A stretch of DNA of 64,000 nucleotides. Origin: a virus. Its lineage: Duplodnaviria; Caudoviricetes. Positions 1 to 64,000 of this stretch are shown piece after piece. The notes under the pieces were generated by a model. The model saw only the letters and a list, made by a program, of their open reading frames with translations, was not told the DNA's origin and did no database searches. Position numbers and translations under genes: made by a program. Numbering within the stretch: position 1 is the stretch's first letter; every line of letters starts with the position of its first letter. The stretch is from the IMG/VR virus record IMGVR_UViG_3300042197_001060, positions 7,157-71,156 of that record; one strand, written 5' to 3'.

Positions 1-672
1 ACAAGCAATATCCAATGCTTTTTTAGTTGCAATTGAAATCGTTGATTGATTGAATTTCACTTCATCAACAGTCGCATCGGATAAGAATGTCAATTCTCTT
101 GTTGTAGTTGCTTCACCCAATCCAGATGCTCCGAATACTACACCAGTCTCTGCATTAGTAAAACGAACTTGCAAACCGATACGAGTTACCATCATATTCT
201 TAACTCCATCCTTTAGATTTACGGTCTCATCCTCTGATACTGAATAATCGTAACATTCAATTGTCACAAAGTATTCCGCTAAATTTATTTTACCAAACCC
301 ATCCAATGCGTTTTCAGCTATTCCTGCTTGCGATGCTTGGAATTGTTTAACCATTCGGTTCTTAATTTCGGTTTTATCTTCGGTAAATTTGAAACGATTG
401 AGGTTTTCTAAATATTCCATTGAGATATTAGCCACACCCAAACCTACTCTTTTCTCTTTGAGTTCTGGATATAGTTCATACATCTCATCACTAATACCTG
501 CTTTTAGAATTTGAATTGGAATTTGACGACCTTCATAATCTAAAAATTGAGAGATGTCAATAGCAGTTTCAAATGATGCTTTGTATTGTTCAGTCTTTGT
601 AGTTCCTATGGTTTGAGCTACCGCAACACTGCTTAACAAACAAAAACTTAATAATGCGAATAATTTTTTCAT
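1..672 (-). CDS. CsgG/HfaB-like secreted protein (3' end beyond window)
   Basis: Not in the ORF track. Manual translation from ATG at 672 gives MKKLFALLSFCLLSSVAVAQTIG...GLGVANISMEYLENLNRFKFTE...GFGKIKLAEYFVTIECYDY...IGLQVRFTNAETGVVFGASGLGEA, open to base 1. Sec signal peptide plus the pattern of the CsgG/TolB-N fold. Confidence 0.65.
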   Translation of the reverse strand, partial: MKKLFALLSFCLLSSVAVAQTIGTTKTEQYKASFETAIDISQFLDYEGRQIPIQILKAGISDEMYELYPELKEKRVGLGVANISMEYLENLNRFKFTEDKTEIKNRMVKQFQASQAGIAENALDGFGKINLAEYFVTIECYDYSVSEDETVNLKDGVKNMMVTRIGLQVRFTNAETGVVFGASGLGEATTTRELTFLSDATVDEVKFNQSTISIATKKALDIAC

Positions 673-687
673 ACATATGTCTTTTCT

Positions 688-696
688 TATAAATAT
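688..696 (-). promoter_or_regulatory. ATATTTATA motif, candidate phage late promoter
   Basis: Identical 9-mer at 688, 8292, 21195 and 58435, each just upstream of a minus-strand gene start. Confidence 0.5.
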
Positions 697-727
697 AAAA
701 AAAGGGAGAAATTATAGTTTCTCCCTT
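697..727 (-). terminator. Rho-independent terminator
   Basis: Perfect 10-bp inverted repeat AAGGGAGAAA (702-711) / TTTCTCCCTT (718-727) with a 6-nt loop, followed on the minus strand by a T run; lies downstream of 768..1013. Confidence 0.75.
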
Positions 728-767
728 AAAATATATCTGCCCTTCCTACAGTTAAAAGATATATTTA

Positions 768-1013
768 TTATCCTTCTTCTTCAGATTTTCCTTTTTTTCC
801 GAAAATCTTACCAGCTTCGGCAATACCGAATGAACCTAATGTAATGATTACAAATGAATTGAAAATAGTATCACTAATTTCTAGTGTATTTCCCATAATA
901 CCAGTTACAATATCTGCACCAGCAAATATCGCCATAACTGCGAATGAACCAAATCCAACGATTGATTTTTCGTTGTAATCATTGTTGTCTTTGAAAATGT
1001 CTTTAAATGCCAT
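768..1013 (-). CDS. small two-TM membrane protein (holin-like)
   Basis: 81 aa, two hydrophobic segments, charged C-terminus. Confidence 0.55.
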   Translation of the reverse strand: MAFKDIFKDNNDYNEKSIVGFGSFAVMAIFAGADIVTGIMGNTLEISDTIFNSFVIITLGSFGIAEAGKIFGKKGKSEEEG

Positions 1014-1050
1014 AGTTTTTAATTTAAATTGTTAATACTATGTAACCCAT

Positions 1051-1674
1051 TTATCCCACCATTTCGGCGTCTTCGTCTTTTATCTTTCCACACTTCAAAC
1101 ACTCTTCATCACCATCACCATCTATATCACCCCAAATATGTTCACATTGTCTGTGTGCAAAGTAAACATCAATCTTACCATCACCATCGAAATCAATACC
1201 ATCCATTGTACCATCACCATCTTCATCCACTTCTACACCAACTTTAGTTTGTTGTTCGAAAGGACTTTCAATAGTTTTAGGATTATTTGGTTCTGATTTT
1301 ACATTTTGAATTGCTGCGGTAAATGCTTCTGGAATAATTGGAGAATATTGTTTAGGTTCAGAATCTTTCATATCTGCAGTATTACTTAAACTAACACCAT
1401 CTTCCTCATCCATTTTCTGAACTAACATTTTATCCTTATCAGTATCACTAAACCAATAGTCAATGATTTTACCATAAGAACCAATGAATGCTCCTAATAA
1501 TAATAAGAGAAGTTCTTTCCATTCCTGCCCAACAACAGTTTCTGTGTGAGTGGAGATTAAAATTCCAAATGTAGTAAACATAAATGTAATTAAGACGATT
1601 AAGGTCATTAACCATCTTCTATTCATCATTGAGTTTAATAAATCTTTAAATCCGCTTGGTTGTTGATTATTCAT
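1051..1674 (-). CDS. membrane protein with DxDGDG Ca-binding loops and a C-terminal Cys/His motif
   Basis: Two N-terminal TM helices; DEDGDG, DFDGDG and DIDGDG; CEHIW...CLKC. Confidence 0.6.
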   Translation of the reverse strand: MNNQQPSGFKDLLNSMMNRRWLMTLIVLITFMFTTFGILISTHTETVVGQEWKELLLLLLGAFIGSYGKIIDYWFSDTDKDKMLVQKMDEEDGVSLSNTADMKDSEPKQYSPIIPEAFTAAIQNVKSEPNNPKTIESPFEQQTKVGVEVDEDGDGTMDGIDFDGDGKIDVYFAHRQCEHIWGDIDGDGDEECLKCGKIKDEDAEMVG

Positions 1675-1680
1675 AGTTAA

Positions 1681-1995
1681 TTACCATTTAGGGGCTTCTT
1701 CTTTAAACTCATCACCTTCTTTTTTCTTCGCCTTTTCCACTGGCTTTTCTACAACTTTTTCTCTTTCAATGATTTTAGTTGTTCCACCACCTGCTGATTG
1801 TTGCTGCTCATTTGAGTTTGTGATGTTAATTACTGGAGCTGCTTGTTGAGCTGGAACAGGTTCATCACCTCCACCTGTTATTTGGGTTATACCCCATGTA
1901 CCTAAACCCATAACTGCGGTTGTTAGTACACCTATAATTGTCTTTTTTAATCCAGACAATGTCCCATCGTTGTTGTCTTCTGCTTCTTCTGACAT
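1681..1995 (-). CDS. hypothetical single-TM protein
   Basis: Hydrophobic stretch at aa ~20-38 and a low-complexity tail; tightly packed in the operon. Confidence 0.6.
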   Translation of the reverse strand: MSEEAEDNNDGTLSGLKKTIIGVLTTAVMGLGTWGITQITGGGDEPVPAQQAAPVINITNSNEQQQSAGGGTTKIIEREKVVEKPVEKAKKKEGDEFKEEAPKW

Positions 1996-2020
1996 TTTAT
2001 TACAGTTTTTGTTTATTAAA

Positions 2021-2392
2021 TTATAATTTGTTAAAATCTACTATTCCTAATTGATTGTTTTTTAAATCAAATAAGCCAATTCTATATGCAGATGACGGTA
2101 ATGCGGTGGTGTATACCTTTAAGATATTATCACCTACCTTTACATTCATCGTTTCTTTGGATACTACCCTATTGGATATATCAAAAATCTTAATCGTAAC
2201 TGGTTGTGCAATATCTACTTTAACATTCATTGCAACTTCGGTAGTTACGAATGATGTCTCTAATTTGATGCCAACTGAATTTTGTATTTTCAGTTCTTCA
2301 TTAACTTCTGTAATTGGTTGTTCGATTATAGTATCATCGATGCATCCACCCAATCCAAATATTAGTAATACTACTATAAGTATTCTTTTCAT
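2021..2392 (-). CDS. lipoprotein with T9SS C-terminal-sorting-domain-like Ig fold
   Basis: Lipobox LGGC; VTIKIFDISNRVV...GDNILKVYTTALPSSAYRI resembles the type A T9SS CTD pattern. Confidence 0.55.
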   Translation of the reverse strand: MKRILIVVLLIFGLGGCIDDTIIEQPITEVNEELKIQNSVGIKLETSFVTTEVAMNVKVDIAQPVTIKIFDISNRVVSKETMNVKVGDNILKVYTTALPSSAYRIGLFDLKNNQLGIVDFNKL

Positions 2393-2393
2393 T

Positions 2394-2747
2394 TTATTTA
2401 GTTATTATTAATGTTTTTCCAATTTCGGTTTTCGTAACATCTTCCAATAACAAATATAAATATCGTTTTTCTAATGAATTCGTATAAATCTTCTTTACAT
2501 TTTCACCAGAAGTTCCCTTAAATCTTTCTCTACTAATAACTTGTCCACTTTCTTTATCAATTAAAGTTAATGTATAAGTTCCATCGGATGGTAAATCAAA
2601 ATGCATATCTTGACCATTAACCACTCTATTTTCTTTCAAACTAAATATTTTTTGAGTAGTAGGTAGTGGGGGTGTAGGTAATTCAGGTTCGGTACAAGAT
2701 ACCACAACTCCTACACAAACCAACAATATAATTTTTATCCACTTCAT
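2394..2747 (-). CDS. lipoprotein with T9SS-CTD-like Ig fold (probable paralog of 2021..2392)
   Basis: Lipobox VVSC; FDLPSDGTYTLTLIDKESGQVISRE...GENVKKIYTNSL parallels the neighbour's SKE...GDNILKVYTTAL. Confidence 0.5.
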   Translation of the reverse strand: MKWIKIILLVCVGVVVSCTEPELPTPPLPTTQKIFSLKENRVVNGQDMHFDLPSDGTYTLTLIDKESGQVISRERFKGTSGENVKKIYTNSLEKRYLYLLLEDVTKTEIGKTLIITK

Positions 2748-2750
2748 ATC

Positions 2751-3650
2751 TTAAAATTGAAAGTTTGTCCCTATCATAAACATTAACGGGTTACTCTTTT
2801 TATATCCAACTGATTCACCTAATTTATCCCAAGTTGTATTATATCTGATATTAGTGTTTAATATAAATCTTTTAGTTATTTTCCAATCAATTGATGTACC
2901 ATAATATAAGTCCAAATTGAAATCATTTTTATAACCAAAATCAGATTCCCCATCTTTGAAATCTATATACACATCACTCATAGCAAATATTTGTGGTGAG
3001 ATATTAACTCTCTTTGTTTTAAGGGTATAGATGTACATTAACATTCCTTTGTAAGTAGTTTGTGATGATGCCGGCACAATTGGATATATGTTTTTTACCC
3101 AATTACCATTTTCATCAACAATATATTTTCCTTCCCAAGCACCTTCAGATTCTCCCCAAAATGTTTTACCTGCAGTTAAACTATATCCAAATGTTCCAAA
3201 CTTTTTAGTTCTAAACACATCTACGAATGATAGGTTAATATCCTTTTGAAAATCAAAATCAGTTGAATAAAATGTTTGTAAAGTAGTTGTTCTCTTTTCG
3301 GAATTTCTACTAAATCCATATCCCACACCATAATAATTCCATATAGGATTTATTGATGCTGTAAATGAGTGTCCCCATTGTCCATTCATTGATGATTTAC
3401 TATATCCTAAATTAAGAGTAGTAGATACCTGCTTTCCAATTATACCAACTGAAAGGTTTGATGAGGATAATACATCTTTTGAAAAATCTACATAAGATTG
3501 CAATATGCCTACATCGTTCCAATCATCACTTTCTCCAAATAATTCTTTTGGTGATAATTGTAGAGTATCAGGTATTGATGGAGTTTGAGAATACCCCCAA
3601 ATTTGTACTGTGAGTATAAAAATAAGAGTAATTATAAACTGTTTCATCAT
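2751..3650 (-). CDS. putative outer-membrane beta-barrel protein
   Basis: Signal peptide, aromatic/Gly-rich alternating strands, C-terminal MIGTNFQF ending in Phe (BAM beta-signal-like). Confidence 0.65.
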   Translation of the reverse strand: MMKQFIITLIFILTVQIWGYSQTPSIPDTLQLSPKELFGESDDWNDVGILQSYVDFSKDVLSSSNLSVGIIGKQVSTTLNLGYSKSSMNGQWGHSFTASINPIWNYYGVGYGFSRNSEKRTTTLQTFYSTDFDFQKDINLSFVDVFRTKKFGTFGYSLTAGKTFWGESEGAWEGKYIVDENGNWVKNIYPIVPASSQTTYKGMLMYIYTLKTKRVNISPQIFAMSDVYIDFKDGESDFGYKNDFNLDLYYGTSIDWKITKRFILNTNIRYNTTWDKLGESVGYKKSNPLMFMIGTNFQF

Positions 3651-5932
3651 TTTAATATTACTTTTAATTGTTTTCCATCTTTATTAACTGCATCGGTTGT
3701 TGATATTGATGTTAAACCTAATATATCCGTTGTGTTATCCGTTGGTGTAAATATTATTTTATATTCAGTTGTTTTGTCTAATATAGTAGAACCATCAGAA
3801 ACCAATGAACCAACATTAATAAAACTACCTCTGTTAATTCCATAGTTAGTAGGGTTTCCTTTTGTAGTAAATTCTACCTTTTCAAATTTTAATTTACTAT
3901 TATCATAATTTAATTGAAATTGAGTTCCAACTAATTCTTGTTGTAGTGGGTCTACTGATAGTGTTACAATAATACTATTACCTACAATCTCACTCATTAT
4001 TATCACATTTACTTCATTTGTAATCGAATTACTCATTACACTCATACTTCTAACCGAATTACTACTAACACTACTTACACTTTGTTGTGCTGAATGTGAA
4101 AGGTTTACATCGCCCAACCAAGTTACATTTATATTGTATGTGTTATTTAAACTACCTAATGTAAACGGAATTAGATTACGAGTTGAATTGAATTTAGTTC
4201 CCCAATTTGTTGTTGTTATCGCATCGTAATCTGATTTATTATATAACTTCATCAAATAAGTTAATGCGGTAGATTGTGAAAGTGATTGAACGCCTGTAAG
4301 ATGTTGTAATAATTTGTATGTATCTGATTCGTTAAATATACCATTACCATCCACATCTGCATTTAAATACTGAATACCATTTGTTAATCCCATCCCACTT
4401 TGATTTCCAAATATACCACCATCAGCCAATTCCTTAAATGCTAAATACACATCCGATACACCAACGATACTATTATATAATGTGTTTAGTTCCGTTTGAT
4501 TAGAATGTGTTAATTCCATTCCATGTGGTTTGTATGCTAATATTGGTGAAAAAGTAAATTCAGCCTGCAATCCATAAAATCCATTACCTGCTCTTATATT
4601 TTGTGCGAAAGATGAACCACTAAAATTAAATTGTGTTGCGGTATAAATGTAAACTTCAGTCCAACCATTTGAATCATACGAATTAAATGTAACAGGCCCG
4701 TTCCATAAATCAAATAGTTGTAAGCTTGAAATCATAGATGGTTGTGATACAATACTATTTACTTCTCTACTATCGATACCAACTCTATATCTTTGGTTTG
4801 TAGCATCGTATTCATAAATCACACACCACTCTACTTGCCCAGAAGTTGTTGTTGCTCTAACACCATTTAAAACTTTTGCAGTATCCAATAAACTTGTCAA
4901 ATCAACTTTACCCAATCCACTTAATTGTCTAGCAGTTCCGTTTACTGCATTCCAATTGTTATTTGTATATGTGTATCCTTTTGCTGTGAATTTAGTTTCA
5001 TCTACATTACTACCAAAATCAACATTGAATGTTGCTCTCAATAATTCTCCGTTTGAGTGAGTTACACTATTGGTATAAAATTCAGTAAATGTTGCATCAT
5101 CGGGATTAGTCCAAGTTCCAAATTCAACTACATAAGCACAAATAAAATGATTAGGTAAATCGTTCCATTGAGAACCACCTCCCCATTTAGTTACTGCGTA
5201 ATCTTCGTTACCGGCATTGTTTGGTTCACCACCTGCCCAGTTATTATATTGTCCAACTATGTTTCCAGCAGTTTGCCCGTTTGATGTTTTGATTAGAGTT
5301 CCAGCTTCAGGCCCTGCATCAATTCTCCATTGTCCTTCAACAACTTCATCGGTAAGAGCAAACCAAATACTAGATTGAGGAACATTGGCGAATATAAAAG
5401 CATCTTCCGAAGCAGATGTTATTGTTACCAAATATCCCGTCTGTCCTTTGAATGTTTGTTGAGATGATAATGTTCTTGCATTTATATAAGTTGCTCCTGT
5501 TGATATAGGTCTATAAAAGTGTCCATTAACTCCATTGTAAAAATATCCAACAGGATTTACAGTTGCAGCTACTGATAATTGAACATTACCTACTACTGAA
5601 CCCGTATTTATTTTTAGGGATGCCAATGCCGTATTAATATCAGCCATTGTTCCAGTTACTACTAAACGAGTTTTATTACCTGCTAAAGTAAATCCACTTG
5701 CAGCAGTTAGACCGATTGTTGTAGTTAGATAAAATGTAGTATTAGTCGATGGATTGATTAAACTGATTGATGTTAGAAGTGTTGCCGTTGAATTAAATCC
5801 ACTTAATACAAATCCACTTCCATCTTGCGCAGTTGTGGATGGTATAAAAGATTTAGAGTCCGGAGCAGATACACTCTGTCCGAACCCTAAAAATGATATA
5901 AATAAAAATAATGTAACTAATAAGTGTTTCAT
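3647..5932 (-). CDS. secreted C-type lectin domain protein with dockerin-like and cohesin-like domains
   Basis: Signal peptide; lectin motifs GYLVTITSASED, WFALTD, WAGGEPNN, WND; dockerin-like ADVDGNGIFNESD and GDVN; cohesin-like GTQFQLNYDNSKLKF. Start placed at MKHLL. Confidence 0.75.
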   Translation of the reverse strand: MKHLLVTLFLFISFLGFGQSVSAPDSKSFIPSTTAQDGSGFVLSGFNSTATLLTSISLINPSTNTTFYLTTTIGLTAASGFTLAGNKTRLVVTGTMADINTALASLKINTGSVVGNVQLSVAATVNPVGYFYNGVNGHFYRPISTGATYINARTLSSQQTFKGQTGYLVTITSASEDAFIFANVPQSSIWFALTDEVVEGQWRIDAGPEAGTLIKTSNGQTAGNIVGQYNNWAGGEPNNAGNEDYAVTKWGGGSQWNDLPNHFICAYVVEFGTWTNPDDATFTEFYTNSVTHSNGELLRATFNVDFGSNVDETKFTAKGYTYTNNNWNAVNGTARQLSGLGKVDLTSLLDTAKVLNGVRATTTSGQVEWCVIYEYDATNQRYRVGIDSREVNSIVSQPSMISSLQLFDLWNGPVTFNSYDSNGWTEVYIYTATQFNFSGSSFAQNIRAGNGFYGLQAEFTFSPILAYKPHGMELTHSNQTELNTLYNSIVGVSDVYLAFKELADGGIFGNQSGMGLTNGIQYLNADVDGNGIFNESDTYKLLQHLTGVQSLSQSTALTYLMKLYNKSDYDAITTTNWGTKFNSTRNLIPFTLGSLNNTYNINVTWLGDVNLSHSAQQSVSSVSSNSVRSMSVMSNSITNEVNVIIMSEIVGNSIIVTLSVDPLQQELVGTQFQLNYDNSKLKFEKVEFTTKGNPTNYGINRGSFINVGSLVSDGSTILDKTTEYKIIFTPTDNTTDILGLTSISTTDAVNKDGKQLKVILK

Positions 5933-5933
5933 A

Positions 5934-7583
5934 TTATTCAATGATTAAATCTATTTTGTTACCCCTTGCATCAACTGCATCTGAAAGAACAAAGAAGAAT
6001 AATCCTGCTGTATTTGATAATTGAACCTTTGGTGTGAATATTAATTTGTAAGGAGTACCGGTTTTGATTCTAGCAGTTTTTAGCTGGTCAATAGAACCAA
6101 ATGTCAATCTACCACCATCGTTGGTTGAGAAATTGGTTACGGTATTTCCTGCATCAAATATAATGTTATCCAAATTTAATTTATTATTATCATAATCCAT
6201 AATAACTTGTAATCCTGCTAATTCTTCTTTTGTTAAATTTGTAGTTAATACAACCTTATTATTTTCCAAAGTAATTGATACATTTAATTTAGCAGTTTCT
6301 AAATCTTCAGTTCTATATGCCATTATAGATGGTACACTCATAGATTTTTTTAAATTCACCTCACCATTAATTGAATTTGTGAATTGACCAGCAGTTATTC
6401 TACTTGCAATTTCAGTTGGGTCTGATGAATGTGACCAGTTTAAATCACCACCCCATGCAAATACTGCGTAAACCTCTTTAATTGGTGTATCAATAGTTAC
6501 CTTATACTTTGGAATACCATCTAACCAACTTTGATTTAGTAAACCACTAAACCATCTCCAAGATGTTGCAGTGTTTGTTGGTATAAATGCGTTTGTAGAT
6601 ACATCTTGCCCCATTACATACGCAAAAGAATAATATGAATCTGATTCATTAAATGTATCATCGTTTTTGGTAATGTTACCCACTTTCTTTTCCAAATTAG
6701 AGTATGTAAAGAAGTTTGGAGTTCCACTAATATCGGTTTGTGAATGCCCTAAAAAAGCCTTATATGAATCAGATACTGTAATTACATTGTTCATCCAAGC
6801 TTTTGATGATGCAGGTGATACAAATACACCAACCTCATCCCCAACTTTTACTTGCGTTGTGAAAAGTGCTTCACCACTCGAATCTAATGGTAATTGTGCA
6901 ATTGATTGTTGTGAAAAATCAATAGTACCATCCGTTTTCAACTTCATTAACTGAACATAATGGTCTGTAATAGCGTATCCTTGTGGGAATAGTACTCTAA
7001 CTTTAAATTGAGATGTGTTACCCGTTACATTTGTTAATGATAAACTTGTAGCATTACGGGTGATAGGTGCGATATTTGCAGATGCATCACTAATAGCATA
7101 CGCCAAATCCAACTTATGAATATCATTATAAGTGTTCTGGTCTTTCAATACAAATTTTTGAGTTGCTATATCACCATTGATTGCAGCATCGGTTCTTTGA
7201 ACAGTCAATTGTCCAACATTCCAATCGGCATTTACTGCATACCCCCAAGGTGTAGTTTGATATTGTTCATATAAGCTAGTAGCTGCTTTATTTGGAGCTG
7301 GGGTGAATTTGTAGTTATCCCATCCAGTATAGAATGTTTGAACTGAATTACCTTGTGAGAATACCGTACTGTTTGGCACCATTGCAAGTGCTTTGTTATT
7401 GAACGAATATCTCAACCAAAAATAACGAGGAGTTGTAGTTCCTCTATCTATGGTATATTTTACAGTCAGAGTATCACCAACTTGATAAGGAGGTGCAGGT
7501 GTTACAGATTGTGACACGGTTATTTGACCGAAAGATATTAGAGATATTAAAAATATCCCTAAAAACAATAAGAATTTTTTCAT
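5934..7583 (-). CDS. secreted protein with cohesin-like and dockerin-like domains (paralog of 3647..5932 C-terminal half)
   Basis: Signal peptide; VGDTLTV...LRYSFNNKAL; ITVSD...FNESD...GGDLNWSHS; C-terminal LAGLQVIMDYDNNKL. Start placed at MKKFLL. Confidence 0.7.
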   Translation of the reverse strand: MKKFLLFLGIFLISLISFGQITVSQSVTPAPPYQVGDTLTVKYTIDRGTTTPRYFWLRYSFNNKALAMVPNSTVFSQGNSVQTFYTGWDNYKFTPAPNKAATSLYEQYQTTPWGYAVNADWNVGQLTVQRTDAAINGDIATQKFVLKDQNTYNDIHKLDLAYAISDASANIAPITRNATSLSLTNVTGNTSQFKVRVLFPQGYAITDHYVQLMKLKTDGTIDFSQQSIAQLPLDSSGEALFTTQVKVGDEVGVFVSPASSKAWMNNVITVSDSYKAFLGHSQTDISGTPNFFTYSNLEKKVGNITKNDDTFNESDSYYSFAYVMGQDVSTNAFIPTNTATSWRWFSGLLNQSWLDGIPKYKVTIDTPIKEVYAVFAWGGDLNWSHSSDPTEIASRITAGQFTNSINGEVNLKKSMSVPSIMAYRTEDLETAKLNVSITLENNKVVLTTNLTKEELAGLQVIMDYDNNKLNLDNIIFDAGNTVTNFSTNDGGRLTFGSIDQLKTARIKTGTPYKLIFTPKVQLSNTAGLFFFVLSDAVDARGNKIDLIIE

Positions 7584-7584
7584 T

Positions 7585-8238
7585 TTATTTTTCCTCAAAT
7601 AGATTAGTTATAAGTTTTTCCGAAGCTTTCTTTAAGGCGTTACTTAAAGATGTTTGGTTGAACTTACCACCTTCATCTACTATGAGAGTTGACATAGAGA
7701 TTTCGGATGATGATTCTTCAACCATAACCTCTTTTGCCTTTTTGCCATCCTTATAAAGTGTTCCCTTTAATCTGATGACAACTTCTTCTTCATTTTTGTG
7801 AAATACGGAGATGTTTTTCTTTGTTGTTAAAACATCTAAATATACAATTTGAACTGCCAATTTGTTTGGGGCATTTGGAGTTAAATTTAATCCTTTTTCT
7901 TGCAAATATTCTTCTAATATGTTTTTAACACCAAATTCTAATTGTCTGTTTCCGGCTAATTTTCCAATTTTTACATTATTTGTTACTGATTCAATCCAAA
8001 TATGGTCATCTGCGTTATACCAAATATTTTGAGGTGAATCTTTGTGTCCACCGGAAATTGTATAATCGAACCAAGTTACAATAGATTGGGTTAATTCTCG
8101 TTGACCAGTCACCTCCAACGCTACCATAAAAATTTGGAAACAGAGTGCGGTTGATATGAATAAAAGTCCAAACCAACCAAGTATGGTCAGTATGTAATCA
8201 CCTACGGATGGTAATAAAACTGTTTTTATATAATTCAT
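7585..8238 (-). CDS. membrane-anchored CsgG/TolB-N-like protein
   Basis: N-terminal TM segment; FGVKNILEEYL and C-terminal KFNQTSLSNALKKA, similar to KFNQSTISIATKKA in the <1..672 protein. Confidence 0.5.
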   Translation of the reverse strand: MNYIKTVLLPSVGDYILTILGWFGLLFISTALCFQIFMVALEVTGQRELTQSIVTWFDYTISGGHKDSPQNIWYNADDHIWIESVTNNVKIGKLAGNRQLEFGVKNILEEYLQEKGLNLTPNAPNKLAVQIVYLDVLTTKKNISVFHKNEEEVVIRLKGTLYKDGKKAKEVMVEESSSEISMSTLIVDEGGKFNQTSLSNALKKASEKLITNLFEEK

Positions 8239-8291
8239 AAAGATTATAGTTTTTAATTAAAACAAAATTAAATAACCTTTATTGTACTACA

Positions 8292-8300
8292 TATAAATAT
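8292..8300 (-). promoter_or_regulatory. ATATTTATA motif heading the envelope operon
   Basis: Exact copy of the recurring 9-mer, 54 nt upstream of the ATG at 8238. Confidence 0.5.
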
Positions 8301-8305
8301 AACTA

Positions 8306-9139
8306 TTATCCTAATAAATGATAATATTCTTTAAAATGTTTTATTCTATCTGCTAATCCAATAGTTCCACCATTTACTCTTTTAGTAATAGATGTTACTA
8401 CTGCATCAGTTGACCCACCATCGGCCAATTTGTTCAGTCCATTTTTAGACCAAAACCATGCTGCTGATAGTAATGCATATTTCCCACTTACCACATCAGG
8501 ATTAGAAGTAATATTTTCTCCGATTGCAGTACCGAATTGGGTATAATTATCCTTTCCTGTCAATTGGATATATCCTCTGCCGCGAAACTTATATCCATCA
8601 CCACTTGCTTCATCGCCATTTGCCATACGATTTGCATATACTTTGTTAGCAATCTTCTCCGGCTTTCTTTCGTAAGGTAAAGCTGATTCTAAAGTTGGAA
8701 AATATTTCTTAAAAATACCATTCAAACCTTTTGCAGAATAGTTTAGATTTTCTTGTGTTGCTCTGAATCCACCACTTTCGTGTCCACATTGTGCAAGAAA
8801 GTGTGCCAATCTCAATGGAGTATTGATTTGGAATTTAGCCGCAGTATTAGGAATCATTGAGATTACTGCATCAGGAATATGTCCTTTTAGTTTTTCCAAC
8901 TTCAATGATCCTGAAGATACAATTGGTGCAGATGGTGTATGTGTTGGTGCGTTTCCTCCCATTATTTTTGCCCAAGTTGCCGGCCCTACAATACCATCGG
9001 GTGTTAAACCATTTTTTGCCTGCCATTCTTTTACGGCTGCTTCGGTTTTAGGTCCAAAGTTAGTTACCGCAGGTGAAATACCTAATTTCTCCTGCATTAA
9101 TTTTACGTTTTCGTTGTTATCTCCTTTTTTAAGTAGCAT
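8306..9139 (-). CDS. endolysin: peptidoglycan-binding domain plus GH19 lysozyme/chitinase domain
   Basis: LLKKGD...FGPKTEAAVKEWQ...DGIVGPATW; HFLAQCGHESGGF, ENLNYS, FRGRGYIQLTG, VNGG. Confidence 0.9.
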   Translation of the reverse strand: MLLKKGDNNENVKLMQEKLGISPAVTNFGPKTEAAVKEWQAKNGLTPDGIVGPATWAKIMGGNAPTHTPSAPIVSSGSLKLEKLKGHIPDAVISMIPNTAAKFQINTPLRLAHFLAQCGHESGGFRATQENLNYSAKGLNGIFKKYFPTLESALPYERKPEKIANKVYANRMANGDEASGDGYKFRGRGYIQLTGKDNYTQFGTAIGENITSNPDVVSGKYALLSAAWFWSKNGLNKLADGGSTDAVVTSITKRVNGGTIGLADRIKHFKEYYHLLG

Positions 9140-9151
9140 AATTATTTGAGT

Positions 9152-9922
9152 TTAATATTTGGTTACAACTTTATAATCAAGTATAGATATTGGTTTGATG
9201 ATGATTTCGTTCCATAAAGAAGTTTTATTTTGTTTACATTCTTCCCAATTTCTACAAAGATTGTTCTCATTATCAGGATAAGAGAAACGGAATAAATTAG
9301 CTGCTCTGTTTCCTTTATCAGTTGCGAACGATTTCACATCCGATTGAAATGCTGCTACCAACTTACCTTTTAGTTTAACCAAAACATTACTTTCAGGTCT
9401 AAAAAACTCTTTCTGTTGTACGGTAAAAGTTGATAACGCGTAAGTGTAACCTGATTCTAAACTATCTACGAGATTTTTCATACCTTCAGGTGATGTCCAA
9501 TGCATCGTTATAACTTCAGTATCGGAGTTTCCGTATGTATCTTCAGTAAATTGTTTATCTAATAAGATATATGGTTCAATTGCCCCTCTACTTTGAAAAA
9601 ATGCTATCTTATCGTTTTCTATATTAATAATGTATTTTGAAAATTCATCCTTCAATCCCCAAACTCTATGGTTTATGAAATCTTCTATGAAATCCAATAC
9701 ATTCTTTTTTGTAAGGTCTGAATACAATTCAGTTTCAACATATAATTGATACCCAAAATATTTGTTTATTAGTCCAACTAATTGAGAGTTATTATCAACA
9801 ATACCACCCCTCACATCATATCCATCATGTTGGAGTTGTAAAAATTCATTAGCAATAGCTTCCCACTCACTTATAGTATGGAAAGTTGCTTCTGGTTTCT
9901 GATATCCTCTAACTGGGTACAT
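9152..9922 (-). CDS. hypothetical protein (possible ADP-ribosyltransferase-like C-terminal domain)
   Basis: 256-aa ORF; ordered motifs MHWTS, LSTFT, WNEII. Confidence 0.5.
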   Translation of the reverse strand: MYPVRGYQKPEATFHTISEWEAIANEFLQLQHDGYDVRGGIVDNNSQLVGLINKYFGYQLYVETELYSDLTKKNVLDFIEDFINHRVWGLKDEFSKYIINIENDKIAFFQSRGAIEPYILLDKQFTEDTYGNSDTEVITMHWTSPEGMKNLVDSLESGYTYALSTFTVQQKEFFRPESNVLVKLKGKLVAAFQSDVKSFATDKGNRAANLFRFSYPDNENNLCRNWEECKQNKTSLWNEIIIKPISILDYKVVTKY

Positions 9923-9934
9923 ATTTAATATGTA

Positions 9935-11656
9935 TTAAACTTTGTATTTCTTTTTTAATAAGTCTATATGACTATACCCAGCCGTAGAAACTACTTTATA
10001 TCCTTTATCTTCCCACTTTTTCATCTTACGAACTAAATTTTCATCTCTTGCATCATTAAATGCAACCTGAATATCATTTACTTTTGTTGGTTTATCTCCA
10101 TTATCTTCTGGAAATGCCAATCTATATAAGGTATTTCTATCTCTTTTAGTTGGTTTATCGAAATTTTTAATTGGTGGAAGTCCAGCTTCTTTAGCTGCAT
10201 CTTGTAAAAATTGTTTACCTTCATCATCCAAATAATCTTCAGCAGCCATATCATCCCCTTGCCCAACCATACTGGTCCAGTTACCTGCTAATACTATATT
10301 ATGAGGTAATCCTGTTTTATTTTCCTGATATTTGTATAATTCAGATTGGTCATTATATACATCCATCTCATCACCATCCCAACTTTCATTTGTAAAATTT
10401 GGATAATGTTTTTTCAATTCGTTATGTATAAATTCTTGTTCCGAACCTTCTACATAGTTTCCTTCACTATCTCCACCTTCTCCCATAAAGACAATTTTAG
10501 TATCTTTTGGATAAAGGTTTTTAACATCATCAATTACTTGTTTAGCACCCTCAATATTATCATGCTCTACACCAAAAATTGTTGAACCATTTTTAGTTTG
10601 TATAGTGCCTAATTCTTCACCTTCCGAAGAAACTCTTTTACTTGGTTGGGACTTTTTTTTTTGAGCGGGTGCCATTGGAGCAGGACCACCTTCTGCACCT
10701 GTATCTGCTTTCTTTGCTCTGATACCAATCTTTTCTGCGAATTCATTAGAACGCTTTACTAATGGTTCAATTGGTTCATCAATTACCCTAACTTTCATTG
10801 GTATTGGATTATCAGGATTTGCAGCATTATGTGCCACAATTGCTGCCCATCTATGGTGTCCATCCAATACATATCCATCATTGGAAACGTAAATTGGTGC
10901 GGTTATTTTTTCATATGCTGGATGATTAGGGTCAGCCAATACTTTACTCATTCCTGCTACTTTAACTCCTACGAGTTCACTTTGAGTTGCTTTTAATCGG
11001 TCTGCAGGAACTTCTACTGGCTCTGATACTTTAATACCATCTTTTTCCAACATTTTTTTGAAAAATTCTTCAGTATCTGCTTCTCCGTTTTCATCCTTTG
11101 GAAGTTTATCTGCTGGAGAACCTGGTTCAGGTGTTCCTTTAAATTGTGGCATATCCTCACGAGGTATACCCTTATTACCATCACAATATAAGTTGGTTCC
11201 TGGAATGGTTACTTTACATAAATTGAAGTTTGGTGCCTGTTCTCTTTTAGCTTTTGCTTCAGCCCCCAATTGTGCCAACTTATCTACAACAGTAGATATT
11301 TGCTGTCTTTCAATCGGAGTTACCTGTGATAGAGGTTTTGCTGAAAAATCTGCACCTGGCATTAAATCTTTCAACTTTGGTATCCCACTATCTTTAGGAG
11401 TTTCAGCTGATGATTTAAAATCACTACCACCTAATTTTTGACCAGGTTTAGTTGGTGCAGTATTTTTTGGAGTTTGTTTGGGTTGAGGTTCCCCTTTTGG
11501 TAATTGACCATTATTGGCCGTTTTAGCTTTTTCAATTTCGGCAGGAGTAGGTTTGTCATGCTTATTCGGGTCCATTTTTTGAACCACATAAACATTACCA
11601 GTTTTTTTGTTTTTTACAACATCCTCTTCCTTTAGTAGTGATTTAAGCTTTATCAT
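9935..11656 (-). CDS. putative head-packaged protein: ParB/Srx-like domain plus TraB/Tiki(ChaN/EreA)-like domain
   Basis: Begins MIKLKSLLKEE; LKATQ...PIYVSNDGYVLDGHHRWAA; IFGVEH, FMGEG, RDENL...VSTAGYSH. Confidence 0.6.
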   Translation of the reverse strand: MIKLKSLLKEEDVVKNKKTGNVYVVQKMDPNKHDKPTPAEIEKAKTANNGQLPKGEPQPKQTPKNTAPTKPGQKLGGSDFKSSAETPKDSGIPKLKDLMPGADFSAKPLSQVTPIERQQISTVVDKLAQLGAEAKAKREQAPNFNLCKVTIPGTNLYCDGNKGIPREDMPQFKGTPEPGSPADKLPKDENGEADTEEFFKKMLEKDGIKVSEPVEVPADRLKATQSELVGVKVAGMSKVLADPNHPAYEKITAPIYVSNDGYVLDGHHRWAAIVAHNAANPDNPIPMKVRVIDEPIEPLVKRSNEFAEKIGIRAKKADTGAEGGPAPMAPAQKKKSQPSKRVSSEGEELGTIQTKNGSTIFGVEHDNIEGAKQVIDDVKNLYPKDTKIVFMGEGGDSEGNYVEGSEQEFIHNELKKHYPNFTNESWDGDEMDVYNDQSELYKYQENKTGLPHNIVLAGNWTSMVGQGDDMAAEDYLDDEGKQFLQDAAKEAGLPPIKNFDKPTKRDRNTLYRLAFPEDNGDKPTKVNDIQVAFNDARDENLVRKMKKWEDKGYKVVSTAGYSHIDLLKKKYKV

Positions 11657-11657
11657 T

Positions 11658-11786
11658 CTATCTACCCTGTCCTCTGTATTTTTTAGGTTTCTCTTCGTAC
11701 TTTGAGTAGGATTTTTTGGCTACTCCAGTTCTCTTTTTACCAAACGAAATTTTTCTAGATGATTCTGAACTACCTTTCTTCGCCAT
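11658..11786 (-). CDS. small basic protein ending KKYRGQGR
   Basis: Manual translation MAKKGSSESSRKISFGKKRTGVAKKSYSKYEEKPKKYRGQGR (42 aa); fills the gap between its neighbours. Confidence 0.7.
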   Translation of the reverse strand: MAKKGSSESSRKISFGKKRTGVAKKSYSKYEEKPKKYRGQGR

Positions 11787-11792
11787 CGAATA

Positions 11793-12092
11793 TTACTTTT
11801 TAGTATTTGAGTTTTTGTTTTGAGAAGGCTTTCTCCCTCTGCGGGCACCATCTCCTTTAGCAGCACTTACTACATCTTTAGATTGTTTTACAACCTCTTT
11901 AGCAGCGGTTGCAACATCTTTAACTTCTTCTGCAATTCGTTTTGCTCGTACTTTTACTTCTTCTACTTTTTCTTCAATAGCATCTGGAATTAAGTTTCCA
12001 TCTTTATCTTCATATATCTTTGTTTTTTTAAGATAAATTGTAGTTGCTGTAATTACGGCTGCTAATACTAGAATAACGATAAATGTTGTCAT
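11793..12092 (-). CDS. hypothetical membrane-anchored protein
   Basis: N-terminal TM, DKDGNLIPD loop, helical region, basic tail. Confidence 0.65.
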   Translation of the reverse strand: MTTFIVILVLAAVITATTIYLKKTKIYEDKDGNLIPDAIEEKVEEVKVRAKRIAEEVKDVATAAKEVVKQSKDVVSAAKGDGARRGRKPSQNKNSNTKK

Positions 12093-12134
12093 GATTTTTG
12101 TTTTATAGTAAACGATTTATTTTAAATATAAGTA

Positions 12135-12458
12135 TTAAATTTTTTTGAAAAATACTTGTCCATAAAATTCATAATTTTTATGAACTGATATTTCATCCCC
12201 CACTTCAATAGCTTCATCTTCATCTCTGTAGATAGCATCAACTGGGCATTCTGGTACACATGCACCACAATTTATACATTCAACTGGATTAATATAAAGT
12301 TGTCCTCCTGGAAATAATTCTTTATTCTTACCATTACTTCCAACCTCATACCCCATACCCATAATATCAATTGGCCCATTAATACAATCTACTGGACATA
12401 CATCAACACACGAGGTATCCATACAATCGACACAAGCCTTACCAATGATAAAACTCAT
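12135..12458 (-). CDS. dicluster (7Fe/8Fe) ferredoxin
   Basis: CVDCMDTSCVDVCP and CINCGACVPECPVDAI. Confidence 0.9.
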   Translation of the reverse strand: MSFIIGKACVDCMDTSCVDVCPVDCINGPIDIMGMGYEVGSNGKNKELFPGGQLYINPVECINCGACVPECPVDAIYRDEDEAIEVGDEISVHKNYEFYGQVFFKKI

Positions 12459-12826
12459 TCTAAATCTTTTGGTGTATTTTTATAAATTCTATAAGAATCA
12501 TCATCAAAGTGTTGAGTGCTAATTTCAAAAACAATAGAGTTATTATCTAATGCCGTTAGTTGATGTGGTAATCCTTTTGGAATATAAACCGAATCGCCAG
12601 TTTTCAAAACTTTGGTGCATTTTTTTCCAATTTCCGTATCTATATAATCAAATATAAATGAACCTGATTGTATGTACCAAGTTTCATTTTTTATCATATG
12701 ATAATGCATTGAAAATTTATTACCGGAATTTATGAATACCAAAAGTTTACCACAGTATTGTGAATCATTATGTATCCATAATTCATGCCCCCAGGGTTTT
12801 TCGACTTTTAATGGTTTAAATATCAT
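12455..12826 (-). CDS. cupin protein (mannose-6-phosphate isomerase C-terminal-like)
   Basis: VEKPWGHE, FSMHYH...KNETWY, IPKGLPH, EIST. Start trimmed to MIFKP. Confidence 0.8.
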   Translation of the reverse strand: MIFKPLKVEKPWGHELWIHNDSQYCGKLLVFINSGNKFSMHYHMIKNETWYIQSGSFIFDYIDTEIGKKCTKVLKTGDSVYIPKGLPHQLTALDNNSIVFEISTQHFDDDSYRIYKNTPKDLE

Positions 12827-12830
12827 TTTT

Positions 12831-13052
12831 TTATTTTTTTTTCTCAACAAGAGTTCTTTCTGAAAGTGGTGAACCCAAAGGTCTTTGATAAATAGTCTCA
12901 CCCTTATCAGGTGATTCGTAGATATACTTGCCTTCTACTAATTTCATATATTCTTCTATTTTTTGTTGATGTTCGTAATACAATTTTCTAACTTGTTTAC
13001 CCAATTCCATATCGTTTGAATACTCTTTAACTAATTCGATTACCTCTTTCAT
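12831..13052 (-). CDS. hypothetical protein
   Basis: Start trimmed to MKEVIE; contains IYESPDKGETIYQR. Confidence 0.6.
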   Translation of the reverse strand: MKEVIELVKEYSNDMELGKQVRKLYYEHQQKIEEYMKLVEGKYIYESPDKGETIYQRPLGSPLSERTLVEKKK

Positions 13053-13528
13053 AATGCTAAATTTAAATATTTTTCCAATAACCAAGATGATGATTGAACT
13101 TTATCACCAAGCCCCCATACCGAATCAATTCCTAATAAATCACATACTGAATTTTCAGGAGTAGTAGTTTCGGTTCTATCACCGCCATTACCAAATGCAA
13201 CGGCACCTTTTGATAGTTCACCATGTTCTCTTATATACTTTCTTCTGGAAGCATCGATAAAATCAACTGCAGTATTATCCAAATGGTCTTTTGGGTTCAT
13301 AACATAAACCCAATCTACATTTTTAAGATTACTCATTATGAATGCTCTTTCTTTTTCATCCATAAATGCTTTACCTTTTTTTCGTTTTAACCATGCATCG
13401 TTATTCAAACCAATCCAAACTTCATCTGCAAGTTCTTTTGCGTTGTTGATACATTCAATGTGACCTTTATGAACTGGGTCAAACCCACCACTAATTAAGA
13501 TAACTTTATATTTTTTAGTCTTCGCCAT
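13049..13528 (-). CDS. cytidylyltransferase-like nucleotidyltransferase (RfaE-II/TagD family)
   Basis: SGGFDPVHKGH (HxGH), GLNND, ER, NGGDR, SSS. Confidence 0.85.
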   Translation of the reverse strand: MAKTKKYKVILISGGFDPVHKGHIECINNAKELADEVWIGLNNDAWLKRKKGKAFMDEKERAFIMSNLKNVDWVYVMNPKDHLDNTAVDFIDASRRKYIREHGELSKGAVAFGNGGDRTETTTPENSVCDLLGIDSVWGLGDKVQSSSWLLEKYLNLAL

Positions 13529-13763
13529 ATAATGAGAATCGTTTAATTTCTTTCTCTACTTCCGCTTGCTTAACTATTTCTACGGTTCCTTTTCTTGCTT
13601 CAATATAGAAATTAGTATCTCCATCTTGTTGATACCATCCTTCCAACGCGTCAGTTAGAGATGGGTAAATAGTTTTTTTAGAACCATCGGCAAATACCCA
13701 TCTATCTCCAGGTGGTACTCTTTTAAGAACGAGTATTCTTTCTTCTTTAATTTCCTTTTCCAT
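13515..13763 (-). CDS. hypothetical protein
   Basis: 82-aa ORF overlapping both neighbours. Confidence 0.6.
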   Translation of the reverse strand: MEKEIKEERILVLKRVPPGDRWVFADGSKKTIYPSLTDALEGWYQQDGDTNFYIEARKGTVEIVKQAEVEKEIKRFSLYGED

Positions 13764-14874
13764 TTTTTATTAAATTTAAAACATCTTCTTTTTTATGATA
13801 ACTATTCAATAACTCTTTAAATAATTTAGTATTATTTTTTAACTTTTCACCGTATTTTCCCATAAGATAACTATGAACCAGATTATTATCATTTAATTTA
13901 TATTTTAATTCTTTTAAGAAAATTGATGTATCAATCACCGACTGTTCCATAGCTGAATACGATAGAATACCATCCGCGTAGCCAACCGTTTGTGGTACTT
14001 CTTTTTCTTGATTATAAAATTCACAATTTAAAAACCAAAACCCCATGTCAACCAAATGTTTAAATAATTTAGTTGGTCCATACCAAATAAAGAAAATTTC
14101 TTCTTCTGAAAAACATATAGCTTTTAGTGTTTTTTCGGTAATATATTGTCTACCATGCATTTTATTATCCGGATTTTCTTCATTTCCGTTTGAATGTAAT
14201 GTTTCAAAAATTACATTACAAACACTAGTTGTAAAATCTAGATATGATGTTATGTGGGTATTTCCCCAATGACCAAACAAAGTGTATGGTTGTAATAATA
14301 ATTTTAAATTGTAATCATTTGAGTTATATGATGTGAAATCAAATTGTACTATGTTTTTAATTTGTAAATATAAATAATTTCGATGATTTTTGTGTGAATT
14401 AACACCATCAATTGGCTTATGATATATTCCTAATAAATTATTTTTTTTATCAAATTTGTAATAATTTAGAAAATTAAATCCATACTGATAATAGAAATAT
14501 ATCAAATTAAATATGGGTTCATAATAAAAATTAGGATGCTCAAATGAAATAGATGCCGAAGATAAACATATATTTCCGGCATCTAAATATTCCTTTAAAG
14601 CTTGATTACTTACATGATAATTTTCTACAGTTTGTGTTTGTATCAGTCTATCAAATCCTGTAAAATTCTTCCATTCTTGAAAAGTATGAAATAATCGTAT
14701 CTTATAATCACATTCCTCTATATCTTTATATTTATGTGAAAATATGTACTCATCATTTTTATAAAAAAATGAAAAAGTATTTGAATCATTTTCCAAATTA
14801 AATTTGCCATCAGAAAATGCGTATAGTAATGCTATACAATCTTCATACGAACAATATAGAAGACCTATTTTCAT
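13747..14874 (-). CDS. hypothetical protein (possible glycosyltransferase-like)
   Basis: 375 aa; VIFET...ITEKTLK...FIWYG recalls the GT10-like ITEK motif. Confidence 0.5.
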   Translation of the reverse strand: MKIGLLYCSYEDCIALLYAFSDGKFNLENDSNTFSFFYKNDEYIFSHKYKDIEECDYKIRLFHTFQEWKNFTGFDRLIQTQTVENYHVSNQALKEYLDAGNICLSSASISFEHPNFYYEPIFNLIYFYYQYGFNFLNYYKFDKKNNLLGIYHKPIDGVNSHKNHRNYLYLQIKNIVQFDFTSYNSNDYNLKLLLQPYTLFGHWGNTHITSYLDFTTSVCNVIFETLHSNGNEENPDNKMHGRQYITEKTLKAICFSEEEIFFIWYGPTKLFKHLVDMGFWFLNCEFYNQEKEVPQTVGYADGILSYSAMEQSVIDTSIFLKELKYKLNDNNLVHSYLMGKYGEKLKNNTKLFKELLNSYHKKEDVLNLIKNGKGN

Positions 14875-15080
14875 TAAAATACTTCAATAATTCTAGTTTC
14901 ACTAACTTTTACTACTTCATATTCTAAATTAACACCTTCTGATACAAATTTATTAACCAATTTTGCTTCTGCTTCTGTTACCGAAAGTGCATCTACTAAA
15001 TAGTTTTCTTTGTTCTTTTTGATTTTACCTTTCGCATCTTCTACTTCCACTGCTACTAGTACTGAATAAAACTTTGCCAT
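14874..15080 (-). CDS. DUF4494-family protein
   Basis: ENYLVDALSVTEAEAK...ETRIIEVF, characteristic of this Bacteroidota family. Confidence 0.75.
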   Translation of the reverse strand: MAKFYSVLVAVEVEDAKGKIKKNKENYLVDALSVTEAEAKLVNKFVSEGVNLEYEVVKVSETRIIEVF

Positions 15081-15116
15081 AATTTTTGTTTTTTATTTGT
15101 TGTTTGATTTAAATTT

Positions 15117-16760
<1,644 letters not shown>

Positions 16761-16764
16761 TCAA

Positions 16765-16795
16765 CGAATATAATAGAAATATTTTAATTTTCCAA
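16765..16795 (-). promoter_or_regulatory. Bacteroidota-type promoter for groEL
   Basis: Minus strand TTG-N20-TATATTCG. Confidence 0.65.
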
Positions 16796-16796
16796 G

Positions 16797-16967
16797 CTAT
16801 CTCCCTCTTCTTATTCGAATTTCTAATTCTTTTAAATAGGATGCTTTCCATTTATGTTCAACCGATATAGGTCCATGTGGAAATTTACTTAAATCATATT
16901 TCCAAATAGAAACACAATCCCTATCTTCAAAAATATGCTCAAATTTTTTAGATTTTTCTAAACTCAT
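16797..16967 (-). CDS. hypothetical protein (56 aa)
   Basis: Manual translation MSLEKSKKFEHIFEDRDCVSIWKYDLSKFPHGPISVEHKW...; ATGA overlap with the upstream stop. Confidence 0.6.
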   Translation of the reverse strand: MSLEKSKKFEHIFEDRDCVSIWKYDLSKFPHGPISVEHKWKASYLKELEIRIRRGR

Positions 16968-17725
16968 TGATTAAAATATTCTGAATTAGTTTGTATAATG
17001 TAATCTGCAAAAGATTTATGCATTCTGGTTGACCAATGATGGTCACCCTGTACACCAATTTCACCATTCGTTTCTTTCCATACATCATTCAATGATTCCC
17101 AGAACCCTAAATTATAAGTTATTTCATTCTTACCGATTACACATCCTGCACCATACTCATCTGTCCAACTATAATATAATAATTTAAATGGTACATACGA
17201 TTGTACTGATTTTAAAATACAATTCCAATTATCTACAAATGCTTTAGACGTATTTATCATTTGAGATATGTTTGCAAAATTAGGTTCTTTATCAGGTGCG
17301 TTGGGTTGAAATATTTTTGGATTGATATAATCTAATGGAGATTCCAAACGCCACTCTTCATCAGCCATGAGTGACCTGTCTTTTGTAATAGATGTATACG
17401 CGGCTCCTCCAATCATTGAATTCATGTTTAAATTCGATATTTTATTAGCGGACAAATCATCGGACCATTCTACATCTACATATGGGGTTTCTAATGGTAA
17501 TCTAAATCTACTCAATGTTGGTAACATTAAAATAACAATATCATTTGATTGTATTTTATGTAATTTCTGTAAAAATATGTCAAATATAGTTTGAATATCT
17601 CTACTACCACGTGATGATACATAATAATGCTCACCAATAAATTGCTTACAAATTTTAGAAATCCAAGCATTTGGGCCTCCGCCTGTGAAACTATCTCCTA
17701 TAATCCAAAGTTTTCTATTATCCAT
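16964..17725 (-). CDS. SGNH/GDSL-like protein
   Basis: WIIGDSFT near the N-terminus and GDHHWS near the C-terminus. Confidence 0.6.
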   Translation of the reverse strand: MDNRKLWIIGDSFTGGGPNAWISKICKQFIGEHYYVSSRGSRDIQTIFDIFLQKLHKIQSNDIVILMLPTLSRFRLPLETPYVDVEWSDDLSANKISNLNMNSMIGGAAYTSITKDRSLMADEEWRLESPLDYINPKIFQPNAPDKEPNFANISQMINTSKAFVDNWNCILKSVQSYVPFKLLYYSWTDEYGAGCVIGKNEITYNLGFWESLNDVWKETNGEIGVQGDHHWSTRMHKSFADYIIQTNSEYFNQ

Positions 17726-17729
17726 TTTG

Positions 17730-17760
17730 TAAATATAGTAATAAAAATTAAATTTGCCAA
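17730..17760 (-). promoter_or_regulatory. Bacteroidota-type promoter
   Basis: Minus strand TTG-N20-TATATTTA. Confidence 0.55.
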
Positions 17761-18779
17761 GTCCTTATACCAAATTTATTCCAAGTAAATGGTTGATGAT
17801 GCCCCATATTTAATTTATTTAACTCATTTATCACTTTATATTTAGTATTAGTTGGACAATAGAAAAACATAAATCCTCCTCCTCCTGCTCCACTTATTTT
17901 TCCACCAGTGGAACCTGCTTTGATTGCTGTTTCGTATAACAATTCTATTTCAGGTGTACTGATTCCCTTTGCTAACATTTTCTTTTGTTGAAATCCGTAA
18001 TCTAGTATTTCACCTAACCCATCTATATTACCCTTAATTAAACAATCCTTTATCATTTTAGCCTGCTCAACTAATGCATGTAATGAAAGTAAAGATGTTG
18101 TATTATTATTGTTTATCTTCTGTAATTGTTCCGTCAATACATCAGAACTATTTCTAGTAAAGTTTGTAAAATAAAGTAAAATGTTATTTTCCAATTCATC
18201 TTGTACTTTATCTTTAATTCTGATTGGATTTACAATTACGTCGTTTCCTCTAAATTCCATATAGTTGAAACCACCAAATGCTGCCGCGTATTGGTCTTGC
18301 TTACCACCATTTTCTTTCAATTCAACTCTTTCAATTTGAATTGCCATTTCAGCAATATCATATTCTCCCAATGGTAAGTTGAATAATTCCATGTAAACAC
18401 CAATTAAAGAAACTATAAGAGTAGATGAAGTGCCTAACCCACTACCTGTTGGTACATCTTGATTTGAAATTATATCACATCCAAATGGTTCTATATTAAA
18501 TCGTTTACAGATGTGATTGTGAGTTGCTTTAAAGAGTTTCAATCCGTAAGAACAATCCAATTCATCACTGAAATCGTGCTCTTCGTATTCATCCTTATTT
18601 ACCCATTTAAATGTAACTTTGGTATCATCCCTCAATTCTAAAGAAGTATGGGTAAATAAACGAATAGTTGTATTGATTACTGCACCGACATGACTTTTTG
18701 TATATGATGGCATATCGGTTCCTCCACCTCCAAAACTAATTCGGAATGGAACTTTACTCCTGTATATCTTCTTCTTCAT
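17748..18779 (-). CDS. hddA: GHMP kinase, D-glycero-D-manno-heptose-7-phosphate kinase-like
   Basis: PFRISFGGGGTD, PTGSGLGTSS, GGKQDQYAAAFGGFN, GGKISGAGGGGF. Confidence 0.85.
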   Translation of the reverse strand: MKKKIYRSKVPFRISFGGGGTDMPSYTKSHVGAVINTTIRLFTHTSLELRDDTKVTFKWVNKDEYEEHDFSDELDCSYGLKLFKATHNHICKRFNIEPFGCDIISNQDVPTGSGLGTSSTLIVSLIGVYMELFNLPLGEYDIAEMAIQIERVELKENGGKQDQYAAAFGGFNYMEFRGNDVIVNPIRIKDKVQDELENNILLYFTNFTRNSSDVLTEQLQKINNNNTTSLLSLHALVEQAKMIKDCLIKGNIDGLGEILDYGFQQKKMLAKGISTPEIELLYETAIKAGSTGGKISGAGGGGFMFFYCPTNTKYKVINELNKLNMGHHQPFTWNKFGIRTWQI

Positions 18780-19320
18780 CGGGTATTCCATTTTCTGCAT
18801 ACCAATTTTTTACGTTACGTTCTCCTACTAATAGGAAAAAACAATTATAACAAAGTGGTCTAATATTATCCAATACCCTATTGTTTAAATTTCCATCCAA
18901 AAAATCAATTAAAAGAGGCATTTTACCATCTGTAATTCTTTCTTCACTAAATCCGCAACTGGAACATACCTTTGGAACATACCCACTATCAAATAATTTA
19001 TTTTTAAATTTATGTAATGGATATTTTAAATGTTTCCCAGCAATCAAATCATCTATGTGATATTTTTTATTTCGAATAGTTTTAGTTCGTTCTATTCCAA
19101 CTCCAAATGGATTTTTTAAATCTTCAAATATACCATATAATTTAGCATATTTTTTATATGTGTTGTAAGATACACCCAATACTCTAGCTGCTTCAAATGC
19201 CGATTTGGATTGAGCCTGTGCTGCTTTTATTTGAGATTCTAAAATTGGTTTTGCACCTAATCCTCTTTTTGTGATTCTAATTTCAAGATTCGGAAAAAAT
19301 CCTTCTATTTCATTTTCCAT
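18754..19320 (-). CDS. HTH plus zinc-binding HNH-like protein (probably nuclease-dead)
   Basis: AARVLGVSYNTYKKY helix-turn-helix; CSSCG...DFLDGNLNN...LCYNC. Confidence 0.65.
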   Translation of the reverse strand: MENEIEGFFPNLEIRITKRGLGAKPILESQIKAAQAQSKSAFEAARVLGVSYNTYKKYAKLYGIFEDLKNPFGVGIERTKTIRNKKYHIDDLIAGKHLKYPLHKFKNKLFDSGYVPKVCSSCGFSEERITDGKMPLLIDFLDGNLNNRVLDNIRPLCYNCFFLLVGERNVKNWYAENGIPDEEEDIQE

Positions 19321-19374
19321 ACTAATAACAATTAAATATATACATATAAGTATATCAAAAGTTATTTTTTAGAA

Positions 19375-19821
19375 TCATACAATATGTTTTATTAAATTTT
19401 TAAAAGTATCATCAACTGAATATGATGTATCTAAATTTATAAAAAATTCAATTGGTTTTTCGTAATCTAATGCGAAAAAATCCTCCCTACCTCTAATTTT
19501 TTTTGTGTGACAATAAATTTCTTGTACTTTACATTCAGATTTAAGTTGCTCTCTCATTTCTCTATATGGAGAAACTAAACTAATCACAACATCATTACCA
19601 GATTTATCCAAATATTTAGCAATATCAAATGCCTTTTGGATATTCTTTTCTCTGCCTTCTTTCGAATAATCTTTATTTGGGAATATTTCTCTTAACTGGT
19701 CACCATCTATGTGAAATACGGATTTACGCCAATTCTTTTTATCGGTTTGTAACCACATTTGTAACTTTTTAGCCAAAGTGGTTTTTCCACTTCCTGGTTG
19801 GCCTGTAAATAGATAAATCAT
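19375..19821 (-). CDS. cysC: adenylylsulfate (APS) kinase-like protein
   Basis: TGQPGSGKTT, IDGDQLR, YSKEGREKN, SLVSPY. Confidence 0.8.
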   Translation of the reverse strand: MIYLFTGQPGSGKTTLAKKLQMWLQTDKKNWRKSVFHIDGDQLREIFPNKDYSKEGREKNIQKAFDIAKYLDKSGNDVVISLVSPYREMREQLKSECKVQEIYCHTKKIRGREDFFALDYEKPIEFFINLDTSYSVDDTFKNLIKHIV

Positions 19822-20486
19822 AACTTATTATATAACAACGATTTTAGTTTGTTTACGTTTTCTTCTTTTGGAGCTGGAGGTGTTTCATGTTTAACGTGTC
19901 TAACCTTTAGTGCTATGTTTGGATATTTTTTAGATAATGATTGAACTGCTGATATGTTTTTATGTGAATCATCAATAAAAAATACATCAGTTACTCCATC
20001 TTTTATTTTACTCTCAATCCAATCTGCTTTTTTCTGTGGATTTGCATCTGCTAATGCAACTACATATATACCAGTTAATCCAATATCAGCCAAATATCGT
20101 TTGATTGGCATATATGCCCCTCTTGCAGTTAGTATTACAATTTCCGAACCACCAACTCTTACGATGTTTTTAAGTAATCGTGTAACTCCTTTAATTTCCT
20201 GTGGTTGATTTACTTTATCAAAATCAGAAAAATCAAATTTATCACCTTTTTTTGGTTCATATACTGCGTATTCTCCAGGTGTTAATTTTGATTTTTTTCC
20301 GTTCTTATCTGTGATGTATATGTGTGAATTTGTTTGAACTAACGTATCATCAAAATCAAATACTCTTAACTTATCGGATTTAGCTTCACTTAAAGAATTG
20401 AATGTGAATGCGTTTAATCCGGAATATACTTTTCCGAACTCTACCTTCATTCCATTCCACATTGTGGATGTAAAATTATTAACCAT
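19818..20486 (-). CDS. HAD-superfamily phosphatase
   Basis: FDFDDTL, ILTARG, K, FIDDS. Confidence 0.8.
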   Translation of the reverse strand: MVNNFTSTMWNGMKVEFGKVYSGLNAFTFNSLSEAKSDKLRVFDFDDTLVQTNSHIYITDKNGKKSKLTPGEYAVYEPKKGDKFDFSDFDKVNQPQEIKGVTRLLKNIVRVGGSEIVILTARGAYMPIKRYLADIGLTGIYVVALADANPQKKADWIESKIKDGVTDVFFIDDSHKNISAVQSLSKKYPNIALKVRHVKHETPPAPKEENVNKLKSLLYNKL

Positions 20487-20796
20487 TTAAAACTTGTTTC
20501 TTTGGCTTTGGCACTGCCTTTTCTAACTTATCGTTTTCTTTAGTTAGGTATTCCACTTTAACACTCAATGCTGCCACCTCTTTTGTAAGTTCCAATACCA
20601 TATTACGAAGTTCATCTTTTTCTTTGGATGATTCTTGTAATAGTGTTTCTAATTTAGTGATGCGGTCTTTGCAATCGTGTTTAATAAATTCATCATCCCT
20701 CTCTTTACGCATTGCTCTTTTTTCATAGTATCTAAATGCGCTAGTTCCACCTAAAACGGTGATTGCTGTTATTATTACAGAGTATATATTTTCCAT
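20479..20796 (-). CDS. TM plus coiled-coil protein
   Basis: N-terminal hydrophobic helix followed by a heptad region. Confidence 0.65.
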   Translation of the reverse strand: MENIYSVIITAITVLGGTSAFRYYEKRAMRKERDDEFIKHDCKDRITKLETLLQESSKEKDELRNMVLELTKEVAALSVKVEYLTKENDKLEKAVPKPKKQVLNG

Positions 20797-21170
20797 TATT
20801 CTCCGTCTAATTTATGGAAGCCAGTATTGGCTTGGTTAATGAATTGCATTGCCTGTGAAATGTGGTCTTGTATCCAACCTGGAAGATTCATTTCTTTAGT
20901 TCCTATCTTGCCTTTGAGTTCATTGGCGTTTTTTATTATATCTTCCAATTGACCCATAGCCATGCCTACTTCGTGGTCACCGCCTGAATCGGCTTCGTTA
21001 AGTTTATGTTTAAGTAATTCTGTCATTTTATTAAACACCTGCTCCCCACCATCTTCTCCTAAACGATACGCTCCTCCCATCTTCTCATACACTTTGATTT
21101 TATGAGACATTGGAATATTTTTTTCATTTACAGCTTTCCAAGCTTTTGGATTGGTTACTTCAAATTTCAT
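20796..21170 (-). CDS. hypothetical protein (putative virion protein)
   Basis: KLNEA site followed by DHEVGMA...LPGWIQDHI; preceded by the ATATTTATA motif. Confidence 0.6.
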   Translation of the reverse strand: MKFEVTNPKAWKAVNEKNIPMSHKIKVYEKMGGAYRLGEDGGEQVFNKMTELLKHKLNEADSGGDHEVGMAMGQLEDIIKNANELKGKIGTKEMNLPGWIQDHISQAMQFINQANTGFHKLDGE

Positions 21171-21194
21171 ATTATATTTAATTGTATATACTGA

Positions 21195-21203
21195 TATAAA
21201 TAT
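21195..21203 (-). promoter_or_regulatory. ATATTTATA motif, candidate late promoter
   Basis: Exact copy, 25 nt upstream of the ATG at 21170. Confidence 0.5.
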
Positions 21204-21217
21204 AAATTTTTATTTAA

Positions 21218-21910
21218 TTAACCTTTTTTAACAGATACAAAACTTAAAAAAGCGTACCTGCCGTACCCACCAACTACTTCTTTAACCTCATGATATGGAT
21301 TATGTTTTGTAAAATCTAAAACTGCTACATTTCCAAATAGTGGTGTAATCGTATCATTACCATTAAGTAGTAAATTACCACCCCATTCTGGGTTATAATC
21401 GGAATCGTTTAAATAAATTAATACAACGCATATTCTACCATCAACATACCCATCTTTATGTTTTTTTAAAAAACAACCAGAATCATAATATGTTACAGAA
21501 GAATTATTATCCAATTCACCATCAATATCATATAATTTTTTTACTATCTTATCTGCTAATCTTTTAAAATCATCATTTATATCTGCTTTATCGAAATAAT
21601 ACCATTTTTGAAAAGAAGTGGCGGACGGGGATAAATCCATTTTGGATGAAATTTCATCCATAGTGAGTTTGGCGTTTTCCCAATTTGTGTAATTTTTCTG
21701 TATTTGAATTCTTCCACTATTAAATTCCGATTTAAATTCATCTTTAGAAACTCCATCTACACGAATTCCTGTAATTTTATTTTTTAAATTTTTTGTTTCA
21801 TTGCAAATATATCTTGAATAATGTTCTAAATCTTCCGAAAAAATATCGTAATCTTTCATATTAAAATATGTGTATCCTTTTTCTTGTAGTTGTTGTTTAA
21901 GTAATTCCAT
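21218..21910 (-). CDS. 2OG-Fe(II) oxygenase (prolyl-hydroxylase-like)
   Basis: HKD...YLN...WGGNL...H.V...R. Confidence 0.8.
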   Translation of the reverse strand: MELLKQQLQEKGYTYFNMKDYDIFSEDLEHYSRYICNETKNLKNKITGIRVDGVSKDEFKSEFNSGRIQIQKNYTNWENAKLTMDEISSKMDLSPSATSFQKWYYFDKADINDDFKRLADKIVKKLYDIDGELDNNSSVTYYDSGCFLKKHKDGYVDGRICVVLIYLNDSDYNPEWGGNLLLNGNDTITPLFGNVAVLDFTKHNPYHEVKEVVGGYGRYAFLSFVSVKKG

Positions 21911-21911
21911 T

Positions 21912-22814
21912 TTAATTTATTTTATTTAATTCTTTCTGAAATACATTATATGATTTTTGTTTAAATTCTTCTTTTCTATCAATTCGTTTTATTATAGAAT
22001 CATAATGAGTTCTATTTCTATAAATATAGTTTTCACAAACAATAAAATTTTTTAATTTGAATTGATGTATGTTTGCACCTGTTTGATTTAATTTTTCAAT
22101 ACCCCACATTAAAAATGTATCATCTGGCCCGTATGCTCCCATCGATTCCGGCAATGGTATTCTATCTAATAGGGATTTTGATAAAAGGGTAAACCACCCA
22201 GCTCCAAATTTTGTTCTAGGTTGACCTGGTACATTATTAAAAACGGTTTCCAATCCAACATCACCCACTTCACCACAATCTACAAACGGATTGTTTGTTT
22301 TACAATAATCCAATGGTTTATTTAAATAATTAGAATTAACTAAACAATCCCAAGTCGTATCCCAATACTTAACAATTTCTGGTGTAATAAAATATTTATC
22401 AATATGTTTATCGGTTTCATTTAATCTATCAATACTTGCTTCCATATAATACAATATTTTATCATCAAAACAAATATCTGTATCTAACCAAATAAAATGA
22501 GTTGCATCGGTAATTTCTTTATGTGCATATCTTTTACATTGAAATGCTCCCATAACTTCTTCTCTAATTTGCATTACAGAACTACCCGCCCAATCGGTTA
22601 ATGGTTTTAGTGAATTAAATCTATCTATAAAAAATTGCTTATCTACTTTAGAATTTTCCCAATCAAATAGATAATCCGAAACTGAAAATGAAATATAAAA
22701 TTCATAATTATCACCATCTATATGTTTAGATGCTTTATTCAAGTCGATTAATACTCTTTCTAAATCATCCAACTCATGTGGCATTACGAATGATGTAATA
22801 ACTATTTTTTTCAT
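21912..22814 (-). CDS. putative GT-A glycosyltransferase
   Basis: FIWLDTD DxD motif, GAGWFTLLS, YGPDDT. Confidence 0.6.
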   Translation of the reverse strand: MKKIVITSFVMPHELDDLERVLIDLNKASKHIDGDNYEFYISFSVSDYLFDWENSKVDKQFFIDRFNSLKPLTDWAGSSVMQIREEVMGAFQCKRYAHKEITDATHFIWLDTDICFDDKILYYMEASIDRLNETDKHIDKYFITPEIVKYWDTTWDCLVNSNYLNKPLDYCKTNNPFVDCGEVGDVGLETVFNNVPGQPRTKFGAGWFTLLSKSLLDRIPLPESMGAYGPDDTFLMWGIEKLNQTGANIHQFKLKNFIVCENYIYRNRTHYDSIIKRIDRKEEFKQKSYNVFQKELNKIN

Positions 22815-23602
22815 TTATATTTGTTTTCTATTAACTTTTTAAGTTCTTCATTTCTATCGTATTGATGAACTAAAGTAAATAATTCACCTTTTGAATTCTT
22901 TACCTCATCACCATCTATTGTTACGAATTCTTCGGTATATGGTAGATTACTACCTTTCTTTAATTTCAAATGCAATTGAGCAGCAAACCCTTCTTGTTGT
23001 TTTACAAATTGAACTATATCTTTAAATTGATGTAGATGTATAAGAATATTATATGCTGCCTGGTCTGCTAGTTGTTGTGGATTTGATGTTGTTAAACTCC
23101 ATCTGTAAATATCTATGAACAAATCTCTAATAGCTTCTTTCTTACCAACGATAGTTCCTGCACAATGAATTTCTTTAGTTTGTAACCATTCCCATTCCAT
23201 AGGAAATGATGTACCTGCATTTAATCTTGCCCATTCCTCATCTCCAAATCTCAAAGATTCACTAAATGCGAGAATATCTTTATTCATATTCGCATTTAAC
23301 CATTCCGTTGGGTCCTTCTGAAATACTATATCCTTAACATCTACCCAAATAACTACATCTGTTTCATATTGATGTAAGACTTGGTACATATCTCTGAATC
23401 TTTGTAATATAATGTGTTGTTGTGGTTCTGATTGTATTAGTGCCCAACCTTTACTATTAAGATATTCAATTGTATCTTGAGTAATTTCATAAACCAACAT
23501 TAATTTATCCCCACTAAATCCACTACGTTCAATTGATTCAACAAATGGTCTAATTTGTTCTACTCCGTATTTTGTTATGCAACCTATTATTGTATATTTC
23601 AT
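22811..23602 (-). CDS. putative glycosyltransferase
   Basis: DVKDIVFQKDP, CAGTIVG, DQAAYN, VHQYDR. Confidence 0.65.
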   Translation of the reverse strand: MKYTIIGCITKYGVEQIRPFVESIERSGFSGDKLMLVYEITQDTIEYLNSKGWALIQSEPQQHIILQRFRDMYQVLHQYETDVVIWVDVKDIVFQKDPTEWLNANMNKDILAFSESLRFGDEEWARLNAGTSFPMEWEWLQTKEIHCAGTIVGKKEAIRDLFIDIYRWSLTTSNPQQLADQAAYNILIHLHQFKDIVQFVKQQEGFAAQLHLKLKKGSNLPYTEEFVTIDGDEVKNSKGELFTLVHQYDRNEELKKLIENKYK

Positions 23603-23629
23603 CCTATTTTATATTTAATTATATATGAT

Positions 23630-24370
23630 TTATCTTCCATATTTTTGCCAATCATTGTGCATGAATAATCCTTCATTATGACCAACTTTAAATGTAGATT
23701 CAGCCCACCATTTTGCTATATTACCTTCCAATGCGATACCATCTCCTGCAAATTTATTTACTACATCTAAATAAAATTGTTTTTTATATAAGCAAGGATT
23801 ATTTGTCCAATTACCATATCGAGAAGTTGTCCAAAACATATCCTCTGATTTTTTAATTTGTTCTGGAAACTCAATATGTGGTTCACACCAATGTAAAGAA
23901 TCCAATAAATGTGGAGACGTACATTGCGAGTTATCATCATAATATGTTAATTCCTGTCCTTGATACCTAAATGAAAAATGTGGATAACCTGGATTCTTTC
24001 TATGTCTTAAACGAACAACATCCATCCCCATTTCAATTGCCTGATAACTTTTCTTTAATGTGTTATATGTGGTTTCCCTATTTTCAATTAAATTCCAATC
24101 ATGCTCCAACACCAATACATAATCTGATTGTGCGTTTTGAGTTAGTTTAATAAACCCCTGTCCTATACCTATGTTTTGATTTAATCCTATACAATCTAAT
24201 CCAAAATGTTTAGTTATTTGATAATCTTGCTCATTGAATTCCTGAAATAAAATAGTCGTATCAGTTACCATATCAAACAATCCGTTATTATGGTATGTGG
24301 TTAAGGTATCTACTAATACTTGCCCACTATTCCAAGAAAGTATTCCTATACTGATTGGGAGTTTTTCCAT
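23630..24370 (-). CDS. putative GT2-like glycosyltransferase
   Basis: SIGILSW, NIGIG, VLVLEHDW, WTNNP. Confidence 0.65.
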   Translation of the reverse strand: MEKLPISIGILSWNSGQVLVDTLTTYHNNGLFDMVTDTTILFQEFNEQDYQITKHFGLDCIGLNQNIGIGQGFIKLTQNAQSDYVLVLEHDWNLIENRETTYNTLKKSYQAIEMGMDVVRLRHRKNPGYPHFSFRYQGQELTYYDDNSQCTSPHLLDSLHWCEPHIEFPEQIKKSEDMFWTTSRYGNWTNNPCLYKKQFYLDVVNKFAGDGIALEGNIAKWWAESTFKVGHNEGLFMHNDWQKYGR

Positions 24371-24373
24371 AAT

Positions 24374-24490
24374 TTATTTTTTAATATAACTGGTCCACTT
24401 TGTTACATCTGTAAAATTTATATTTTCAGACATTGTTTGTTGCAATAATATGTTGAGCATCATTGCATTAAAATTTGATTCTTTAAGCAT
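24374..24490 (-). CDS. small hypothetical protein (38 aa)
   Basis: Manual translation MLKESNFNAMMLNILLQQTMSENINFTDVTKWTSYIKK; fills the gap. Confidence 0.4.
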   Translation of the reverse strand: MLKESNFNAMMLNILLQQTMSENINFTDVTKWTSYIKK

Positions 24491-25115
24491 TGTTTAAGTG
24501 TTTTATAAAATTATTGTAATCTTCTTTTTTTCTTTCATCCCAAATCGGTTCATCGGATGTTGTACTCATTTCGGTTTCTATATTAAAATTTTTCATCGTA
24601 GATTTAGTAGAAGTATTACATTTAAAAATATAATCATCACCATACCAAATTTTTATATCATCAGGTATGTCCATCCAATTTTGCTTATCAAACATTATAA
24701 GACATCCCCATCCCCAATCTCTAATTTTACCATTCCACTTTTCTAAAATGGGTTCGTCTGTATTATTTCCTTTATAATTGTATTCGGATTGACCAATGAT
24801 GCCATATTCTAATAAAATATCATTTGTTATGACACCAAATATATTTGGATTAAAGTTTATATCATCATTTACTAACGCAATAGAATTATTTTTAGCAAGT
24901 TTAACTCCTAAATTCCATGCGGGGTTTACATAAATGTTTTCACCAGTCTGAACTAATTTTACTTTATCCAATGCTTCAAAGTATTCAAAGAATTTACCAC
25001 CGTTATCTATTAAAATAATTTCATCTACAAATTCGCATTTTATTAAGTCAAATAGCAATGTGTGAATTCTATTTGATTTCCAAAGTGTTGGTATTATTAC
25101 GCTATATTTAATCAT
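24483..25115 (-). CDS. GT2 glycosyltransferase
   Basis: YSVIIPT, IILIDN, AWNLG, VNDD, YGDD. Confidence 0.8.
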   Translation of the reverse strand: MIKYSVIIPTLWKSNRIHTLLFDLIKCEFVDEIILIDNGGKFFEYFEALDKVKLVQTGENIYVNPAWNLGVKLAKNNSIALVNDDINFNPNIFGVITNDILLEYGIIGQSEYNYKGNNTDEPILEKWNGKIRDWGWGCLIMFDKQNWMDIPDDIKIWYGDDYIFKCNTSTKSTMKNFNIETEMSTTSDEPIWDERKKEDYNNFIKHLNNA

Positions 25116-25866
25116 GATTAATAATAGATGGGTTGATATGGTCTGTATATATTTTCATAAAATTGTCAAACATTTCTTGACCCAAACTTTGACTTGTTAA
25201 TATTTGTTTCCACATTACAGGAGAATATGTATTAAAATTAAAATTAGCAGAACAGATTGTTACGTGTGATTTATCTTGTTTTACTTTATTTCCAGGATAA
25301 CTTTCTACTGCAAATCTATTTTTTTCCATCACATCCCAATTTTCAATGGATAGTAATTTTTCGGTATTAAACCAAAAAAATGTTCCACTATAATGCCAAT
25401 CACTTGGAACCCATGGTGGACATGGTGTTGTAATTTGCATTATACCACTAAAAATTTTATCATTAGATAGTTGGTCTTGTATTGTTAAAAGATAAGTTGG
25501 CTCTAAATTAAAAAAATACATAGAAAACAACCACAATTTAATTACATCGGATTCTGGCCTATTTGAGCCACCTTTATTGTGCGCAAAAAATGTAATAGAA
25601 TTGGTATCTTTTATTTCTTTTATAGATTCTATAAAATATTCCGATTCTCTATTTTCTTTATTATTTTGTAAAACTTCTACATCAAATCCCTGAAACATAT
25701 CCACTAAATTTGAGTAATCTTTTGTTAAATCATCTAATGCTATTTTTATTATTTTTTGACCATTAAATAAATTACAGTATCTATTTAATAATTTCAAATT
25801 TAATTGAGTAAATTCATTTATTTCACCATTTTCAAAGTAACAATAGTATATTAAATTTCTTTTCAT
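25108..25866 (-). CDS. hypothetical protein, HxKG...YSGxFxW family
   Basis: FAHNKG, WHYSGTFFW, RFAVE; paralog of 28262..28891. Confidence 0.6.
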   Translation of the reverse strand: MKRNLIYYCYFENGEINEFTQLNLKLLNRYCNLFNGQKIIKIALDDLTKDYSNLVDMFQGFDVEVLQNNKENRESEYFIESIKEIKDTNSITFFAHNKGGSNRPESDVIKLWLFSMYFFNLEPTYLLTIQDQLSNDKIFSGIMQITTPCPPWVPSDWHYSGTFFWFNTEKLLSIENWDVMEKNRFAVESYPGNKVKQDKSHVTICSANFNFNTYSPVMWKQILTSQSLGQEMFDNFMKIYTDHINPSIINHD

Positions 25867-25867
25867 T

Positions 25868-26428
25868 TTATATTTTTATTATTTCAATTATTATATCGTC
25901 GTATCTATTTTTAAATTCTCTTAAATCAAATACCTTATAATCGTAATTTAAATCATTAATTGCAATAATAAGTAAATTTAAATTTGTTAAAGATTGTATA
26001 TCTTCTATTATTAATTTTCCACCTTTTTTTAATTTTTTATACCAATTATTTACTGAATATAATTGACTTTCTAATGTGTGAGGTCCGTCATCAATTATGT
26101 AGTCCAATGTATTATCTTCGAATTTATTTAAAACATTATGTGAAAACGCATTGTCATAAATAGCTTCCACATTTGGAATATTACTTACAAAAGTTTTATC
26201 AATATCTAACATTTCTTGTCCATTATCTATTCCAATTATTTTAGAATTTACAAACCAATTACTTAATAGATTTAATGAATCACCTCTTCTGATACCAATT
26301 TCTATTATATTCAATACATCATTTCTTTTAGATGTAAATTCCTTTGAATAATATCCATCTATGTAATCATGTAGTGTACCTTTATCACTCTTTGGTTCTA
26401 TTGTTCTATAAAATTCTGCAAATTTCAT
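25868..26428 (-). CDS. class I SAM-dependent methyltransferase
   Basis: SDKGTLHDY, IEIGI..G.S, GIDN, IIDDGPH, GGKLIIED. Start trimmed to MKFAE. Confidence 0.8.
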   Translation of the reverse strand: MKFAEFYRTIEPKSDKGTLHDYIDGYYSKEFTSKRNDVLNIIEIGIRRGDSLNLLSNWFVNSKIIGIDNGQEMLDIDKTFVSNIPNVEAIYDNAFSHNVLNKFEDNTLDYIIDDGPHTLESQLYSVNNWYKKLKKGGKLIIEDIQSLTNLNLLIIAINDLNYDYKVFDLREFKNRYDDIIIEIIKI

Positions 26429-26432
26429 ATTT

Positions 26433-27425
26433 TTAATTTTTCCAAAATGAATAAATACCTTTGTCAAGTTCATACGATGGCCAAACAAATCTATCTCTTT
26501 TAGGTTGATGTGATGCCCAAACCCACATATCCCACAATCCTTCATCTAAAGAAGTTTTATGTTCAAATCCTAATATATCAATTGATTTTTGGAATGTTGG
26601 TATTGAGTTTTTAACTTCATGTCTACCCTCTTTATAAACAACTTCACCACTACCTATAATTACTCTTAATAACGAATTGGCTTTATTTATACTCCATTCC
26701 TCAATGCCACCCAAATTAATAATTTGTTTAGATGCTTCGGGTCTAATTGCCGAGTTCCATAACGGTTCTACAATATCATCTACACAACTGAATGCTCTAG
26801 TTTGTTCACCATCTCCAAATATCGTCATTGGTTCTCCGTTCAAATGCTGATACATCCAAATACCCAATACGTTACGATACTTATCCCAAATGTTTTGATT
26901 GATACCATACACATTATGTGGTCTAATAATACACCAATCTAAACCATGTTGTTCTCCTGCGATTTGTATATCCATCTCACACCCATATTTTGCAACTCCA
27001 TACGGGTCGATTGGTTTAGGTGTGTGTATTTCATCAAATAATCCACCTTCTCCATAACCATATACTGCGAGGGTTGAAGTGAATACCAATCGTTTAACAT
27101 TGTGTTTAATACATTGATTAACTACTCTTGCAGTTGCAACTAAATTGTTTTCGTAATTATATTGTCTGATAAATGGTGATAATCCTTCTGCTGCGTATGC
27201 TGCAAAATGAAATACATAATCAAATTTGTGAATTTCAAAACAATTTTCAATTGGGTGTGTTACCAAATTCATTTGCCAAAATTCTACGGTTGGGTTTACA
27301 TTTTCTCTGTATCCACCACTTAAATCATCAATTCCAACTATATGAACTTCTGGATGTTTTTCGGTTAACCAATCTGCTAATCTACTACCTAATAGCCCCG
27401 CTACTCCCGTTATTAAAACTTTCAT
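26433..27425 (-). CDS. NAD-dependent nucleotide-sugar epimerase/dehydratase
   Basis: ITGVAGLLG, HFAA, YGVAK (YxxxK), RPHNVYG. Confidence 0.9.
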   Translation of the reverse strand: MKVLITGVAGLLGSRLADWLTEKHPEVHIVGIDDLSGGYRENVNPTVEFWQMNLVTHPIENCFEIHKFDYVFHFAAYAAEGLSPFIRQYNYENNLVATARVVNQCIKHNVKRLVFTSTLAVYGYGEGGLFDEIHTPKPIDPYGVAKYGCEMDIQIAGEQHGLDWCIIRPHNVYGINQNIWDKYRNVLGIWMYQHLNGEPMTIFGDGEQTRAFSCVDDIVEPLWNSAIRPEASKQIINLGGIEEWSINKANSLLRVIIGSGEVVYKEGRHEVKNSIPTFQKSIDILGFEHKTSLDEGLWDMWVWASHQPKRDRFVWPSYELDKGIYSFWKN

Positions 27426-28272
27426 AATTTTCTATTAATTTATTTACTACTTGAATTTGTGTATAATTATGCAACACTTTCATCATTCCGTTATGTGCAA
27501 TTCTTTCTCTTTCCTCTTCGTTTTCATTGTAATAGTTCATCTTCTCTATACAATCGAACATCTCATCGTAATATACAATATCTTCTCCTTCTACAAACAT
27601 TTCGGATAAACCAGTTTCATCTGGCAATCTATCGGTTAATACCATTTTACCACAAGCCATTCCTTCGAAGATTCTACGGGTAATTTCTTTCCATCTACTA
27701 TTCTGAATAACCATTAAACCAGTATTCAAAAATTCCGTATGTTCTTTAGGTCCTAATCCATTTCTATTACCAACTGCTCCCTCTGCCCAATTTGTAAGAT
27801 AATCTAAAAATTGGGAATTTCCAAGTCCTCGTGTAGTAACCGCAACATATTGTGGTTCTAAATTCATTGGAAACTGAACTTTAGTATCTGCGAAATGATT
27901 TATCCATTCGGCATTTATACCTCTGTTTCTATATTCTTGTGCAGATTGTTTATCGGGTGTGATTGTGTAATGGAAACGATTTGCTTTAGGATAATTTCTT
28001 TCAAAGTTTTGTGGGTCATCACCACTTTCTTGTATCCAAAATGCAGGAACTAAATCCTTATTAAGATATTGTGAATCAAATCTACCCCAATCCATAAACA
28101 ATACGATATCTGTTTGTGGTTTGGAATCTACCCAATTCTTTAAGTCATTATCATTTGTTTTGATTATTTGGGGTTCCCATCCTCTTTCTTTAAATTCATT
28201 TACTAATGCCAATGGAGTAGACCATACTTCCCCATCTCTATAATCGTATATGAATGTTATTTTATTTCGCAT
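27385..28272 (-). CDS. glycosyltransferase (CgeB/GT-B-like)
   Basis: RRIFEGMACG..VLTD...ERIAHNG...HNY. Confidence 0.75.
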   Translation of the reverse strand: MRNKITFIYDYRDGEVWSTPLALVNEFKERGWEPQIIKTNDNDLKNWVDSKPQTDIVLFMDWGRFDSQYLNKDLVPAFWIQESGDDPQNFERNYPKANRFHYTITPDKQSAQEYRNRGINAEWINHFADTKVQFPMNLEPQYVAVTTRGLGNSQFLDYLTNWAEGAVGNRNGLGPKEHTEFLNTGLMVIQNSRWKEITRRIFEGMACGKMVLTDRLPDETGLSEMFVEGEDIVYYDEMFDCIEKMNYYNENEEERERIAHNGMMKVLHNYTQIQVVNKLIENYESFNNGSSGAIR

Positions 28273-28891
28273 ATTCTTCTCTTTTAAATAAAACCTGATA
28301 ATGATTAGTTACTTCTAAATTATATGGTGAATATGGTTTCCAATTTACACCATTTTGAATATAATCGGTTTCTGCTGAAAATCTATTCCTTTTTATATTT
28401 TTTAAGTCTATTGTTTTTGCGTAGTCCGCTTTCATCCACCAAAAGTTACCAGAATATATTGTCCATTTTCCAGCATTACCAAGTAAGACACCGTATGTAT
28501 TAAAATCAGTTTTTTCAAATAATTTAAAAACATTTCTGGTTTTTTCTATATTAAAATAATTCATAAGATGTCTCCAAGATGCAACATTTGTGTTTCCTTG
28601 TTTGGATGCACCTTTAGTATGAAAATACAAAATATAATCCGAATCTGCAAATTTTTCTACATCTTTTTGTATTAATTCCAATGTAACAAATTCATTACCT
28701 CTCGCTCTGACATCCCTTACATTTTTAAATTTAGTCAACAGATGGTATATTGATTTATTTTCTTCTGCAAGAGAAATCCCTATATTTAAAATATAGGGAA
28801 AATCAAAATGTTTTTTTAATAAAGAAATCTGTTCTTCCACTATTGATTCTACCCCGTCTATTGCATATATGTGATAATAGACGTGTACCAT
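28262..28891 (-). CDS. hypothetical protein, HxKG...YSGxFxW family
   Basis: YFHTKG, WRHLMNYF, YSGNFWW, RFSAE. Confidence 0.6.
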   Translation of the reverse strand: MVHVYYHIYAIDGVESIVEEQISLLKKHFDFPYILNIGISLAEENKSIYHLLTKFKNVRDVRARGNEFVTLELIQKDVEKFADSDYILYFHTKGASKQGNTNVASWRHLMNYFNIEKTRNVFKLFEKTDFNTYGVLLGNAGKWTIYSGNFWWMKADYAKTIDLKNIKRNRFSAETDYIQNGVNWKPYSPYNLEVTNHYQVLFKREEYAK

Positions 28892-29517
28892 TATAGAGTA
28901 TCGTAATAATTGTTTTGTCTTTCTTGCCTATCAATTGTTTTTGGATGTATAATGCAATACACTTCATCCGATGGAAAATTAGTGTATGATTGAAACCCAA
29001 CAATTCTCTCATGTACCTTACCACTCCAACCAATTGTTTCTGGATTGTTTTTGTAAATACGAGTCTGAACATCAGGAAAATTAACCCAACCTTTCTCATT
29101 AACATTCCACCCCCACTTTTGAATATGTGCTTCAGTTAATCCTTCGACCGTATTAATTCTCGGAACTACTATTAGGTCTTTATCAGTATTCACTTCTAAT
29201 AATTCTTCCAAATTATAGATTAAATCATTTGATAGGTACTCATCTGCATCTAATTGGAATATCCACTCACCTTTACAATGTGAATTTAAAAAGTTCTTCC
29301 ATTGTGCAAAATCGTTATCAAATTCAGATTCAATTAAAGTGATGTAATTTGCATTAGCTTGTAATTCTAAATACTCAATCATTTCCGTAGAAGATTTTGG
29401 AGTATCTAAAAGGACTACTATTTCAGAATTTTCACCTTTATAGTTTATCAATTGAGTAACTAATCGTATAATTTCCTCATGCTCATTACAAGCCGTTATT
29501 GCGTAACTTAATTTCAT
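28891..29517 (-). CDS. GT2 glycosyltransferase
   Basis: LSYAITACNE, WIFQLDADE, PD.QTRI, KVHE. Confidence 0.85.
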   Translation of the reverse strand: MKLSYAITACNEHEEIIRLVTQLINYKGENSEIVVLLDTPKSSTEMIEYLELQANANYITLIESEFDNDFAQWKNFLNSHCKGEWIFQLDADEYLSNDLIYNLEELLEVNTDKDLIVVPRINTVEGLTEAHIQKWGWNVNEKGWVNFPDVQTRIYKNNPETIGWSGKVHERIVGFQSYTNFPSDEVYCIIHPKTIDRQERQNNYYDTL

Positions 29518-29518
29518 T

Positions 29519-29830
29519 TTAATCTGCATTGTGTTGAATTTTTATATCATCTAAACCTTCACCAGTTGTATATGGTGGATTGTATCCTGTGTTGGTATAA
29601 CTCCAAGCACTGCCACTTGGATATCCATAAGCAGTTGATGTACTTCCAAATCCAAATGGTGGATTAGTTATTGTTATACCAGGTGTTGGTGGAGTTACAA
29701 AATTGGGTTGTCCATCGTTAACCTCTGCCAATTTTGCTTTTAGTATATCCCACTGCATTGGGGTAATGTTGTACTGATGTACTCCTTGACTAAACCCTTG
29801 TAACCAAATTACAAATTCTTTTGATGTCAT
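29519..29830 (-). CDS. hypothetical protein
   Basis: MTSKEFVIWLQGF N-terminus and a low-complexity tail. Confidence 0.6.
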   Translation of the reverse strand: MTSKEFVIWLQGFSQGVHQYNITPMQWDILKAKLAEVNDGQPNFVTPPTPGITITNPPFGFGSTSTAYGYPSGSAWSYTNTGYNPPYTTGEGLDDIKIQHNAD

Positions 29831-29835
29831 AATTA

Positions 29836-30309
29836 TTATTTATTTTTTAATTGCGATGCTTCATCAATTCCTGTAGCAGGATTATATCGTGGAGTTAATG
29901 AAGTAATATCCATATCTAATTGAATTACTTTACCAAGCCCACTTAACTTATAAGTTCTATACGCTTCGTTTGTAATTATTGGAACTTTCATAACTACCTT
30001 TTGATAGAAGGCCTTTGCTCCACCTTTCATTTCTAACAGTTCGGTATCTTCATTTACAAACTTGCCAAAAAACTTTTTTATTAATTGAGGATTGATATTG
30101 GTTACTTTTACAGCATGTACAATATCTTTTACCTTTGAAACAAATAGTGTATATATAATTGGAGCAGTAGATTCACCGTATCTACCTTTAGTTCCATCTA
30201 TATATTCATATTCTTTTATAAGATAGAAATTTGCTCTTGTCATTTGATTTGGAACAATATAATTTCTATCATCTATAAATCGTCTATATAGTGGACTATA
30301 GTTTTGCAT
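29836..30309 (-). CDS. hypothetical protein (weak resemblance to DNA end-protector-like proteins)
   Basis: 157-aa ORF with an AYRTY motif; the assignment is tentative. Confidence 0.45.
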   Translation of the reverse strand: MQNYSPLYRRFIDDRNYIVPNQMTRANFYLIKEYEYIDGTKGRYGESTAPIIYTLFVSKVKDIVHAVKVTNINPQLIKKFFGKFVNEDTELLEMKGGAKAFYQKVVMKVPIITNEAYRTYKLSGLGKVIQLDMDITSLTPRYNPATGIDEASQLKNK

Positions 30310-31577
30310 TATTTATTTAACATTTTTAGTTTAGGTAATTGGAGTTGTTGGAACTTTGGTTGTATCTTACTATAAATACCATATTGATTCAAAATTCCAT
30401 CAAACAATTTAGTCATTTTTTCCAATCCAAAGTTTTGTTTATTTTGTTTGCCCAATTGTAAAGATGCCGTTTTGTGTTTGTCATAGTTCTTATAAACATC
30501 TTTTATGGATGATAATGCCTTTGAAATGTTTACATTAAACCATTGTGATTCTTTTAATAAGAATTGGTCTGCTGCTGATTCATGCACTGGTTTCAATTCA
30601 CCTTCCAATAAAACAGCTCCTTGCTTTAAGAAATCCAAATGTCCACTCCAATTAGATACAATTACAGGCTTACCCGTCAAACTAAACTCTAATAGGGGTC
30701 TACCAAACCCTTCACCCTTTGTAAAATTTAACATTGCTTTTACTTTCGGATGTTCGTATAATCCATTCATTTGAGATGGAGTTAAATCACCATGCAATAA
30801 GTAAACGGGAACTTGTCCATAATCTTTACCTAATACTTCTCTAATTTTTTTAATAGTGGTTTCTCTATCCATTACAGAGAATCCTGCTGAAGATGTTTTA
30901 AGAACTAATGCGGGTTTAACCTTTTCATTCTTAAATGCCATTGCGAATGTTTTAATCATCATTCCCACATTCTTTCTATCTTCTCCCAAATCACCTCTCA
31001 ACCAATGTCCTACGAATAGGAATGCAAACTCTTCTTTGATTGCATCTAATTCAGTAATATTCTCAAAGGTTTTGGTTCCAAAATCAGCTTCATCAAATCC
31101 TTCGAAAAGAATTTCAACAGGTTTTTGAATTCTATGTTGAGCAACTAATTGTCCGCTTTGTTTATCTTGCTCATTATATACCGTATCTACTAAACTTTTC
31201 TTTGAATGTTCGGACGGAACTATAATTAAATCCATTCGATTACATCCATGAATCCAATCTAATGCACAATGTGTAGTTTCGATTGCTGCAGTAATACCAA
31301 TGTTATAGAATCCCAAAGGTTGAAATTCATTTGGAACTGTAACTTGAATATAAATGTCAGGTTTTTCTGTAATCTGTGGGGTGATATTATCTACCGCCCA
31401 CTTATGAAATTGATTATCATAATTAAGAGCATCCATTGGGGTATTCCCCCAACGAGTGCTAATAATTTTAATATCAAACTTATCTAATTTATATAAAGAG
31501 TGTAACAAATCTCTCGCGTGGTCACCATATCCACTTCTTGTCGCAATTGGTGCCTGAAATACTAATGTTGGTTTCAT
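30309..31577 (-). CDS. GT4 (GT-B) glycosyltransferase
   Basis: TRSGYG, DRKN, KGEGFGRPLLE...GKPVI..WSGHLDF. Confidence 0.85.
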   Translation of the reverse strand: MKPTLVFQAPIATRSGYGDHARDLLHSLYKLDKFDIKIISTRWGNTPMDALNYDNQFHKWAVDNITPQITEKPDIYIQVTVPNEFQPLGFYNIGITAAIETTHCALDWIHGCNRMDLIIVPSEHSKKSLVDTVYNEQDKQSGQLVAQHRIQKPVEILFEGFDEADFGTKTFENITELDAIKEEFAFLFVGHWLRGDLGEDRKNVGMMIKTFAMAFKNEKVKPALVLKTSSAGFSVMDRETTIKKIREVLGKDYGQVPVYLLHGDLTPSQMNGLYEHPKVKAMLNFTKGEGFGRPLLEFSLTGKPVIVSNWSGHLDFLKQGAVLLEGELKPVHESAADQFLLKESQWFNVNISKALSSIKDVYKNYDKHKTASLQLGKQNKQNFGLEKMTKLFDGILNQYGIYSKIQPKFQQLQLPKLKMLNK

Positions 31578-31578
31578 A

Positions 31579-32961
31579 TTATAACTCTATTAACTTAAAT
31601 TTTTTCTTTGGTTTCCAATTTTCAAATGCTCCTTCCATACCATCTGATAGTGTTTTACACATTGCTTCTCTGCTCAACAAACCATCACCTAACATCCACT
31701 TTCTACCTTTTAATGTTGCTGCTTTTCTATCTTCTTTTGGAGTTAAATACCATTCCATAATCAATGGTGATATATCTTCGAAATCAACCCTATCATCAAA
31801 GATATAGGGAGTAGGAACTGAACCTGTAGTTGAACGAACTGGCCAAATTGGTTTAACCCAATCTCCCCAAACTACACCTGCTTTTTTATGTCTATCGTGT
31901 AATGAACCAATCTCTACATAATCTTCTGCGGTTAGTAATTTGCCAGTTGTAATATCTCTAAACCCACACTGGTCTTGCAATCCACCAGTCACTGTTACAA
32001 TAATTGGAGTTCCTGCCATTACTGATTCTGCAGTTGCTAATCCAAATCCTTCGTTAGATGCTACGTTAATTGTTACATCTCCCAAATTATAAAGATAGTT
32101 CAATTGTTCTTCTGTATATCGGTTTGGAGCAAATACTACATTTGTTTCAGGTGAACAACATTCTGCTATAGTTCTCGATAAATCCGTACCATGCTCTTCT
32201 ACTGGGTTAGTATGCATCAATAAACATACTTTACTTCTATGCTCTGGTGCTAATGCCTCCACAAATTTATCAAATGCAAGAATTACATCAATTGGTTGTT
32301 TTCTACGAATGTTTCTATTGTTCCAATATAAAACAAAATCGTATTCTTTATCACCAAATATTTCTTTTTTGAAACCAGCTGGTACTTCAACTGGCTTATA
32401 TAATTCCGAATTGATACCATGTGGTACATAACTCACTTGCCAATCAGCAGGTGGTGTCCAATGCTTTTCTTTATCCCATCCCCAAACTCTACGAGTAATC
32501 CCATAAGTTTGTTTTGAAATACATCCAATCCAATCACAACTTTCGTAATAATCTCTGTTGTATTTTGGGTCTGGTAAATCATCCCAAATGTGATAAAAGA
32601 AAAGGGGAACTGATTGACGAATTTCATGCTCAATTTCATACAACCAAATCCAATATCTCGGGTCTGTAAAGTGTAAGATTGCATCAGGTTTTTCTACCAT
32701 CAATAATTGACGAATAATGCCTGGATTTCCATAACCATCCGATGGGTAAATTTTTACATTCGCATCTTTTACACCCGTTTGTTCTCTAACACTTTCGTTT
32801 AAATCTAAAATCTTACCTGCTTCGGGATGTTTGATTGCTGCACCTAATTGAACCCAATCATATTTATCAACCGTTCCCATAACTAATTGTTTGGAAACAT
32901 TAGCGATGCCACTGGCCATTCGCAAGTCGTCCGATAATAATAAAATCTTCTTTTTTGCCAT
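31579..32961 (-). CDS. GT4 (GT-B) glycosyltransferase
   Basis: VPHGI, NRNIRRK, NEGFGLATAESVMAGTP...TGGLQDQ. Confidence 0.85.
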   Translation of the reverse strand: MAKKKILLLSDDLRMASGIANVSKQLVMGTVDKYDWVQLGAAIKHPEAGKILDLNESVREQTGVKDANVKIYPSDGYGNPGIIRQLLMVEKPDAILHFTDPRYWIWLYEIEHEIRQSVPLFFYHIWDDLPDPKYNRDYYESCDWIGCISKQTYGITRRVWGWDKEKHWTPPADWQVSYVPHGINSELYKPVEVPAGFKKEIFGDKEYDFVLYWNNRNIRRKQPIDVILAFDKFVEALAPEHRSKVCLLMHTNPVEEHGTDLSRTIAECCSPETNVVFAPNRYTEEQLNYLYNLGDVTINVASNEGFGLATAESVMAGTPIIVTVTGGLQDQCGFRDITTGKLLTAEDYVEIGSLHDRHKKAGVVWGDWVKPIWPVRSTTGSVPTPYIFDDRVDFEDISPLIMEWYLTPKEDRKAATLKGRKWMLGDGLLSREAMCKTLSDGMEGAFENWKPKKKFKLIEL

Positions 32962-32989
32962 AACTCTTTTTATAAATAATTATTGTTTT

Positions 32990-33856
32990 TTATATTTTTC
33001 CATCACAAATTCCCCTTTGTTTAAACTCACACCAATCACAAAGTTTTGATGGGTATTTAGGGTATTTTGAATCTACATTATATTCACCACTCTGGTCAAA
33101 CACACTATTAACGAATTCGGTAAATCCTTTCCATGCTTTATTCATAGATGGTTTACCACTTGCAGGTATGTGTCTACTGATACGAGGAATGTTATAATCT
33201 GTATTTTCGGATACCTTACGCTTTAAAATAATAAATTCTACATCTATTATATCTTCTGATATGTTTAGTAACTCTGCGTAAAACTTTTTGTATAAAAGTA
33301 ATTGAGTACTTTTAACCGAGTCTGCTTTTTGGGTTTTGGTCCAGCCTCTAGTTGAGGTTTTGAAATCCGTAATACGGTATCTACCCGTTGATTTACTTCT
33401 AACAATAAAGTCAATGAATCCTAAAAAGTTTACATTTTCTGCAATTTTGGTATTGATTGGTTGCTCTATTGCAATCAACTCATCATCCTTTAATGAAAAA
33501 AAGTTGTTGAAATTTTTAGACTTCTGAAAGTAATCTAAAATGAGACTACCATCTTCTAAAAACTCAACTAACTCTTCTTTGGAACATATTGGATTCTGTC
33601 CTTCATTTGATTCTTTTAAAAAGGATTCTCGCATTTTTTCTTTAAGAAACTCCTTTGTATTCATATTCTTATCTGCTTGCGATTTAGAAATACGCAAACA
33701 TCTACTTAAATATTCTTGCAAAGTTTCATGCATTGCAGAACCAAATACGGTGTGGATGCTAGATGATGATTCTCTCAAACCATCTATGTAAGCCAGTTTG
33801 TATTGATGGGGGCATGAAGACCACATACTGTATTGGGAAAACGAAACTCTTGCCAT
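32990..33856 (-). CDS. PD-(D/E)XK exonuclease, Cas4/RecB-like with Fe-S cysteines
   Basis: SFSQ...CP, FGSAMHE, GFIDF...DFKT, QL..Y, CDWCEF....C. Confidence 0.85.
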   Translation of the reverse strand: MARVSFSQYSMWSSCPHQYKLAYIDGLRESSSSIHTVFGSAMHETLQEYLSRCLRISKSQADKNMNTKEFLKEKMRESFLKESNEGQNPICSKEELVEFLEDGSLILDYFQKSKNFNNFFSLKDDELIAIEQPINTKIAENVNFLGFIDFIVRSKSTGRYRITDFKTSTRGWTKTQKADSVKSTQLLLYKKFYAELLNISEDIIDVEFIILKRKVSENTDYNIPRISRHIPASGKPSMNKAWKGFTEFVNSVFDQSGEYNVDSKYPKYPSKLCDWCEFKQRGICDGKI

Positions 33857-33872
33857 AGTGTGTTATTTGAAT

Positions 33873-33903
33873 ACAATATACACAATTTATTTCGTTTTTC
33901 CAA
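33873..33903 (-). promoter_or_regulatory. Bacteroidota-type promoter
   Basis: Minus strand TTG-N20-TATATTGT. Confidence 0.5.
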
Positions 33904-34738
33904 ATGTTTCTTCAATATAATTTTTTAATATATCAGCCCAAATTTCACACGCTTCTAAATTTGGATGACCCGAATTTCCTTTAAAATAATATTCATCATC
34001 ATTGAATTCTTCCATACCTTTATCAAAAAAAAATTTAAGCATTGTGGATACTTGTTTAAATACATAGGGGTTATTGAATATATTATCTATTAAATTTTCA
34101 TTAATAAGATAACCATCTTCTCTTTTAATAATATGTTTTTCAAAATCTTCAATATATGTTTTTATTTTAAATTCTTCATTTACATTATTAGAATTAGATT
34201 CTTTTAGATAAAAATTTCTATTATGCTCAAATGGTTTATGGTCGTTTATACCATCAAATAATATGTAAGGATAACCTTTTGATTCAAAATAAGAAGTTAG
34301 TGATAATATGTTTTGAAACGTTTTGTATAATGCAAATGTTATATTGTTATATACATAAATTAATTCATCTTTATTTTTATAAATCCATTTAGATGCACCG
34401 TTTCCATTTTTATAGGAATCCATATGTCTGTGAAAACACAATGGGGTTACATGCCATTCTTGTGGTGATTTTACCATATCATCATAATAGACATGATATC
34501 TCAAACATTCTGTTAATTGGATAACAAATAGTGCATCTTTTGCAATATCTCTTTTGATTTCACAAAATTCAAGAGTTCTCCAAGTAATAGTATCATTCCC
34601 ACTACCACCTTTTCCTAAATTTACAACTTTTAAATTTAATTTTTCTCCTAAAAATTTAGGCCATGCTCCTTCATTCCCCAATAAATGTCCTTCTGTAAAT
34701 GAACATCCGTTTGTAACTAAATATTTTTTATTTAGCAT
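33887..34738 (-). CDS. SGNH-like protein
   Basis: NGCSFTEG, NLGKGGSGN, GHPN. Confidence 0.65.
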   Translation of the reverse strand: MLNKKYLVTNGCSFTEGHLLGNEGAWPKFLGEKLNLKVVNLGKGGSGNDTITWRTLEFCEIKRDIAKDALFVIQLTECLRYHVYYDDMVKSPQEWHVTPLCFHRHMDSYKNGNGASKWIYKNKDELIYVYNNITFALYKTFQNILSLTSYFESKGYPYILFDGINDHKPFEHNRNFYLKESNSNNVNEEFKIKTYIEDFEKHIIKREDGYLINENLIDNIFNNPYVFKQVSTMLKFFFDKGMEEFNDDEYYFKGNSGHPNLEACEIWADILKNYIEETFGKTK

Positions 34739-35190
34739 TATATTTTTAATTTCAATTTTGTTATCAACTTTTTATCAGTACCGTATTTTTCACATACATA
34801 TTTTATATACTCTCTACCTTCTCTCGTTGCATACAAAACTTCAACATAATCTATTGCGTGTCTTTCTGAACAATCGTATTCTTTTTTAATCAAATCAACT
34901 AAAAATGATTCGTATTTTTCTTCACCCTTTCCTTTGATGTATTTAAGATAATACTTACCTTTGGGTATGATACTGATATACAACTTATACATTTCCTTCG
35001 GTTCTAATGTTTGAGTCAAAGGTAATATAGTTGCAATCAGTTCTACCCATTCTGGTTTCATGGAAAGAAATCTGTTAATCATAAAGTTGCTCCACGACTT
35101 AACATCTTCCTCTGTAAGTTTATCAAAATACTTTGGGTCTTGCTCCGATGTGATTGCAGCAATGTGGTCAAATAGTTTTTTTCCTGCCAT
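34738..35190 (-). CDS. clamp loader small subunit (T4 gp62-like)
   Basis: FMINRFLSM...IPKGKYYLKYIK; adjacent to the large subunit. Start trimmed to MAGKK. Confidence 0.7.
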   Translation of the reverse strand: MAGKKLFDHIAAITSEQDPKYFDKLTEEDVKSWSNFMINRFLSMKPEWVELIATILPLTQTLEPKEMYKLYISIIPKGKYYLKYIKGKGEEKYESFLVDLIKKEYDCSERHAIDYVEVLYATREGREYIKYVCEKYGTDKKLITKLKLKI

Positions 35191-35192
35191 TA

Positions 35193-35429
35193 TTATACTA
35201 TTGATGATGGTGTATCTCTCAATTCCAAAGGTAATAACTCCTGCAATGCTTTTCCACATTGGGTGCAAAGATACATTTCAATTGGAATGATTGAATCCTG
35301 TGCGTTACCAGTCATTATTTTACTTAATTTTTTAAACCTATATCCTGGCATAAATGTTTTATTTCCACATTCACACGTCATATCTCTCGCATCATTTAGG
35401 CTGATTCCACTTGGTAATCCCTGTTCCAT
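35193..35429 (-). CDS. small zinc-ribbon protein
   Basis: CECG...CTQCG. Confidence 0.7.
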   Translation of the reverse strand: MEQGLPSGISLNDARDMTCECGNKTFMPGYRFKKLSKIMTGNAQDSIIPIEMYLCTQCGKALQELLPLELRDTPSSIV

Positions 35430-36376
35430 TATTTTATAATATTTAAAATTTGAATAATTGTACTCATAAACACTATTTCTTTATCTACTACTAATGCATC
35501 TTTGGATAATCCCTCTGCAATAGTTAAGATTACATTTGCCGTATTTCCTGCTGCGTATTCATCTACTCTACTATATAACATAGAATACATTTCCGAATAA
35601 TCATTCAATCGGTTATCTGCAACTGCTTGTCTGATATTCATAAACATATTTCTCTTATCATCATTTGCTTTCAATAAATCTACCAACTTTGTTTGGAAAT
35701 TAGATTCAACCATAATTTGATGGTCTACTTTTAACTCTCCTTTTGCAGATTGTAATTGGCAAGTGTTTAGAATTCTACGGATGTCTGGATAATATGAACT
35801 GATAATATCTGCTACATTCTTAACATCGTATTTGATTTTTTCAGCATCTAAAATTCTAGTGACCTGAATTGCAACATCTTTCTTTGTGGGTGGTGTGATT
35901 GCAAATGTTTGACATCTACTTTTAATTGGGTCAATAATCTTTTCGTGATAATTACAGGTTAGAATGAATCTACAATGTTTAGAAAATGTCTCCATTAAGT
36001 TACGAAGGATTGCCTGTGCGTTTGGAGTCATATAATCAAACTCATCTAATATAATCACTTTAAATCCTGCGAAACCTACTGATGATGCGAAGTTCTTAAC
36101 CTTTGTTCTTACGGTGTCCACATTGTTTTCATCCGATGCGTTGATAATCATACTATCACACTTAATTGTATTAACGATAAGTTTTGCAAGTGTAGTTTTA
36201 CCCGTACCCGCTTTACCATAAAACAATAGGTGTGGAATATCGTGAGTATCTAAATATTGTTGGATTGTTTCTTTTACTTGCTCATTTCCTACATAATCTG
36301 CAAGTGTTTGTGGGCGGTATTTCTCCACCCACAAAGTATGTTCTCTTTTGCTTATATCGTTTGCGAAAAAACTCAT
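35429..36376 (-). CDS. clamp loader large subunit (gp44/RFC-like AAA+)
   Basis: LWVEKYRP, GKAGTGKT, INASD, LDEFD, SRC. Confidence 0.95.
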   Translation of the reverse strand: MSFFANDISKREHTLWVEKYRPQTLADYVGNEQVKETIQQYLDTHDIPHLLFYGKAGTGKTTLAKLIVNTIKCDSMIINASDENNVDTVRTKVKNFASSVGFAGFKVIILDEFDYMTPNAQAILRNLMETFSKHCRFILTCNYHEKIIDPIKSRCQTFAITPPTKKDVAIQVTRILDAEKIKYDVKNVADIISSYYPDIRRILNTCQLQSAKGELKVDHQIMVESNFQTKLVDLLKANDDKRNMFMNIRQAVADNRLNDYSEMYSMLYSRVDEYAAGNTANVILTIAEGLSKDALVVDKEIVFMSTIIQILNIIK

Positions 36377-37074
36377 AGTTGTTTAATTATTGATTCTGCT
36401 AATATTTTGTGTCCTTCCATACATAAGTGAGTATCATTTGAAGTAGCTATATGGTATTTAAATTCTTCTTGCTGATTTATAAATAGATTATGTTTTTCAG
36501 CCCATCTTCTAATCATATATTCACCATCAACCGATAATCCGTATTTTTCAATTTGTTCTTTTAATAGTATGCTTTCCCATTCATCACTATGAAATATAAT
36601 TTTCAATTTATTAGGATAATTTACAAAAATTTTTTCTAATTGTAAAAAGTATTCTAATTGGATTTTTTCAATATTCTCAATCGTATAATTAACATCTTCC
36701 TGTGTTATACGTTTTTCTCTTATTAATGATTTGATAGTTACCGGCAATCCTTGCCATTCCCAACCATTTGTAAAATATCTATTAAAATGTGTAAGCTGAA
36801 TTATAAAATATTCATATTCATCTATTTTTACAGATTTCAAATCATTCAATATTCTTCCATTTGATTTGCTGCTTAAAGATTTATTCGTTTCAACAAAATC
36901 AAAATGATTGGAAACAATCGCACTATATCTATTTTTTGTAATGAAATCTATATCACTTTTTTTGAAACCATATTTACTCATACGGTGTTCATTAAAAATA
37001 TCTAAAGAGTTACAATACAATTCTAATCCTTGCCCCCAAGTATATGAACATCCATCAAAATATATTTTTTTCAT
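36373..37074 (-). CDS. SGNH-like protein
   Basis: DGCSYTWG, SN..I, DTHL...GH. Start trimmed to MKKIYF. Confidence 0.6.
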   Translation of the reverse strand: MKKIYFDGCSYTWGQGLELYCNSLDIFNEHRMSKYGFKKSDIDFITKNRYSAIVSNHFDFVETNKSLSSKSNGRILNDLKSVKIDEYEYFIIQLTHFNRYFTNGWEWQGLPVTIKSLIREKRITQEDVNYTIENIEKIQLEYFLQLEKIFVNYPNKLKIIFHSDEWESILLKEQIEKYGLSVDGEYMIRRWAEKHNLFINQQEEFKYHIATSNDTHLCMEGHKILAESIIKQL

Positions 37075-37075
37075 A

Positions 37076-37543
37076 TTATTTTCCAGTTGAACCAAATCCA
37101 CCTTTACCTCTTTCGGTGCTAGATAATTCTTCTGCTTCTTCAAATCTAATTGTTGGATATGGTAGGATTATAATTTGTGCAATTCTATCACCCACTTTAT
37201 AAAATTCATTTGATGTATGTTCTGTATTTTTTGTTTCATCGTAAAATCTTTCACTACCAAATATTTTATTAAATGTAGCTTGCAGTTCACCTCTATATCC
37301 ACTATCAATTACCCCAACCGAATTACTTAATTGTAATCCTGTTTTTCTAATTGATGAACGAGGAAATACCAATCCAACAAATCCTTCAGGTATTTCTAAT
37401 GCAATACCAGTACCATATGTAATATGTTCTGGTGTATCTTTAATAATTTCAGTTGCTACCAAATCCATCCCAGCATCACCATACTTTGCATATTGTGGAA
37501 TTACTGCATCTGTATGTAGTTTTTTAATTTTAACCGTTTCCAT
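37076..37543 (-). CDS. dut: trimeric dUTPase
   Basis: GDAGMDL, PRSS, GVIDSGYRGE, RIAQ, RGKGGFGSTG. Confidence 0.95.
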   Translation of the reverse strand: METVKIKKLHTDAVIPQYAKYGDAGMDLVATEIIKDTPEHITYGTGIALEIPEGFVGLVFPRSSIRKTGLQLSNSVGVIDSGYRGELQATFNKIFGSERFYDETKNTEHTSNEFYKVGDRIAQIIILPYPTIRFEEAEELSSTERGKGGFGSTGK

Positions 37544-37838
37544 TATCTTGTTCTTTTCTAATTTTTTTGGTTTCTTCTGAAATAGGTCTTGCAAATATTT
37601 TAAACTCCATACCATTTTGCTTAAAGGTTAATACATCACCCTCTGCAGGTTGTAATTGTAGAACTAACGGAGAAGGTTCTGTATTTTCAGTTTGCCAACC
37701 AAATACTACCGGTTCATTATTAAAAAACTGAAAACACCATTCTGCATCTGCGATTGGAGTTGCTTCAGATACACCAATACTACCTGCATCCTGATTTTGT
37801 AATTTCTCTTCCGGAAATAATTCTAATTGCTTTTTCAT
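37530..37838 (-). CDS. hypothetical protein
   Basis: 102-aa ORF in operon context. Confidence 0.6.
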   Translation of the reverse strand: MKKQLELFPEEKLQNQDAGSIGVSEATPIADAEWCFQFFNNEPVVFGWQTENTEPSPLVLQLQPAEGDVLTFKQNGMEFKIFARPISEETKKIRKEQDNGNG

Positions 37839-37876
37839 TGTATATAATTTATTTTTCGTAATTTAGTTTATTTTTT

Positions 37877-38623
37877 TTATATTTCAAAATTTTCTTTAAT
37901 ATATTTGTATAGATTTTTTGCGTATTCTTCATTTTGAAGTGATGTTGCGTGTGTGTGACTATCTTTAAAATTTGGATAATCACCATCAAATCTACTTTCA
38001 TCGGTATATTCCGTCCCAACAAATGTACCATTCCAAATAAACGGAATTTGTTTTGATTTCAAATAATAAGTTATTAATTGGTGATTTTTATACCAATTTA
38101 TAAAATCTTCTTTATCATTTGATGATGCAATTTTATTAGCCCATATCATTCTACCTTCTTTTTCTTCATCAAAATATCCCCAAGGATTTGGGTGGTATGG
38201 TTCTACATCACCATTATCTCTGTAGAATTCTCTCCTATGAGGATATGTGTACATCACCAATACTATTGATGGTTTTAATTCGTCTACCCAAGTTAAAATA
38301 CTTCTGGCAATATAATCATTACTTCTACCACTTATACCCAAATTTAAATCAACACCATTTGGTATCATTCTAGATAAACAATGTGACCAAGTTTGTCTAT
38401 CATGTACACCTATTCCTTCAGTGTGAGAACATCCAACTGACATTATTTTCAATCCTTTCTTTTTAGGTGAATCACCTCTAAATCCTAACTCATTGAATGT
38501 ATAATAACAAGTTCCAGCATCTGAACCGTTTCCTAATAATTCTTTATTCTTTCTTTCTTTTAATAGCCACTTATAACTTGCTATATCAAATCCATTTGGA
38601 TTCCAAAATTTTAAACTTTCCAT
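37877..38623 (-). CDS. SGNH-like protein
   Basis: FNELGFRGD, GCSHTEG, NLGISGRSND.IAR, DSHTH. Confidence 0.65.
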   Translation of the reverse strand: MESLKFWNPNGFDIASYKWLLKERKNKELLGNGSDAGTCYYTFNELGFRGDSPKKKGLKIMSVGCSHTEGIGVHDRQTWSHCLSRMIPNGVDLNLGISGRSNDYIARSILTWVDELKPSIVLVMYTYPHRREFYRDNGDVEPYHPNPWGYFDEEKEGRMIWANKIASSNDKEDFINWYKNHQLITYYLKSKQIPFIWNGTFVGTEYTDESRFDGDYPNFKDSHTHATSLQNEEYAKNLYKYIKENFEI

Positions 38624-38625
38624 AA

Positions 38626-41190
38626 TTAAAATGTAAAAAACTTTTTCGCAGTTTGTGTTTCAGTTGATGCTTTTTCCCACTTCAATGCTTTGTAAAAATC
38701 ATCTAATTTGTTTTCCAATTCTGCTTTGAAAATCATATCTCTATCTACATATTGTTCTACGAAGTCCATAATCTCCTTCGGGTCATTGTAATCTTTGAAT
38801 GCAACCGTATCTAATCCTAATGGGTTTTGTCTTAAATACACCCACTTAACCTTATCACCATCTCTAATTGGTTCGTGTTTAAACGGACAATCAAAGAATT
38901 TCAACAATCTATTATATGATATACCTGCTTTAACGTGCGCAGGAGTTCCTTTATCAAAGTTAGCAATCTGTAATCCACTATCTTTTCTCCACTTGCCATT
39001 ATCGTATTTACTTAACTCCTTAATAGCTCCACCCTTCGCAATTTTATTAACAGGTAAAGTCATCATACTCTTTTTGAAATCCAATAACTTCTTATCAACA
39101 TAATCATTATCTTTTCCCATTAGAATATCTTTCAGCATACCACTCATATAATCCTGAAATGCTTTTGGGAACGATGAACGAACTACATCCAATCCTTTAA
39201 CATCTAGCTTATCACAAGGAATACCATTTTTTAGAATCATCCATTGTGCGTATCTTTTCTTTGCTACCCAAAATCCTGCTTTACTAATGTATTCCTTCTT
39301 AATTTCAAATCGATGTTTATCTTTTGGAATACAGAAGAATCTTTCCGCTAATAAATCATAAAATGAATTCAAAAAAGTTTGGGTTTCATCTGCTATAATG
39401 TTGACCTCCTGTGCCATTCGGTTTTGGTCAAATGTTTTATATTCTGGATAACGATGTTTTACCAATGGTTCTGCCATCATATAGATTGAATCGGTATCGA
39501 TATACACATTGTAATCTTCTTTAGTACCTAACTCCTTATTATATTTGATGTTAGCCATTTCAGCAGTTTTCTTAATTACAGTCTGACCCGTAATCGTAAC
39601 CGCTTCTGCATTATCAATATCATAAAAACGAAATGCTGGTAATCCTAATACTCCATACATCGAGTTTAGAAGAATCTTTTGTACCAATTGTCTTTTAGCA
39701 TAGAATTCATACTTTTCGGTATCACCTGCTTCACCATATTGCTTCTCCAACTTTCTGAATTCAACACGTTGTTTAAACCATGTATCCAAAATATCTGCAA
39801 TCAATCCTGGTTTATCCTGATTATACAACACTCCGTTTGCAGCTACTCCTAAATTACTATCTTTGATTACATCTTTTAATTCTTCTTTGGTGTAATCATA
39901 TGTATCACCACCTGCACCTACAATCGTATACCTATTATTTCCACCTCTAACCCAATGTTCTGCATCCCAATCTTTAATCTTTCCAATTTTGGTTTCAGGT
40001 GAAATGTTTAGGGTCATAATGATTGATGGATATAGAGATGTTAAGTCCAAGTCATAAATCCAATCATACTTTCCAACGATGGGTTCTTTTACATACGCTC
40101 CGATGAACTTCTCTTCGTTATTATCACGAAGTGCCTGCATCTTCTCTTTCCTATCCTTTGGTTTATTTGGTGCTACTAAACCTTTCTTTTTCAAATACGC
40201 TAAACACGCACCCTCTAAATACTTTGATGAGAACATATAATCTTCATACGGTACAAATCCAGCGTGGCAGATTGCTCTACATAACTCAATGAATTGTAGT
40301 TTCTCATCCATTGATACAACCAAGTCTACATCGACAATGTTGTACTCAATAAACTTTTCTAAATCATTCTCAAACAAATCATCCAAACTTCCTTCATACT
40401 CAATCTTACCTCTACCCAATTCTTTGGTAGCAATGTGATTTAGAGTATAGGATGATTCTAATCCATAGTTATAGTTCTTATACAGATTGATATAATCTAA
40501 AATAGATACACCCGCAAAACTCCACTTCTGTCGGTAAGGTGAATAAAAGGTTTGTCCAATTGGAGATAATCTTTTAGCATGTCCCTCCCCACATACATTC
40601 TTAATACGATTGTAAAGATATGGAATATCAAAGAAATCAATGTTCCAACCTGTTAGAATCGTTGGATTAACTTCTTCATAATAATTAAGAAATGCAATTA
40701 GAAGATTTTTTTCATTATCAAAAATATGCAGTTTGACATCTCTACCATCTTTACTGAATTGTTTTGCATTGTTTTTAACTTTCCTTGCTTTATCTAACAC
40801 AAATACATCATACAATTTAGTCACACCATCATGCGATGCTATTGCAGTAATTTCATTTTGTGCAAATTGAGTATTAGGCAACCCACTAACCATTTCAACT
40901 TCTATATCAAAGGTCATTGTTCTGTTTCCTTTTGATGGAGTGTCGGAATCGTATATATCAACTAATACTCTAGTGGTTTCGGGTACATCTGATTCAAACA
41001 AATCTTCAGCTTCATCCTTTTCCCACTTTGAAATACGAGTCAATCTATCACCATGCATTGATGTATGCTGACCGTACGGGTCTTTCTTATATGCATACTT
41101 TCGATATGGGAATGTTTGATAACCATTTGTATCATCCCATAGATGGATAAGATTTTGGGTTCTTTCGTAAAATATATTTTGGTATGCCAT
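38626..41190 (-). CDS. family B DNA polymerase (T4 gp43-like)
   Basis: Exonuclease motifs FDIE, GWN...FDIPY, YNIVD; polymerase motifs DLTSLYPS, KILLNSMYG, YIDTDS, KKRY. Confidence 0.97.
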   Translation of the reverse strand: MAYQNIFYERTQNLIHLWDDTNGYQTFPYRKYAYKKDPYGQHTSMHGDRLTRISKWEKDEAEDLFESDVPETTRVLVDIYDSDTPSKGNRTMTFDIEVEMVSGLPNTQFAQNEITAIASHDGVTKLYDVFVLDKARKVKNNAKQFSKDGRDVKLHIFDNEKNLLIAFLNYYEEVNPTILTGWNIDFFDIPYLYNRIKNVCGEGHAKRLSPIGQTFYSPYRQKWSFAGVSILDYINLYKNYNYGLESSYTLNHIATKELGRGKIEYEGSLDDLFENDLEKFIEYNIVDVDLVVSMDEKLQFIELCRAICHAGFVPYEDYMFSSKYLEGACLAYLKKKGLVAPNKPKDRKEKMQALRDNNEEKFIGAYVKEPIVGKYDWIYDLDLTSLYPSIIMTLNISPETKIGKIKDWDAEHWVRGGNNRYTIVGAGGDTYDYTKEELKDVIKDSNLGVAANGVLYNQDKPGLIADILDTWFKQRVEFRKLEKQYGEAGDTEKYEFYAKRQLVQKILLNSMYGVLGLPAFRFYDIDNAEAVTITGQTVIKKTAEMANIKYNKELGTKEDYNVYIDTDSIYMMAEPLVKHRYPEYKTFDQNRMAQEVNIIADETQTFLNSFYDLLAERFFCIPKDKHRFEIKKEYISKAGFWVAKKRYAQWMILKNGIPCDKLDVKGLDVVRSSFPKAFQDYMSGMLKDILMGKDNDYVDKKLLDFKKSMMTLPVNKIAKGGAIKELSKYDNGKWRKDSGLQIANFDKGTPAHVKAGISYNRLLKFFDCPFKHEPIRDGDKVKWVYLRQNPLGLDTVAFKDYNDPKEIMDFVEQYVDRDMIFKAELENKLDDFYKALKWEKASTETQTAKKFFTF

Positions 41191-41195
41191 TATGT

Positions 41196-41345
41196 TTAAT
41201 CTATACCCAATTTTTCACACAACTCATCATAAATTTGTTGTCCATTTTTAGACAATCTATGATAATCGAATCCCAAATCATGTATCAATAATTTAATCTC
41301 TTTTAACAAGTCTCTAGTTGCACTTTCACTATATGATGCTTTCAT
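41196..41345 (-). CDS. small hypothetical protein (49 aa)
   Basis: Manual translation MKASYSESATRDLLKEIKLLIHDLGFDYHRLSKNGQQIYDELCEKLGID. Confidence 0.55.
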   Translation of the reverse strand: MKASYSESATRDLLKEIKLLIHDLGFDYHRLSKNGQQIYDELCEKLGID

Positions 41346-41357
41346 TTTTTATAATTT

Positions 41358-42929
41358 TTATGGTTTGTAGAAAATAAAGATTGGTTCATATTTGTAAGAT
41401 GTACCACCTATTTTCATACTATTTTTCACTCCACTCAAATCTACCCCAGTCATTGGAGACATTGTCATTCTCAACTTACCTTTATACTCCATTCCTAACT
41501 CAACCAATATATCAATTGAATCTTGCTCCAACGTCCACCACTTATCAGAACCAACTTTAATATCGGCAATGTTCCAACAGATGTATCTATCGTTTCGTAA
41601 ATACTCATACGCAGTTGTTAAAGTAGGTAGTAGGAATCCATCTCTCCAACTATCGTAATTATTGAACTTCTTAAATGATTGAGATTCATCATCTGAATAT
41701 CTCTCTCTATCAAAGTAAGGTGGTGATGTAAATACAAAATCTAGTTTACCTTTGTATTTCTCAAATCTGGCATCTAAATGAATTATTTCAGAACCCGTTG
41801 TAAATATTTCATACGTTGATTTATGCCCCCAAAATGGATTTGCAGCTCCAGGTACTTTACTATTAAAGAATTCACCTAAATACTCATACCTAGTCTTTTG
41901 AATTTCAGGAATAAAATTTTCAGTATTTGGGTCATTACCAATATAATGAATATTTCTATCATCCACACTCAATGCACCTAATATCCTACCACCCCAACCT
42001 GCCGATGGGTCATATACATTGATTACATCTTGCGTTTTAATGTGTTCTGTAAATCTTTGATACAGATACTTCGCAGTTAGTGGTGGAAAATTAACCGCAG
42101 CCTGTGTTCCCATACCAATTCTAAATGCTGCAGTTGCTTCTGGAAAGATAGTTTGACCAAACGGATATGTTTTAATCTGTATAGGTTGTTTTGGAATATC
42201 AACTAAATTGTCAATATTATCTCCCCAATCCGCAGTTTTAAGTGATGAGATATTTTCATACTTTAATATACCTGCTTTGTATAAATCTTTTACTTCCTGC
42301 GCAGTAATTGGTGGTGATGGTACTTTACTATCTGCCTGTGATAAACAAAATCCATGTCCTTCTTGAACTTCACCCGCTGCCCATCTTTCAATCCATTCCT
42401 TGCCACTCTGAATATGTGAGTTATGAAAATCTTTGTGATTTAAGTGTAGGGTTTTAGAAAAACGATACATACCATCTTGCCTAGTCAATCTTCGCATTTG
42501 CTTAATAAACTCTGGCAAATATGCATCATCTACAAATATATCATAAATGGATGGTTTTGGTTTATCGTATGATGAACCACCAATACCAGTCTTATACATT
42601 GCAGGGAAGAATTGATTTACAGGTGTAGCGAATTTATTGAAGTTAAAAATTACTTCATTACCATCATCATCTTTTTCTTCAAACTTATCTACTTTATAGG
42701 TTTGTAGTTTAGAAAAGTTCTCAATGATTTCAGCTTCATCTATACCAATTTTAGGTGGAGCATCGGTTGCTTGCCATCTTTGAACGGCAGTTTTACGAAA
42801 GAATGCCACCCACTCTTCAAATTGAGTGAATGACATTTTTAATACATCTTCGTATTTAAGATTTATTTCAGGAGAATAAATCCAATCGTTTCTTTCGTAA
42901 AAATACTTCTTTGTATAGTTGAAGCTCAT
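41358..42929 (-). CDS. amino-type DNA methyltransferase (N4-C/N6-A)
   Basis: Motif I YDPSAGWGGR and motif IV FTSPPYF. Confidence 0.8.
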   Translation of the reverse strand: MSFNYTKKYFYERNDWIYSPEINLKYEDVLKMSFTQFEEWVAFFRKTAVQRWQATDAPPKIGIDEAEIIENFSKLQTYKVDKFEEKDDDGNEVIFNFNKFATPVNQFFPAMYKTGIGGSSYDKPKPSIYDIFVDDAYLPEFIKQMRRLTRQDGMYRFSKTLHLNHKDFHNSHIQSGKEWIERWAAGEVQEGHGFCLSQADSKVPSPPITAQEVKDLYKAGILKYENISSLKTADWGDNIDNLVDIPKQPIQIKTYPFGQTIFPEATAAFRIGMGTQAAVNFPPLTAKYLYQRFTEHIKTQDVINVYDPSAGWGGRILGALSVDDRNIHYIGNDPNTENFIPEIQKTRYEYLGEFFNSKVPGAANPFWGHKSTYEIFTTGSEIIHLDARFEKYKGKLDFVFTSPPYFDRERYSDDESQSFKKFNNYDSWRDGFLLPTLTTAYEYLRNDRYICWNIADIKVGSDKWWTLEQDSIDILVELGMEYKGKLRMTMSPMTGVDLSGVKNSMKIGGTSYKYEPIFIFYKP

Positions 42930-42930
42930 T

Positions 42931-43650
42931 TTATGCAGTTAATTGTACTTCTACCAAATAGTAGTTTGCAGTGAAATCATCAATTTTGAATTCAACATGC
43001 GCTAATCCTGAAGTAGATATTTTCAACACTACGGAAGTAGCTTCTTTGTTTGCAGAGAAAATTTCTTTAAGATACTTTGCAGAGAATGAAATAGGTTTAA
43101 CTTCTTCTGTGTATTCTTTATTAACCGAAAATTCAATTAGAGTTGAATTTACATTTGAATACCCCAACACAAGTTTCAATTCGTTGTTTTTTGTAAGAAC
43201 GGTAAATGTATCAACATCAGATAATGCGTTTTTAGCTTTGATAAACTTATCAATAAATTTACCATCAAATCCAATTTCAACATCAAATTCAGGCAAAGAT
43301 TTCAAATCTGGAACTGAAGGAATAACTGCCAAATCTGCTAATTGAAATTGAGCTTTTGTATCATCACTTTTGATAAACAAACTTACCGCTTTTCCTTCAA
43401 CTTGCTGAACATCCAATTCGATATCTTCTCCTACAACTGATAACAATTTTATTAATTGAGATGTTGTGTAAATACCTAAATTAGGTGTTGTTTGTGTAAA
43501 ATTATCTAGTTGAATTTCACCTAATACTGTTTTATCATCAGAGATAAAACGAGTAACCAATTTACCATCTGCTGCTTTCCATGCAACAGATTCTACCAAT
43601 CCTGCCAAATTATACTTTTGGATAAATCTTGTAACTCTTGTTTTGTTCAT
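42931..43650 (-). CDS. sliding clamp (gp45/PCNA-like)
   Basis: 239 aa with clamp-like pattern (GIYTTSQLIKLLS, FSAKYLKEI, ISTSGLAHVEF, YYLV); lies between PolB and other replication genes. Confidence 0.75.
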   Translation of the reverse strand: MNKTRVTRFIQKYNLAGLVESVAWKAADGKLVTRFISDDKTVLGEIQLDNFTQTTPNLGIYTTSQLIKLLSVVGEDIELDVQQVEGKAVSLFIKSDDTKAQFQLADLAVIPSVPDLKSLPEFDVEIGFDGKFIDKFIKAKNALSDVDTFTVLTKNNELKLVLGYSNVNSTLIEFSVNKEYTEEVKPISFSAKYLKEIFSANKEATSVVLKISTSGLAHVEFKIDDFTANYYLVEVQLTA

Positions 43651-43674
43651 GTTTTTTTAAAATTTAATTGTTTA

Positions 43675-43705
43675 CGAATATAATATATTTTTTTGATATT
43701 TACAA
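43675..43705 (-). promoter_or_regulatory. Bacteroidota-type promoter
   Basis: Minus strand TTG-N20-TATATTCG. Confidence 0.65.
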
Positions 43706-43709
43706 GCCA

Positions 43710-44939
43710 CTATGGTTTTTTCCATACCCATACTGGCTCACAAAATGTTTTGTTTTTTGCTTCTTCCGCTTTTAGTAATGCTTCTTCGGTATATCGTTCT
43801 TCATCGCCATCTATAATCATTCCAGCACCTGCACTACCAGGTCTCTTTGCCATTTCCATACCCAAACAACCTTCATATTCTCCGCCTAAAGAAGCAATGA
43901 AATCGTTCATAGGGTTTGTAATTTCTTGATACCCCTTACCATCTCCTTTGGAAGATGCGTATACATCGGCAATGTTAATTGCTAAATACCCACCCTTTCT
44001 AATAGTAGGCCAAACCTTTTCGATTGTTTTGTGTAAGAATAATTTATTCCATGCATCAATGTTGTTGTATCTAACCCAACTCTGCGTATCATCATAAGAA
44101 TATCGCTCAACATTGAAGTACGGTGGTGAGCTGAATACAATGTCAAAGTAATCTGTATATTCGGAGTAATCCATATCTTCGGCAGGTGAACAATGAAATG
44201 TTGCTCTTTTATCTGTTTCAAAAAATCCATTATGTTTTTTGTAGAATTGAGCCTGTTGTTCATAAATTGGATGATTTTCTTTTCTCGGGTCAATCCCCAC
44301 ATAGTGTTCACCTTTTTCAGATGCCATAAATCCACACAATCTATCTCCCCATCCTGCCGAAATATCTAACACATTCTTTGCATCTACCATATCGTAAAGT
44401 GCTTTGGCAACATTGGGTTTGAATTGTGAGCAAATATATTTTCTTAAACTCAAACAAACTCGTAGTTCATTTCTCCCAACTGAATCGAATTTAAGAGTGT
44501 ATAACCCACCCATTAAAGATGTCATAAAATCTTTACTATTCCAAGTACGATATGGTCCAGGTGAAACTGTACCATCTACACTCCATCTGTTAGCCTGTTG
44601 AAAGAAATTGGATGCAGAATTACCAGTATTTAATCTTTTTACAAATTGTTGTTTACCTCTAAATGTTAATGGATATTTACTATCGGATGCTTTACGAGGA
44701 AACCATTCACCTTCTTTAAGTAGTTCGTTGTAACGAGTTCCTTTGAGTGCAAGGTATTCCTTTCTGGCTTCCGTTTCTGTGATTTCGGCATAGGGCAAAT
44801 CGTATTCCATACATACTTCTGCCAAAGATTCTTTTACATCATCTATTTCATATGTATTTTTTATATGAGTCCACTCCTCACTATTGATGTGAAGATATGG
44901 TTTCATATCTCTAAATTTATTAAAATACTCTATGAACAT
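43710..44939 (-). CDS. second amino-type DNA methyltransferase
   Basis: FKPNVAK, LDISAGWGDRL, FSSPPYF. Confidence 0.8.
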   Translation of the reverse strand: MFIEYFNKFRDMKPYLHINSEEWTHIKNTYEIDDVKESLAEVCMEYDLPYAEITETEARKEYLALKGTRYNELLKEGEWFPRKASDSKYPLTFRGKQQFVKRLNTGNSASNFFQQANRWSVDGTVSPGPYRTWNSKDFMTSLMGGLYTLKFDSVGRNELRVCLSLRKYICSQFKPNVAKALYDMVDAKNVLDISAGWGDRLCGFMASEKGEHYVGIDPRKENHPIYEQQAQFYKKHNGFFETDKRATFHCSPAEDMDYSEYTDYFDIVFSSPPYFNVERYSYDDTQSWVRYNNIDAWNKLFLHKTIEKVWPTIRKGGYLAINIADVYASSKGDGKGYQEITNPMNDFIASLGGEYEGCLGMEMAKRPGSAGAGMIIDGDEERYTEEALLKAEEAKNKTFCEPVWVWKKP

Positions 44940-45505
44940 ATTGTTTCTATATTTTTATCTGCAACTAATCTTAATCTATACACTATACCTTTGATAATAC
45001 CATCCTTTTTACTTGTCCAAAATATTTCAGAATCTTTTTCAAATCCATATCGATTGTAAAACTTAACCGCTTCATCATTATGCTCTCTAACGGTTAGAAA
45101 TAAGTTTTCAGCATGATGTGATTTACAATATTCTACAAATCTATCTAATACAATTTTAGCTGCACCTTTGACAGTGTCATTTGTTGCGATTTGGTGTAAA
45201 ATAAAATCTCCACGTTTTTTATATGTGGTTGCGTTTCTACTCATTTTTCCACTACTTTTATATCTTCCAAACGTTAATACCACACCATCCTGCAATATAA
45301 CTCCACCTTTTTCAAAATACTTTCGTAATTTAAAACCCTGCTTATATAGATGTGGAAATATCATTGGATACATATTGATAATACCCATAGCTTCTTCGGT
45401 TGCTAATTCCAATTCTTTTGTTGGATATTCATTTCCGAATTTATCACTTATTACTCCCGCTTTTACAATATTTAATGTATTGAAGAAATTTATAAATTTA
45501 CGCAT
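44930..45505 (-). CDS. GNAT-family acyltransferase
   Basis: LHQIA...KGAAK...LTVREHNDEAVKFYNRYGF. Confidence 0.85.
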   Translation of the reverse strand: MRKFINFFNTLNIVKAGVISDKFGNEYPTKELELATEEAMGIINMYPMIFPHLYKQGFKLRKYFEKGGVILQDGVVLTFGRYKSSGKMSRNATTYKKRGDFILHQIATNDTVKGAAKIVLDRFVEYCKSHHAENLFLTVREHNDEAVKFYNRYGFEKDSEIFWTSKKDGIIKGIVYRLRLVADKNIETICS

Positions 45506-46955
45506 ATTTAAAAAACTTATTTAGATTTAAAACGTCCTTATATAAAAATAGTGAATTTAATTGAGATTTCAAAGTCTTTTTCCTAGATTCTATTATCTCA
45601 CCAGTTCTTGCTCCCTTTGCAAAAAATACTTTAGGTCTGAATAATAACTCATCGGATATTTCTCCCTTAAATGCCGCTCTTAATAAAGGTTTCATATGCC
45701 CACCTTCTTTTTGATACAATGGCGGAATGTTTAGTGTATATTCTACAAAAGGTCTCCAACTATACGGAGTTCGGATTTCAACTGTCCCACCCCACATAAT
45801 GGACTGATTTGTTGTTAAAAAGTTTGTTTTATGCACATCCTTTACCAACTTTCTTCGGGCAACATCATAATCTTCAGGTCTCCAATGAAACGCTTGAATG
45901 TGTCCATAACTACCCCATATCTCATCGGAAAGGTCACCAGAAAATACTACCTTAAATCCTAACTCATTTATCTTCTTACCTAATGCAATTTGAGCGATAG
46001 CCGAACCCAAATTCTGCCACCTACTTTGCTCAATTACATACAGAGTTTCAGGAATTGCATTTATAACATCATCTTCAGTTAAAATGATTTCATGCAGTTT
46101 TACACCAAATTCCTTTGCTGCAATTCTTGCATATTTTATATCATCGTTTTTAGTATCACCGTCTCCCATTGATACTACAAATGCTTCGATTTGTGGATAC
46201 TTCTTTGATAAAAGGTATGTTGATATGACGGAATCAATGCCCCCACTTAAAATGGTACAAATAGGTACATCTGAAACCATCTTTACCTCTACCGCTTCTT
46301 CTAACATTTTTCTGATATTTTTAACAATGGTATCTCTATCATCATTTATAATTTCAGATGGTAATTCATAATAAGTTTTGATTGAATTTTCTAAAGTTTT
46401 GTAATTGTATTCTACAAAAGTACCTGGATAAACGGCTTTGACCTGTTTTTCATACAAATCAGAAATAGGCAATCCTTTCTTTTCAGAACAAAAAACCAAT
46501 TTACCATCATTATCAATTGCATACCAAAGTGGCAGTTCTCCTACATAATCTCTAACTAAAAAAGCAGTGTTGATTCTACTATCAACTATACAAAATGAAA
46601 ACATCCCATCCAATTCACCAAATGAGCCTACTCCATAATCTAAATATGCATTTAAAATTACTTCGGTATCTGATTTTGTTTTGAATGAAGTTGTTATACT
46701 ATCGCGTAATGTTTGAGTATATGCACTATCCCACAATTCTCCATTGTAAACAATACAAACGGTCTTATCTTCATTCCACATTGGTTGGTTTGCAGATGAA
46801 GATAAGTCCTGTATTGAAAGACGATTGTGACCGATATAGAAATCATCCACAACATCTACTTGCGAAGCATCTCTACCTCTATGAATTATTTTATTTAATT
46901 GAGTAAAGGTTTGTTCATTAGATGTAAACCAATTACCACCTATTATTCCACACAT
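45498..46955 (-). CDS. asparagine synthetase (glutamine-hydrolysing)-like amidotransferase
   Basis: N-terminal MCG, HRGRD, HNRLSI, NGE, SDTEV, LSGGIDS, SDE. Confidence 0.9.
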   Translation of the reverse strand: MCGIIGGNWFTSNEQTFTQLNKIIHRGRDASQVDVVDDFYIGHNRLSIQDLSSSANQPMWNEDKTVCIVYNGELWDSAYTQTLRDSITTSFKTKSDTEVILNAYLDYGVGSFGELDGMFSFCIVDSRINTAFLVRDYVGELPLWYAIDNDGKLVFCSEKKGLPISDLYEKQVKAVYPGTFVEYNYKTLENSIKTYYELPSEIINDDRDTIVKNIRKMLEEAVEVKMVSDVPICTILSGGIDSVISTYLLSKKYPQIEAFVVSMGDGDTKNDDIKYARIAAKEFGVKLHEIILTEDDVINAIPETLYVIEQSRWQNLGSAIAQIALGKKINELGFKVVFSGDLSDEIWGSYGHIQAFHWRPEDYDVARRKLVKDVHKTNFLTTNQSIMWGGTVEIRTPYSWRPFVEYTLNIPPLYQKEGGHMKPLLRAAFKGEISDELLFRPKVFFAKGARTGEIIESRKKTLKSQLNSLFLYKDVLNLNKFFKYA

Positions 46956-46973
46956 AACCGATTTAGAAAAGTT

Positions 46974-47237
46974 TTACTTTAAGTGTTCATTTAAAGCATT
47001 CATATATGTTAATTTAGAGGATACTCCAGTAAATCTTTCAACCTCTACACCATTTTTTTCAATTACAATTGTTGGTACTGAACGAATTGAGTATTTAGTA
47101 GCTTCAGTATATGCTTCATCCACATCATAATCTTCAAACTTTACATTTGAAAATTGAGTTTTAACTTCGTTAATTACGGGTGCTAATGTTCTGCATGGAC
47201 CACACCAAGACGCACTAAATTTCTTTACTGTTAACAT
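46974..47237 (-). CDS. trxA: thioredoxin
   Basis: WCGPC and SVPT. Confidence 0.92.
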   Translation of the reverse strand: MLTVKKFSASWCGPCRTLAPVINEVKTQFSNVKFEDYDVDEAYTEATKYSIRSVPTIVIEKNGVEVERFTGVSSKLTYMNALNEHLK

Positions 47238-47406
47238 ATTTTTTATTTTTTGGTTTTCCCTTTAATTTTTCAATTAACTTAAATTTTCGGACTTGCTTTA
47301 ATTTCCTATTTAATGGATTTTCGTTTTCTTCAATTCTATTTAGTTTTTTTTCTAACTGAATTAACTTTTTAGCTACTTTACCTTTATCAATTTTATTTTC
47401 ACTCAT
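47215..47406 (-). CDS. small basic hypothetical protein
   Basis: 63-aa Lys-rich ORF between nrdA and thioredoxin. Confidence 0.5.
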   Translation of the reverse strand: MSENKIDKGKVAKKLIQLEKKLNRIEENENPLNRKLKQVRKFKLIEKLKGKPKNKKYVNSKEI

Positions 47407-47422
47407 AATAATGTTTTTTTAT

Positions 47423-49204
47423 TTATCCTTCACAACTTACACATTCGGGGTCCATTGCTCTTGCCGCAATATCTCCTCGTAAAACTGATTCAGTTCTCAT
47501 ATAATATAACGTTTTTACTCCTTGTTTCCAAGCTTCCATATGGATTTGATTTATCCATTTTGGTTCCGCAGTTGCAGGAAACGCCAAGTTTAAAGAAACG
47601 GCCTGGTCGATATATTGTTGTCTTACACCGGCTTGTCTTACTAAATCTAATTGGTTGATTTCTTTAAATGTTTTGAATACATCTTTAACTGAATTACATC
47701 TATGTGCTCTTTCATCTATCGATACTTCTTTACATTCAAGTAACTTACCATCTGAAAAACAATAATCATCTAAAAAGTCCAAATCTTGTACTGAACCACC
47801 ATCTGCTAAAATCTTATCCCATACCTCTTTGGTATTTTTTCCAATCTTACGAAGTGCTCTTTCCAATTCAGGATTCTTTCTAATGAATGTGCCCTTTGCA
47901 GTTTGTTCTGTAAAAACATTTGCTGCCCAAGGTTCAATACCACTACTTACGTTACCACTCAATTTAGAGTTTGAAACAGTCGGTGCTACTGCTCTTAAAT
48001 GCGTATTACGGAAACCACTTTCTTTACACCATAGTGGTTCACCATATTCAGATGCCAAATCTCTACTTGCTCTTTCAGATTCAATCTTCATTTGGGAAAA
48101 AATCTTACGGGTTTCAAATTGAGCTTGCAATCCTTCGAATGGTAATCCTTTTTGTTGTAAGTAAGTGTGCCATCCCAATACACCTAACCCCAATGCTCTA
48201 CCTCTTTCTGCTGAACGAACTGAATTCTCAAATCCTTTCATATTTTTTGCTCTTTGGATAAACTCTTCCAATACACCATCTAAAAAGATAGTAGCAGTAT
48301 ATATCAAATCTGTATCTTTCCACTCATCGTATTTAGCTAAATTCAATGATGATAAGCAACAAACAAATGAATGTTGTTCATCGGTGTGTAGAACGATTTC
48401 AGAACAAATGTTAGTCATGTGAACTTTCAATCCATTCTTTTTGTACATATCAGGATTTGCTTTGTTTACATTTCCTTTGTACATAATGTATGGTTCACCA
48501 GTTGCTTTTCTTTTCTGAAGTATCTTACCCCATTTTCTACGAGCTTCCGAATCACCTTCTTCTACCTTTCTCATAAATCTATCACTAACTACAACACATT
48601 GATGTAAGTTAAGTGATTGACGATTCACATCTCCCTTTGGTTCTCTGATTTCTAAAAAATCTTCAAAATCCTTATGTTCTACTTTAATGTTTACCGATGC
48701 TGCTCCTCTACGAACACTACCCTGATTCGTTGCAAGTATCGTAGAATCGTATATTTTAGCAAATGGTACAATACCATCGGATGTTCCGTTGCCAGTAATT
48801 TTACTACCTGCTGGTCGAATCATATTGATACCAATACCAACTCCACCACCATGCTTTGCTAACAACATTAACTCCAAGTTCTTTGAACCAATTTCATAGA
48901 TACTATCACCTACATCAATACCGAAACATGAGATTGGTAAACCTCTATCAGTACCAGTATTTGATAATACAGGAGTTGCTAAACACAACCATCCTTTCCA
49001 AATGTAATCAAAGAACTTTGTTGCCAATTGTGGTTTCTCCAATCTTTTAGCAACTGCCGTAGCAACTCTCCAATATGCATCCTTTGGTTTTTCACCAGCT
49101 TGTAGGTAAGTTTTAGATATAGTTTTTACATATATCTCATTATTTCCCCAAGATGGGAAATCAACATCTACTTCCCATCCGTATTCTTCTCCGTAATTTC
49201 TCAT
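47423..49204 (-). CDS. nrdA: ribonucleotide reductase class Ia alpha subunit (short, no ATP cone)
   Basis: PISCF, TNICSEI, CCLSS, APTVS, KTLYY, C-terminal CVSCEG. Confidence 0.95.
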   Translation of the reverse strand: MRNYGEEYGWEVDVDFPSWGNNEIYVKTISKTYLQAGEKPKDAYWRVATAVAKRLEKPQLATKFFDYIWKGWLCLATPVLSNTGTDRGLPISCFGIDVGDSIYEIGSKNLELMLLAKHGGGVGIGINMIRPAGSKITGNGTSDGIVPFAKIYDSTILATNQGSVRRGAASVNIKVEHKDFEDFLEIREPKGDVNRQSLNLHQCVVVSDRFMRKVEEGDSEARRKWGKILQKRKATGEPYIMYKGNVNKANPDMYKKNGLKVHMTNICSEIVLHTDEQHSFVCCLSSLNLAKYDEWKDTDLIYTATIFLDGVLEEFIQRAKNMKGFENSVRSAERGRALGLGVLGWHTYLQQKGLPFEGLQAQFETRKIFSQMKIESERASRDLASEYGEPLWCKESGFRNTHLRAVAPTVSNSKLSGNVSSGIEPWAANVFTEQTAKGTFIRKNPELERALRKIGKNTKEVWDKILADGGSVQDLDFLDDYCFSDGKLLECKEVSIDERAHRCNSVKDVFKTFKEINQLDLVRQAGVRQQYIDQAVSLNLAFPATAEPKWINQIHMEAWKQGVKTLYYMRTESVLRGDIAARAMDPECVSCEG

Positions 49205-49212
49205 AATCTTTT

Positions 49213-50226
49213 TTAAAATATATCATCCCAATTTTCACCTTCTCCTGCCTTTGAATAATCAGTTGGTCTGATTGCAAAGAAGTCGGTATGTGTAACACCT
49301 CCCGTAAGATGATAAAACCAATCCAATTCAGATGCTTTCTTCTCATCAAATTCAAAGTAGTCATCTCCACCTTTGATTGGAGTATAACCCAATTCTGCTA
49401 ACTTCTCATTAACTCTTTTTGTAATGAATTCCTTTAGGTCATCTTTTTTAAGATTCTCCAAATCACCCATTTCAAAAATCTTATCAATGAATTTGTGTTC
49501 CAAATCTCTAATGATTTCAGCTGCTTGGTAGATATCAGCTTTTGCTTCTTCTAACAATTCAGGATACTCTTCACACATATGTCTGAATAACTGGCACCCC
49601 ATCTTTGAATGTAGGGATTCATCTTTTACACTCCATTTCATTTGTTGTCCAATTCCTTTTAATAGATTTCTCATTTGAAAACTATAAAGAACTGCAAATG
49701 ATGAATAAAGGGCTACACCTTCAGCAAATGCCGAAAAGATTGCCAGTGAACGTGCTACTTCAACTCTGGCTTTATGGTTAGTATCCAAATCCTTTGGAGT
49801 CCAATCAGCCGTTGTATTGGTTAATAATTCAAATCTCTCTTTCATAACTTCGTCATGCATAAAACCTGCGAAGTCATCTAATCCCAATGTTTCATTTAGA
49901 TAAGAATATGCAACTGAATGTATTGTTTCTTGAGAACCAAATGCGATTGCCATCTGACGGATTTCATGCTTTGGAAACCATTTAGTAACCATACCTGTCC
50001 AATAATCAGAAACGGCACATTCGGTTTGAGCAAATCCTAAAAGTATATTACCTACTAAATGTTTTTCTTCTTTTGTTAAATTCTCATTCCAATCTTTCAC
50101 ATCCATCTGCATTGGTATTTCAGTATGCAACCAAAAAGCCTGCATTTGTTTCAACCAACCCTCATTGTAATAATCTGAATATTCAAATGGTTTATATGGG
50201 ATTCTTTCTGTAAATAATTTACTCAT
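49213..50226 (-). CDS. nrdB: ribonucleotide reductase class I beta subunit
   Basis: ETIHSVAY, EGVALYSSF, DESLH, DFF..RPTDY. Confidence 0.95.
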   Translation of the reverse strand: MSKLFTERIPYKPFEYSDYYNEGWLKQMQAFWLHTEIPMQMDVKDWNENLTKEEKHLVGNILLGFAQTECAVSDYWTGMVTKWFPKHEIRQMAIAFGSQETIHSVAYSYLNETLGLDDFAGFMHDEVMKERFELLTNTTADWTPKDLDTNHKARVEVARSLAIFSAFAEGVALYSSFAVLYSFQMRNLLKGIGQQMKWSVKDESLHSKMGCQLFRHMCEEYPELLEEAKADIYQAAEIIRDLEHKFIDKIFEMGDLENLKKDDLKEFITKRVNEKLAELGYTPIKGGDDYFEFDEKKASELDWFYHLTGGVTHTDFFAIRPTDYSKAGEGENWDDIF

Positions 50227-50314
50227 ATTTTTAATTTATTTATGTTTTGAATTGTAGGTATAACTATCTAATGAACTTACAAATTTTCTATTTTCTTTAG
50301 AAAACTTTATACAA

Positions 50315-51673
50315 TTATCCCATATTCTCAACATACTTTTTGTGTAATAATTTTTTCTCTAATCCCTCACCATTTTTACTATCTTTTGTAGAAGCCATTC
50401 CATCAATTGAGGTTGCAGCGTATACATCTATAACTCCATGAAAGGTATCAATCTTTGCAGGAAATGTCATTCCATCAGGTCCAAATCGATTCTTAACGAT
50501 GTGAATACGACCTGTGTTTGATAACTTATCTTTTGTTTTTCTACTAACACTCATAATGAAGTCAGCAGTTTGAACTTTCTTATATGAGTCACCAACCGAA
50601 TCAGCCTGAATAACTTCGTGGTCAATTGCTGCTCTATTGGTTTGGGTTGCAGTCCATACTGGTATTTGTGCTTCACCACTCAATCCTCTCAACTCTTCAT
50701 AGATTCCACCCAATTCAGCATATAATCCATCTCTTGTACCATTACCCGATTTCAATAAGTCCGCGTAATCGATGATAATCAATTTAGGATTAAACCCAAC
50801 CTGTCTTACTTTTTCAATATGAGCAGCAATTGTTTTTGCTGATGCAAATTGAGGTGGGTAGTATTTGATACGAACTCTACCTGGAATCTGTTTGATTTTA
50901 CGAATAATCTCATTCTTTCTTTCCTTATGCTCCGATGTTTGGATTCCTGTAAGAATTGTTGTGTATCTCTGCCCTACATAACTTTCGGATAATTCCAAAG
51001 TATAATGTAACACATCAATTCCTCTTTCCAATGCGGAACACGCTATTTTAGATAAGAACCAACTTTTACCAATACCCGATGGTGCCATAACTACTCCTAA
51101 TTCTCCAGGTCCTAGTCCACCATCCATTAGTTCATCAATAACATCCCATCCAGTTGGACTAGAATCTCGCTTAACATCCTCCATAATGGATTCAAAGTTC
51201 TCAATGTAGTCCAATCCTAAATCAGATTCTACACCAACTTTGGATGCCGCCATCATCGTATCTATAATCTTATCGTAGTTTCCTGCTTTGAGCAAATCTA
51301 CCGATTTTAGAAGGGCATCTTTAACTTTTTGATTTTTAGCAAATGTAAGGTATTCTTTCTTTACATAAGGTAAATCTTCTGAACCAACCTGTAGATATAC
51401 ATTTTTAAGTTGGTCAACTACCGTTTGTTTTAAACCTTTATCATCTATAGTTCCTACTTTAATTTTGAACACTTCCATTGTAGGAACTGCTCTGTACTCA
51501 TTAAAGTAATCTAATAGAGAATTTATAATCCATTGATTTGCTTGCGATTCAAAGAATGTAGGTTTAGTAATTTCGTTTACCTGTTCAAGAAACTTGACAT
51601 CTGTTATAAGAGAAGCAACAACTTTAGATTGATACGATTGTCCATACTTTATCAATGTATCTACTGCTTCCAT
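50315..51673 (-). CDS. replicative helicase (DnaB/T4 gp41-like)
   Basis: APSGIGKS, TLELS, IIDYAD, TATQTNR, KNRFG. Confidence 0.93.
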   Translation of the reverse strand: MEAVDTLIKYGQSYQSKVVASLITDVKFLEQVNEITKPTFFESQANQWIINSLLDYFNEYRAVPTMEVFKIKVGTIDDKGLKQTVVDQLKNVYLQVGSEDLPYVKKEYLTFAKNQKVKDALLKSVDLLKAGNYDKIIDTMMAASKVGVESDLGLDYIENFESIMEDVKRDSSPTGWDVIDELMDGGLGPGELGVVMAPSGIGKSWFLSKIACSALERGIDVLHYTLELSESYVGQRYTTILTGIQTSEHKERKNEIIRKIKQIPGRVRIKYYPPQFASAKTIAAHIEKVRQVGFNPKLIIIDYADLLKSGNGTRDGLYAELGGIYEELRGLSGEAQIPVWTATQTNRAAIDHEVIQADSVGDSYKKVQTADFIMSVSRKTKDKLSNTGRIHIVKNRFGPDGMTFPAKIDTFHGVIDVYAATSIDGMASTKDSKNGEGLEKKLLHKKYVENMG

Positions 51674-51879
51674 TATTTTTTACGTTTCTTTCTTGCTAAT
51701 TTTTTCTCTTCAATCGATAATTCGGCTACTTCCGCAACTACTTCGGTTTTGATTGGCTTTCTTAACGCTTTCCATTCTGATTTGGGTACGAACACCCAAC
51801 CATATTGAAATACTTTTAAATCTGCTTCTTCTTCTTTTACTCTGCGGATTTCTCCTTCTTTACTTTTGATACACTTCAT
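51673..51879 (-). CDS. hypothetical protein
   Basis: 68 aa containing GWVFVPKSEWK. Confidence 0.6.
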   Translation of the reverse strand: MKCIKSKEGEIRRVKEEEADLKVFQYGWVFVPKSEWKALRKPIKTEVVAEVAELSIEEKKLARKKRKK

Positions 51880-51901
51880 CTGTTCCGTGTTTTAATTTAA
51901 A

Positions 51902-52216
51902 TTATTTAACTACCATTAAAATTTCTGATTCTCTTAATAGGATATATTTGTTCCCACCAATTTTAATTTCTTGTCCTTGATGGTATGGTGGTAAAATCAC
52001 TTCATCACCTACTTGAACATTCATTGGAATCAATGTTCCACTTTGCGTATAAATACCAGGTCCTATTGATTCTACCTTTGCTCTTTTTACATCTTCACTT
52101 CTTACTGAATCGGGTATAATAATACCACCTGCAGTTTGTGAAACTTCTGGTTCTAATTCTGTTAGTAGAACTCTATCTCCTAACGGCTTTACTAATTTTT
52201 CTTTTACTTCTGTCAT
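51902..52216 (-). CDS. groES: co-chaperonin GroES
   Basis: KPLGDRVL, TAGGIIIPD, GPG, VGDEV, RESEIL. Confidence 0.95.
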   Translation of the reverse strand: MTEVKEKLVKPLGDRVLLTELEPEVSQTAGGIIIPDSVRSEDVKRAKVESIGPGIYTQSGTLIPMNVQVGDEVILPPYHQGQEIKIGGNKYILLRESEILMVVK

Positions 52217-52220
52217 TTTT

Positions 52221-53279
52221 TTAAAATTTTGCTATGTGAGAAAATGTGGATTGTAACCAGTCCGTGACATTTGGAAACGAATCCAATATACGGGCTTTCA
52301 ATCCTACTTTTAGGAATTCTTGCTTACTGAACTTTGGTGGTGATTCTTCAAATCTATCTATAATTTTCATTCGAAGATTACCACTAAATGTTGGGTCGGA
52401 TAGTTGAAACAACTTACGATTTCTTTTTAATAATTCCAAGTTATTTTCAAACAATTCATGTCCTTTTATCTTTTTTGGTTGCGATTTAATGTATTCCAAC
52501 ATAGAATCAGTAGTATGAACTTCCTCATCTGCTAATATTGGAAATGCTTTAAGAATAGTTTTCAATCCTAATCCCGAAATACCTTCTACATTATCCGATT
52601 TATCGCCATCAATTATTCTGAAATTGATAAAATTATGTGGGTGAATACCAAATTCCTCAATTACTTCTGGAATGTTATAGATTTTCTTTTTAGATGGTGA
52701 ATATACACTCACATCTTTGTTGACTAATTGAATGAAATCCTTATCGGAACTCATTATTACAACCTTATCATTTTCTTTCTTTAATTGAGTAGCAATGTAT
52801 GCCATAACATCATCCGCTTCAATCCCATCGTAAATCATAATTGTAACTGGTAGAACTGAAAGTAATTCACCTAATGCCGTCATCTGACGTTTCATAGATG
52901 CACCTTCTTCTTCAGTTGTCATTTCCATAGATGCAGCACGATTCAATCTCATTTTGATTTTATTCTTGCCTCTCTCTGATTTGTATCCGGAATATATTTC
53001 CTTTCTACTATTAGAACCACCTTTACCGTCAAATACGATTACAACTCGTGTGGGGTTGATTGTTCGGATGGCATAGCCGATACTTTTTAAAGTACCGACT
53101 ATTCCTCCAATATGGTCACCATTTTCGTTAAGATTAGGTGCCGTTGACCAGGAACGAATAAAGGTATTAAGACCATCAATAACTAATGTTTTGGAGTTAC
53201 GATGTAAATCTCCAAAATCATTATGTTCCCTATCTATTTGTTTTAGTATATCTAAATACTTTTTGTTAATCTGACTCAT
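52221..53279 (-). CDS. 5'-3' exonuclease/flap endonuclease (T4 RNase H-like)
   Basis: IDGLN, VFDG, YKSER, EADD, SSDKDF, GDKSDN..GI.GLG.KT. Confidence 0.92.
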   Translation of the reverse strand: MSQINKKYLDILKQIDREHNDFGDLHRNSKTLVIDGLNTFIRSWSTAPNLNENGDHIGGIVGTLKSIGYAIRTINPTRVVIVFDGKGGSNSRKEIYSGYKSERGKNKIKMRLNRAASMEMTTEEEGASMKRQMTALGELLSVLPVTIMIYDGIEADDVMAYIATQLKKENDKVVIMSSDKDFIQLVNKDVSVYSPSKKKIYNIPEVIEEFGIHPHNFINFRIIDGDKSDNVEGISGLGLKTILKAFPILADEEVHTTDSMLEYIKSQPKKIKGHELFENNLELLKRNRKLFQLSDPTFSGNLRMKIIDRFEESPPKFSKQEFLKVGLKARILDSFPNVTDWLQSTFSHIAKF

Positions 53280-54372
53280 TGGCTTCGTCCGTTGTAAGTT
53301 CAACTTCATCCGAATTGGAATTGTTTTTGTATAATAAAATTGTTGCTTCGCAAATTCTACGATAGATTTGGTCTTTTAGTTCTTCATCCTCTAATAATTT
53401 TGCAAAATCTTTAGCTTGAAATTTGATTTCTTCACCACTTTCAATATCAACGTATGCGTACCAAGCTCCACCTTGCTTTACTAATTTGGCATCTTTCATA
53501 ACTGCTAACCAACCTCCATAGTTATCAATACCTCTATCAAAGAAAATATCGAAATCTGCGTGTCTTAATGGTGGTCCCATTCTGTTTTTGATAACCTGGC
53601 AACGAACCTTAATACCTACGATTCTATCACCTGCTTTTAATTGTCCCATATTCTTCAAACGAACTCTAACAGATGCGTGGAATGCCAATGCTTTTCCACC
53701 CGATGTTGTCCACGGGTCTCCGAACATTGCGTTCATTTTCTGTCTTAATTGGTTTGTGAATACTAATGCAATAGATTGTCTACCAATAAGATTGGTGATT
53801 TTACGCATTGCTTTGGAAATGATAATTGCCTTATCAGTTGCGTAACCATCCTTACCATAATCAGCTTCTAACTCTTTATGTGTCGATGCTGCTGCTACTG
53901 AATCCACAACGATAGTTACTAATCTATCTTTATCACCTTTACGAACTTGCTCAATAATTGTTTCACATGCTTCAAAAATACCTTCAACGGTATCAACTGA
54001 AACATATAGGAGTTTTGAAACATCTACTCCAATTGCTTCTAAAAATTCTCTACTAACTGCGGTTTCCGTATCAATCAATACTGCTACTCCACCTTTTTTT
54101 TGGGTTTCGGCAAGAAGATGGGCAGAGAGCAGAGATTTTCCACTCTGCTCTAAACCCGTAATCTCCGTAATACGTCCAACTGGCAATCCACCATAAGGTC
54201 GGTTTGAGATTGCCACATCTAACATAGCGTTTCCGGTAGATACCCAATCCTTTACATTGGTAGGGGCATCTCCACCCTCATCAGTTAGAAAGTAAGCAAT
54301 CTTACCATCCTTATTTTGTTTGTTTAGAGAATCGGCAAGTAAACTTGCTAAATCTTCTTCTCTTTTTGCCAT
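53266..54372 (-). CDS. recA: RecA/UvsX recombinase
   Basis: GGLPVGRITEI.GLEQSGKS, IDTE, VDSVAA, NQLR, TSGGKAL.FHAS, KNR. Confidence 0.93.
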   Translation of the reverse strand: MAKREEDLASLLADSLNKQNKDGKIAYFLTDEGGDAPTNVKDWVSTGNAMLDVAISNRPYGGLPVGRITEITGLEQSGKSLLSAHLLAETQKKGGVAVLIDTETAVSREFLEAIGVDVSKLLYVSVDTVEGIFEACETIIEQVRKGDKDRLVTIVVDSVAAASTHKELEADYGKDGYATDKAIIISKAMRKITNLIGRQSIALVFTNQLRQKMNAMFGDPWTTSGGKALAFHASVRVRLKNMGQLKAGDRIVGIKVRCQVIKNRMGPPLRHADFDIFFDRGIDNYGGWLAVMKDAKLVKQGGAWYAYVDIESGEEIKFQAKDFAKLLEDEELKDQIYRRICEATILLYKNNSNSDEVELTTDEANESD

Positions 54373-54383
54373 TATAATTTTTT

Positions 54384-55241
54384 TTAATTGTTAAATAAAT
54401 CATCGAATGCCGATGCTACATCTTCTTTAAGAGGAGATGCTTTTTGTGCAGTCTTTGGAGTTTCATCTTCCCACGGAAGTCCCCCAGCATCTTGCGAACC
54501 ACCCATATCGGTAGATACGGTTGATTGTTTAGGTTGAGGTTTTGCCGCTGCTAATTCCTCATTGATTGGGTTTCCACTACCATTAGCTGCTGCTGATGGG
54601 TTTAACCAATTTTCCAATACACCCTTCAATTCATCATAAGATAATTCAGAATACAATTCCGTAATTTCTTTCTGTGCGTTCAACAATTCAGTTACTGCAT
54701 CTGCATCTGGTAAGATTTTAGATGTTGCAGGTTTAACTCTGATTGTAGTTGTTGGGTATGCTGCATTTGATTCTTCTGCGGATACTACTTCCAATACAAT
54801 ATCACGACCTGTATGTGGGTCGGTAATATCACCATAATCAGGGTCTGCAATGTATCCTAAAATATCCTGATATACGGTCTTACCAAATCCCCAAAACTTA
54901 ACACCTTCGCTTTCCTTACCTCTTACGATAACAGGTGCGAATGTTCTTAATTTTGGTTCCATCTTCTTACCTGCTTTCCAATCATCTGTATCACCTGTAC
55001 GTTTAAGTTTTTCTGCAAACTCTACGATTGGGTCAGGTCTACCAAATGAGATAGGACTCAAATAAGTTTTGTTGTTGATGTTGTAGTGAAAATACAATTC
55101 GATAAAAGGATTATCCTTATTGAATTTGTAAGGTACTAAACGGATTTGAGATTTTCCGTTTGCCGGCTTCCAAATTGAATCCGACTTCTTTGTGTTGTTT
55201 TGAAGAGAGCTAAATCTCTTGAGTGCTAATGAAATGTCCAT
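54384..55241 (-). CDS. single-stranded DNA-binding protein (T4 gp32-like)
   Basis: WKP...IRLVP, FHY, DPI.E, FWGFGK, DITDP..GRD; acidic C-terminal FDDLF. Confidence 0.85.
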   Translation of the reverse strand: MDISLALKRFSSLQNNTKKSDSIWKPANGKSQIRLVPYKFNKDNPFIELYFHYNINNKTYLSPISFGRPDPIVEFAEKLKRTGDTDDWKAGKKMEPKLRTFAPVIVRGKESEGVKFWGFGKTVYQDILGYIADPDYGDITDPHTGRDIVLEVVSAEESNAAYPTTTIRVKPATSKILPDADAVTELLNAQKEITELYSELSYDELKGVLENWLNPSAAANGSGNPINEELAAAKPQPKQSTVSTDMGGSQDAGGLPWEDETPKTAQKASPLKEDVASAFDDLFNN

Positions 55242-55340
55242 TGCTTTTTTAAGTTTTAAGTGTTAATAAATTGTTTTAAGTTTGAAGGTTTTATCGCGAT
55301 TCCCTTATATCTAAATATAACCTTTTTACTTTTGTTGTAA

Positions 55341-55371
55341 CAAATATACAATATTTTTGTTACATTTCCAA
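55341..55371 (-). promoter_or_regulatory. Bacteroidota-type promoter
   Basis: Minus strand TTG-N20-TATATTTG, a perfect TAnnTTTG -7 element. Confidence 0.7.
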
Positions 55372-55374
55372 GTA

Positions 55375-55731
55375 TTATTTTGCCCATTTTCCTCTACTCA
55401 CTAATTGAGAAATTACGGAGTAAACTGCTAGGTCTTGGTAGGTATCTTCGATAGTTTCACCCACTTCATCGGGATGTCCTAATACTACCAATTGCTTTAA
55501 TCTGTTGATTTTATCATTCTTTCTGAACCATAGACCACTCAATGATAATTTAATATCTTCTTTAGTTTTAAGTTGTGTACCTACTGAAATATTTCCAGGT
55601 CCATAGTTTCTTTGCTTTTTACAAAAAGTAGCATACATTTCATCCAAAATGTTTTTGAATTCAAAAGTCATTTCTGGATAATTTTCTTCACAATACTCAA
55701 TTGCGGATTGTTCTTTTTTGGTGTTTAACAT
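55375..55731 (-). CDS. DUF1599 / nucleotide-modification-associated domain protein
   Basis: KKQRNYG, R.NDKINRL, ETIEDTYQDLAVY. Confidence 0.75.
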   Translation of the reverse strand: MLNTKKEQSAIEYCEENYPEMTFEFKNILDEMYATFCKKQRNYGPGNISVGTQLKTKEDIKLSLSGLWFRKNDKINRLKQLVVLGHPDEVGETIEDTYQDLAVYSVISQLVSRGKWAK

Positions 55732-56051
55732 AACTTATTTTTTAGTAACTTTTTATTTATTTTATTTTTTAATTTAACTCCTAACGCACACATTTCATAC
55801 TCCTCATATTCTACGAGGGTTTCTATGTTTTCATCCAATAAATTTAAAAATTCTTTACTCTCAATTGCAAGCATAATAACAATCGAATGTTTGATTATTA
55901 TATGCGCAAAATCAACGCGTGATTTATCGTTTCGAATTCCGAAAGAAATCGAGTCAATAATTGCTTTAGATATTTCCATTCTATGAGTTTGGAAAACATC
56001 TACGGGGTCTTCAACGTAAATTTGAATAGGTTTAAATCTATTTTTTTTCAT
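55725..56051 (-). CDS. hypothetical protein
   Basis: 108 aa containing EYEEYEMC. Confidence 0.6.
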   Translation of the reverse strand: MKKNRFKPIQIYVEDPVDVFQTHRMEISKAIIDSISFGIRNDKSRVDFAHIIIKHSIVIMLAIESKEFLNLLDENIETLVEYEEYEMCALGVKLKNKINKKLLKNKLC

Positions 56052-56055
56052 ACTA

Positions 56056-56086
56056 TGAATATATGAAAAAAAAATCAGAATTACAA
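56056..56086 (-). promoter_or_regulatory. Bacteroidota-type promoter
   Basis: Minus strand TTG-N20-TATATTCA. Confidence 0.55.
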
Positions 56087-56482
56087 CTCCTCTGTGTTAA
56101 AACTTTTAAAAACTTTTGTAGGGATTTTTTTGTATCCAATCGAAGATGTTGTAATGATACAATTTTTAAATTCATCCCAATCAATCATATAAGAATTATC
56201 CAGTATTCCACCTGTCTTTGATTTAACTACTTCGTTAAGTGCATTGATGGTGTATATTGTATTTGATTGCTTTTTTCTATGAACTAAAATCGTTTTCCAT
56301 TCGGAATCTATTGCAGAAGAACCTTTCTCTACATTAAAAGTAATGTATAGTTCTCCCTCATTTATTTTATTTTCTAGTACAAATACGTTTGGATTTGTAA
56401 GTATATACTGATTTAGAACGAATTCTACCGATTTATCTAACTCTCCCTTTGTGGTAAAAAGGCATAATAACTGTGTATTCAT
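56081..56482 (-). CDS. hypothetical protein
   Basis: TQLLCLFT...HRKKQSNTIYTINALN. Confidence 0.65.
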   Translation of the reverse strand: MNTQLLCLFTTKGELDKSVEFVLNQYILTNPNVFVLENKINEGELYITFNVEKGSSAIDSEWKTILVHRKKQSNTIYTINALNEVVKSKTGGILDNSYMIDWDEFKNCIITTSSIGYKKIPTKVFKSFNTEEL

Positions 56483-56541
56483 TTATTTTTGGTTTATTAA
56501 CTTTACCGATAAATATAAAATTACAAACCAAAAGTGATTTA

Positions 56542-58410
56542 TTAAGGATAAACCTGTCTATTAGCCTTTATAACTTCTTTAGCAAACTCGTCATTTACCA
56601 CCATTTCAAACTTAAATTGCCCTCCATAATTTCTACCATCTTCTCTAATATCTATGTTTGCAATAGGTATAACTCTACCTCCAACTTTAACTTTAAATGC
56701 AATAAATGGTGGTGGTCCAGGTTCTGAAATTAATCCTTGTTTAAATTCTTCAAAATCACTTGTACCAAATATAACTTCCATTGTACTCTTATCCAACATA
56801 TACTCCCCCAATGCAATACTTTCTTCACCATCTGCAACAGATTTTAGTGGAAATTCCGTTTTAACCTCATTTAACATACCATCTCTCAATCTCTCATTGG
56901 TTGTAATTGCCTTTACCGCCTCTGCAACATAATTAGCATGGTCCGCATCCATTTCATTGATAAAATCAGTAGCTACTTTAGATGATTCTCCTTCTCCTTT
57001 TCTTTGTAAAGCCTTTATCCCTTCAAATAAAACTTTATTCTTGTCTCTACTACCTTTTCCTTTAAGAGTATCAGCTAGTGCAGTATCGAAATCAATACCT
57101 TTTTCTTCAATTGTTTTTTTAAATTCTTCATCTTCTTCGGCAAGTTGTCTAATAGCATCTGCGGTTTCTTCGCAGAATTTTGCCAGTTTCGCCCTTTCAT
57201 TTTTTGCAAACATTTGAGGGTTGATATTATCAGGAACATCATCTTTTCCCAGCCATTCAAAAAACTTACCTGTTCCAGAATTAAGTAAGTTAACTTTTAG
57301 ATTTTGTTTTAGAGATATTTCTTCCAAAAGTGGTTCTCCGTTTTCATTCTCTAGTCGTATATAAATATCAGTTGAAAATCCCTTATTACCATAACTACTT
57401 AATCCAAGTGATTCAACTTCAGATTTAGTATCCCAAGATGCTGCAGTGATTTTGTGACCTGGATATTGTTTTTCTACTTTTTTAAGTATTGCTTTTCTGT
57501 TGTTTGTAGCAGCCTTTAACCAAGTTTGATTTACAATTCGGGTACCATCTTTTTTCAATTTTGGATTCTGTGATGTTAATGCTTTCATATGTTCCGATAC
57601 TGCTGATTGCATTTCATTCCACTCATCATCACTCATCGTACACGCCATCATCGTCATCAACTCACCAGCTTGAGCTGGCAATTTACCAGCTCCACCTGGA
57701 AAATTTGAAAAGTGAGAAATCTTTTTTGCTGCTCCAACGTGTTGTGTATTCATCATTCTCTCAAACAATTTCAAATATTTTTTAGGAAATTTTGGATTGT
57801 TAGCAATACTTTCTGGTATTTTAAATGGTGGTGGTGGAATCGGATTTGCAAACTTTTTATTTTTTTCAGCAAATTCTTCATCATTTGGGTCTAAATCTTT
57901 TTCAAATTCTTCAGTTTCCAATGGATTTTCCGAACTTAAAGTTTTATCCTTTCCGTTTACAATTCGTTTTTTAGGTTCTGTTTCGGTTGGTTCTGATTCC
58001 GGTCCGAATACACTTGCACCTCCACCAGTACCGAATACGTTTGTACCTTTAACTGGCTCTTCTTCATCGGAAGATGGGAGTTTGCCACCACCTTTTTCTT
58101 TTGCCTGTTCTATTTCGGCAGGTGTTGGTTTATCGTGTTTATCTGGGTCCATCTTCTGAACTGTGTAGATGTTACCAGATTTTTTACTCTTTACAATATC
58201 TTCTTCTTTAAGAACACGTTTTGGTTTTGGAGTATTTTCTACTATGTATTGGAATACAACAGATGCTCTATCCACCAATTGTTGTGCAGATGGAATATCT
58301 CTTTCTCTTAAAAGTTTTACCAATAATTGTTTATGTGATTCTTTTGTTAAATCAGGAATCCCTACGTGAAATTTTAATTCGTCTAGTATTTCATCAAAAT
58401 CTGGATACAT
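56542..58410 (-). CDS. putative head-packaged protein with PD-(D/E)XK-like nuclease domain
   Basis: LKEE plus a module shared with 9935..11656; AGE...STDIY...EEISLK. Confidence 0.55.
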   Translation of the reverse strand: MYPDFDEILDELKFHVGIPDLTKESHKQLLVKLLRERDIPSAQQLVDRASVVFQYIVENTPKPKRVLKEEDIVKSKKSGNIYTVQKMDPDKHDKPTPAEIEQAKEKGGGKLPSSDEEEPVKGTNVFGTGGGASVFGPESEPTETEPKKRIVNGKDKTLSSENPLETEEFEKDLDPNDEEFAEKNKKFANPIPPPPFKIPESIANNPKFPKKYLKLFERMMNTQHVGAAKKISHFSNFPGGAGKLPAQAGELMTMMACTMSDDEWNEMQSAVSEHMKALTSQNPKLKKDGTRIVNQTWLKAATNNRKAILKKVEKQYPGHKITAASWDTKSEVESLGLSSYGNKGFSTDIYIRLENENGEPLLEEISLKQNLKVNLLNSGTGKFFEWLGKDDVPDNINPQMFAKNERAKLAKFCEETADAIRQLAEEDEEFKKTIEEKGIDFDTALADTLKGKGSRDKNKVLFEGIKALQRKGEGESSKVATDFINEMDADHANYVAEAVKAITTNERLRDGMLNEVKTEFPLKSVADGEESIALGEYMLDKSTMEVIFGTSDFEEFKQGLISEPGPPPFIAFKVKVGGRVIPIANIDIREDGRNYGGQFKFEMVVNDEFAKEVIKANRQVYP

Positions 58411-58434
58411 ATTGTTTTTCGTTTCTGTATATGT

Positions 58435-58443
58435 TATAAATAT
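58435..58443 (-). promoter_or_regulatory. ATATTTATA motif, candidate late promoter
   Basis: Exact copy, 25 nt upstream of the ATG at 58410. Confidence 0.5.
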
Positions 58444-58448
58444 ATAAA

Positions 58449-59714
58449 TTATCCTAAATGAACCAAATTGTTGTAATTGATTCCTTCATCAATTCGGACG
58501 GGAAACCCACCCTTTTCCATAATAGTCGGCAGGAGTTTTAAAATCTCATCCCTCTCCATCGGATGTGCATCAATAAGAAACGCATCATAGGTGTATAGAA
58601 TCAATTTCGATTTCATCCCACTCATTTGGGTTAGAATATCACTCATCTTTTTATAGTTCACTTCCGTTTCAAGGGCTTGTAAGAGATAATTAAATACCTT
58701 TTGTTCAGTCCCTCCTTCTATTTTAGTGAAATGAATTTCCCTTCCGTATAGAGGTGTTTTCAGAACTCCGGAGATTACGAACTTTTGGTAAACCTCTTTG
58801 ATGTATTTATCCACAATTTGGAAAAATGGTATCTCCCTCGCAAAAGAATCCAATCCCCCATAGAGGTACTTAAAGGTTAGAGCTTTGGCGGTTTCGTAAT
58901 CCGTTCCATAGAGATTGGCAAGGTGTTGGTGAGCAGTTTCTCCTTTTGGAAATTCATACCCTACGATTTTCGCAATCAAACGGATGTGATACGATTCATA
59001 ATCGAATTGTAAAAGAGTACCCCCATCCCATCTACTAACAAAACATTCCCTACTACCATCGGATTTGTTAAGAGCGGAGTAATTCACATTAAGGTGTCTA
59101 TTGGATGGTCTACCCGTAGTTGTGTATGGATTGTATTTGGTGTACACCCTACCCTCATATATGTTTTTGGGCGAGAAGCTAAATCTATCAATAAATTTTT
59201 CCTCTTCGACCGTCACCCCAGCCCCCTCCAGCCTCCCTAACTCTGTTATGGAATCTGAATAAATACGATACCAGCTCTTTCTGTTTTTTATATCAGGGAT
59301 TGATTGTAAGAGTTCGTACCACTTCATTAGCGGGATACAATCATTCAACTCATTATAATCGGACCTATACCCCTTAAAAAGAGTTTCTACCCATTCAGAG
59401 AAATTAAATGGTTTACCATATTCTTCGAAGTAGACCCATTCATAATCCAACCCAACCGATTGCACATATCGATTTCCTAAAACTAATGTGTTTTCGTTAC
59501 AAAGTTTGTGTATTGGGAAATTAGGTAAAGTAGAAGCATCAACATGATTGAAATTTATTACACCATCATCGGTTTCGGTTCGGTAATATACGAATGATAG
59601 GTGTGTCCCCCACTCGTGTGCCTTATGTGAACTCCACACTGGTATCAGTAATCTAATGTTTGGATTAGATTGGACAAAAAAATGTAGGGTATCTCTATTT
59701 TCTATTAAGTTCAT
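58449..59714 (-). CDS. divergent, truncated family A DNA polymerase
   Basis: TTTGRPSN, FDYESYHIRL (motif A), AKALTFKYLYG (B), NYLLQA, YTYDAFL (C). Confidence 0.8.
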   Translation of the reverse strand: MNLIENRDTLHFFVQSNPNIRLLIPVWSSHKAHEWGTHLSFVYYRTETDDGVINFNHVDASTLPNFPIHKLCNENTLVLGNRYVQSVGLDYEWVYFEEYGKPFNFSEWVETLFKGYRSDYNELNDCIPLMKWYELLQSIPDIKNRKSWYRIYSDSITELGRLEGAGVTVEEEKFIDRFSFSPKNIYEGRVYTKYNPYTTTGRPSNRHLNVNYSALNKSDGSRECFVSRWDGGTLLQFDYESYHIRLIAKIVGYEFPKGETAHQHLANLYGTDYETAKALTFKYLYGGLDSFAREIPFFQIVDKYIKEVYQKFVISGVLKTPLYGREIHFTKIEGGTEQKVFNYLLQALETEVNYKKMSDILTQMSGMKSKLILYTYDAFLIDAHPMERDEILKLLPTIMEKGGFPVRIDEGINYNNLVHLG

Positions 59715-59720
59715 ACCCTA

Positions 59721-59751
59721 CAAATATATAAAATTTATTTCAATAATCCAA
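59721..59751 (-). promoter_or_regulatory. Bacteroidota-type promoter
   Basis: Minus strand TTG-N20-TATATTTG. Confidence 0.7.
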
Positions 59752-59752
59752 G

Positions 59753-60532
59753 TTATTCTCCCCAATGATTATTACGAAGTTGATAAATATCAATTGGTTC
59801 TCGTTTCATTTGATTTCCAGGATTAAAGTAAGCACCTTCTTTTAAATAAGAAGTTAAGAAATTTCTTCTCATTCTACCTGTTGTATCTCTATTTGGCTCT
59901 GAACCATGTACGACGTGTGAATGTAATAATACTGCTTGTCCTTTTCTTACACAACCTTCAATTTTTCTAAAATCATGTCCTTCAGGCATCACACAACTAA
60001 TCCCTCTTTCACTTCTCCAATTTCCGGTATTCGTTGCTTTTCTTTCTTCGTTATCTTCCATAGGTAAAACTGGCAATCTATGAGAACCTTCATAGTTCCA
60101 TACTGCTCCGTTTTCAGGATCGTGATTATCTAATGCAATAGCAACATTAATGATTTCATTGTGTCCACAACCTGTGTAGAATCCGTTTTGATGCATATCT
60201 CTACCTAACTCTCCTTTTGGTTTGAAATATGCCCATGTCTGCATTCCAACAATACTACCTTCCATAAGAAATTCAGATGCCTCAATCAATTTTGGATGGG
60301 CAAATAATTTTTCTAATTTTGAAGATAATTTGTGTGGATACATAAATGGTTCGAATTCCTGCCATTTTTCAGGTTCTGCTGCGTTTCTTTCTAGTCTTAA
60401 ACGATTCAATTCTTCGTTTATTTCATCTACTTCAGTATCTGTTAATAATTCAATTGTAGTAAATCCTCTATATCTCCAATCGAATGAAAGTTGTTGTTGT
60501 TCTTCAACGGTTAAATGTTTGTATTTGCTCAT
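59753..60532 (-). CDS. phytanoyl-CoA dioxygenase (PhyH)-family 2OG-Fe(II) enzyme
   Basis: YFKP, HQN, IALD...ENG...GSH, G...H..VVHGSEPN...R. Confidence 0.85.
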   Translation of the reverse strand: MSKYKHLTVEEQQQLSFDWRYRGFTTIELLTDTEVDEINEELNRLRLERNAAEPEKWQEFEPFMYPHKLSSKLEKLFAHPKLIEASEFLMEGSIVGMQTWAYFKPKGELGRDMHQNGFYTGCGHNEIINVAIALDNHDPENGAVWNYEGSHRLPVLPMEDNEERKATNTGNWRSERGISCVMPEGHDFRKIEGCVRKGQAVLLHSHVVHGSEPNRDTTGRMRRNFLTSYLKEGAYFNPGNQMKREPIDIYQLRNNHWGE

Positions 60533-60554
60533 AACTATTAATTTGTTCTTTAGG

Positions 60555-60585
60555 TAAATATACTATATTTATTTTTTATTTCCAA
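60555..60585 (-). promoter_or_regulatory. Bacteroidota-type promoter
   Basis: Minus strand TTG-N20-TATATTTA. Confidence 0.6.
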
Positions 60586-60602
60586 GTTTCAAATGATTTT
60601 TA

Positions 60603-60977
60603 TTATTTATAAAATTGTGTTACATTTGGTAAATATAACCCTATATTTTTTAATGTGGTAGATGCAATGAACAAAGATGCTTTATTTGAATCAATAACTC
60701 CCTTATCAGTGACATCACCTTTTTCATTATAAACCACATTTAATGGTCCTGATATTCTCCATCTAACAATCTCAACATTCCAATTCGGATTTTCATTTAA
60801 TTTTTGAAATGTATTTAATGAAATTTCATAAACAAATCCGTTTATATCGTTTGCTTTTTGTGCAAAATATCTATCTATACTTCCAATTGAATAATCGTCT
60901 TCCGTTGGAGATGGGACAATCGTACTTGGAGTAGATAGTGAATAAAATGTTTTATTTTTAACTAAATCCTTATACAT
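60603..60977 (-). CDS. hypothetical protein (baseplate region)
   Basis: PTEDDY..G.I.RYF, WRISGP; follows the baseplate genes. Confidence 0.6.
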   Translation of the reverse strand: MYKDLVKNKTFYSLSTPSTIVPSPTEDDYSIGSIDRYFAQKANDINGFVYEISLNTFQKLNENPNWNVEIVRWRISGPLNVVYNEKGDVTDKGVIDSNKASLFIASTTLKNIGLYLPNVTQFYK

Positions 60978-60978
60978 A

Positions 60979-63204
60979 TCATTCTTTAATTTCAATTCTA
61001 TATCCAGCTACAATTGTAGTTTTCCAACCACTTTCATCTAATCCATGTTTTACATTTGTAATTTGAAAATATCCATTTCTGTTGTATATTTCAGGAACTC
61101 CATCTATAAGGAAATATTCTCCAGCACTCAATCCTGCGATTCCATTAATTGCAAGAGTTATTTCTAAAAATGTTAAAGCAGTAGTTCCTTTTGGTTGTTT
61201 TCCTATCGTAGATTGTATCAAACTAGCATCAGTATAAATTAAATTGTTACCAGAAGTTTTACTATCTTTATTTGATTTAAACTTAACAAAATTTTGACTC
61301 AAAACTTCACTCATATTTGTTTTTTCCTTTTCACCATCTCCCTCTTTTTCTTGTTCACCTACATTAAGTGTTTCTGTTATTGTTTTATTCCATTCTTCTG
61401 CTTCTTCAACTAATTTAATTTCAATAGCATTTATTGAATAATATCCATCTGCATTTTTTGTTCTATTATTATTAGCCTGTTTATATGCTTTACTTGTATT
61501 TGTTTCTTTTTCTTCCTTTTTATCTTTATTAGCATTATCTATGGCAAGTTGTGTTGAATATAATGCTTGTGATTGAGCCAATGCATCCAATTCCATATCA
61601 AATGAAAATTCTTTTACGATAGAACCTTTTGCACCGATTTTAAATCTATATATCTCCTCTGATTCGGATGGTGGTGGTGTTTGTAATTTGGTATCAACTA
61701 TAGTATTAGTAGATGAAGCGGATGGTACATCATCCCATTTTCCTATTTCTAATTTACATAATCCGAACATACTTTCATTAACCAAACTTATTAGAGCATT
61801 TACAATATCAGCTAATGCGTATGATTGTGAATAAATTCGTGCAAATGTGTCCCATTTAAAAAACACATTTAATAAATTTCCACTATTAGATGATACTAAA
61901 ATAGTTTCATCCGGAGCAGTTTTATTCTTTAATGTTATCTTTGTAGCTTCTTTTTGATTTGAAATATTAAAACTATACCCATTTATGGGTGAATCCACTG
62001 ATTCGTTCTCTTTGACTATTATTTTTTCTTTTTTATTATCATCAGTTACTACTTTTATAGATGGCAATTGTCCTGGTAGTATAAAATCCGTTGTAGTTGA
62101 TATAATATTTGGTGATGAATTTACTGGTATAATATCTTTACCATCTAATGTAAATACAATATTTAAATTAGTTTTAGATTCTTTATAGACCGATAAATTA
62201 TTTAATATTTTGATTATTAATCTAAATGAAACATATGGGTCTTTACTAAATTTAGAATCTTCTTGTTTTTCATTTATAACTCCCCAGTTAAAAAATTCAT
62301 TAACATCATCTTTTTGAGTTATTATAAATGCAAGTGATGTTTGATTCATATCCGCAGCGATTTTATTTACCCAAGATTGAAATCCAGTTACCTTTTTGTC
62401 ATCTGAAGTTTTGCTTCCTTTCGCAGCTGGATTTGATTGTTTTACAGGCATCCATAATTGCAATTCATTTCCTGCGGATACTTCTAACATTATATCGTAT
62501 GTACCATCCTCTTGTGGGCTAAATGTGTAATTAGTAACCATTCCAGCCATATAATCATACTCATAATTAGTATCAGTTATGGTTTGTAAATATGCTTCTT
62601 TTGCTTTTATATATGCGTTTTCTTTATGAGAAAATATATTTACATAAGCATTCATATAATCCCTATGATTCTTTTTTGCAAATAATTTAGAATTTATTAT
62701 GTATTTATCGGATTTGTTTTTAATATCAGTGTTCCAGCCCCACTCTACTACAACTTTAGTAGAAGGTCTTAAAAAAAATAATTCAAACATTTCCAGTTGC
62801 TTTAAACTAAATACTTTTATTTGTAATTGAGCAACTTTTAATGTATTATTACTACCATCAGTATCCAACTCCATTGATGTTATAATTGGAGTAGATATTC
62901 TTCTATTTGTTTCACCTTCAACTTCAATTGGTTTTCCGTTTAAGTCATATCCGGCAATTGTTTTACCAGTTTGATATAAGTTTTTTATATCAGTAGTATT
63001 TGCAACCACACACCCTTCAAATGAGTTTGAATAATCTTGTTGTTTTATTATCTCTTCTACAGATTTTCCACTTTTTGTCACTACAGTGGCAGAACTCAAC
63101 ATGATAAACGGCATTAGTGAATTTGCATAACTAATATCATTTTCTCTTTCTTTTAATTTTTTTACTATACCCGGTTTTAAAGGGGCTAAAAATGGAAATC
63201 CCAT
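60979..63204 (-). CDS. putative baseplate hub / tail-associated protein (gp27-like)
   Basis: VEWGW near the N-terminus; C-terminal ITLAINGIAGL..G..F...P...FQITNVKH......WKTTI pattern of hub proteins. Confidence 0.6.
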   Translation of the reverse strand: MGFPFLAPLKPGIVKKLKERENDISYANSLMPFIMLSSATVVTKSGKSVEEIIKQQDYSNSFEGCVVANTTDIKNLYQTGKTIAGYDLNGKPIEVEGETNRRISTPIITSMELDTDGSNNTLKVAQLQIKVFSLKQLEMFELFFLRPSTKVVVEWGWNTDIKNKSDKYIINSKLFAKKNHRDYMNAYVNIFSHKENAYIKAKEAYLQTITDTNYEYDYMAGMVTNYTFSPQEDGTYDIMLEVSAGNELQLWMPVKQSNPAAKGSKTSDDKKVTGFQSWVNKIAADMNQTSLAFIITQKDDVNEFFNWGVINEKQEDSKFSKDPYVSFRLIIKILNNLSVYKESKTNLNIVFTLDGKDIIPVNSSPNIISTTTDFILPGQLPSIKVVTDDNKKEKIIVKENESVDSPINGYSFNISNQKEATKITLKNKTAPDETILVSSNSGNLLNVFFKWDTFARIYSQSYALADIVNALISLVNESMFGLCKLEIGKWDDVPSASSTNTIVDTKLQTPPPSESEEIYRFKIGAKGSIVKEFSFDMELDALAQSQALYSTQLAIDNANKDKKEEKETNTSKAYKQANNNRTKNADGYYSINAIEIKLVEEAEEWNKTITETLNVGEQEKEGDGEKEKTNMSEVLSQNFVKFKSNKDSKTSGNNLIYTDASLIQSTIGKQPKGTTALTFLEITLAINGIAGLSAGEYFLIDGVPEIYNRNGYFQITNVKHGLDESGWKTTIVAGYRIEIKE

Positions 63205-63208
63205 AACT

Positions 63209-63511
63209 TTATTTATTTATTTTTTCTAAATCATTTAATACGGTAGATATGCTACCTGGAATTCTTAATTGAGTTCCTGGATTGATAAAAAACGATGCAT
63301 CGTTTAGATTGTTTGCAACTGCTATTACCCACCATAGTGATTTGTCTCCAAAATATTTAGAAGCAAGAATATCCAATCTATCGGATGCTTCTGAAATAAT
63401 ATAAAAATCATTATCAGATGGTTTTATTTTCGGATAGATAGTACTACTTATATACTGTCGTTTAGTATCGTTGGTTGATAGGGTTTTGGAATATAAATAT
63501 CTACTTGCCAT
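63209..63511 (-). CDS. LysM/gp53-like baseplate protein
   Basis: DRLDILASKYFGDKSLWWVIAVAN...PGTQLRIP. Confidence 0.8.
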   Translation of the reverse strand: MASRYLYSKTLSTNDTKRQYISSTIYPKIKPSDNDFYIISEASDRLDILASKYFGDKSLWWVIAVANNLNDASFFINPGTQLRIPGSISTVLNDLEKINK

Positions 63512-63547
63512 TATTATTCTTTTGTTTCATTTATAATAAATTTACCA

Positions 63548-64000
63548 CTACCTCTGCAATGTCAATTTGGGAAGATTTTTTGGTTGGGTCATAAGAGGTT
63601 TTGGATTAATTGCTTGTGGTACACCTGGACCTACTTTTTCTTCTTCAATAGTTTTGGCATCTCTTCCATCAAAATTATATTTGTATTTAGTAATGCCACC
63701 TTTTGTAGTTTCGGTTTTATGATTCTCTATAATTTTCATACCAATTTGTACATCTATTACGGATGGGTATAATGTATTATCTCCCGAACCATCACCATTG
63801 GGGTCTCCACTAGGCCATACGGTATTATCATCTATTTCAAATGATAAACTTTCCATATATCCGTAAATGTTTTTATACATATCACCAATTGTTAAATAAA
63901 ATAAATTTGGAGAAAACGCATATTGTGATGTTTGTGTAATTGTTCCGTATTTCATTTCAGAAATTTCTTCATATGGAAATGCCAATGATTTAAGATAATT
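63548..64000 (-). CDS. putative tail-tube-initiator/baseplate protein (5' end beyond window)
   Basis: Frame is open to the window edge (...NYLKSLAFPY); P...LTIGDMY....GYMESLSF.I....W...P..IDV. Confidence 0.55.
   Translation of the reverse strand, partial: NYLKSLAFPYEEISEMKYGTITQTSQYAFSPNLFYLTIGDMYKNIYGYMESLSFEIDDNTVWPSGDPNGDGSGDNTLYPSVIDVQIGMKIIENHKTETTKGGITKYKYNFDGRDAKTIEEEKVGPGVPQAINPKPLMTQPKNLPKLTLQR

Follow-up and report, generated by a model that had tools for sequence, protein, structure and literature searches.

A co-conserved block of ten predicted exported proteins with CsgG-like, lectin and cohesin domains in a candidate large Flavobacterium phage

Overview

Ten consecutive minus-strand open reading frames (ORFs), named p10 to p1 in transcription order, fill positions 1-8238 of the analysed stretch of viral DNA (64 000 nucleotides of IMG/VR record IMGVR_UViG_3300042197_001060; the window). 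Together they form a block that probably alters the infected cell's surface in a manner not yet described; no published description of such a block was found. We put at about even the chance that the block acts as a single functional unit, its exported products serving a large T4-like phage with Flavobacterium-type hosts to rebuild the envelope of the infected cell.

Layout and genomic context

Export signals were scored by a simple Kyte-Doolittle scan (first 60 residues, score of at least 1.4), by which crude measure an N-terminal hydrophobic segment was found in 10/10 block genes versus 2/66 other minus-strand ORFs of at least 75 aa in the window. The segment is kept in the relatives of p8 (47/47), p9 (57/61), p1 (59/61) and p10 (60/61) and is weaker in those of p4 by the same scan (28/61). 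Each block product is thus predicted to be Sec-exported, lipobox-bearing or membrane-anchored, which bears out the initial annotation of ten co-oriented genes that all encode exported or anchored products. The adjoining endolysin of that annotation was likewise recovered (8306-9139, with matches to PG_binding_1 and Glyco_hydro_19), and no curlin repeat (PF07012) was found across the 71-kb record, in agreement with the absence of a curli subunit first noted for the window.

The block continues beyond the window with n13, a paralogue of the p7 barrel, and more envelope genes downstream (contig 2351-6845). Its genomic surroundings consist of replication and auxiliary genes, without virion genes; a GT2 and a metallophosphoesterase encoded nearby are read as envelope-glycan modifiers. 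The record is 32% complete (CheckV), relatives of the block lie on contigs of 200-335 kb and a cultured relative infects Flavobacterium sp. LMO8, which makes the earlier guesses of a jumbo phage and a Flavobacterium host plausible.

Conservation of the block

Co-conservation was assessed in 46 IMG/VR loci that are centred on p10 and offer 10 kb of room or more. Genes p8 and p4 are present in all 46 loci, p9, p6, p5, p3 and p1 in 44 each, p2 in 32 and p7 in 27, and gene order is collinear in 45/46; the block is therefore co-conserved in related phages, as the initial reading supposed. An endolysin of the type found here (q11) lies upstream of the block in just 21/134 loci and the remaining flank genes recur in few, so that the flanks are variable. 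A fixed order between variable flanks indicates that the block travels as a unit. All of the relatives are fairly close (45-97% identity) and the co-occurrence therefore partly reflects shared descent.

The cultured Flavobacterium phage immuto (host Flavobacterium sp. LMO8) holds a reduced version of the block and keeps the matching parts on separate genes, with the lectin on gp013 and the cohesin on gp015. Its gp016 matches p4 (E = 1.5e-19), gp017 matches p1 (E = 1e-88), gp018 matches n13 and gp019 matches the p10 domain. The layout is scaffold-like, with the cohesin on one protein and dockerin-like tails (judged by eye) on others. The cohesin protein gp015 also matches Por_Secre_tail (34.6 bits, cut-off 27); this predicted type IX secretion system (T9SS) sorting domain points, indirectly, to the cell surface and is the sole feature to do so.

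Small membrane proteins and lipoproteins

The first gene product, p10 (217 aa, 7585-8238, minus strand), has an anchor at residues ~23-41 and an alpha/beta domain at ~75-215 that weakly resembles YajG and TraT. It scores 23.4 bits against PF03923 (Lipoprotein_16; cut-off 25, E = 5.4e-5) and 23.2 bits in the own-genome search; among 40 family members Lipoprotein_16 matches 22 and TraT six (best E = 7.5e-6), and in the ESM Atlas p10 falls in viral clusters in which 14-52% of members carry PF03923. At E <= 1e-3, 215 relatives were found among 1.84 billion representatives, mostly forms of ~155-170 aa with a plain signal peptide. No profile similarity between p10 and p1 was detected by hhalign (probability 14%).

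Protein p2 (81 aa, 768-1013, minus strand) has two membrane segments, also found in 30/38 relatives, and a charged C-terminus, a shape judged holin-like by eye; family searches gave no match. The membrane protein p3 (207 aa, 1051-1674, minus strand) has a single strong transmembrane segment (residues 22-40) in 61/61 sequences and an Asp/Gly-rich (DxDGDG), Cys-containing C-terminal part, and had no significant match in family searches. In p4 (104 aa, 1681-1995, minus strand) an acidic N-terminus is followed by a Gly-rich membrane segment, a Pro/Gln/Ala stretch and a Lys/Glu-rich tail that ends in Trp in 61/61 sequences; its match to DUF7196 (E = 1e-4) is below the cut-off.

The lipoprotein p5 (123 aa, 2021-2392, minus strand) has an LGGC lipobox with acidic residues after the Cys; the lipobox is present in 61/61 sequences and Cys17 is invariant. 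Its paralogue p6 (117 aa, 2394-2747, minus strand; hhalign probability 99%, E = 3e-18) has a lipobox-like motif in 51/61 sequences. The window p5 matches DUF3244 at E = 0.067. In the joint p5/p6 family (50 sequences) DUF3244 matches 25 (best E = 8.8e-5) and Por_Secre_tail 23 (best E = 3.7e-4), all below the cut-off. The two were initially described as CTD-like lipoproteins: the lipoprotein part stands, and the likeness of these predicted small beta-sandwiches to the T9SS sorting domain or DUF3244 is weak and below the cut-off throughout.

An alternative reading is that the block is not one machine and that the genes encode independent envelope proteins, namely lysis proteins together with separate exclusion or adhesion morons, which would be neighbours only through joint expression as one transcription unit. 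Here p2 would be the holin, the N-terminal module of p10 a holin or antiholin, and p4 with p5 and p6 spanin-like. The size, two membrane segments and charged tail of p2 fit such a role, as do the size and layout of p10, which are those of T4 holin T, and the occurrence of its N-terminal part as separate ORFs of ~75 aa in relatives; family searches, however, matched no holin or spanin. The adjoining GH19 endolysin is signal-less and needs a holin, but few loci have such an endolysin upstream, and that of immuto is ~6 kb from the block, behind tRNA genes. While the dispensability of p2 and p7 in many loci and the gene subset retained by immuto agree with independent genes, the order that persists despite variable flanks does not. 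O-spanins are short and Pro-rich, unlike p5 and p6, which appear to be folded lipoproteins of ~100 residues, and lysis has no place for a lectin, a cohesin or a CsgG-like part. This explanation is considered unlikely.

The CsgG-like protein

Of p1 (1-672, minus strand), 224 of 239 residues lie in the window, and the gene extends a further 47 nt beyond its start. The protein has a signal peptide without a lipobox and a domain with a predicted CsgG/HfaB-like fold. The AF2 model (pLDDT 76, pTM 0.70) has CsgG (4uv2, E = 4.5e-7) as its best Foldseek match in the PDB. By VIA, CsgG (6l7a, Z = 11.7, rmsd 3.9, 175 residues aligned) is followed by Cj1090c (Z = 10.3) and PelC (Z = 9.1), with LptE and FlgT (both Z = 7.8) as further neighbours. 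In BFVD the best match is a protein from an uncultured phage that bears the name CsgG (E = 7.2e-7), and the closest named ESM Atlas clusters are CsgG/HfaB (0.93-0.94). Pfam CsgG (PF03783) matched neither p1 nor any of 36 family members; a bridging bacterial homologue (Ignavibacteriales, profile E = 4e-48) passes this model (28.6 bits, cut-off 20.8).

A lipobox-like motif occurs in 2/61 p1 sequences, so that p1 is without the CsgG lipid anchor. The initial annotation had proposed a pair of CsgG-like proteins; the fold is retained for p1, minus the lipobox, and p10 is unrelated to p1. Two of 301 genomes of the family of the Flavobacterium MAG contain p1, and since both match at E ~1e-82 these copies look like the phage gene itself; p1 is accordingly read as phage-specific.

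Outer-membrane barrels

From its model, p7 (299 aa, 2751-3650, minus strand) looks like a generic outer-membrane beta-barrel, as does n13. A signal peptide and a strongly conserved N-terminal extension of ~40 residues precede a barrel of ~12-14 strands, and the final residue is Phe in 61/61 sequences; mean column identity is 87% (34 sequences). The AF2 model is all-beta with a low-confidence mean pLDDT of 50, and its Foldseek matches in the PDB are outer-membrane barrels in 50/50 of those listed (best E = 2.3e-4), including NanC, PcoB, TamA, BamA, FapF and intimin. No PorP_SprF match was found for the barrels, p7 included. The last 220 aa of n13 are paralogous to p7 (hhalign probability 96.4%, E = 1.4e-9); ahead of this barrel n13 has a long low-complexity stalk that bears an N-terminal domain, an autotransporter-like layout. 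The barrel assigned at the outset can thus be kept on a low-confidence model, as an optional component absent from 19/46 loci.

Lectin and cohesin proteins

The largest product, p8 (764 aa, 3647-5941, minus strand; likely true start at an ATG three codons in), comprises a signal peptide, an N-terminal domain, a C-type lectin domain, a single dockerin-like F-hand and a C-terminal cohesin domain. The lectin domain (residues ~139-274, 5120-5527, minus strand) scores 21.6 bits against Lectin_C (cut-off 22.6, E = 3.7e-4), which matches 24/25 family members (best E = 1.4e-6). Its PDB profile match is CEL-I (4wqq, E = 5.9e-5), followed by collectins, and it shares 40% identity (tblastn, E = 1e-12) with the immuto 'lectin C-type domain-containing protein'. 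The motifs EPN (239-241) and WND (259-261) are taken to be the Ca2+/sugar site, and E239, P240, N241, E246, W259, N260 and D261 do not vary across 25 sequences; p8 is accordingly predicted to be a C-type lectin with an intact site.

The dockerin-like Ca2+-loop and helix (residues ~518-548, 4298-4390, minus strand) score 13.8 bits against PF00404 (cut-off 22.9) and cover model positions 26-56 of 57 only. Dockerin_1 matches 7/25 family members (best E = 1.3e-3), and the loop residues D529, G532, G534, N537 and D540 are invariant. In a six-frame search of the phage's own genome the cohesin domain (3674-3988, minus strand) reached 24.9 bits against PF00963 (cut-off 24.1, E = 7.8e-7), and it was not listed in the whole-protein hmmscan of p8; Cohesin matches 15/25 family members (best E = 2.3e-5).

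Protein p9 (554 aa, 5934-7598, minus strand; likely true start at an ATG five codons in) has a signal peptide, an N-terminal part and a C-terminal region shared with p8 (p8 486-764 versus p9 266-554, hhalign probability 99.5%, E = 9e-23). Pfam Cohesin does not match the window p9 itself, and the cohesin call rests on relatives: 12/25 family members match (best E = 4.1e-6), and a p9-type protein encoded by relative L041 aligns with the cohesin of immuto gp015 (E = 1.6e-14). For the joint p8/p9 C-terminal profile the best PDB match is the cohesin ScaB (4ums, E = 0.025). In both proteins a dockerin-like loop stands ahead of the terminal cohesin-type domain. What had been called a cohesin/dockerin lectin therefore holds for the lectin, the p8 cohesin and, as cohesin-like, p9, with the dockerin reduced to one sub-threshold F-hand. 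No T9SS sorting domain was found in p8 or p9, which may consequently remain periplasmic.

Possible function

If the block is one envelope-rebuilding unit, the host BAM machinery would place the Sec-exported barrels in the outer membrane, p1 would assemble into a ring within this membrane or at its surface, and p2-p4 and p10 would link the complex to the inner membrane. Proteins p8 and p9 would be brought to the cell surface and joined by Ca2+-dependent cohesin-dockerin contacts into a lectin-bearing layer that may bind mannose/GlcNAc-type glycans. Such a layer could mask or engage glycans or receptors that belong to the host surface itself, in which case further phages would be excluded and progeny kept from sticking to debris; alternatively, it could tether an infected cell to particles or to further cells. 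Curli-type pores pass unfolded small subunits, and multidomain proteins of 550-760 aa are not an obvious cargo. This reading is further weakened by the lack of a T9SS domain on p8 and p9, by a p1 that has no lipobox and falls below the Pfam CsgG model, by the low pLDDT of p7 and its absence from many loci, and by a dockerin that is half-length and sub-threshold.

In another arrangement p8 and p9 would stay in the periplasm, the lectin binding peptidoglycan GlcNAc or lipopolysaccharide/capsule intermediates and p1 forming not a pore but a soluble or peripheral ring like PelC, LpoB or LptE-type proteins; the module would then stabilize or re-tune the envelope while a large phage goes through its long infection cycle. 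We regard this periplasmic arrangement as improbable. EPN-type lectins bind GlcNAc/mannose-type sugars, the nearby GT2 and metallophosphoesterase would modify envelope glycans, and the Sec signals of p8 and p9 come without a T9SS domain; the immuto cohesin protein, however, is T9SS cargo by Pfam and so predicted to be exported beyond the outer membrane. The fold neighbours PelC, LptE and FlgT of p1 are periplasmic or outer-membrane-associated non-pores, and p1 has no lipobox, but CsgG outranks every other fold and aligns over 175 residues. The two predicted outer-membrane barrels, one with a stalked N-terminal domain, also argue against a periplasmic module.

A virion role for p8 and p9, as adhesins or tail fibres that the other genes help to assemble, is very improbable. 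Both are large and beta-rich, and phage fibres commonly bear lectin and Ig-like adhesion domains (PMC7824862), but the signal peptides of p8 and p9 are conserved, the proteins encoded beside them include lipoproteins and a predicted outer-membrane barrel ending in Phe, immuto gp015 carries a T9SS domain, no PHROG structural family matched and the surrounding genes serve replication and auxiliary functions; the block is thus very unlikely to encode ordinary virion parts, the alternative to the initial reading. The conservation of the block, the folds, most of which are as first supposed, and the virion question accordingly leave the initial reading unrefuted.

Comparison with known systems

The predicted fold of p1 recalls curli secretion (CsgG with CsgE/F/A/B) and the Caulobacter holdfast anchor (HfaB with HfaA/D). 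HfaB has a role in surface adhesion, with which the p1 locus would also be concerned. The bacterial homologue ties p1 to Pfam CsgG, although p1 differs from CsgG in lacking the lipobox and a direct Pfam match. Unlike curli and holdfast loci, the block has no curlin repeats and no recognizable CsgE/F or HfaA/D, and the neighbours of p1 are barrels, cohesin proteins and lipoproteins.

Cellulosome-type and non-cellulosomal Bacteroidota cohesin/dockerin proteins are resembled by the p8 cohesin, the cohesin-like domains of p9 relatives, the conserved dockerin-type Ca2+-loop of p8 and the separation of cohesin and dockerin-like tails on different immuto proteins. In contrast to cellulosomes, the block is without carbohydrate-active enzymes and its payload is a C-type lectin; p8 has one F-hand rather than the two of a dockerin, cohesin and dockerin-like parts share a chain in this phage, and the genes are carried by a lytic-type large phage.

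With T9SS cargo the block shares the above-cut-off Por_Secre_tail of immuto gp015 and, more faintly, the recurrent weak Por_Secre_tail and DUF3244 matches of the p5/p6 family. It differs in that no protein of the 71-kb record reaches the sorting-domain model, the p5/p6 domain is a lipoprotein body rather than a cargo tail, the barrels have no PorP/SprF match and no T9SS core genes were seen.

The weak TraT (6/40) and YajG (22/40) matches of p10 relatives recall lipoproteins that phages or plasmids use for surface exclusion, such as TraT (F), Llp (T5) and Cor. These, like the outer-membrane proteins recently surveyed in huge phages, are single genes, whereas eight to eleven genes are co-conserved here. 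Yuan & Chen (2026, bioRxiv 10.64898/2026.10.24.761521) counted 1,603 barrels encoded by phages, of which 678 came from freshwater. The terms cohesin, lectin, curli, CsgG, type IX and Flavobacter do not appear in their main text; the supplementary tables may list relatives of p7 or n13.

Upstream motif

The motif ATATTTATA was annotated as heading the block, and a copy (8292-8300, minus strand) indeed lies 54 nt upstream of the p10 ATG; it is promoter-like, and its role as a promoter is putative. A second copy (688-696, minus strand) lies 16 nt upstream of the p1 ATG. The eight copies in the window, all on the coding strand, are not above chance (5.6 +/- 2.2 expected; 17/100 shuffles reach eight). 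The core TATTTATA is found within 150 nt upstream of p10 in 43/81 distinct upstream regions of relatives, where it persists even when the flanking sequence differs.

Organization of the record and of the cassette

The record is a single linear IMG/VR virus entry of 71,156 bp, of which bases 7157-71156 form the window, and every gene lies on the minus strand. Its completeness was estimated at 32% (CheckV), which suggests a genome of roughly 220 kb. A family-B DNA polymerase encoded at 38626-41190 shares 49% identity with the polymerase of Microcystis phage Mel-JY01 and about 32% with those of T4-like cyanophages. Genes for GroEL, ribonucleotide reductase and glycosyltransferases lie near it; the phage-encoded GroEL chaperonin maps to 15117-16736 (minus strand; phrog_5725, E = 2e-179) and two adjoining glycosyltransferase genes map to 30309-32961 (minus strand; phrog_2170, E = 2e-20 and 1e-17).

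Window positions 1-8238 are filled by ten ORFs, termed p10 to p1 in the order of transcription; the end of p1 lies 47 nt past the window start. A hydrophobic segment within the first 60 residues was found in all ten, against two of the 66 other minus-strand ORFs of the window, and these segments are largely kept in relatives. The description in the initial annotation of ten consecutive co-oriented genes for exported proteins, headed by the TATATTTATA motif and adjoined by an endolysin gene, thus stands: ATATTTATA sits 54 nt upstream of p10, and the upstream gene q11 encodes an endolysin with PG_binding_1 and GH19 domains and without a signal peptide.

A second copy of ATATTTATA, at 688-696, lies 16 nt upstream of p1, and further copies occur on the coding strand at 21195-21203, 58435-58443 and 2455-2463, 16-71 nt upstream of start codons. 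The eight copies in the window do not exceed chance (5.6 +/- 2.2 expected); all eight are on the coding strand and five are placed 16-71 nt upstream of start codons. Of 81 distinct regions that precede p10 in relatives, 43 contain the core TATTTATA, the chance expectation for an 8-mer in AT-rich DNA being about 0.03 per region by our own arithmetic. ATATTTATA is a candidate phage-specific promoter element; its sequence corresponds to the T4 late-promoter core in reverse complement, with one additional base.

Conservation in related loci

IMG/VR scans gave 223 confirmed relatives with p10, so that the cassette is not confined to one contig, and 111 with p7; 157 loci were kept. Many relatives come from aquatic samples, on contigs of 200-335 kb. 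The p7 search returned 877 protein clusters at E <= 0.001. A tblastn search across all 157 loci, in which p7 and p10 occur by design as the scan queries, recovered p9 in 148, p8 in 145, p4 in 126, p6 in 124, p5 in 123, p3 in 117 and p1 in 116, together with the q11 endolysin in 33 and a GT2 glycosyltransferase in 23.

A stricter count drew on 80 p10-centred loci, of which 46 extend for 10 kb or more beyond the start of p10. Within these 46, p8 and p4 were always present, p9, p6, p5, p3 and p1 were each found in 44, p2 in 32 and p7 in 27. The gene order was collinear in 45 loci; 17 loci have the full set of ten genes and 44 have eight or more. The gene n13, a paralogue of the p7 barrel downstream of the window, followed the cassette in 22 of the 46 loci and often falls beyond the fetched end. 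These counts define a core of p10, p9, p8, p6, p5, p4, p3 and p1, with p7 and p2 optional and the flanks variable. The anticipated co-conservation in related phages was therefore recovered, each core gene being present in 44-46 of 46 loci; the relatives are all 45-97% identical and shared descent contributes to the presence counts. A megablast search with 12 kb of the locus found no match in the phage collection.

The lectin and cohesin-like proteins p8 and p9

The last ~280 residues are common to p8 and p9 (hhalign probability 99.5%). The Lectin_C family (PF00059) scored 21.6 bits in p8, just under the cut-off of 22.6, and was detected in 24 of 25 relatives (best E = 1.4e-6); the lectin domain matched lectins of the PDB from E = 5.9e-5. 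Residues 239-241 (EPN) and 259-261 (WND) do not vary. The Ca2+/mannose-type sugar site of animal C-type lectins is built from such residues, and p8 is predicted from its sequence to contain a C-type lectin domain with Ca2+/sugar-site residues.

In a six-frame search of the genome the C-terminus of p8 matched Cohesin (PF00963) with 24.9 bits, over the cut-off of 24.1. The family was found in 15/25 relatives of p8 and 12/25 relatives of p9; the window p9 itself gave no Cohesin match. The p8/p9-type proteins of three related loci (L041, L127 and L134) match the cohesin of the cultured Flavobacterium phage immuto directly (E = 1.6e-14 and 8e-10), and the best PDB matches of the joint C-terminal profile were cohesins, though only at E = 0.025 and 0.45. 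The dockerin-like part of p8 consists of one conserved Ca2+ loop and a helix. It scored 13.8 bits against PF00404 (cut-off 22.9), covering only model positions 26-56, one segment and half of the model, and Dockerin (PF00404) was found in seven of 25 relatives (best E = 1.3e-3). The two tandem Ca2+-binding F-hands of type I dockerins were not found in p8, which has one such segment. The lectin and cohesin parts of the cohesin/dockerin lectin initially proposed were thus upheld, whereas the dockerin part reached only a single F-hand scoring below the cut-off.

The CsgG-like protein p1 and the upstream protein p10

The AF2 model of p1 (pLDDT 76) was compared with the PDB using Foldseek, and the best matches were CsgG chains (E = 4.5e-7, probability 1.0). 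Superposition on CsgG (VIA) gave Z scores of 11.4-11.7 with an rmsd of 3.5-4.0 over 163-176 aligned residues, followed by Cj1090c (10.3), PelC (9.1), LptE (7.8) and TraT (6.9). The model thus predicts for p1 the CsgG alpha/beta fold, including the long beta-hairpins. The top BFVD match is an uncultured-phage protein named CsgG, and the nearest named language-model clusters are CsgG/HfaB (0.93-0.94). No match of p1 to PF03783 was obtained at E <= 1, nor at E <= 10 in the own-genome search, nor in any of 36 family members, and the PDB profile search with p1 gave no match. A homologue with bacterial surroundings on an Ignavibacteriales MAG contig (35% identity, p1-profile E = 4e-48) scores 28.6 bits against PF03783, over the cut-off of 20.8; the sequence link of p1 to the Pfam CsgG family runs through this homologue and is transitive only.

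CsgG is a lipoprotein. A lipobox-like motif was present in only two of 61 p1 sequences; the p1 consensus has an ...AQ-T end that resembles a signal peptidase I site. Residues 21-239 of p1 were also modelled as a complex of four copies, and the three runs scored 0.35, 0.08 and 0.73 where the mark was 0.42, which speaks neither for nor against oligomerization.

Among 301 genomes of the family to which a Flavobacterium MAG belongs, p1 was found in two (both E about 1e-82), which are most simply explained as phage contigs in bins. This rarity, together with the context of T4-type PolB, RNR and GroEL, speaks against both bacterial contamination of the record and a recent capture of p1 from the host. 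In the Ignavibacteriales locus (L162:10001-13871) the p1 homologue is followed by a shorter p1-like paralogue (204 aa, E = 9e-7) and then by an 825-aa transglutaminase-like protein and a CHASE2 adenylate/guanylate cyclase.

The proposed CsgG-like pair was reduced to one member, since p1 has the CsgG fold and p10 (7585-8238) shows no relation to it (hhalign probability 14%). The similarity of p10 to YajG (Lipoprotein_16, PF03923) amounted to 23.2-23.4 bits against a cut-off of 25. Among 40 relatives, Lipoprotein_16 was found in 22 (best E = 3.1e-6) and TraT (PF05818) in six (best E = 7.5e-6); the own-genome search gave no TraT (PF05818) match. Searches of PDB profiles with p10, including one with a deeper profile, returned chance-level matches only, and tblastn found no p10 match in the phage collection. 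The family is small: 1.84 billion representatives yielded 215 proteins at E <= 1e-3, and most members have 155-170 aa and a plain signal peptide. The membrane module formed by the first ~75 residues of p10 is a stand-alone ORF of about 75 aa in some relatives (e.g. L160:1073-1303), and many representatives of 70-76 aa match positions 1-80 of the p10 profile only. Judged by these stand-alone ORFs, p10 appears to be a small membrane protein fused to a YajG/TraT-like domain. With TraT among the fold neighbours of p1, p10 may share a broad fold class with p1.

The predicted barrel proteins p7 and n13 and the small proteins p2 to p6

The per-column identity of p7 is 87% over 34 sequences, and a C-terminal Phe was present in 61/61. 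Its model has an all-beta structure of about 12-14 long strands, at a pLDDT (50) that does not allow the strand number or the barrel family to be assigned, and all 50 of the Foldseek matches listed were outer-membrane barrels. In line with the beta-barrel annotated in the cassette, p7 is predicted from the model to be a generic outer-membrane beta-barrel with a signal peptide and a C-terminal aromatic residue. There was no match to PorP/SprF (PF11751) at E <= 10, a weak test in which 0/14 control genomes reached the cut-off, and none in NCBIfam or in the PDB profile search; the homologues found were close relatives without Pfam labels, so the barrel family is not named.

The 467-aa n13 (contig positions 3266-4669, minus strand, outside the window) starts with a signal peptide, followed by a domain of ~100 residues that contains two Cys, a low-complexity stalk of ~140 residues (Ser/Thr/Pro/Glu/Lys) and a C-terminal barrel, a layout that by eye is autotransporter-like. 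Its C-terminal 220 residues are paralogous to p7 (hhalign probability 96.4%). In many relatives, as in immuto (gp018), a homologue comes after p1, and n13 is probably part of the module.

The small proteins p5 and p6 are paralogous (hhalign probability 99%), with a lipobox in 61/61 and 51/61 sequences, respectively. At sub-threshold level their family matched DUF3244 in 25/50 and Por_Secre_tail in 23/50 (best E = 3.7e-4), the Por_Secre_tail-like region being on lipoproteins and not on cargo tails; the PDB profile search gave nothing meaningful. Of the CTD-like lipoproteins first annotated, the lipoprotein character is therefore retained, but the CTD similarity stays below the cut-off. No family was found for p2, p3 and p4. 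A C-terminal Trp is present in 61/61 sequences of p4 (1681-1995). For the ten cassette proteins there was no significant PHROGs family, and NCBIfam gave chance-level matches only.

The cultured relative immuto

Among 50,697 phage records only four, all of Flavobacterium phage immuto (160 kb; host Flavobacterium sp. LMO8), have p1 (51% identity) and the lectin. The immuto genes concerned encode a secreted nuclease (gp012, record annotation), a lectin (gp013; Lectin_C, 57.3 bits), a secreted protein without an assigned family (gp014), a cohesin protein with a T9SS sorting domain (gp015), and matches to p4 (gp016, E = 1.5e-19), p1 (gp017, E = 1e-88), n13 (gp018, E = 1e-11) and the p10 domain (gp019, E = 4e-7). 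In GenBank gp014 and gp016-gp019 are named 'hypothetical protein'. The p4 homologue, which ends in ...ESW, lies directly upstream of the p1 homologue. Both domains of gp015 scored over their cut-offs, Cohesin with 36.7 bits and Por_Secre_tail (PF18962) with 34.6 bits against a cut-off of 27; the 71-kb record itself had no PF18962 match at E <= 10. When the p8, p9 and p5/p6 profiles were aligned with the single gp015 sequence (hhalign), the expected segments aligned at probabilities of 3-9%, which are not significant. In the article describing the Baltic Flavobacterium phages (PMC7077304), the terms lectin, cohesin, immuto, secretion and outer membrane do not occur. With its host, immuto forms a cultured pair carrying a reduced module, which opens the question to bench testing.

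Interpretation

The cassette is a genuine, conserved set of genes for exported proteins, and the families to which its parts belong operate at the outer membrane and on the cell surface. That the cohesin/lectin proteins act extracellularly is indicated best, if indirectly, by the T9SS tag of the immuto cohesin protein. Taken together, these points favour the reading that the phage installs an envelope complex carrying a lectin layer linked by cohesin-dockerin contacts, to which we assign roughly even chances. The purpose would most likely be the masking of receptors or glycans, with adhesion as the alternative.

A co-transcribed set of independent lysis and exclusion proteins is rather unlikely; the GH19 endolysin gene adjoins the cassette here, and in 21 of 134 loci an endolysin of the q11 type lies no more than 2.5 kb upstream. 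It is similarly doubtful that the module is a secretion-and-display organelle of the phage's own. Such an organelle would use a CsgG-family ring and the barrels to export and anchor p8 and p9, which would self-assemble by cohesin-dockerin contacts into a Ca2+-dependent lectin coat on the infected Flavobacterium cell, a viral counterpart of the cellulosome scaffold. The p5/p6 CTD-mimics would occupy the host type IX translocon, so that gliding adhesins serving as receptors would not be exported, and the coat would mask receptors and stick infected cells to glycan-rich particles or to nearby hosts. A periplasmic role is less probable still. A role in the virion is very improbable; no virion genes were recognized among the ten larger ORFs scanned.

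As a system, the module is unlike curli, the cellulosome and T9SS. Unlike the lipidated CsgG of curli, p1 lacks a conserved lipobox, and a search of the 71-kb record, which covers some 32% of the genome, gave no curlin-repeat (PF07012) match at E <= 10, in agreement with the earlier remark that no curli subunit is visible and that this is not a standard curli operon. In contrast to a cellulosome, no enzymes were seen and p8 has one F-hand; in contrast to T9SS, no core genes were seen. No description of the module was found in the literature, most subscription journals and supplements lying outside the scope of the search. A survey of outer-membrane barrels encoded by phages, and of further envelope proteins in huge phages, appeared as a preprint in October 2026 (10.64898/2026.10.24.761521); its main text does not contain the words cohesin, lectin, curli, CsgG, type IX or Flavobacter. 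In passages of a comparative paper on jumbo phages (PMC7824862), lectin domains are mentioned on virions only, and cohesin, dockerin and CsgG not at all.

Should these genes function jointly, large flavobacterial phages would spend about 8-10 kb on equipping their host with foreign proteins of the outer membrane and cell surface. This would exceed the exclusion lipoproteins and porins, each encoded by a single gene, that have been described to date, and contacts of the virocell with particles, neighbours and other phages would change in lakes and estuaries. Both its cohesin-dockerin-type assembly and its CsgG-family protein would then be the first of their kind to take part in the life cycle of a phage.

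Flanking genes and environmental RNA

Directly downstream of p1, outside the window, the contig (L158) carries at 5141-6845 (minus strand) genes for a GT2 glycosyltransferase, a 96-aa membrane protein, GtrA-like as judged by eye only, and a calcineurin-like metallophosphoesterase. The GT2 and phosphoesterase pair recurs around the cassette in relatives at differing positions, which suggests modification of envelope glycans. Also outside the window on the minus strand are a 143-aa lipoprotein with a Gln/Asn/Pro/Arg/Tyr-rich tail (4669-5100), present in only two of 157 loci, and a secreted DNA/RNA non-specific endonuclease with a signal peptide (Endonuclease_NS, 2351-2953, E = 1.7e-19), homologues of which are found next to the module in immuto (gp012) as well as in 14 loci.

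In an estuary metatranscriptome run (X1), 14% of the sampled words were present. Its contigs, 90-99% alike, cover parts of p1, p3, p4, p8, p9, p10 and the endolysin gene and leave about 2150-3680 and some p8 bins uncovered; they are contigs of relatives from an RNA library that may contain DNA, so they do not show transcription, and no meaning attaches to the gaps.

A 99-aa protein encoded at 11793-12092 (minus strand) carries a strong membrane segment near its N-terminus and a tail rich in Lys, Glu and Ala, and is one of only two window ORFs outside the cassette with such a segment.

Follow-up and report, generated by a model that had tools for sequence, protein, structure and literature searches.

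Genes for an AsnB-like amidotransferase, a GNAT-fold N-acyltransferase, and two paralogous methyltransferase-like proteins (MT1 and MT2) lie among the replication genes of a phage, and in our estimation there is an even chance that this stretch belongs to an island of DNA or nucleotide hypermodification genes within the replication operon.

Gene organization of the locus

All of the genes are on the minus strand of the window (the whole 64,000-nucleotide stretch of DNA that was analyzed), and they are transcribed in the order nrdB, nrdA, 63-aa ORF, thioredoxin, AsnB-like, GNAT, MT1, clamp, MT2, 49-aa ORF, and PolB. The upstream context comprises nrdB, encoding the ribonucleotide reductase small subunit (49213-50226; Pfam Ribonuc_red_sm, 1.2e-55), nrdA, encoding its large subunit (47423-49204; Ribonuc_red_lgC, 1.3e-94), and the 63-aa ORF (47215-47406); the thioredoxin gene (46974-47237; Thioredoxin, 8.2e-20) marks the upstream border of an exchangeable slot. 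Next come the genes for the AsnB-like glutamine-dependent amidotransferase (485 aa, 45498-46955; Asn_synthase, 3.4e-44, and GATase_7, 4.1e-29), the GNAT-fold N-acyltransferase (191 aa, 44930-45505; Acetyltransf_1, 1e-6), and MT1, a class I SAM-dependent amino-methyltransferase-like protein recognized by its motifs, fold, and family (409 aa, 43710-44939). These are followed by a sliding-clamp-like protein (239 aa, 42931-43650; PCNA_C, 1.5e-4, with a score of 22.4 bits that is just under the Pfam cut-off of 23 bits), MT2, assigned as an MT1 paralogue from the identity of the catalytic domains (523 aa, 41358-42929), the 49-aa ORF, read from the sequence (41196-41345), and the family B DNA polymerase PolB (38626-41190; DNA_pol_B, 1.6e-34; phrog_262, 6.7e-183), which is 49% identical to PolB of Microcystis phage Mel-JY01. 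The AsnB-like and GNAT genes overlap by 8 nt and GNAT and MT1 by 10 nt, and 1 nt separates the clamp gene from MT2. The gene set named in the initial annotation was found complete, with every gene where it had been placed. The genes of the locus are real, with orthologues kept across at least 86 distinct IMG/VR contigs. The source is a large uncultured freshwater or aquatic phage that carries the putative modification genes within its replication operon.

The AsnB-like protein has an altered aspartate pocket

Among solved structures, the AsnB-like protein is most closely related to Escherichia coli AsnB (1ct9; E 2.1e-45), with which it has in common the Ntn glutaminase domain, the PP-loop, the S-G-x-x-S-D-E cluster, and the equivalent of Lys449. 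Cys2, R45, N71-G72-E73, the SGGIDS loop, and K442 are conserved in 36 sequences of the orthologue cluster and in eight AsnB' sequences. The acidic cluster, kept as S-G-(D)-x-S-D-E, binds the alpha-amino group of aspartyl-AMP according to the consulted part of PMC6748925, from which the residue roles of human ASNS (E364, D367, D400, and R403) were also taken. In contrast to E. coli AsnB, the protein is about 70 residues shorter at its C-terminus, E348 is replaced by Asp, and the aspartate-site positions hold Q/N/G, N, and T in place of T/T/R, D, and R. Of the 36 orthologue-cluster sequences, 35 carry other residues at the positions equivalent to T-T-x-R, D384, and R387, and at D384 all 36 do; the sole exception is an AsnB'' paralogue of the L084 type that falls in that cluster. 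Among the NCBIfam models, the score narrowly exceeded the cut-off of the asparagine synthase family TIGR01536 (278.5 versus 267.1 bits) and was far under that of the AsnB equivalog NF006949 (273 versus 499 bits); TIGR03104 (N-acetylglutaminylglutamine amidotransferase) was also among the matches, with a score far under its cut-off. Judged from these alignments, the glutaminase and PP-loop adenylation sites are intact and the aspartate pocket is altered, and the carboxylate that this enzyme is predicted to adenylate and amidate would not be that of free aspartate. The earlier proposal that it does not serve asparagine synthesis gains from the altered pocket and is tempered by the narrow pass of TIGR01536.

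GNAT is paired with the AsnB-like protein

The GNAT protein is basic (pI 9.4) and belongs to a narrow family of 84 clusters. Its match to Acetyltransf_1 (29.5 bits versus a cut-off of 20.7) is limited to residues 111-155, and among named families it is nearest to RimI and to the N-alpha-acetyltransferases ARD1 and Naa50. In 52 of 52 related contigs, the gene directly after the AsnB orthologue is GNAT, and among more distant loci, in which AsnB is 67-84% identical, the pair is intact at all 25 that could be assessed. Complex prediction for AsnB-GNAT gave a score of 0.51 (best of three controls, 0.00), with contact agreement of at least 95% among runs and a partner pLDDT of at least 82. With the mark used for such predictions, 58 of 80 solved complexes pass, as do 2 of 110 mismatched pairs; scores past the mark and no higher than 0.60 were obtained for 7 of the 80 solved complexes and for both passing mismatches, and the model offers weak support for the pairing. 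From its conserved position, GNAT appears to be an obligate partner of the AsnB-like gene, the two forming one fixed two-gene unit.

The two-gene unit occupies an exchangeable slot beside MT1

MT1 follows GNAT in 49 of 50 assessable contigs (86 distinct contigs in the set), and the AsnB-GNAT-MT1 trio is kept in at least four gene orders: trx-AsnB-GNAT-MT1-clamp-MT2-PolB, trx-PolB-clamp-x-x-AsnB-GNAT-MT1, trx-AsnB-GNAT-MT1-DUF6071-AAA, and HD-AsnB-GNAT-MT1-PolB. The loci come from close-relative searches, and many of the counts are phylogenetically non-independent; taken with the constancy of the pair, the several gene orders bear out the linkage anticipated in the initial annotation, well beyond what common synteny explains.

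The nearest relative, L084, is 99% identical in PolB and nrdA and 98% in thioredoxin. DNA homology to it runs through thioredoxin, ends at 46876, and resumes at 44940, the MT1 start codon; the L084 slot contains an AsnB paralogue (41% identical), a 2-hydroxyacid dehydrogenase, a PLP-fold enzyme, and a 756-aa ORF. Other relatives carry in this slot a thymidylate-synthase homologue together with AsnB' and a PLP enzyme. Among solved structures, this homologue is closest to CMP 5-hydroxymethylase (2.5e-5); its genome also encodes a canonical ThyA. An unrelated PolA phage (L102/L103) has three MT1 paralogues along with a canonical N6_N4 methylase, an ATPase-GNAT fusion, and a QueC-like PP-loop protein. 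Comparison of these loci indicates that several interchangeable tailoring cassettes, the AsnB-GNAT unit among them, occupy the slot just upstream of MT1, with MT1 the constant element beside it.

When loci were retrieved with MT1 alone (73 assessable distinct contexts), at least one cassette family was nearby in 51 and an AsnB-family gene in 32. GNAT without AsnB was never seen in these 73 contexts, and AsnB without GNAT was accompanied by a PLP enzyme in 15 of 15 cases. MT1 relatives had no such cassette within reach in 22 of the 73 contexts; because MT1 stands alone there, it and MT2 may be DNA methyltransferases of the ordinary kind.

MT1 and MT2 resemble amino-methyltransferases

MT1 and MT2 have paralogous catalytic domains (31% identity over the C-terminal ∼240 residues, E 2e-27), and both score under the Pfam N6_N4_Mtase cut-off of 26.7 bits (20.2 and 25.6 bits, respectively). 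The D-x-S-A-G-W-G and SPPYF motifs attributed earlier to both proteins were found in each, as were the long N-terminal extensions (about 170 aa in MT1 and about 280 aa in MT2). Motif I of MT1 (D-x-S-x-G-W-G-D-R) precedes motif IV (SPPYF), an order that, like the class I fold, is common to the (D/N/S)PPY gamma-type amino-methyltransferases (Trm11/TrmN/Trm14, RsmD, and the DNA N4-C/N6-A methylases). MT1 differs from these enzymes in its unusual, invariant G-W-G-D-R, its sub-cut-off Pfam score, its conserved 170-aa N-terminal region, for which a fold relative was not found, and its family, which comprises 4614 representatives that are almost wholly viral SPPY amino-methyltransferases. Some MT1 orthologues are named RsmD by JGI. 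The invariant residues are identical throughout a 71-sequence alignment of full-length homologues that were picked by length and coverage with gene context ignored; these context-blind residues and the cassette-free contexts fit a self-sufficient plain methyltransferase that may be merely co-located with the cassette.

The AF2 model of MT1 (pLDDT 93.3) is closest in fold to Trm11/TrmN (Z about 16, rmsd 2.6-2.9 Å over 174-179 residues), and its solved-fold neighbors are RNA m2G methyltransferases whose scores tie with those of generic class I enzymes. Full-length fold matches in BFVD carry N4-cytosine methyltransferase labels. The MT2 model was of moderate quality (pLDDT 71), with TrmN as the top match (Z 11.9). 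Ten long MT1 homologues were scanned for extra domains, excluding Methyltransf-type matches to the common catalytic domain; seven had at least one (HTH, a second N6_N4 DNA methylase, or LAGLIDADG endonuclease), some of the HTH or LAGLIDADG matches being merely weak, and three had no match. The clamp gene is immediately 5' of MT2 in 30 of 33 distinct MT2 contexts, which ties MT2 genetically to the sliding clamp, and it adjoins PolB in most related loci that contain PolB. MT1 and MT2 are most likely SAM-dependent transferases of the amino-methyltransferase type that act on exocyclic base amino groups in phage DNA.

Comparison with known modification systems

In the CmoA/CmoX/CmoY system of Synechococcus phage S-B43, an AsnB-family gene likewise adjoins or overlaps a gene for a DNA methyltransferase-fold enzyme in a replication/nucleotide region, and the logic is alike: a handle is made first and ATP-dependent amide formation follows. 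According to the consulted part of PMC12783734 (2025), CmoY, an AsnB homologue whose neighbor is a DNA methyltransferase-fold enzyme, acts on 5-carboxymethylcytosine (5cxmC), forming an amide in phage DNA by ligating glycine to it; the same part describes an uncharacterized ligase cluster with a glutaminase domain, as is present in the AsnB-like protein, and states that no CmoA-associated N6-adenine or N4-cytosine carboxymethyltransferase was found. Here, in contrast, the partner is of the SPPY amino-methyltransferase type rather than an SPPC C5-methyltransferase, and GNAT is an obligate extra partner. SpCmoY (271 aa) lacks a glutaminase domain, and the AsnB-like protein is 22% identical to it over 200 residues (pair E 1e-5). 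A search for CmoA (TIGR00740) was positive in none of four complete relatives.

The thymidine hypermodification clusters of M6, ViI, and PaMx11 are also combinatorial tailoring sets in phage DNA-metabolism regions, with PLP enzymes, a GNAT acetyltransferase that acts on hypermodified thymidine in DNA, and associated amidotransferases, as far as the consulted part of PMC8989533 describes them. The thymidylate-synthase-family hydroxymethylase homologue of the sister cassettes adds to the likeness. Those clusters are defined by a 5-hmdU DNA kinase and an aGPT-Pplase amino-acid:DNA transferase. At the present locus, an enzyme with a methyltransferase fold is the constant element.

Proposed function and alternative explanations

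In the island that we propose, the AsnB-like enzyme would, by analogy with CmoY, act on a modified base or nucleotide that bears a carboxylate, adenylating this group and converting it to an amide with glutamine-derived ammonia. GNAT may N-acylate an amine of the same adduct, and the two enzymes would jointly neutralize a carboxy- or amino-acid-like side chain. DNA hypermodification, as first suggested for these genes, is favored by the linkage, the nucleotide-modifying enzymes of the sister cassettes, and the CmoY precedent in the part of PMC12783734 cited above; the cassette-free MT1 loci, the TIGR01536 score with the retained acidic cluster, the low identity to SpCmoY, the negative CmoA search in four complete relatives, and the RNA m2G methyltransferase folds nearest to MT1 weigh against it. 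The cassette-free loci agree instead with chance neighborhood, an unlikely but sizable possibility, by which MT1 and MT2 are orphan m4C/m6A methyltransferases that protect phage DNA, and AsnB and GNAT are an auxiliary metabolic module yielding asparagine or, as in the AsnO/Ngg pathway, an N-acetylated amino-acid amide (N-acetylglutaminylglutamine amide). The passing TIGR01536 score, the intact glutaminase, PP-loop, and acidic cluster, and the TIGR03104 match, though far under its cut-off, are in keeping with such a module; asparagine synthase is counted as an auxiliary metabolic gene in the consulted parts of virome papers, and the AsnB homologue of Synechococcus phage S-SCSM1 lies among glycosyltransferases, not DNA enzymes. 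The nearly uniform replacement of the aspartate-site residues and the low NF006949 score speak against it, as do the position of AsnB-GNAT between replication genes, the adjacency of MT1 through rearrangements, and the hydroxymethylase-like homologue in sister cassettes of the same slot.

The closeness of both MT1 and MT2 to the tRNA m2G methyltransferases Trm11, TrmN, and Trm14, the RsmD names, and the kinship of GNAT with protein N-alpha-acetyltransferases would suit RNA amino-methyltransferases and an AsnB-GNAT target in RNA or protein, such as a base of a tRNA or, in a replisome or virion protein, the N-terminus or a carboxylate. We consider this quite improbable given the tied fold scores, the fusions to DNA methylase and HTH domains, the N4-cytosine labels of the viral full-length matches, and the position of MT2 directly after the clamp. 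Least probable of all is a Mom-like pathway, in which GNAT would add a carboxymethyl-type group to adenine N6 and amidation by the AsnB-like enzyme would then yield the carbamoylmethyl group of Mu. The chemistry is coherent, as an amidated carboxymethyl group is the Mu modification; Mom likewise has a GNAT fold, a DNA base as its proposed target, and an amide as its product, and the basic GNAT and the weakly supportive complex prediction would fit. However, GNAT has no sequence or profile similarity to Mu Mom (hhalign probability 0.13%, E 0.43), and the Mom analogy drawn in the initial annotation fails on this comparison. Such a pathway also leaves MT1 without a role, and Mu is not known to need an AsnB-like partner. 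Returning to the proposed modification island, the swapping of cassettes beside the methyltransferases suggests an undescribed chemical decoration of phage DNA rather than amino-acid metabolism.

Results

AsnB-like, GNAT and methyltransferase-like genes lie within the replication genes

The minus strand holds nearly all genes of the window (G+C content ∼30–33%), among them a single tightly packed run leading from the ribonucleotide reductase (RNR) genes to the DNA polymerase. Read along that strand, it comprises nrdB (49213-50226) and nrdA (47423-49204), both with strong Pfam matches to RNR; a 63-aa ORF (47215-47406); thioredoxin (46974-47237) and the AsnB-like gene (45498-46955), each with a strong Pfam match; the GNAT gene (44930-45505), with a modest Pfam match of 1e-6 that covers C-terminal motifs only; the SPPY methyltransferase-like gene MT1 (43710-44939), a clamp-like gene (42931-43650) and the MT1 paralogue MT2 (41358-42929), all three with Pfam matches below threshold; a 49-aa ORF (41196-41345); and PolB (38626-41190; strong Pfam match). 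The overlaps are 8 nt between AsnB and GNAT and 10 nt between GNAT and MT1, and 1 nt separates the clamp gene from MT2. The initial annotation had described an AsnB-like gene, a GNAT gene and two methyltransferase genes within the replication genes; the gene calls and Pfam assignments, the presence of the D-x-S-A-G-W-G and SPPYF motifs in both methyltransferases on sequence inspection, and the paralogy of their catalytic domains (31% identity, E 2e-27) confirm that observation. The 63-aa ORF is 93–95% identical in the nearest relatives (L084 and L051).

The source IMG/VR virus record is 71 kb long, with an estimated completeness of 32%. None of 50,697 phage records matched the 5.6-kb stretch in a DNA search. 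The closest PolB relative is that of Microcystis phage Mel-JY01 (49% identity), where thioredoxin and two hypothetical genes accompany PolB and AsnB-like, GNAT, MT1 and MT2 are all absent. IMG/VR relatives are numerous and include four contigs of 202–289 kb rated complete. The stretch is also present in public runs labelled freshwater, estuary, lagoon and seawater metagenomes. In two estuary RNA libraries contigs span parts of all four genes, which is not proof of transcription because DNA carry-over is possible.

Several other genes were observed in passing. A GroEL-like chaperonin (15117-16736, minus strand; phrog_5725, 2.1e-179) is encoded in the window, as is a 104-aa ORF (51902-52216, minus strand) that by eye is a putative GroES co-chaperonin. 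Two adjoining glycosyltransferase-like genes (30309-31577 and 31579-32961, minus strand; phrog_2170, 1.9e-20 and 9.5e-18) lie downstream of the replication genes, at a distance of a few kb, and are kept in relatives; DNA or surface glycans are possible targets. Many related loci (e.g., L002, 4905-6761) have a gene for a 618-aa class II (B12-type) RNR-like protein in place of nrdA/nrdB, and some of these have a PhoH-like gene upstream of thioredoxin.

AsnB, GNAT and MT1 are linked in relatives

The gene-neighborhood comparison proposed in the initial annotation was carried out on 102 loci from 86 distinct contigs, with an AsnB orthologue defined as at least 70% identical, and the genes proved to be linked. 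An AsnB orthologue occurs in 52 contigs; the next gene is GNAT in 52/52, and the gene after GNAT is MT1 in 49 of the 50 assessable contigs, although these loci are relatives and their counts do not represent independent events. The exception (L065) has MT1 upstream of AsnB-GNAT with three genes between, and PolB follows GNAT. A profile scan yielded a more distant set, with AsnB 67–84% identical, in which GNAT follows AsnB in all 25 assessable loci (20 of them on contigs not previously counted); in most of these loci a 450–613-aa ORF without known family lies between GNAT and MT1. The surroundings of the trio vary: the downstream clamp, MT2 and PolB genes are present or absent, PolB and clamp have moved upstream, or DUF6071 and an AAA ATPase follow. 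Because the trio is kept while its surroundings differ, the linkage exceeds conserved synteny. In two loci (L014 and L099, 6613-7739) two ORFs (209 aa and the rest) together make up the MT1 orthologue, possibly owing to a frameshift or an assembly error.

The region upstream of MT1 is an exchangeable slot

The nearest relative, L084, encodes proteins almost identical to those of the window for nrdA (99%), thioredoxin (98%), clamp (96%), MT2 (98%) and PolB (99%). It is collinear with the window at 92–93% DNA identity up to 46876, ∼80 nt into the AsnB gene, and collinearity returns at 44940, one base ahead of the MT1 start codon. The intervening segment of L084 encodes an AsnB paralogue of 516 aa (41% identical), a D-2-hydroxyacid dehydrogenase and a PLP-fold protein, and contains a familyless ORF of 756 aa. 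In other relatives this slot between thioredoxin and MT1 is occupied by genes for a thymidylate-synthase homologue of 232 aa, an AsnB paralogue of 501 aa (35% identical) and a PLP-fold protein, and further cassettes combine unknown ORFs with a PLP-fold protein or contain either an HD-motif protein or an ABC-ATPase-GNAT fusion. Among solved structures the thymidylate-synthase homologue is closest to CMP 5-hydroxymethylase (2.5e-5), with which its catalytic Cys aligns, and one complete genome encodes both this homologue and a canonical ThyA; together these features mark it as a putative specialized pyrimidine C5 enzyme.

The slot contents were counted in loci obtained from MT1 queries alone, which gave 73 assessable distinct MT1 contexts with a reach of −7/+5 kb. 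At least one cassette family lies nearby in 51 of the 73 and none in 22. An AsnB-family gene is present in 32/73 contexts and AsnB together with GNAT in 17/73; GNAT without AsnB occurs in none of the 73, and where AsnB lacks GNAT a PLP enzyme is present (15/15).

In most other cassette types familyless ORFs of 420–822 aa immediately precede MT1 (L084, 5720-7990; L095, 6354-7985; L052, 6199-8001; and, after GNAT, L321-L342); the window's lineage has none. They gave no Pfam or PHROG match, and four cluster representatives showed no mutual similarity by BLASTP (21 sequences compared). The HD label is based on a weak Pfam match (0.007) and an invariant H...HHD...D pattern; the profile of this protein gave only a chance-level match against the PDB. 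In some lineages the HD-motif gene adjoins AsnB-GNAT or MT1, but this adjacency is weak evidence because all four complete relatives (L192-L195 in G001-G004) carry the gene well away from the MT1 locus. In an unrelated phage that has a family A polymerase (L102/L103, 5023-11582), three tandem MT1 paralogues are interleaved with genes for a canonical N6_N4 methylase, an ABC-ATPase-GNAT fusion (phrog_11143) and a QueC-like PP-loop protein, and a similar ATPase-GNAT fusion adjoins MT1 in L066.

The AsnB-like protein retains its catalytic residues and has an altered aspartate site

The AsnB-like protein has a recognizable glutaminase domain (GATase_7, 4.1e-29), and its closest solved relative is Escherichia coli AsnB (E 2.1e-45), from which it differs in being ∼70 residues shorter at the C terminus. 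Residues were surveyed in 36 non-identical sequences of the orthologue cluster and eight sequences of AsnB′, a paralogue from relatives' cassettes. The glutaminase residues C2, R45 and N71-G72-E73 are invariant in both groups, the PP-loop (L-S-G-G-I-D-S) and K442, the equivalent of E. coli K449, are conserved, and the equivalents of D351 and E352 in the acidic cluster are kept. With the nucleophilic cysteine, the glutamine site and these synthetase residues all conserved, both half-reactions should work.

The aspartate site departs from that of E. coli AsnB in that T-T-x-R, which we take to have a role in aspartyl-AMP formation, becomes Q-N-x-G, and E348, D384 and R387 are replaced by D, N and T, respectively. 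The window protein has these altered residues, as do 35 of the 36 orthologue-cluster sequences, the L084-type paralogue AsnB″ being the single exception, and Asn occupies the D384 position in 36/36. According to a study of the human enzyme, the equivalents of D384 and R387 (human D400 and R403) are conserved active-site residues, and human E364 and D367 are essential (PMC6748925). The NCBIfam model TIGR01536 is passed narrowly (278.5 bits versus a cut-off of 267.1), and the score against the “asparagine synthase B” equivalog NF006949 (273.2 bits) is below its cut-off of 499. We infer that the AsnB-like enzyme probably carries out the same chemistry on a different carboxylate, likely one near an amine; counting against a changed substrate are the essentially kept acidic cluster that holds the α-amino group and the narrow pass of TIGR01536. 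A Gat-QueC (7-deazaguanine) assignment was also considered and was rejected because QueC models scored only ∼1e-3, compared with 3.4e-44 for Asn_synthase.

The GNAT protein does not resemble Mom

Acetyltransf_1 matches residues 111-155 only of the GNAT protein (29.5 bits versus a cut-off of 20.7). The family is narrow, with 84 clusters that are all at least 47% identical, and the typical GNAT C-terminal motifs are conserved in its alignment. At the position of the CoA pyrophosphate loop (Q/R-x-x-G-x-G/A) the protein reads T-V-K-G-A-A, and this segment is variable among 31 aligned relatives. The closest named relatives, all weak matches, are the N-α-acetyltransferases RimI, ARD1 and Naa50. The initial annotation had likened this protein to Mom of phage Mu, an analogy we reject on the basis of a profile comparison by hhalign (profile A3 versus Mu Mom: probability 0.13%, E 0.43). 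Prediction of an AsnB + GNAT complex gave a score of 0.51, compared with 0.00 for the best of three controls, with at least 95% contact agreement between runs and a partner pLDDT of at least 82. The mark applied was passed by 58/80 solved complexes and 2/110 mismatched pairs; passes at a score of 0.60 or below came from only 7 of the 80 solved complexes but from both passing mismatches, and the result was graded as weak support.

MT1 and MT2 belong to a large, mostly viral methyltransferase-like family

Both paralogues score below the PF01555 cut-off of 26.7 bits (MT1, 20.2; MT2, 25.6), and some MT1 orthologues carry this domain in a precomputed table. The MT1 family has 4614 cluster representatives at E ≤1e-3; at E ≤1e-30 there are 178, most of which match nearly the full length of MT1. 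IMG/VR contains at least 586 MT1-family loci, and a profile search of genome contigs found at least 80, most of which were on MAG contigs or covered just the catalytic domain. The closest ESM Atlas clusters are 94–100% viral, apart from one lower-ranked row at 77%. In 71 full-length members D192, G196-W-G-D-R200, D217, E254, S271-P-P, E278, Y280, W297, N322 and E401 are invariant, as are S110 and R118 in the N-terminal region; motif IV (S271-P-P-Y-F) and motif I (D192...G196-W-G) are invariant or nearly so.

The AF2 model of MT1 (pLDDT 93.3, pTM 0.91) has a class I fold. Among solved folds it is closest to aTrm11 (Z 16.0, rmsd 2.9 Å, 179 aligned residues) and TrmN (Z 15.9), both m2G tRNA methyltransferases, with unrelated class I enzymes scoring level with them to within one Z unit, and sequence searches of the PDB with MT1 and MT2 found nothing meaningful. 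The MT2 model is moderate (pLDDT 71) and yielded no assignment for the N-terminal 280 residues, and MT2 residues 1-275 matched only unnamed viral clusters in the ESM Atlas, with a best score of 0.83. In BFVD the whole of MT1 aligns with giant-virus proteins annotated as N4-cytosine DNA methyltransferase (TMq 0.64–0.70). A 699-aa Satyrvirus protein labelled glutathione synthase (A0A3G5AD75) also matches the whole MT1 model (TMq 0.71) and may combine an MT1-like module with an ATP-grasp amide ligase in one polypeptide.

Ten long MT1 homologues were scanned for additional domains, leaving out matches to the shared catalytic domain; seven have an extra LAGLIDADG, HTH or second N6_N4 methylase domain, some of them weak, and three gave no match. 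P0128 (732 aa) and P0153 (631 aa) are LAGLIDADG homing endonuclease fusions (1.6e-35 and 1.1e-38), which suggests mobile endonuclease insertions in the MT1 gene family. MT2 directly follows the clamp gene in 30/33 distinct contexts. The BFVD labels, the domain fusions and this clamp adjacency indirectly favor DNA as the predicted substrate of MT1 and MT2; counting against it, the closest solved folds of MT1 are RNA m2G enzymes.

Comparison with known DNA hypermodification systems

As described in PMC12783734, the AsnB homologue CmoY of Synechococcus phage S-B43 ligates glycine to 5-carboxymethylcytosine in DNA, which is made by the C5-methyltransferase homologue CmoX with carboxy-SAM from a phage CmoA. 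Its authors also mention another, glutaminase-bearing ligase cluster that was not expressible, and state that they found no CmoA-associated N6-adenine or N4-cytosine carboxymethyltransferase (PMC12783734). In the window, as in S-B43, an AsnB-family synthetase gene stands beside a gene for a DNA methyltransferase fold, and the S-B43 genes CmoA-CmoY-CmoX overlap end to end like those of the window. The systems differ in that MT1 and MT2 are of the SPPY amino class, whereas CmoX is of the SPPC C5 class, and SpCmoY is only 22% identical to the AsnB-like protein over 201 columns (pairwise E 1e-5), E. coli AsnB being much closer. A supply of carboxy-SAM from a phage CmoA is unsupported, as CmoA (TIGR00740) was detected in none of the four complete relatives (the window's own record is 32% complete); a host CmoA is possible.

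PMC8989533 describes a GNAT and PLP enzymes that tailor amino acids attached to thymidine in DNA, and mentions amidotransferases associated with thymidine hypermodification clusters. By comparison with these clusters and the CmoY system, the island fits known phage hypermodification logic with what would be a new set of parts. The literature searched contained no description of the AsnB-GNAT-MT1 trio.

Discussion

We consider the most likely reading, and give it an even chance of being right, to be that the AsnB-GNAT unit would tailor a carboxylate- and amine-bearing adduct on a phage base or nucleotide, while MT1 and MT2 would act on phage DNA during replication. The hypermodification pathway proposed in the initial annotation is partly supported: the gene linkage, the changed aspartate site of AsnB and the logic of the island speak for it, and the analogy to Mom has been lost. 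The main rival is that orphan methyltransferases are simply co-located with a metabolic AsnB-GNAT pair. It would account for the MT1 contexts that have no cassette (22/73) and is in keeping with the asparagine synthase model passed by the AsnB-like protein; we nevertheless judge it improbable, though a serious contender.

All the alternative cassettes point to amino-acid or 2-oxo-acid chemistry, which suggests an amino-acid-like handle on the base or nucleotide. That MT1 might install this handle is pure conjecture on our part. A more specific proposal, which we regard as a long shot, is that MT1 is an exocyclic-amine carboxyalkyl transferase that would add a carboxymethyl or SAM-derived 3-amino-3-carboxypropyl group to cytosine N4 or adenine N6, and that the cassettes sculpt the resulting handle. 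In this phage the AsnB-like enzyme would amidate the handle carboxylate and GNAT would acetylate its amine, giving a neutral, diphthamide-like DNA adduct. Such an activity of MT1 would explain cassettes composed of an AsnB paralogue, PLP-fold enzymes, a 2-hydroxyacid dehydrogenase and GNAT.

Phage DNA hypermodifications defeat restriction and CRISPR defenses and are a source of new DNA-labelling enzymes. CmoY, reported in 2025, is the sole characterized AsnB-type DNA amide ligase, and it works with a C5-methyltransferase homologue and CmoA. Here, a glutaminase-bearing AsnB that is always paired with GNAT lies beside a member of a very large viral amino-methyltransferase-like family, in a slot that is swapped between near-identical phages. 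If the hypermodification reading is true, abundant freshwater and estuarine phages would hold a family of undiscovered DNA base chemistries, and virome “asparagine synthase” genes now counted as auxiliary metabolic genes may be DNA-modification enzymes.
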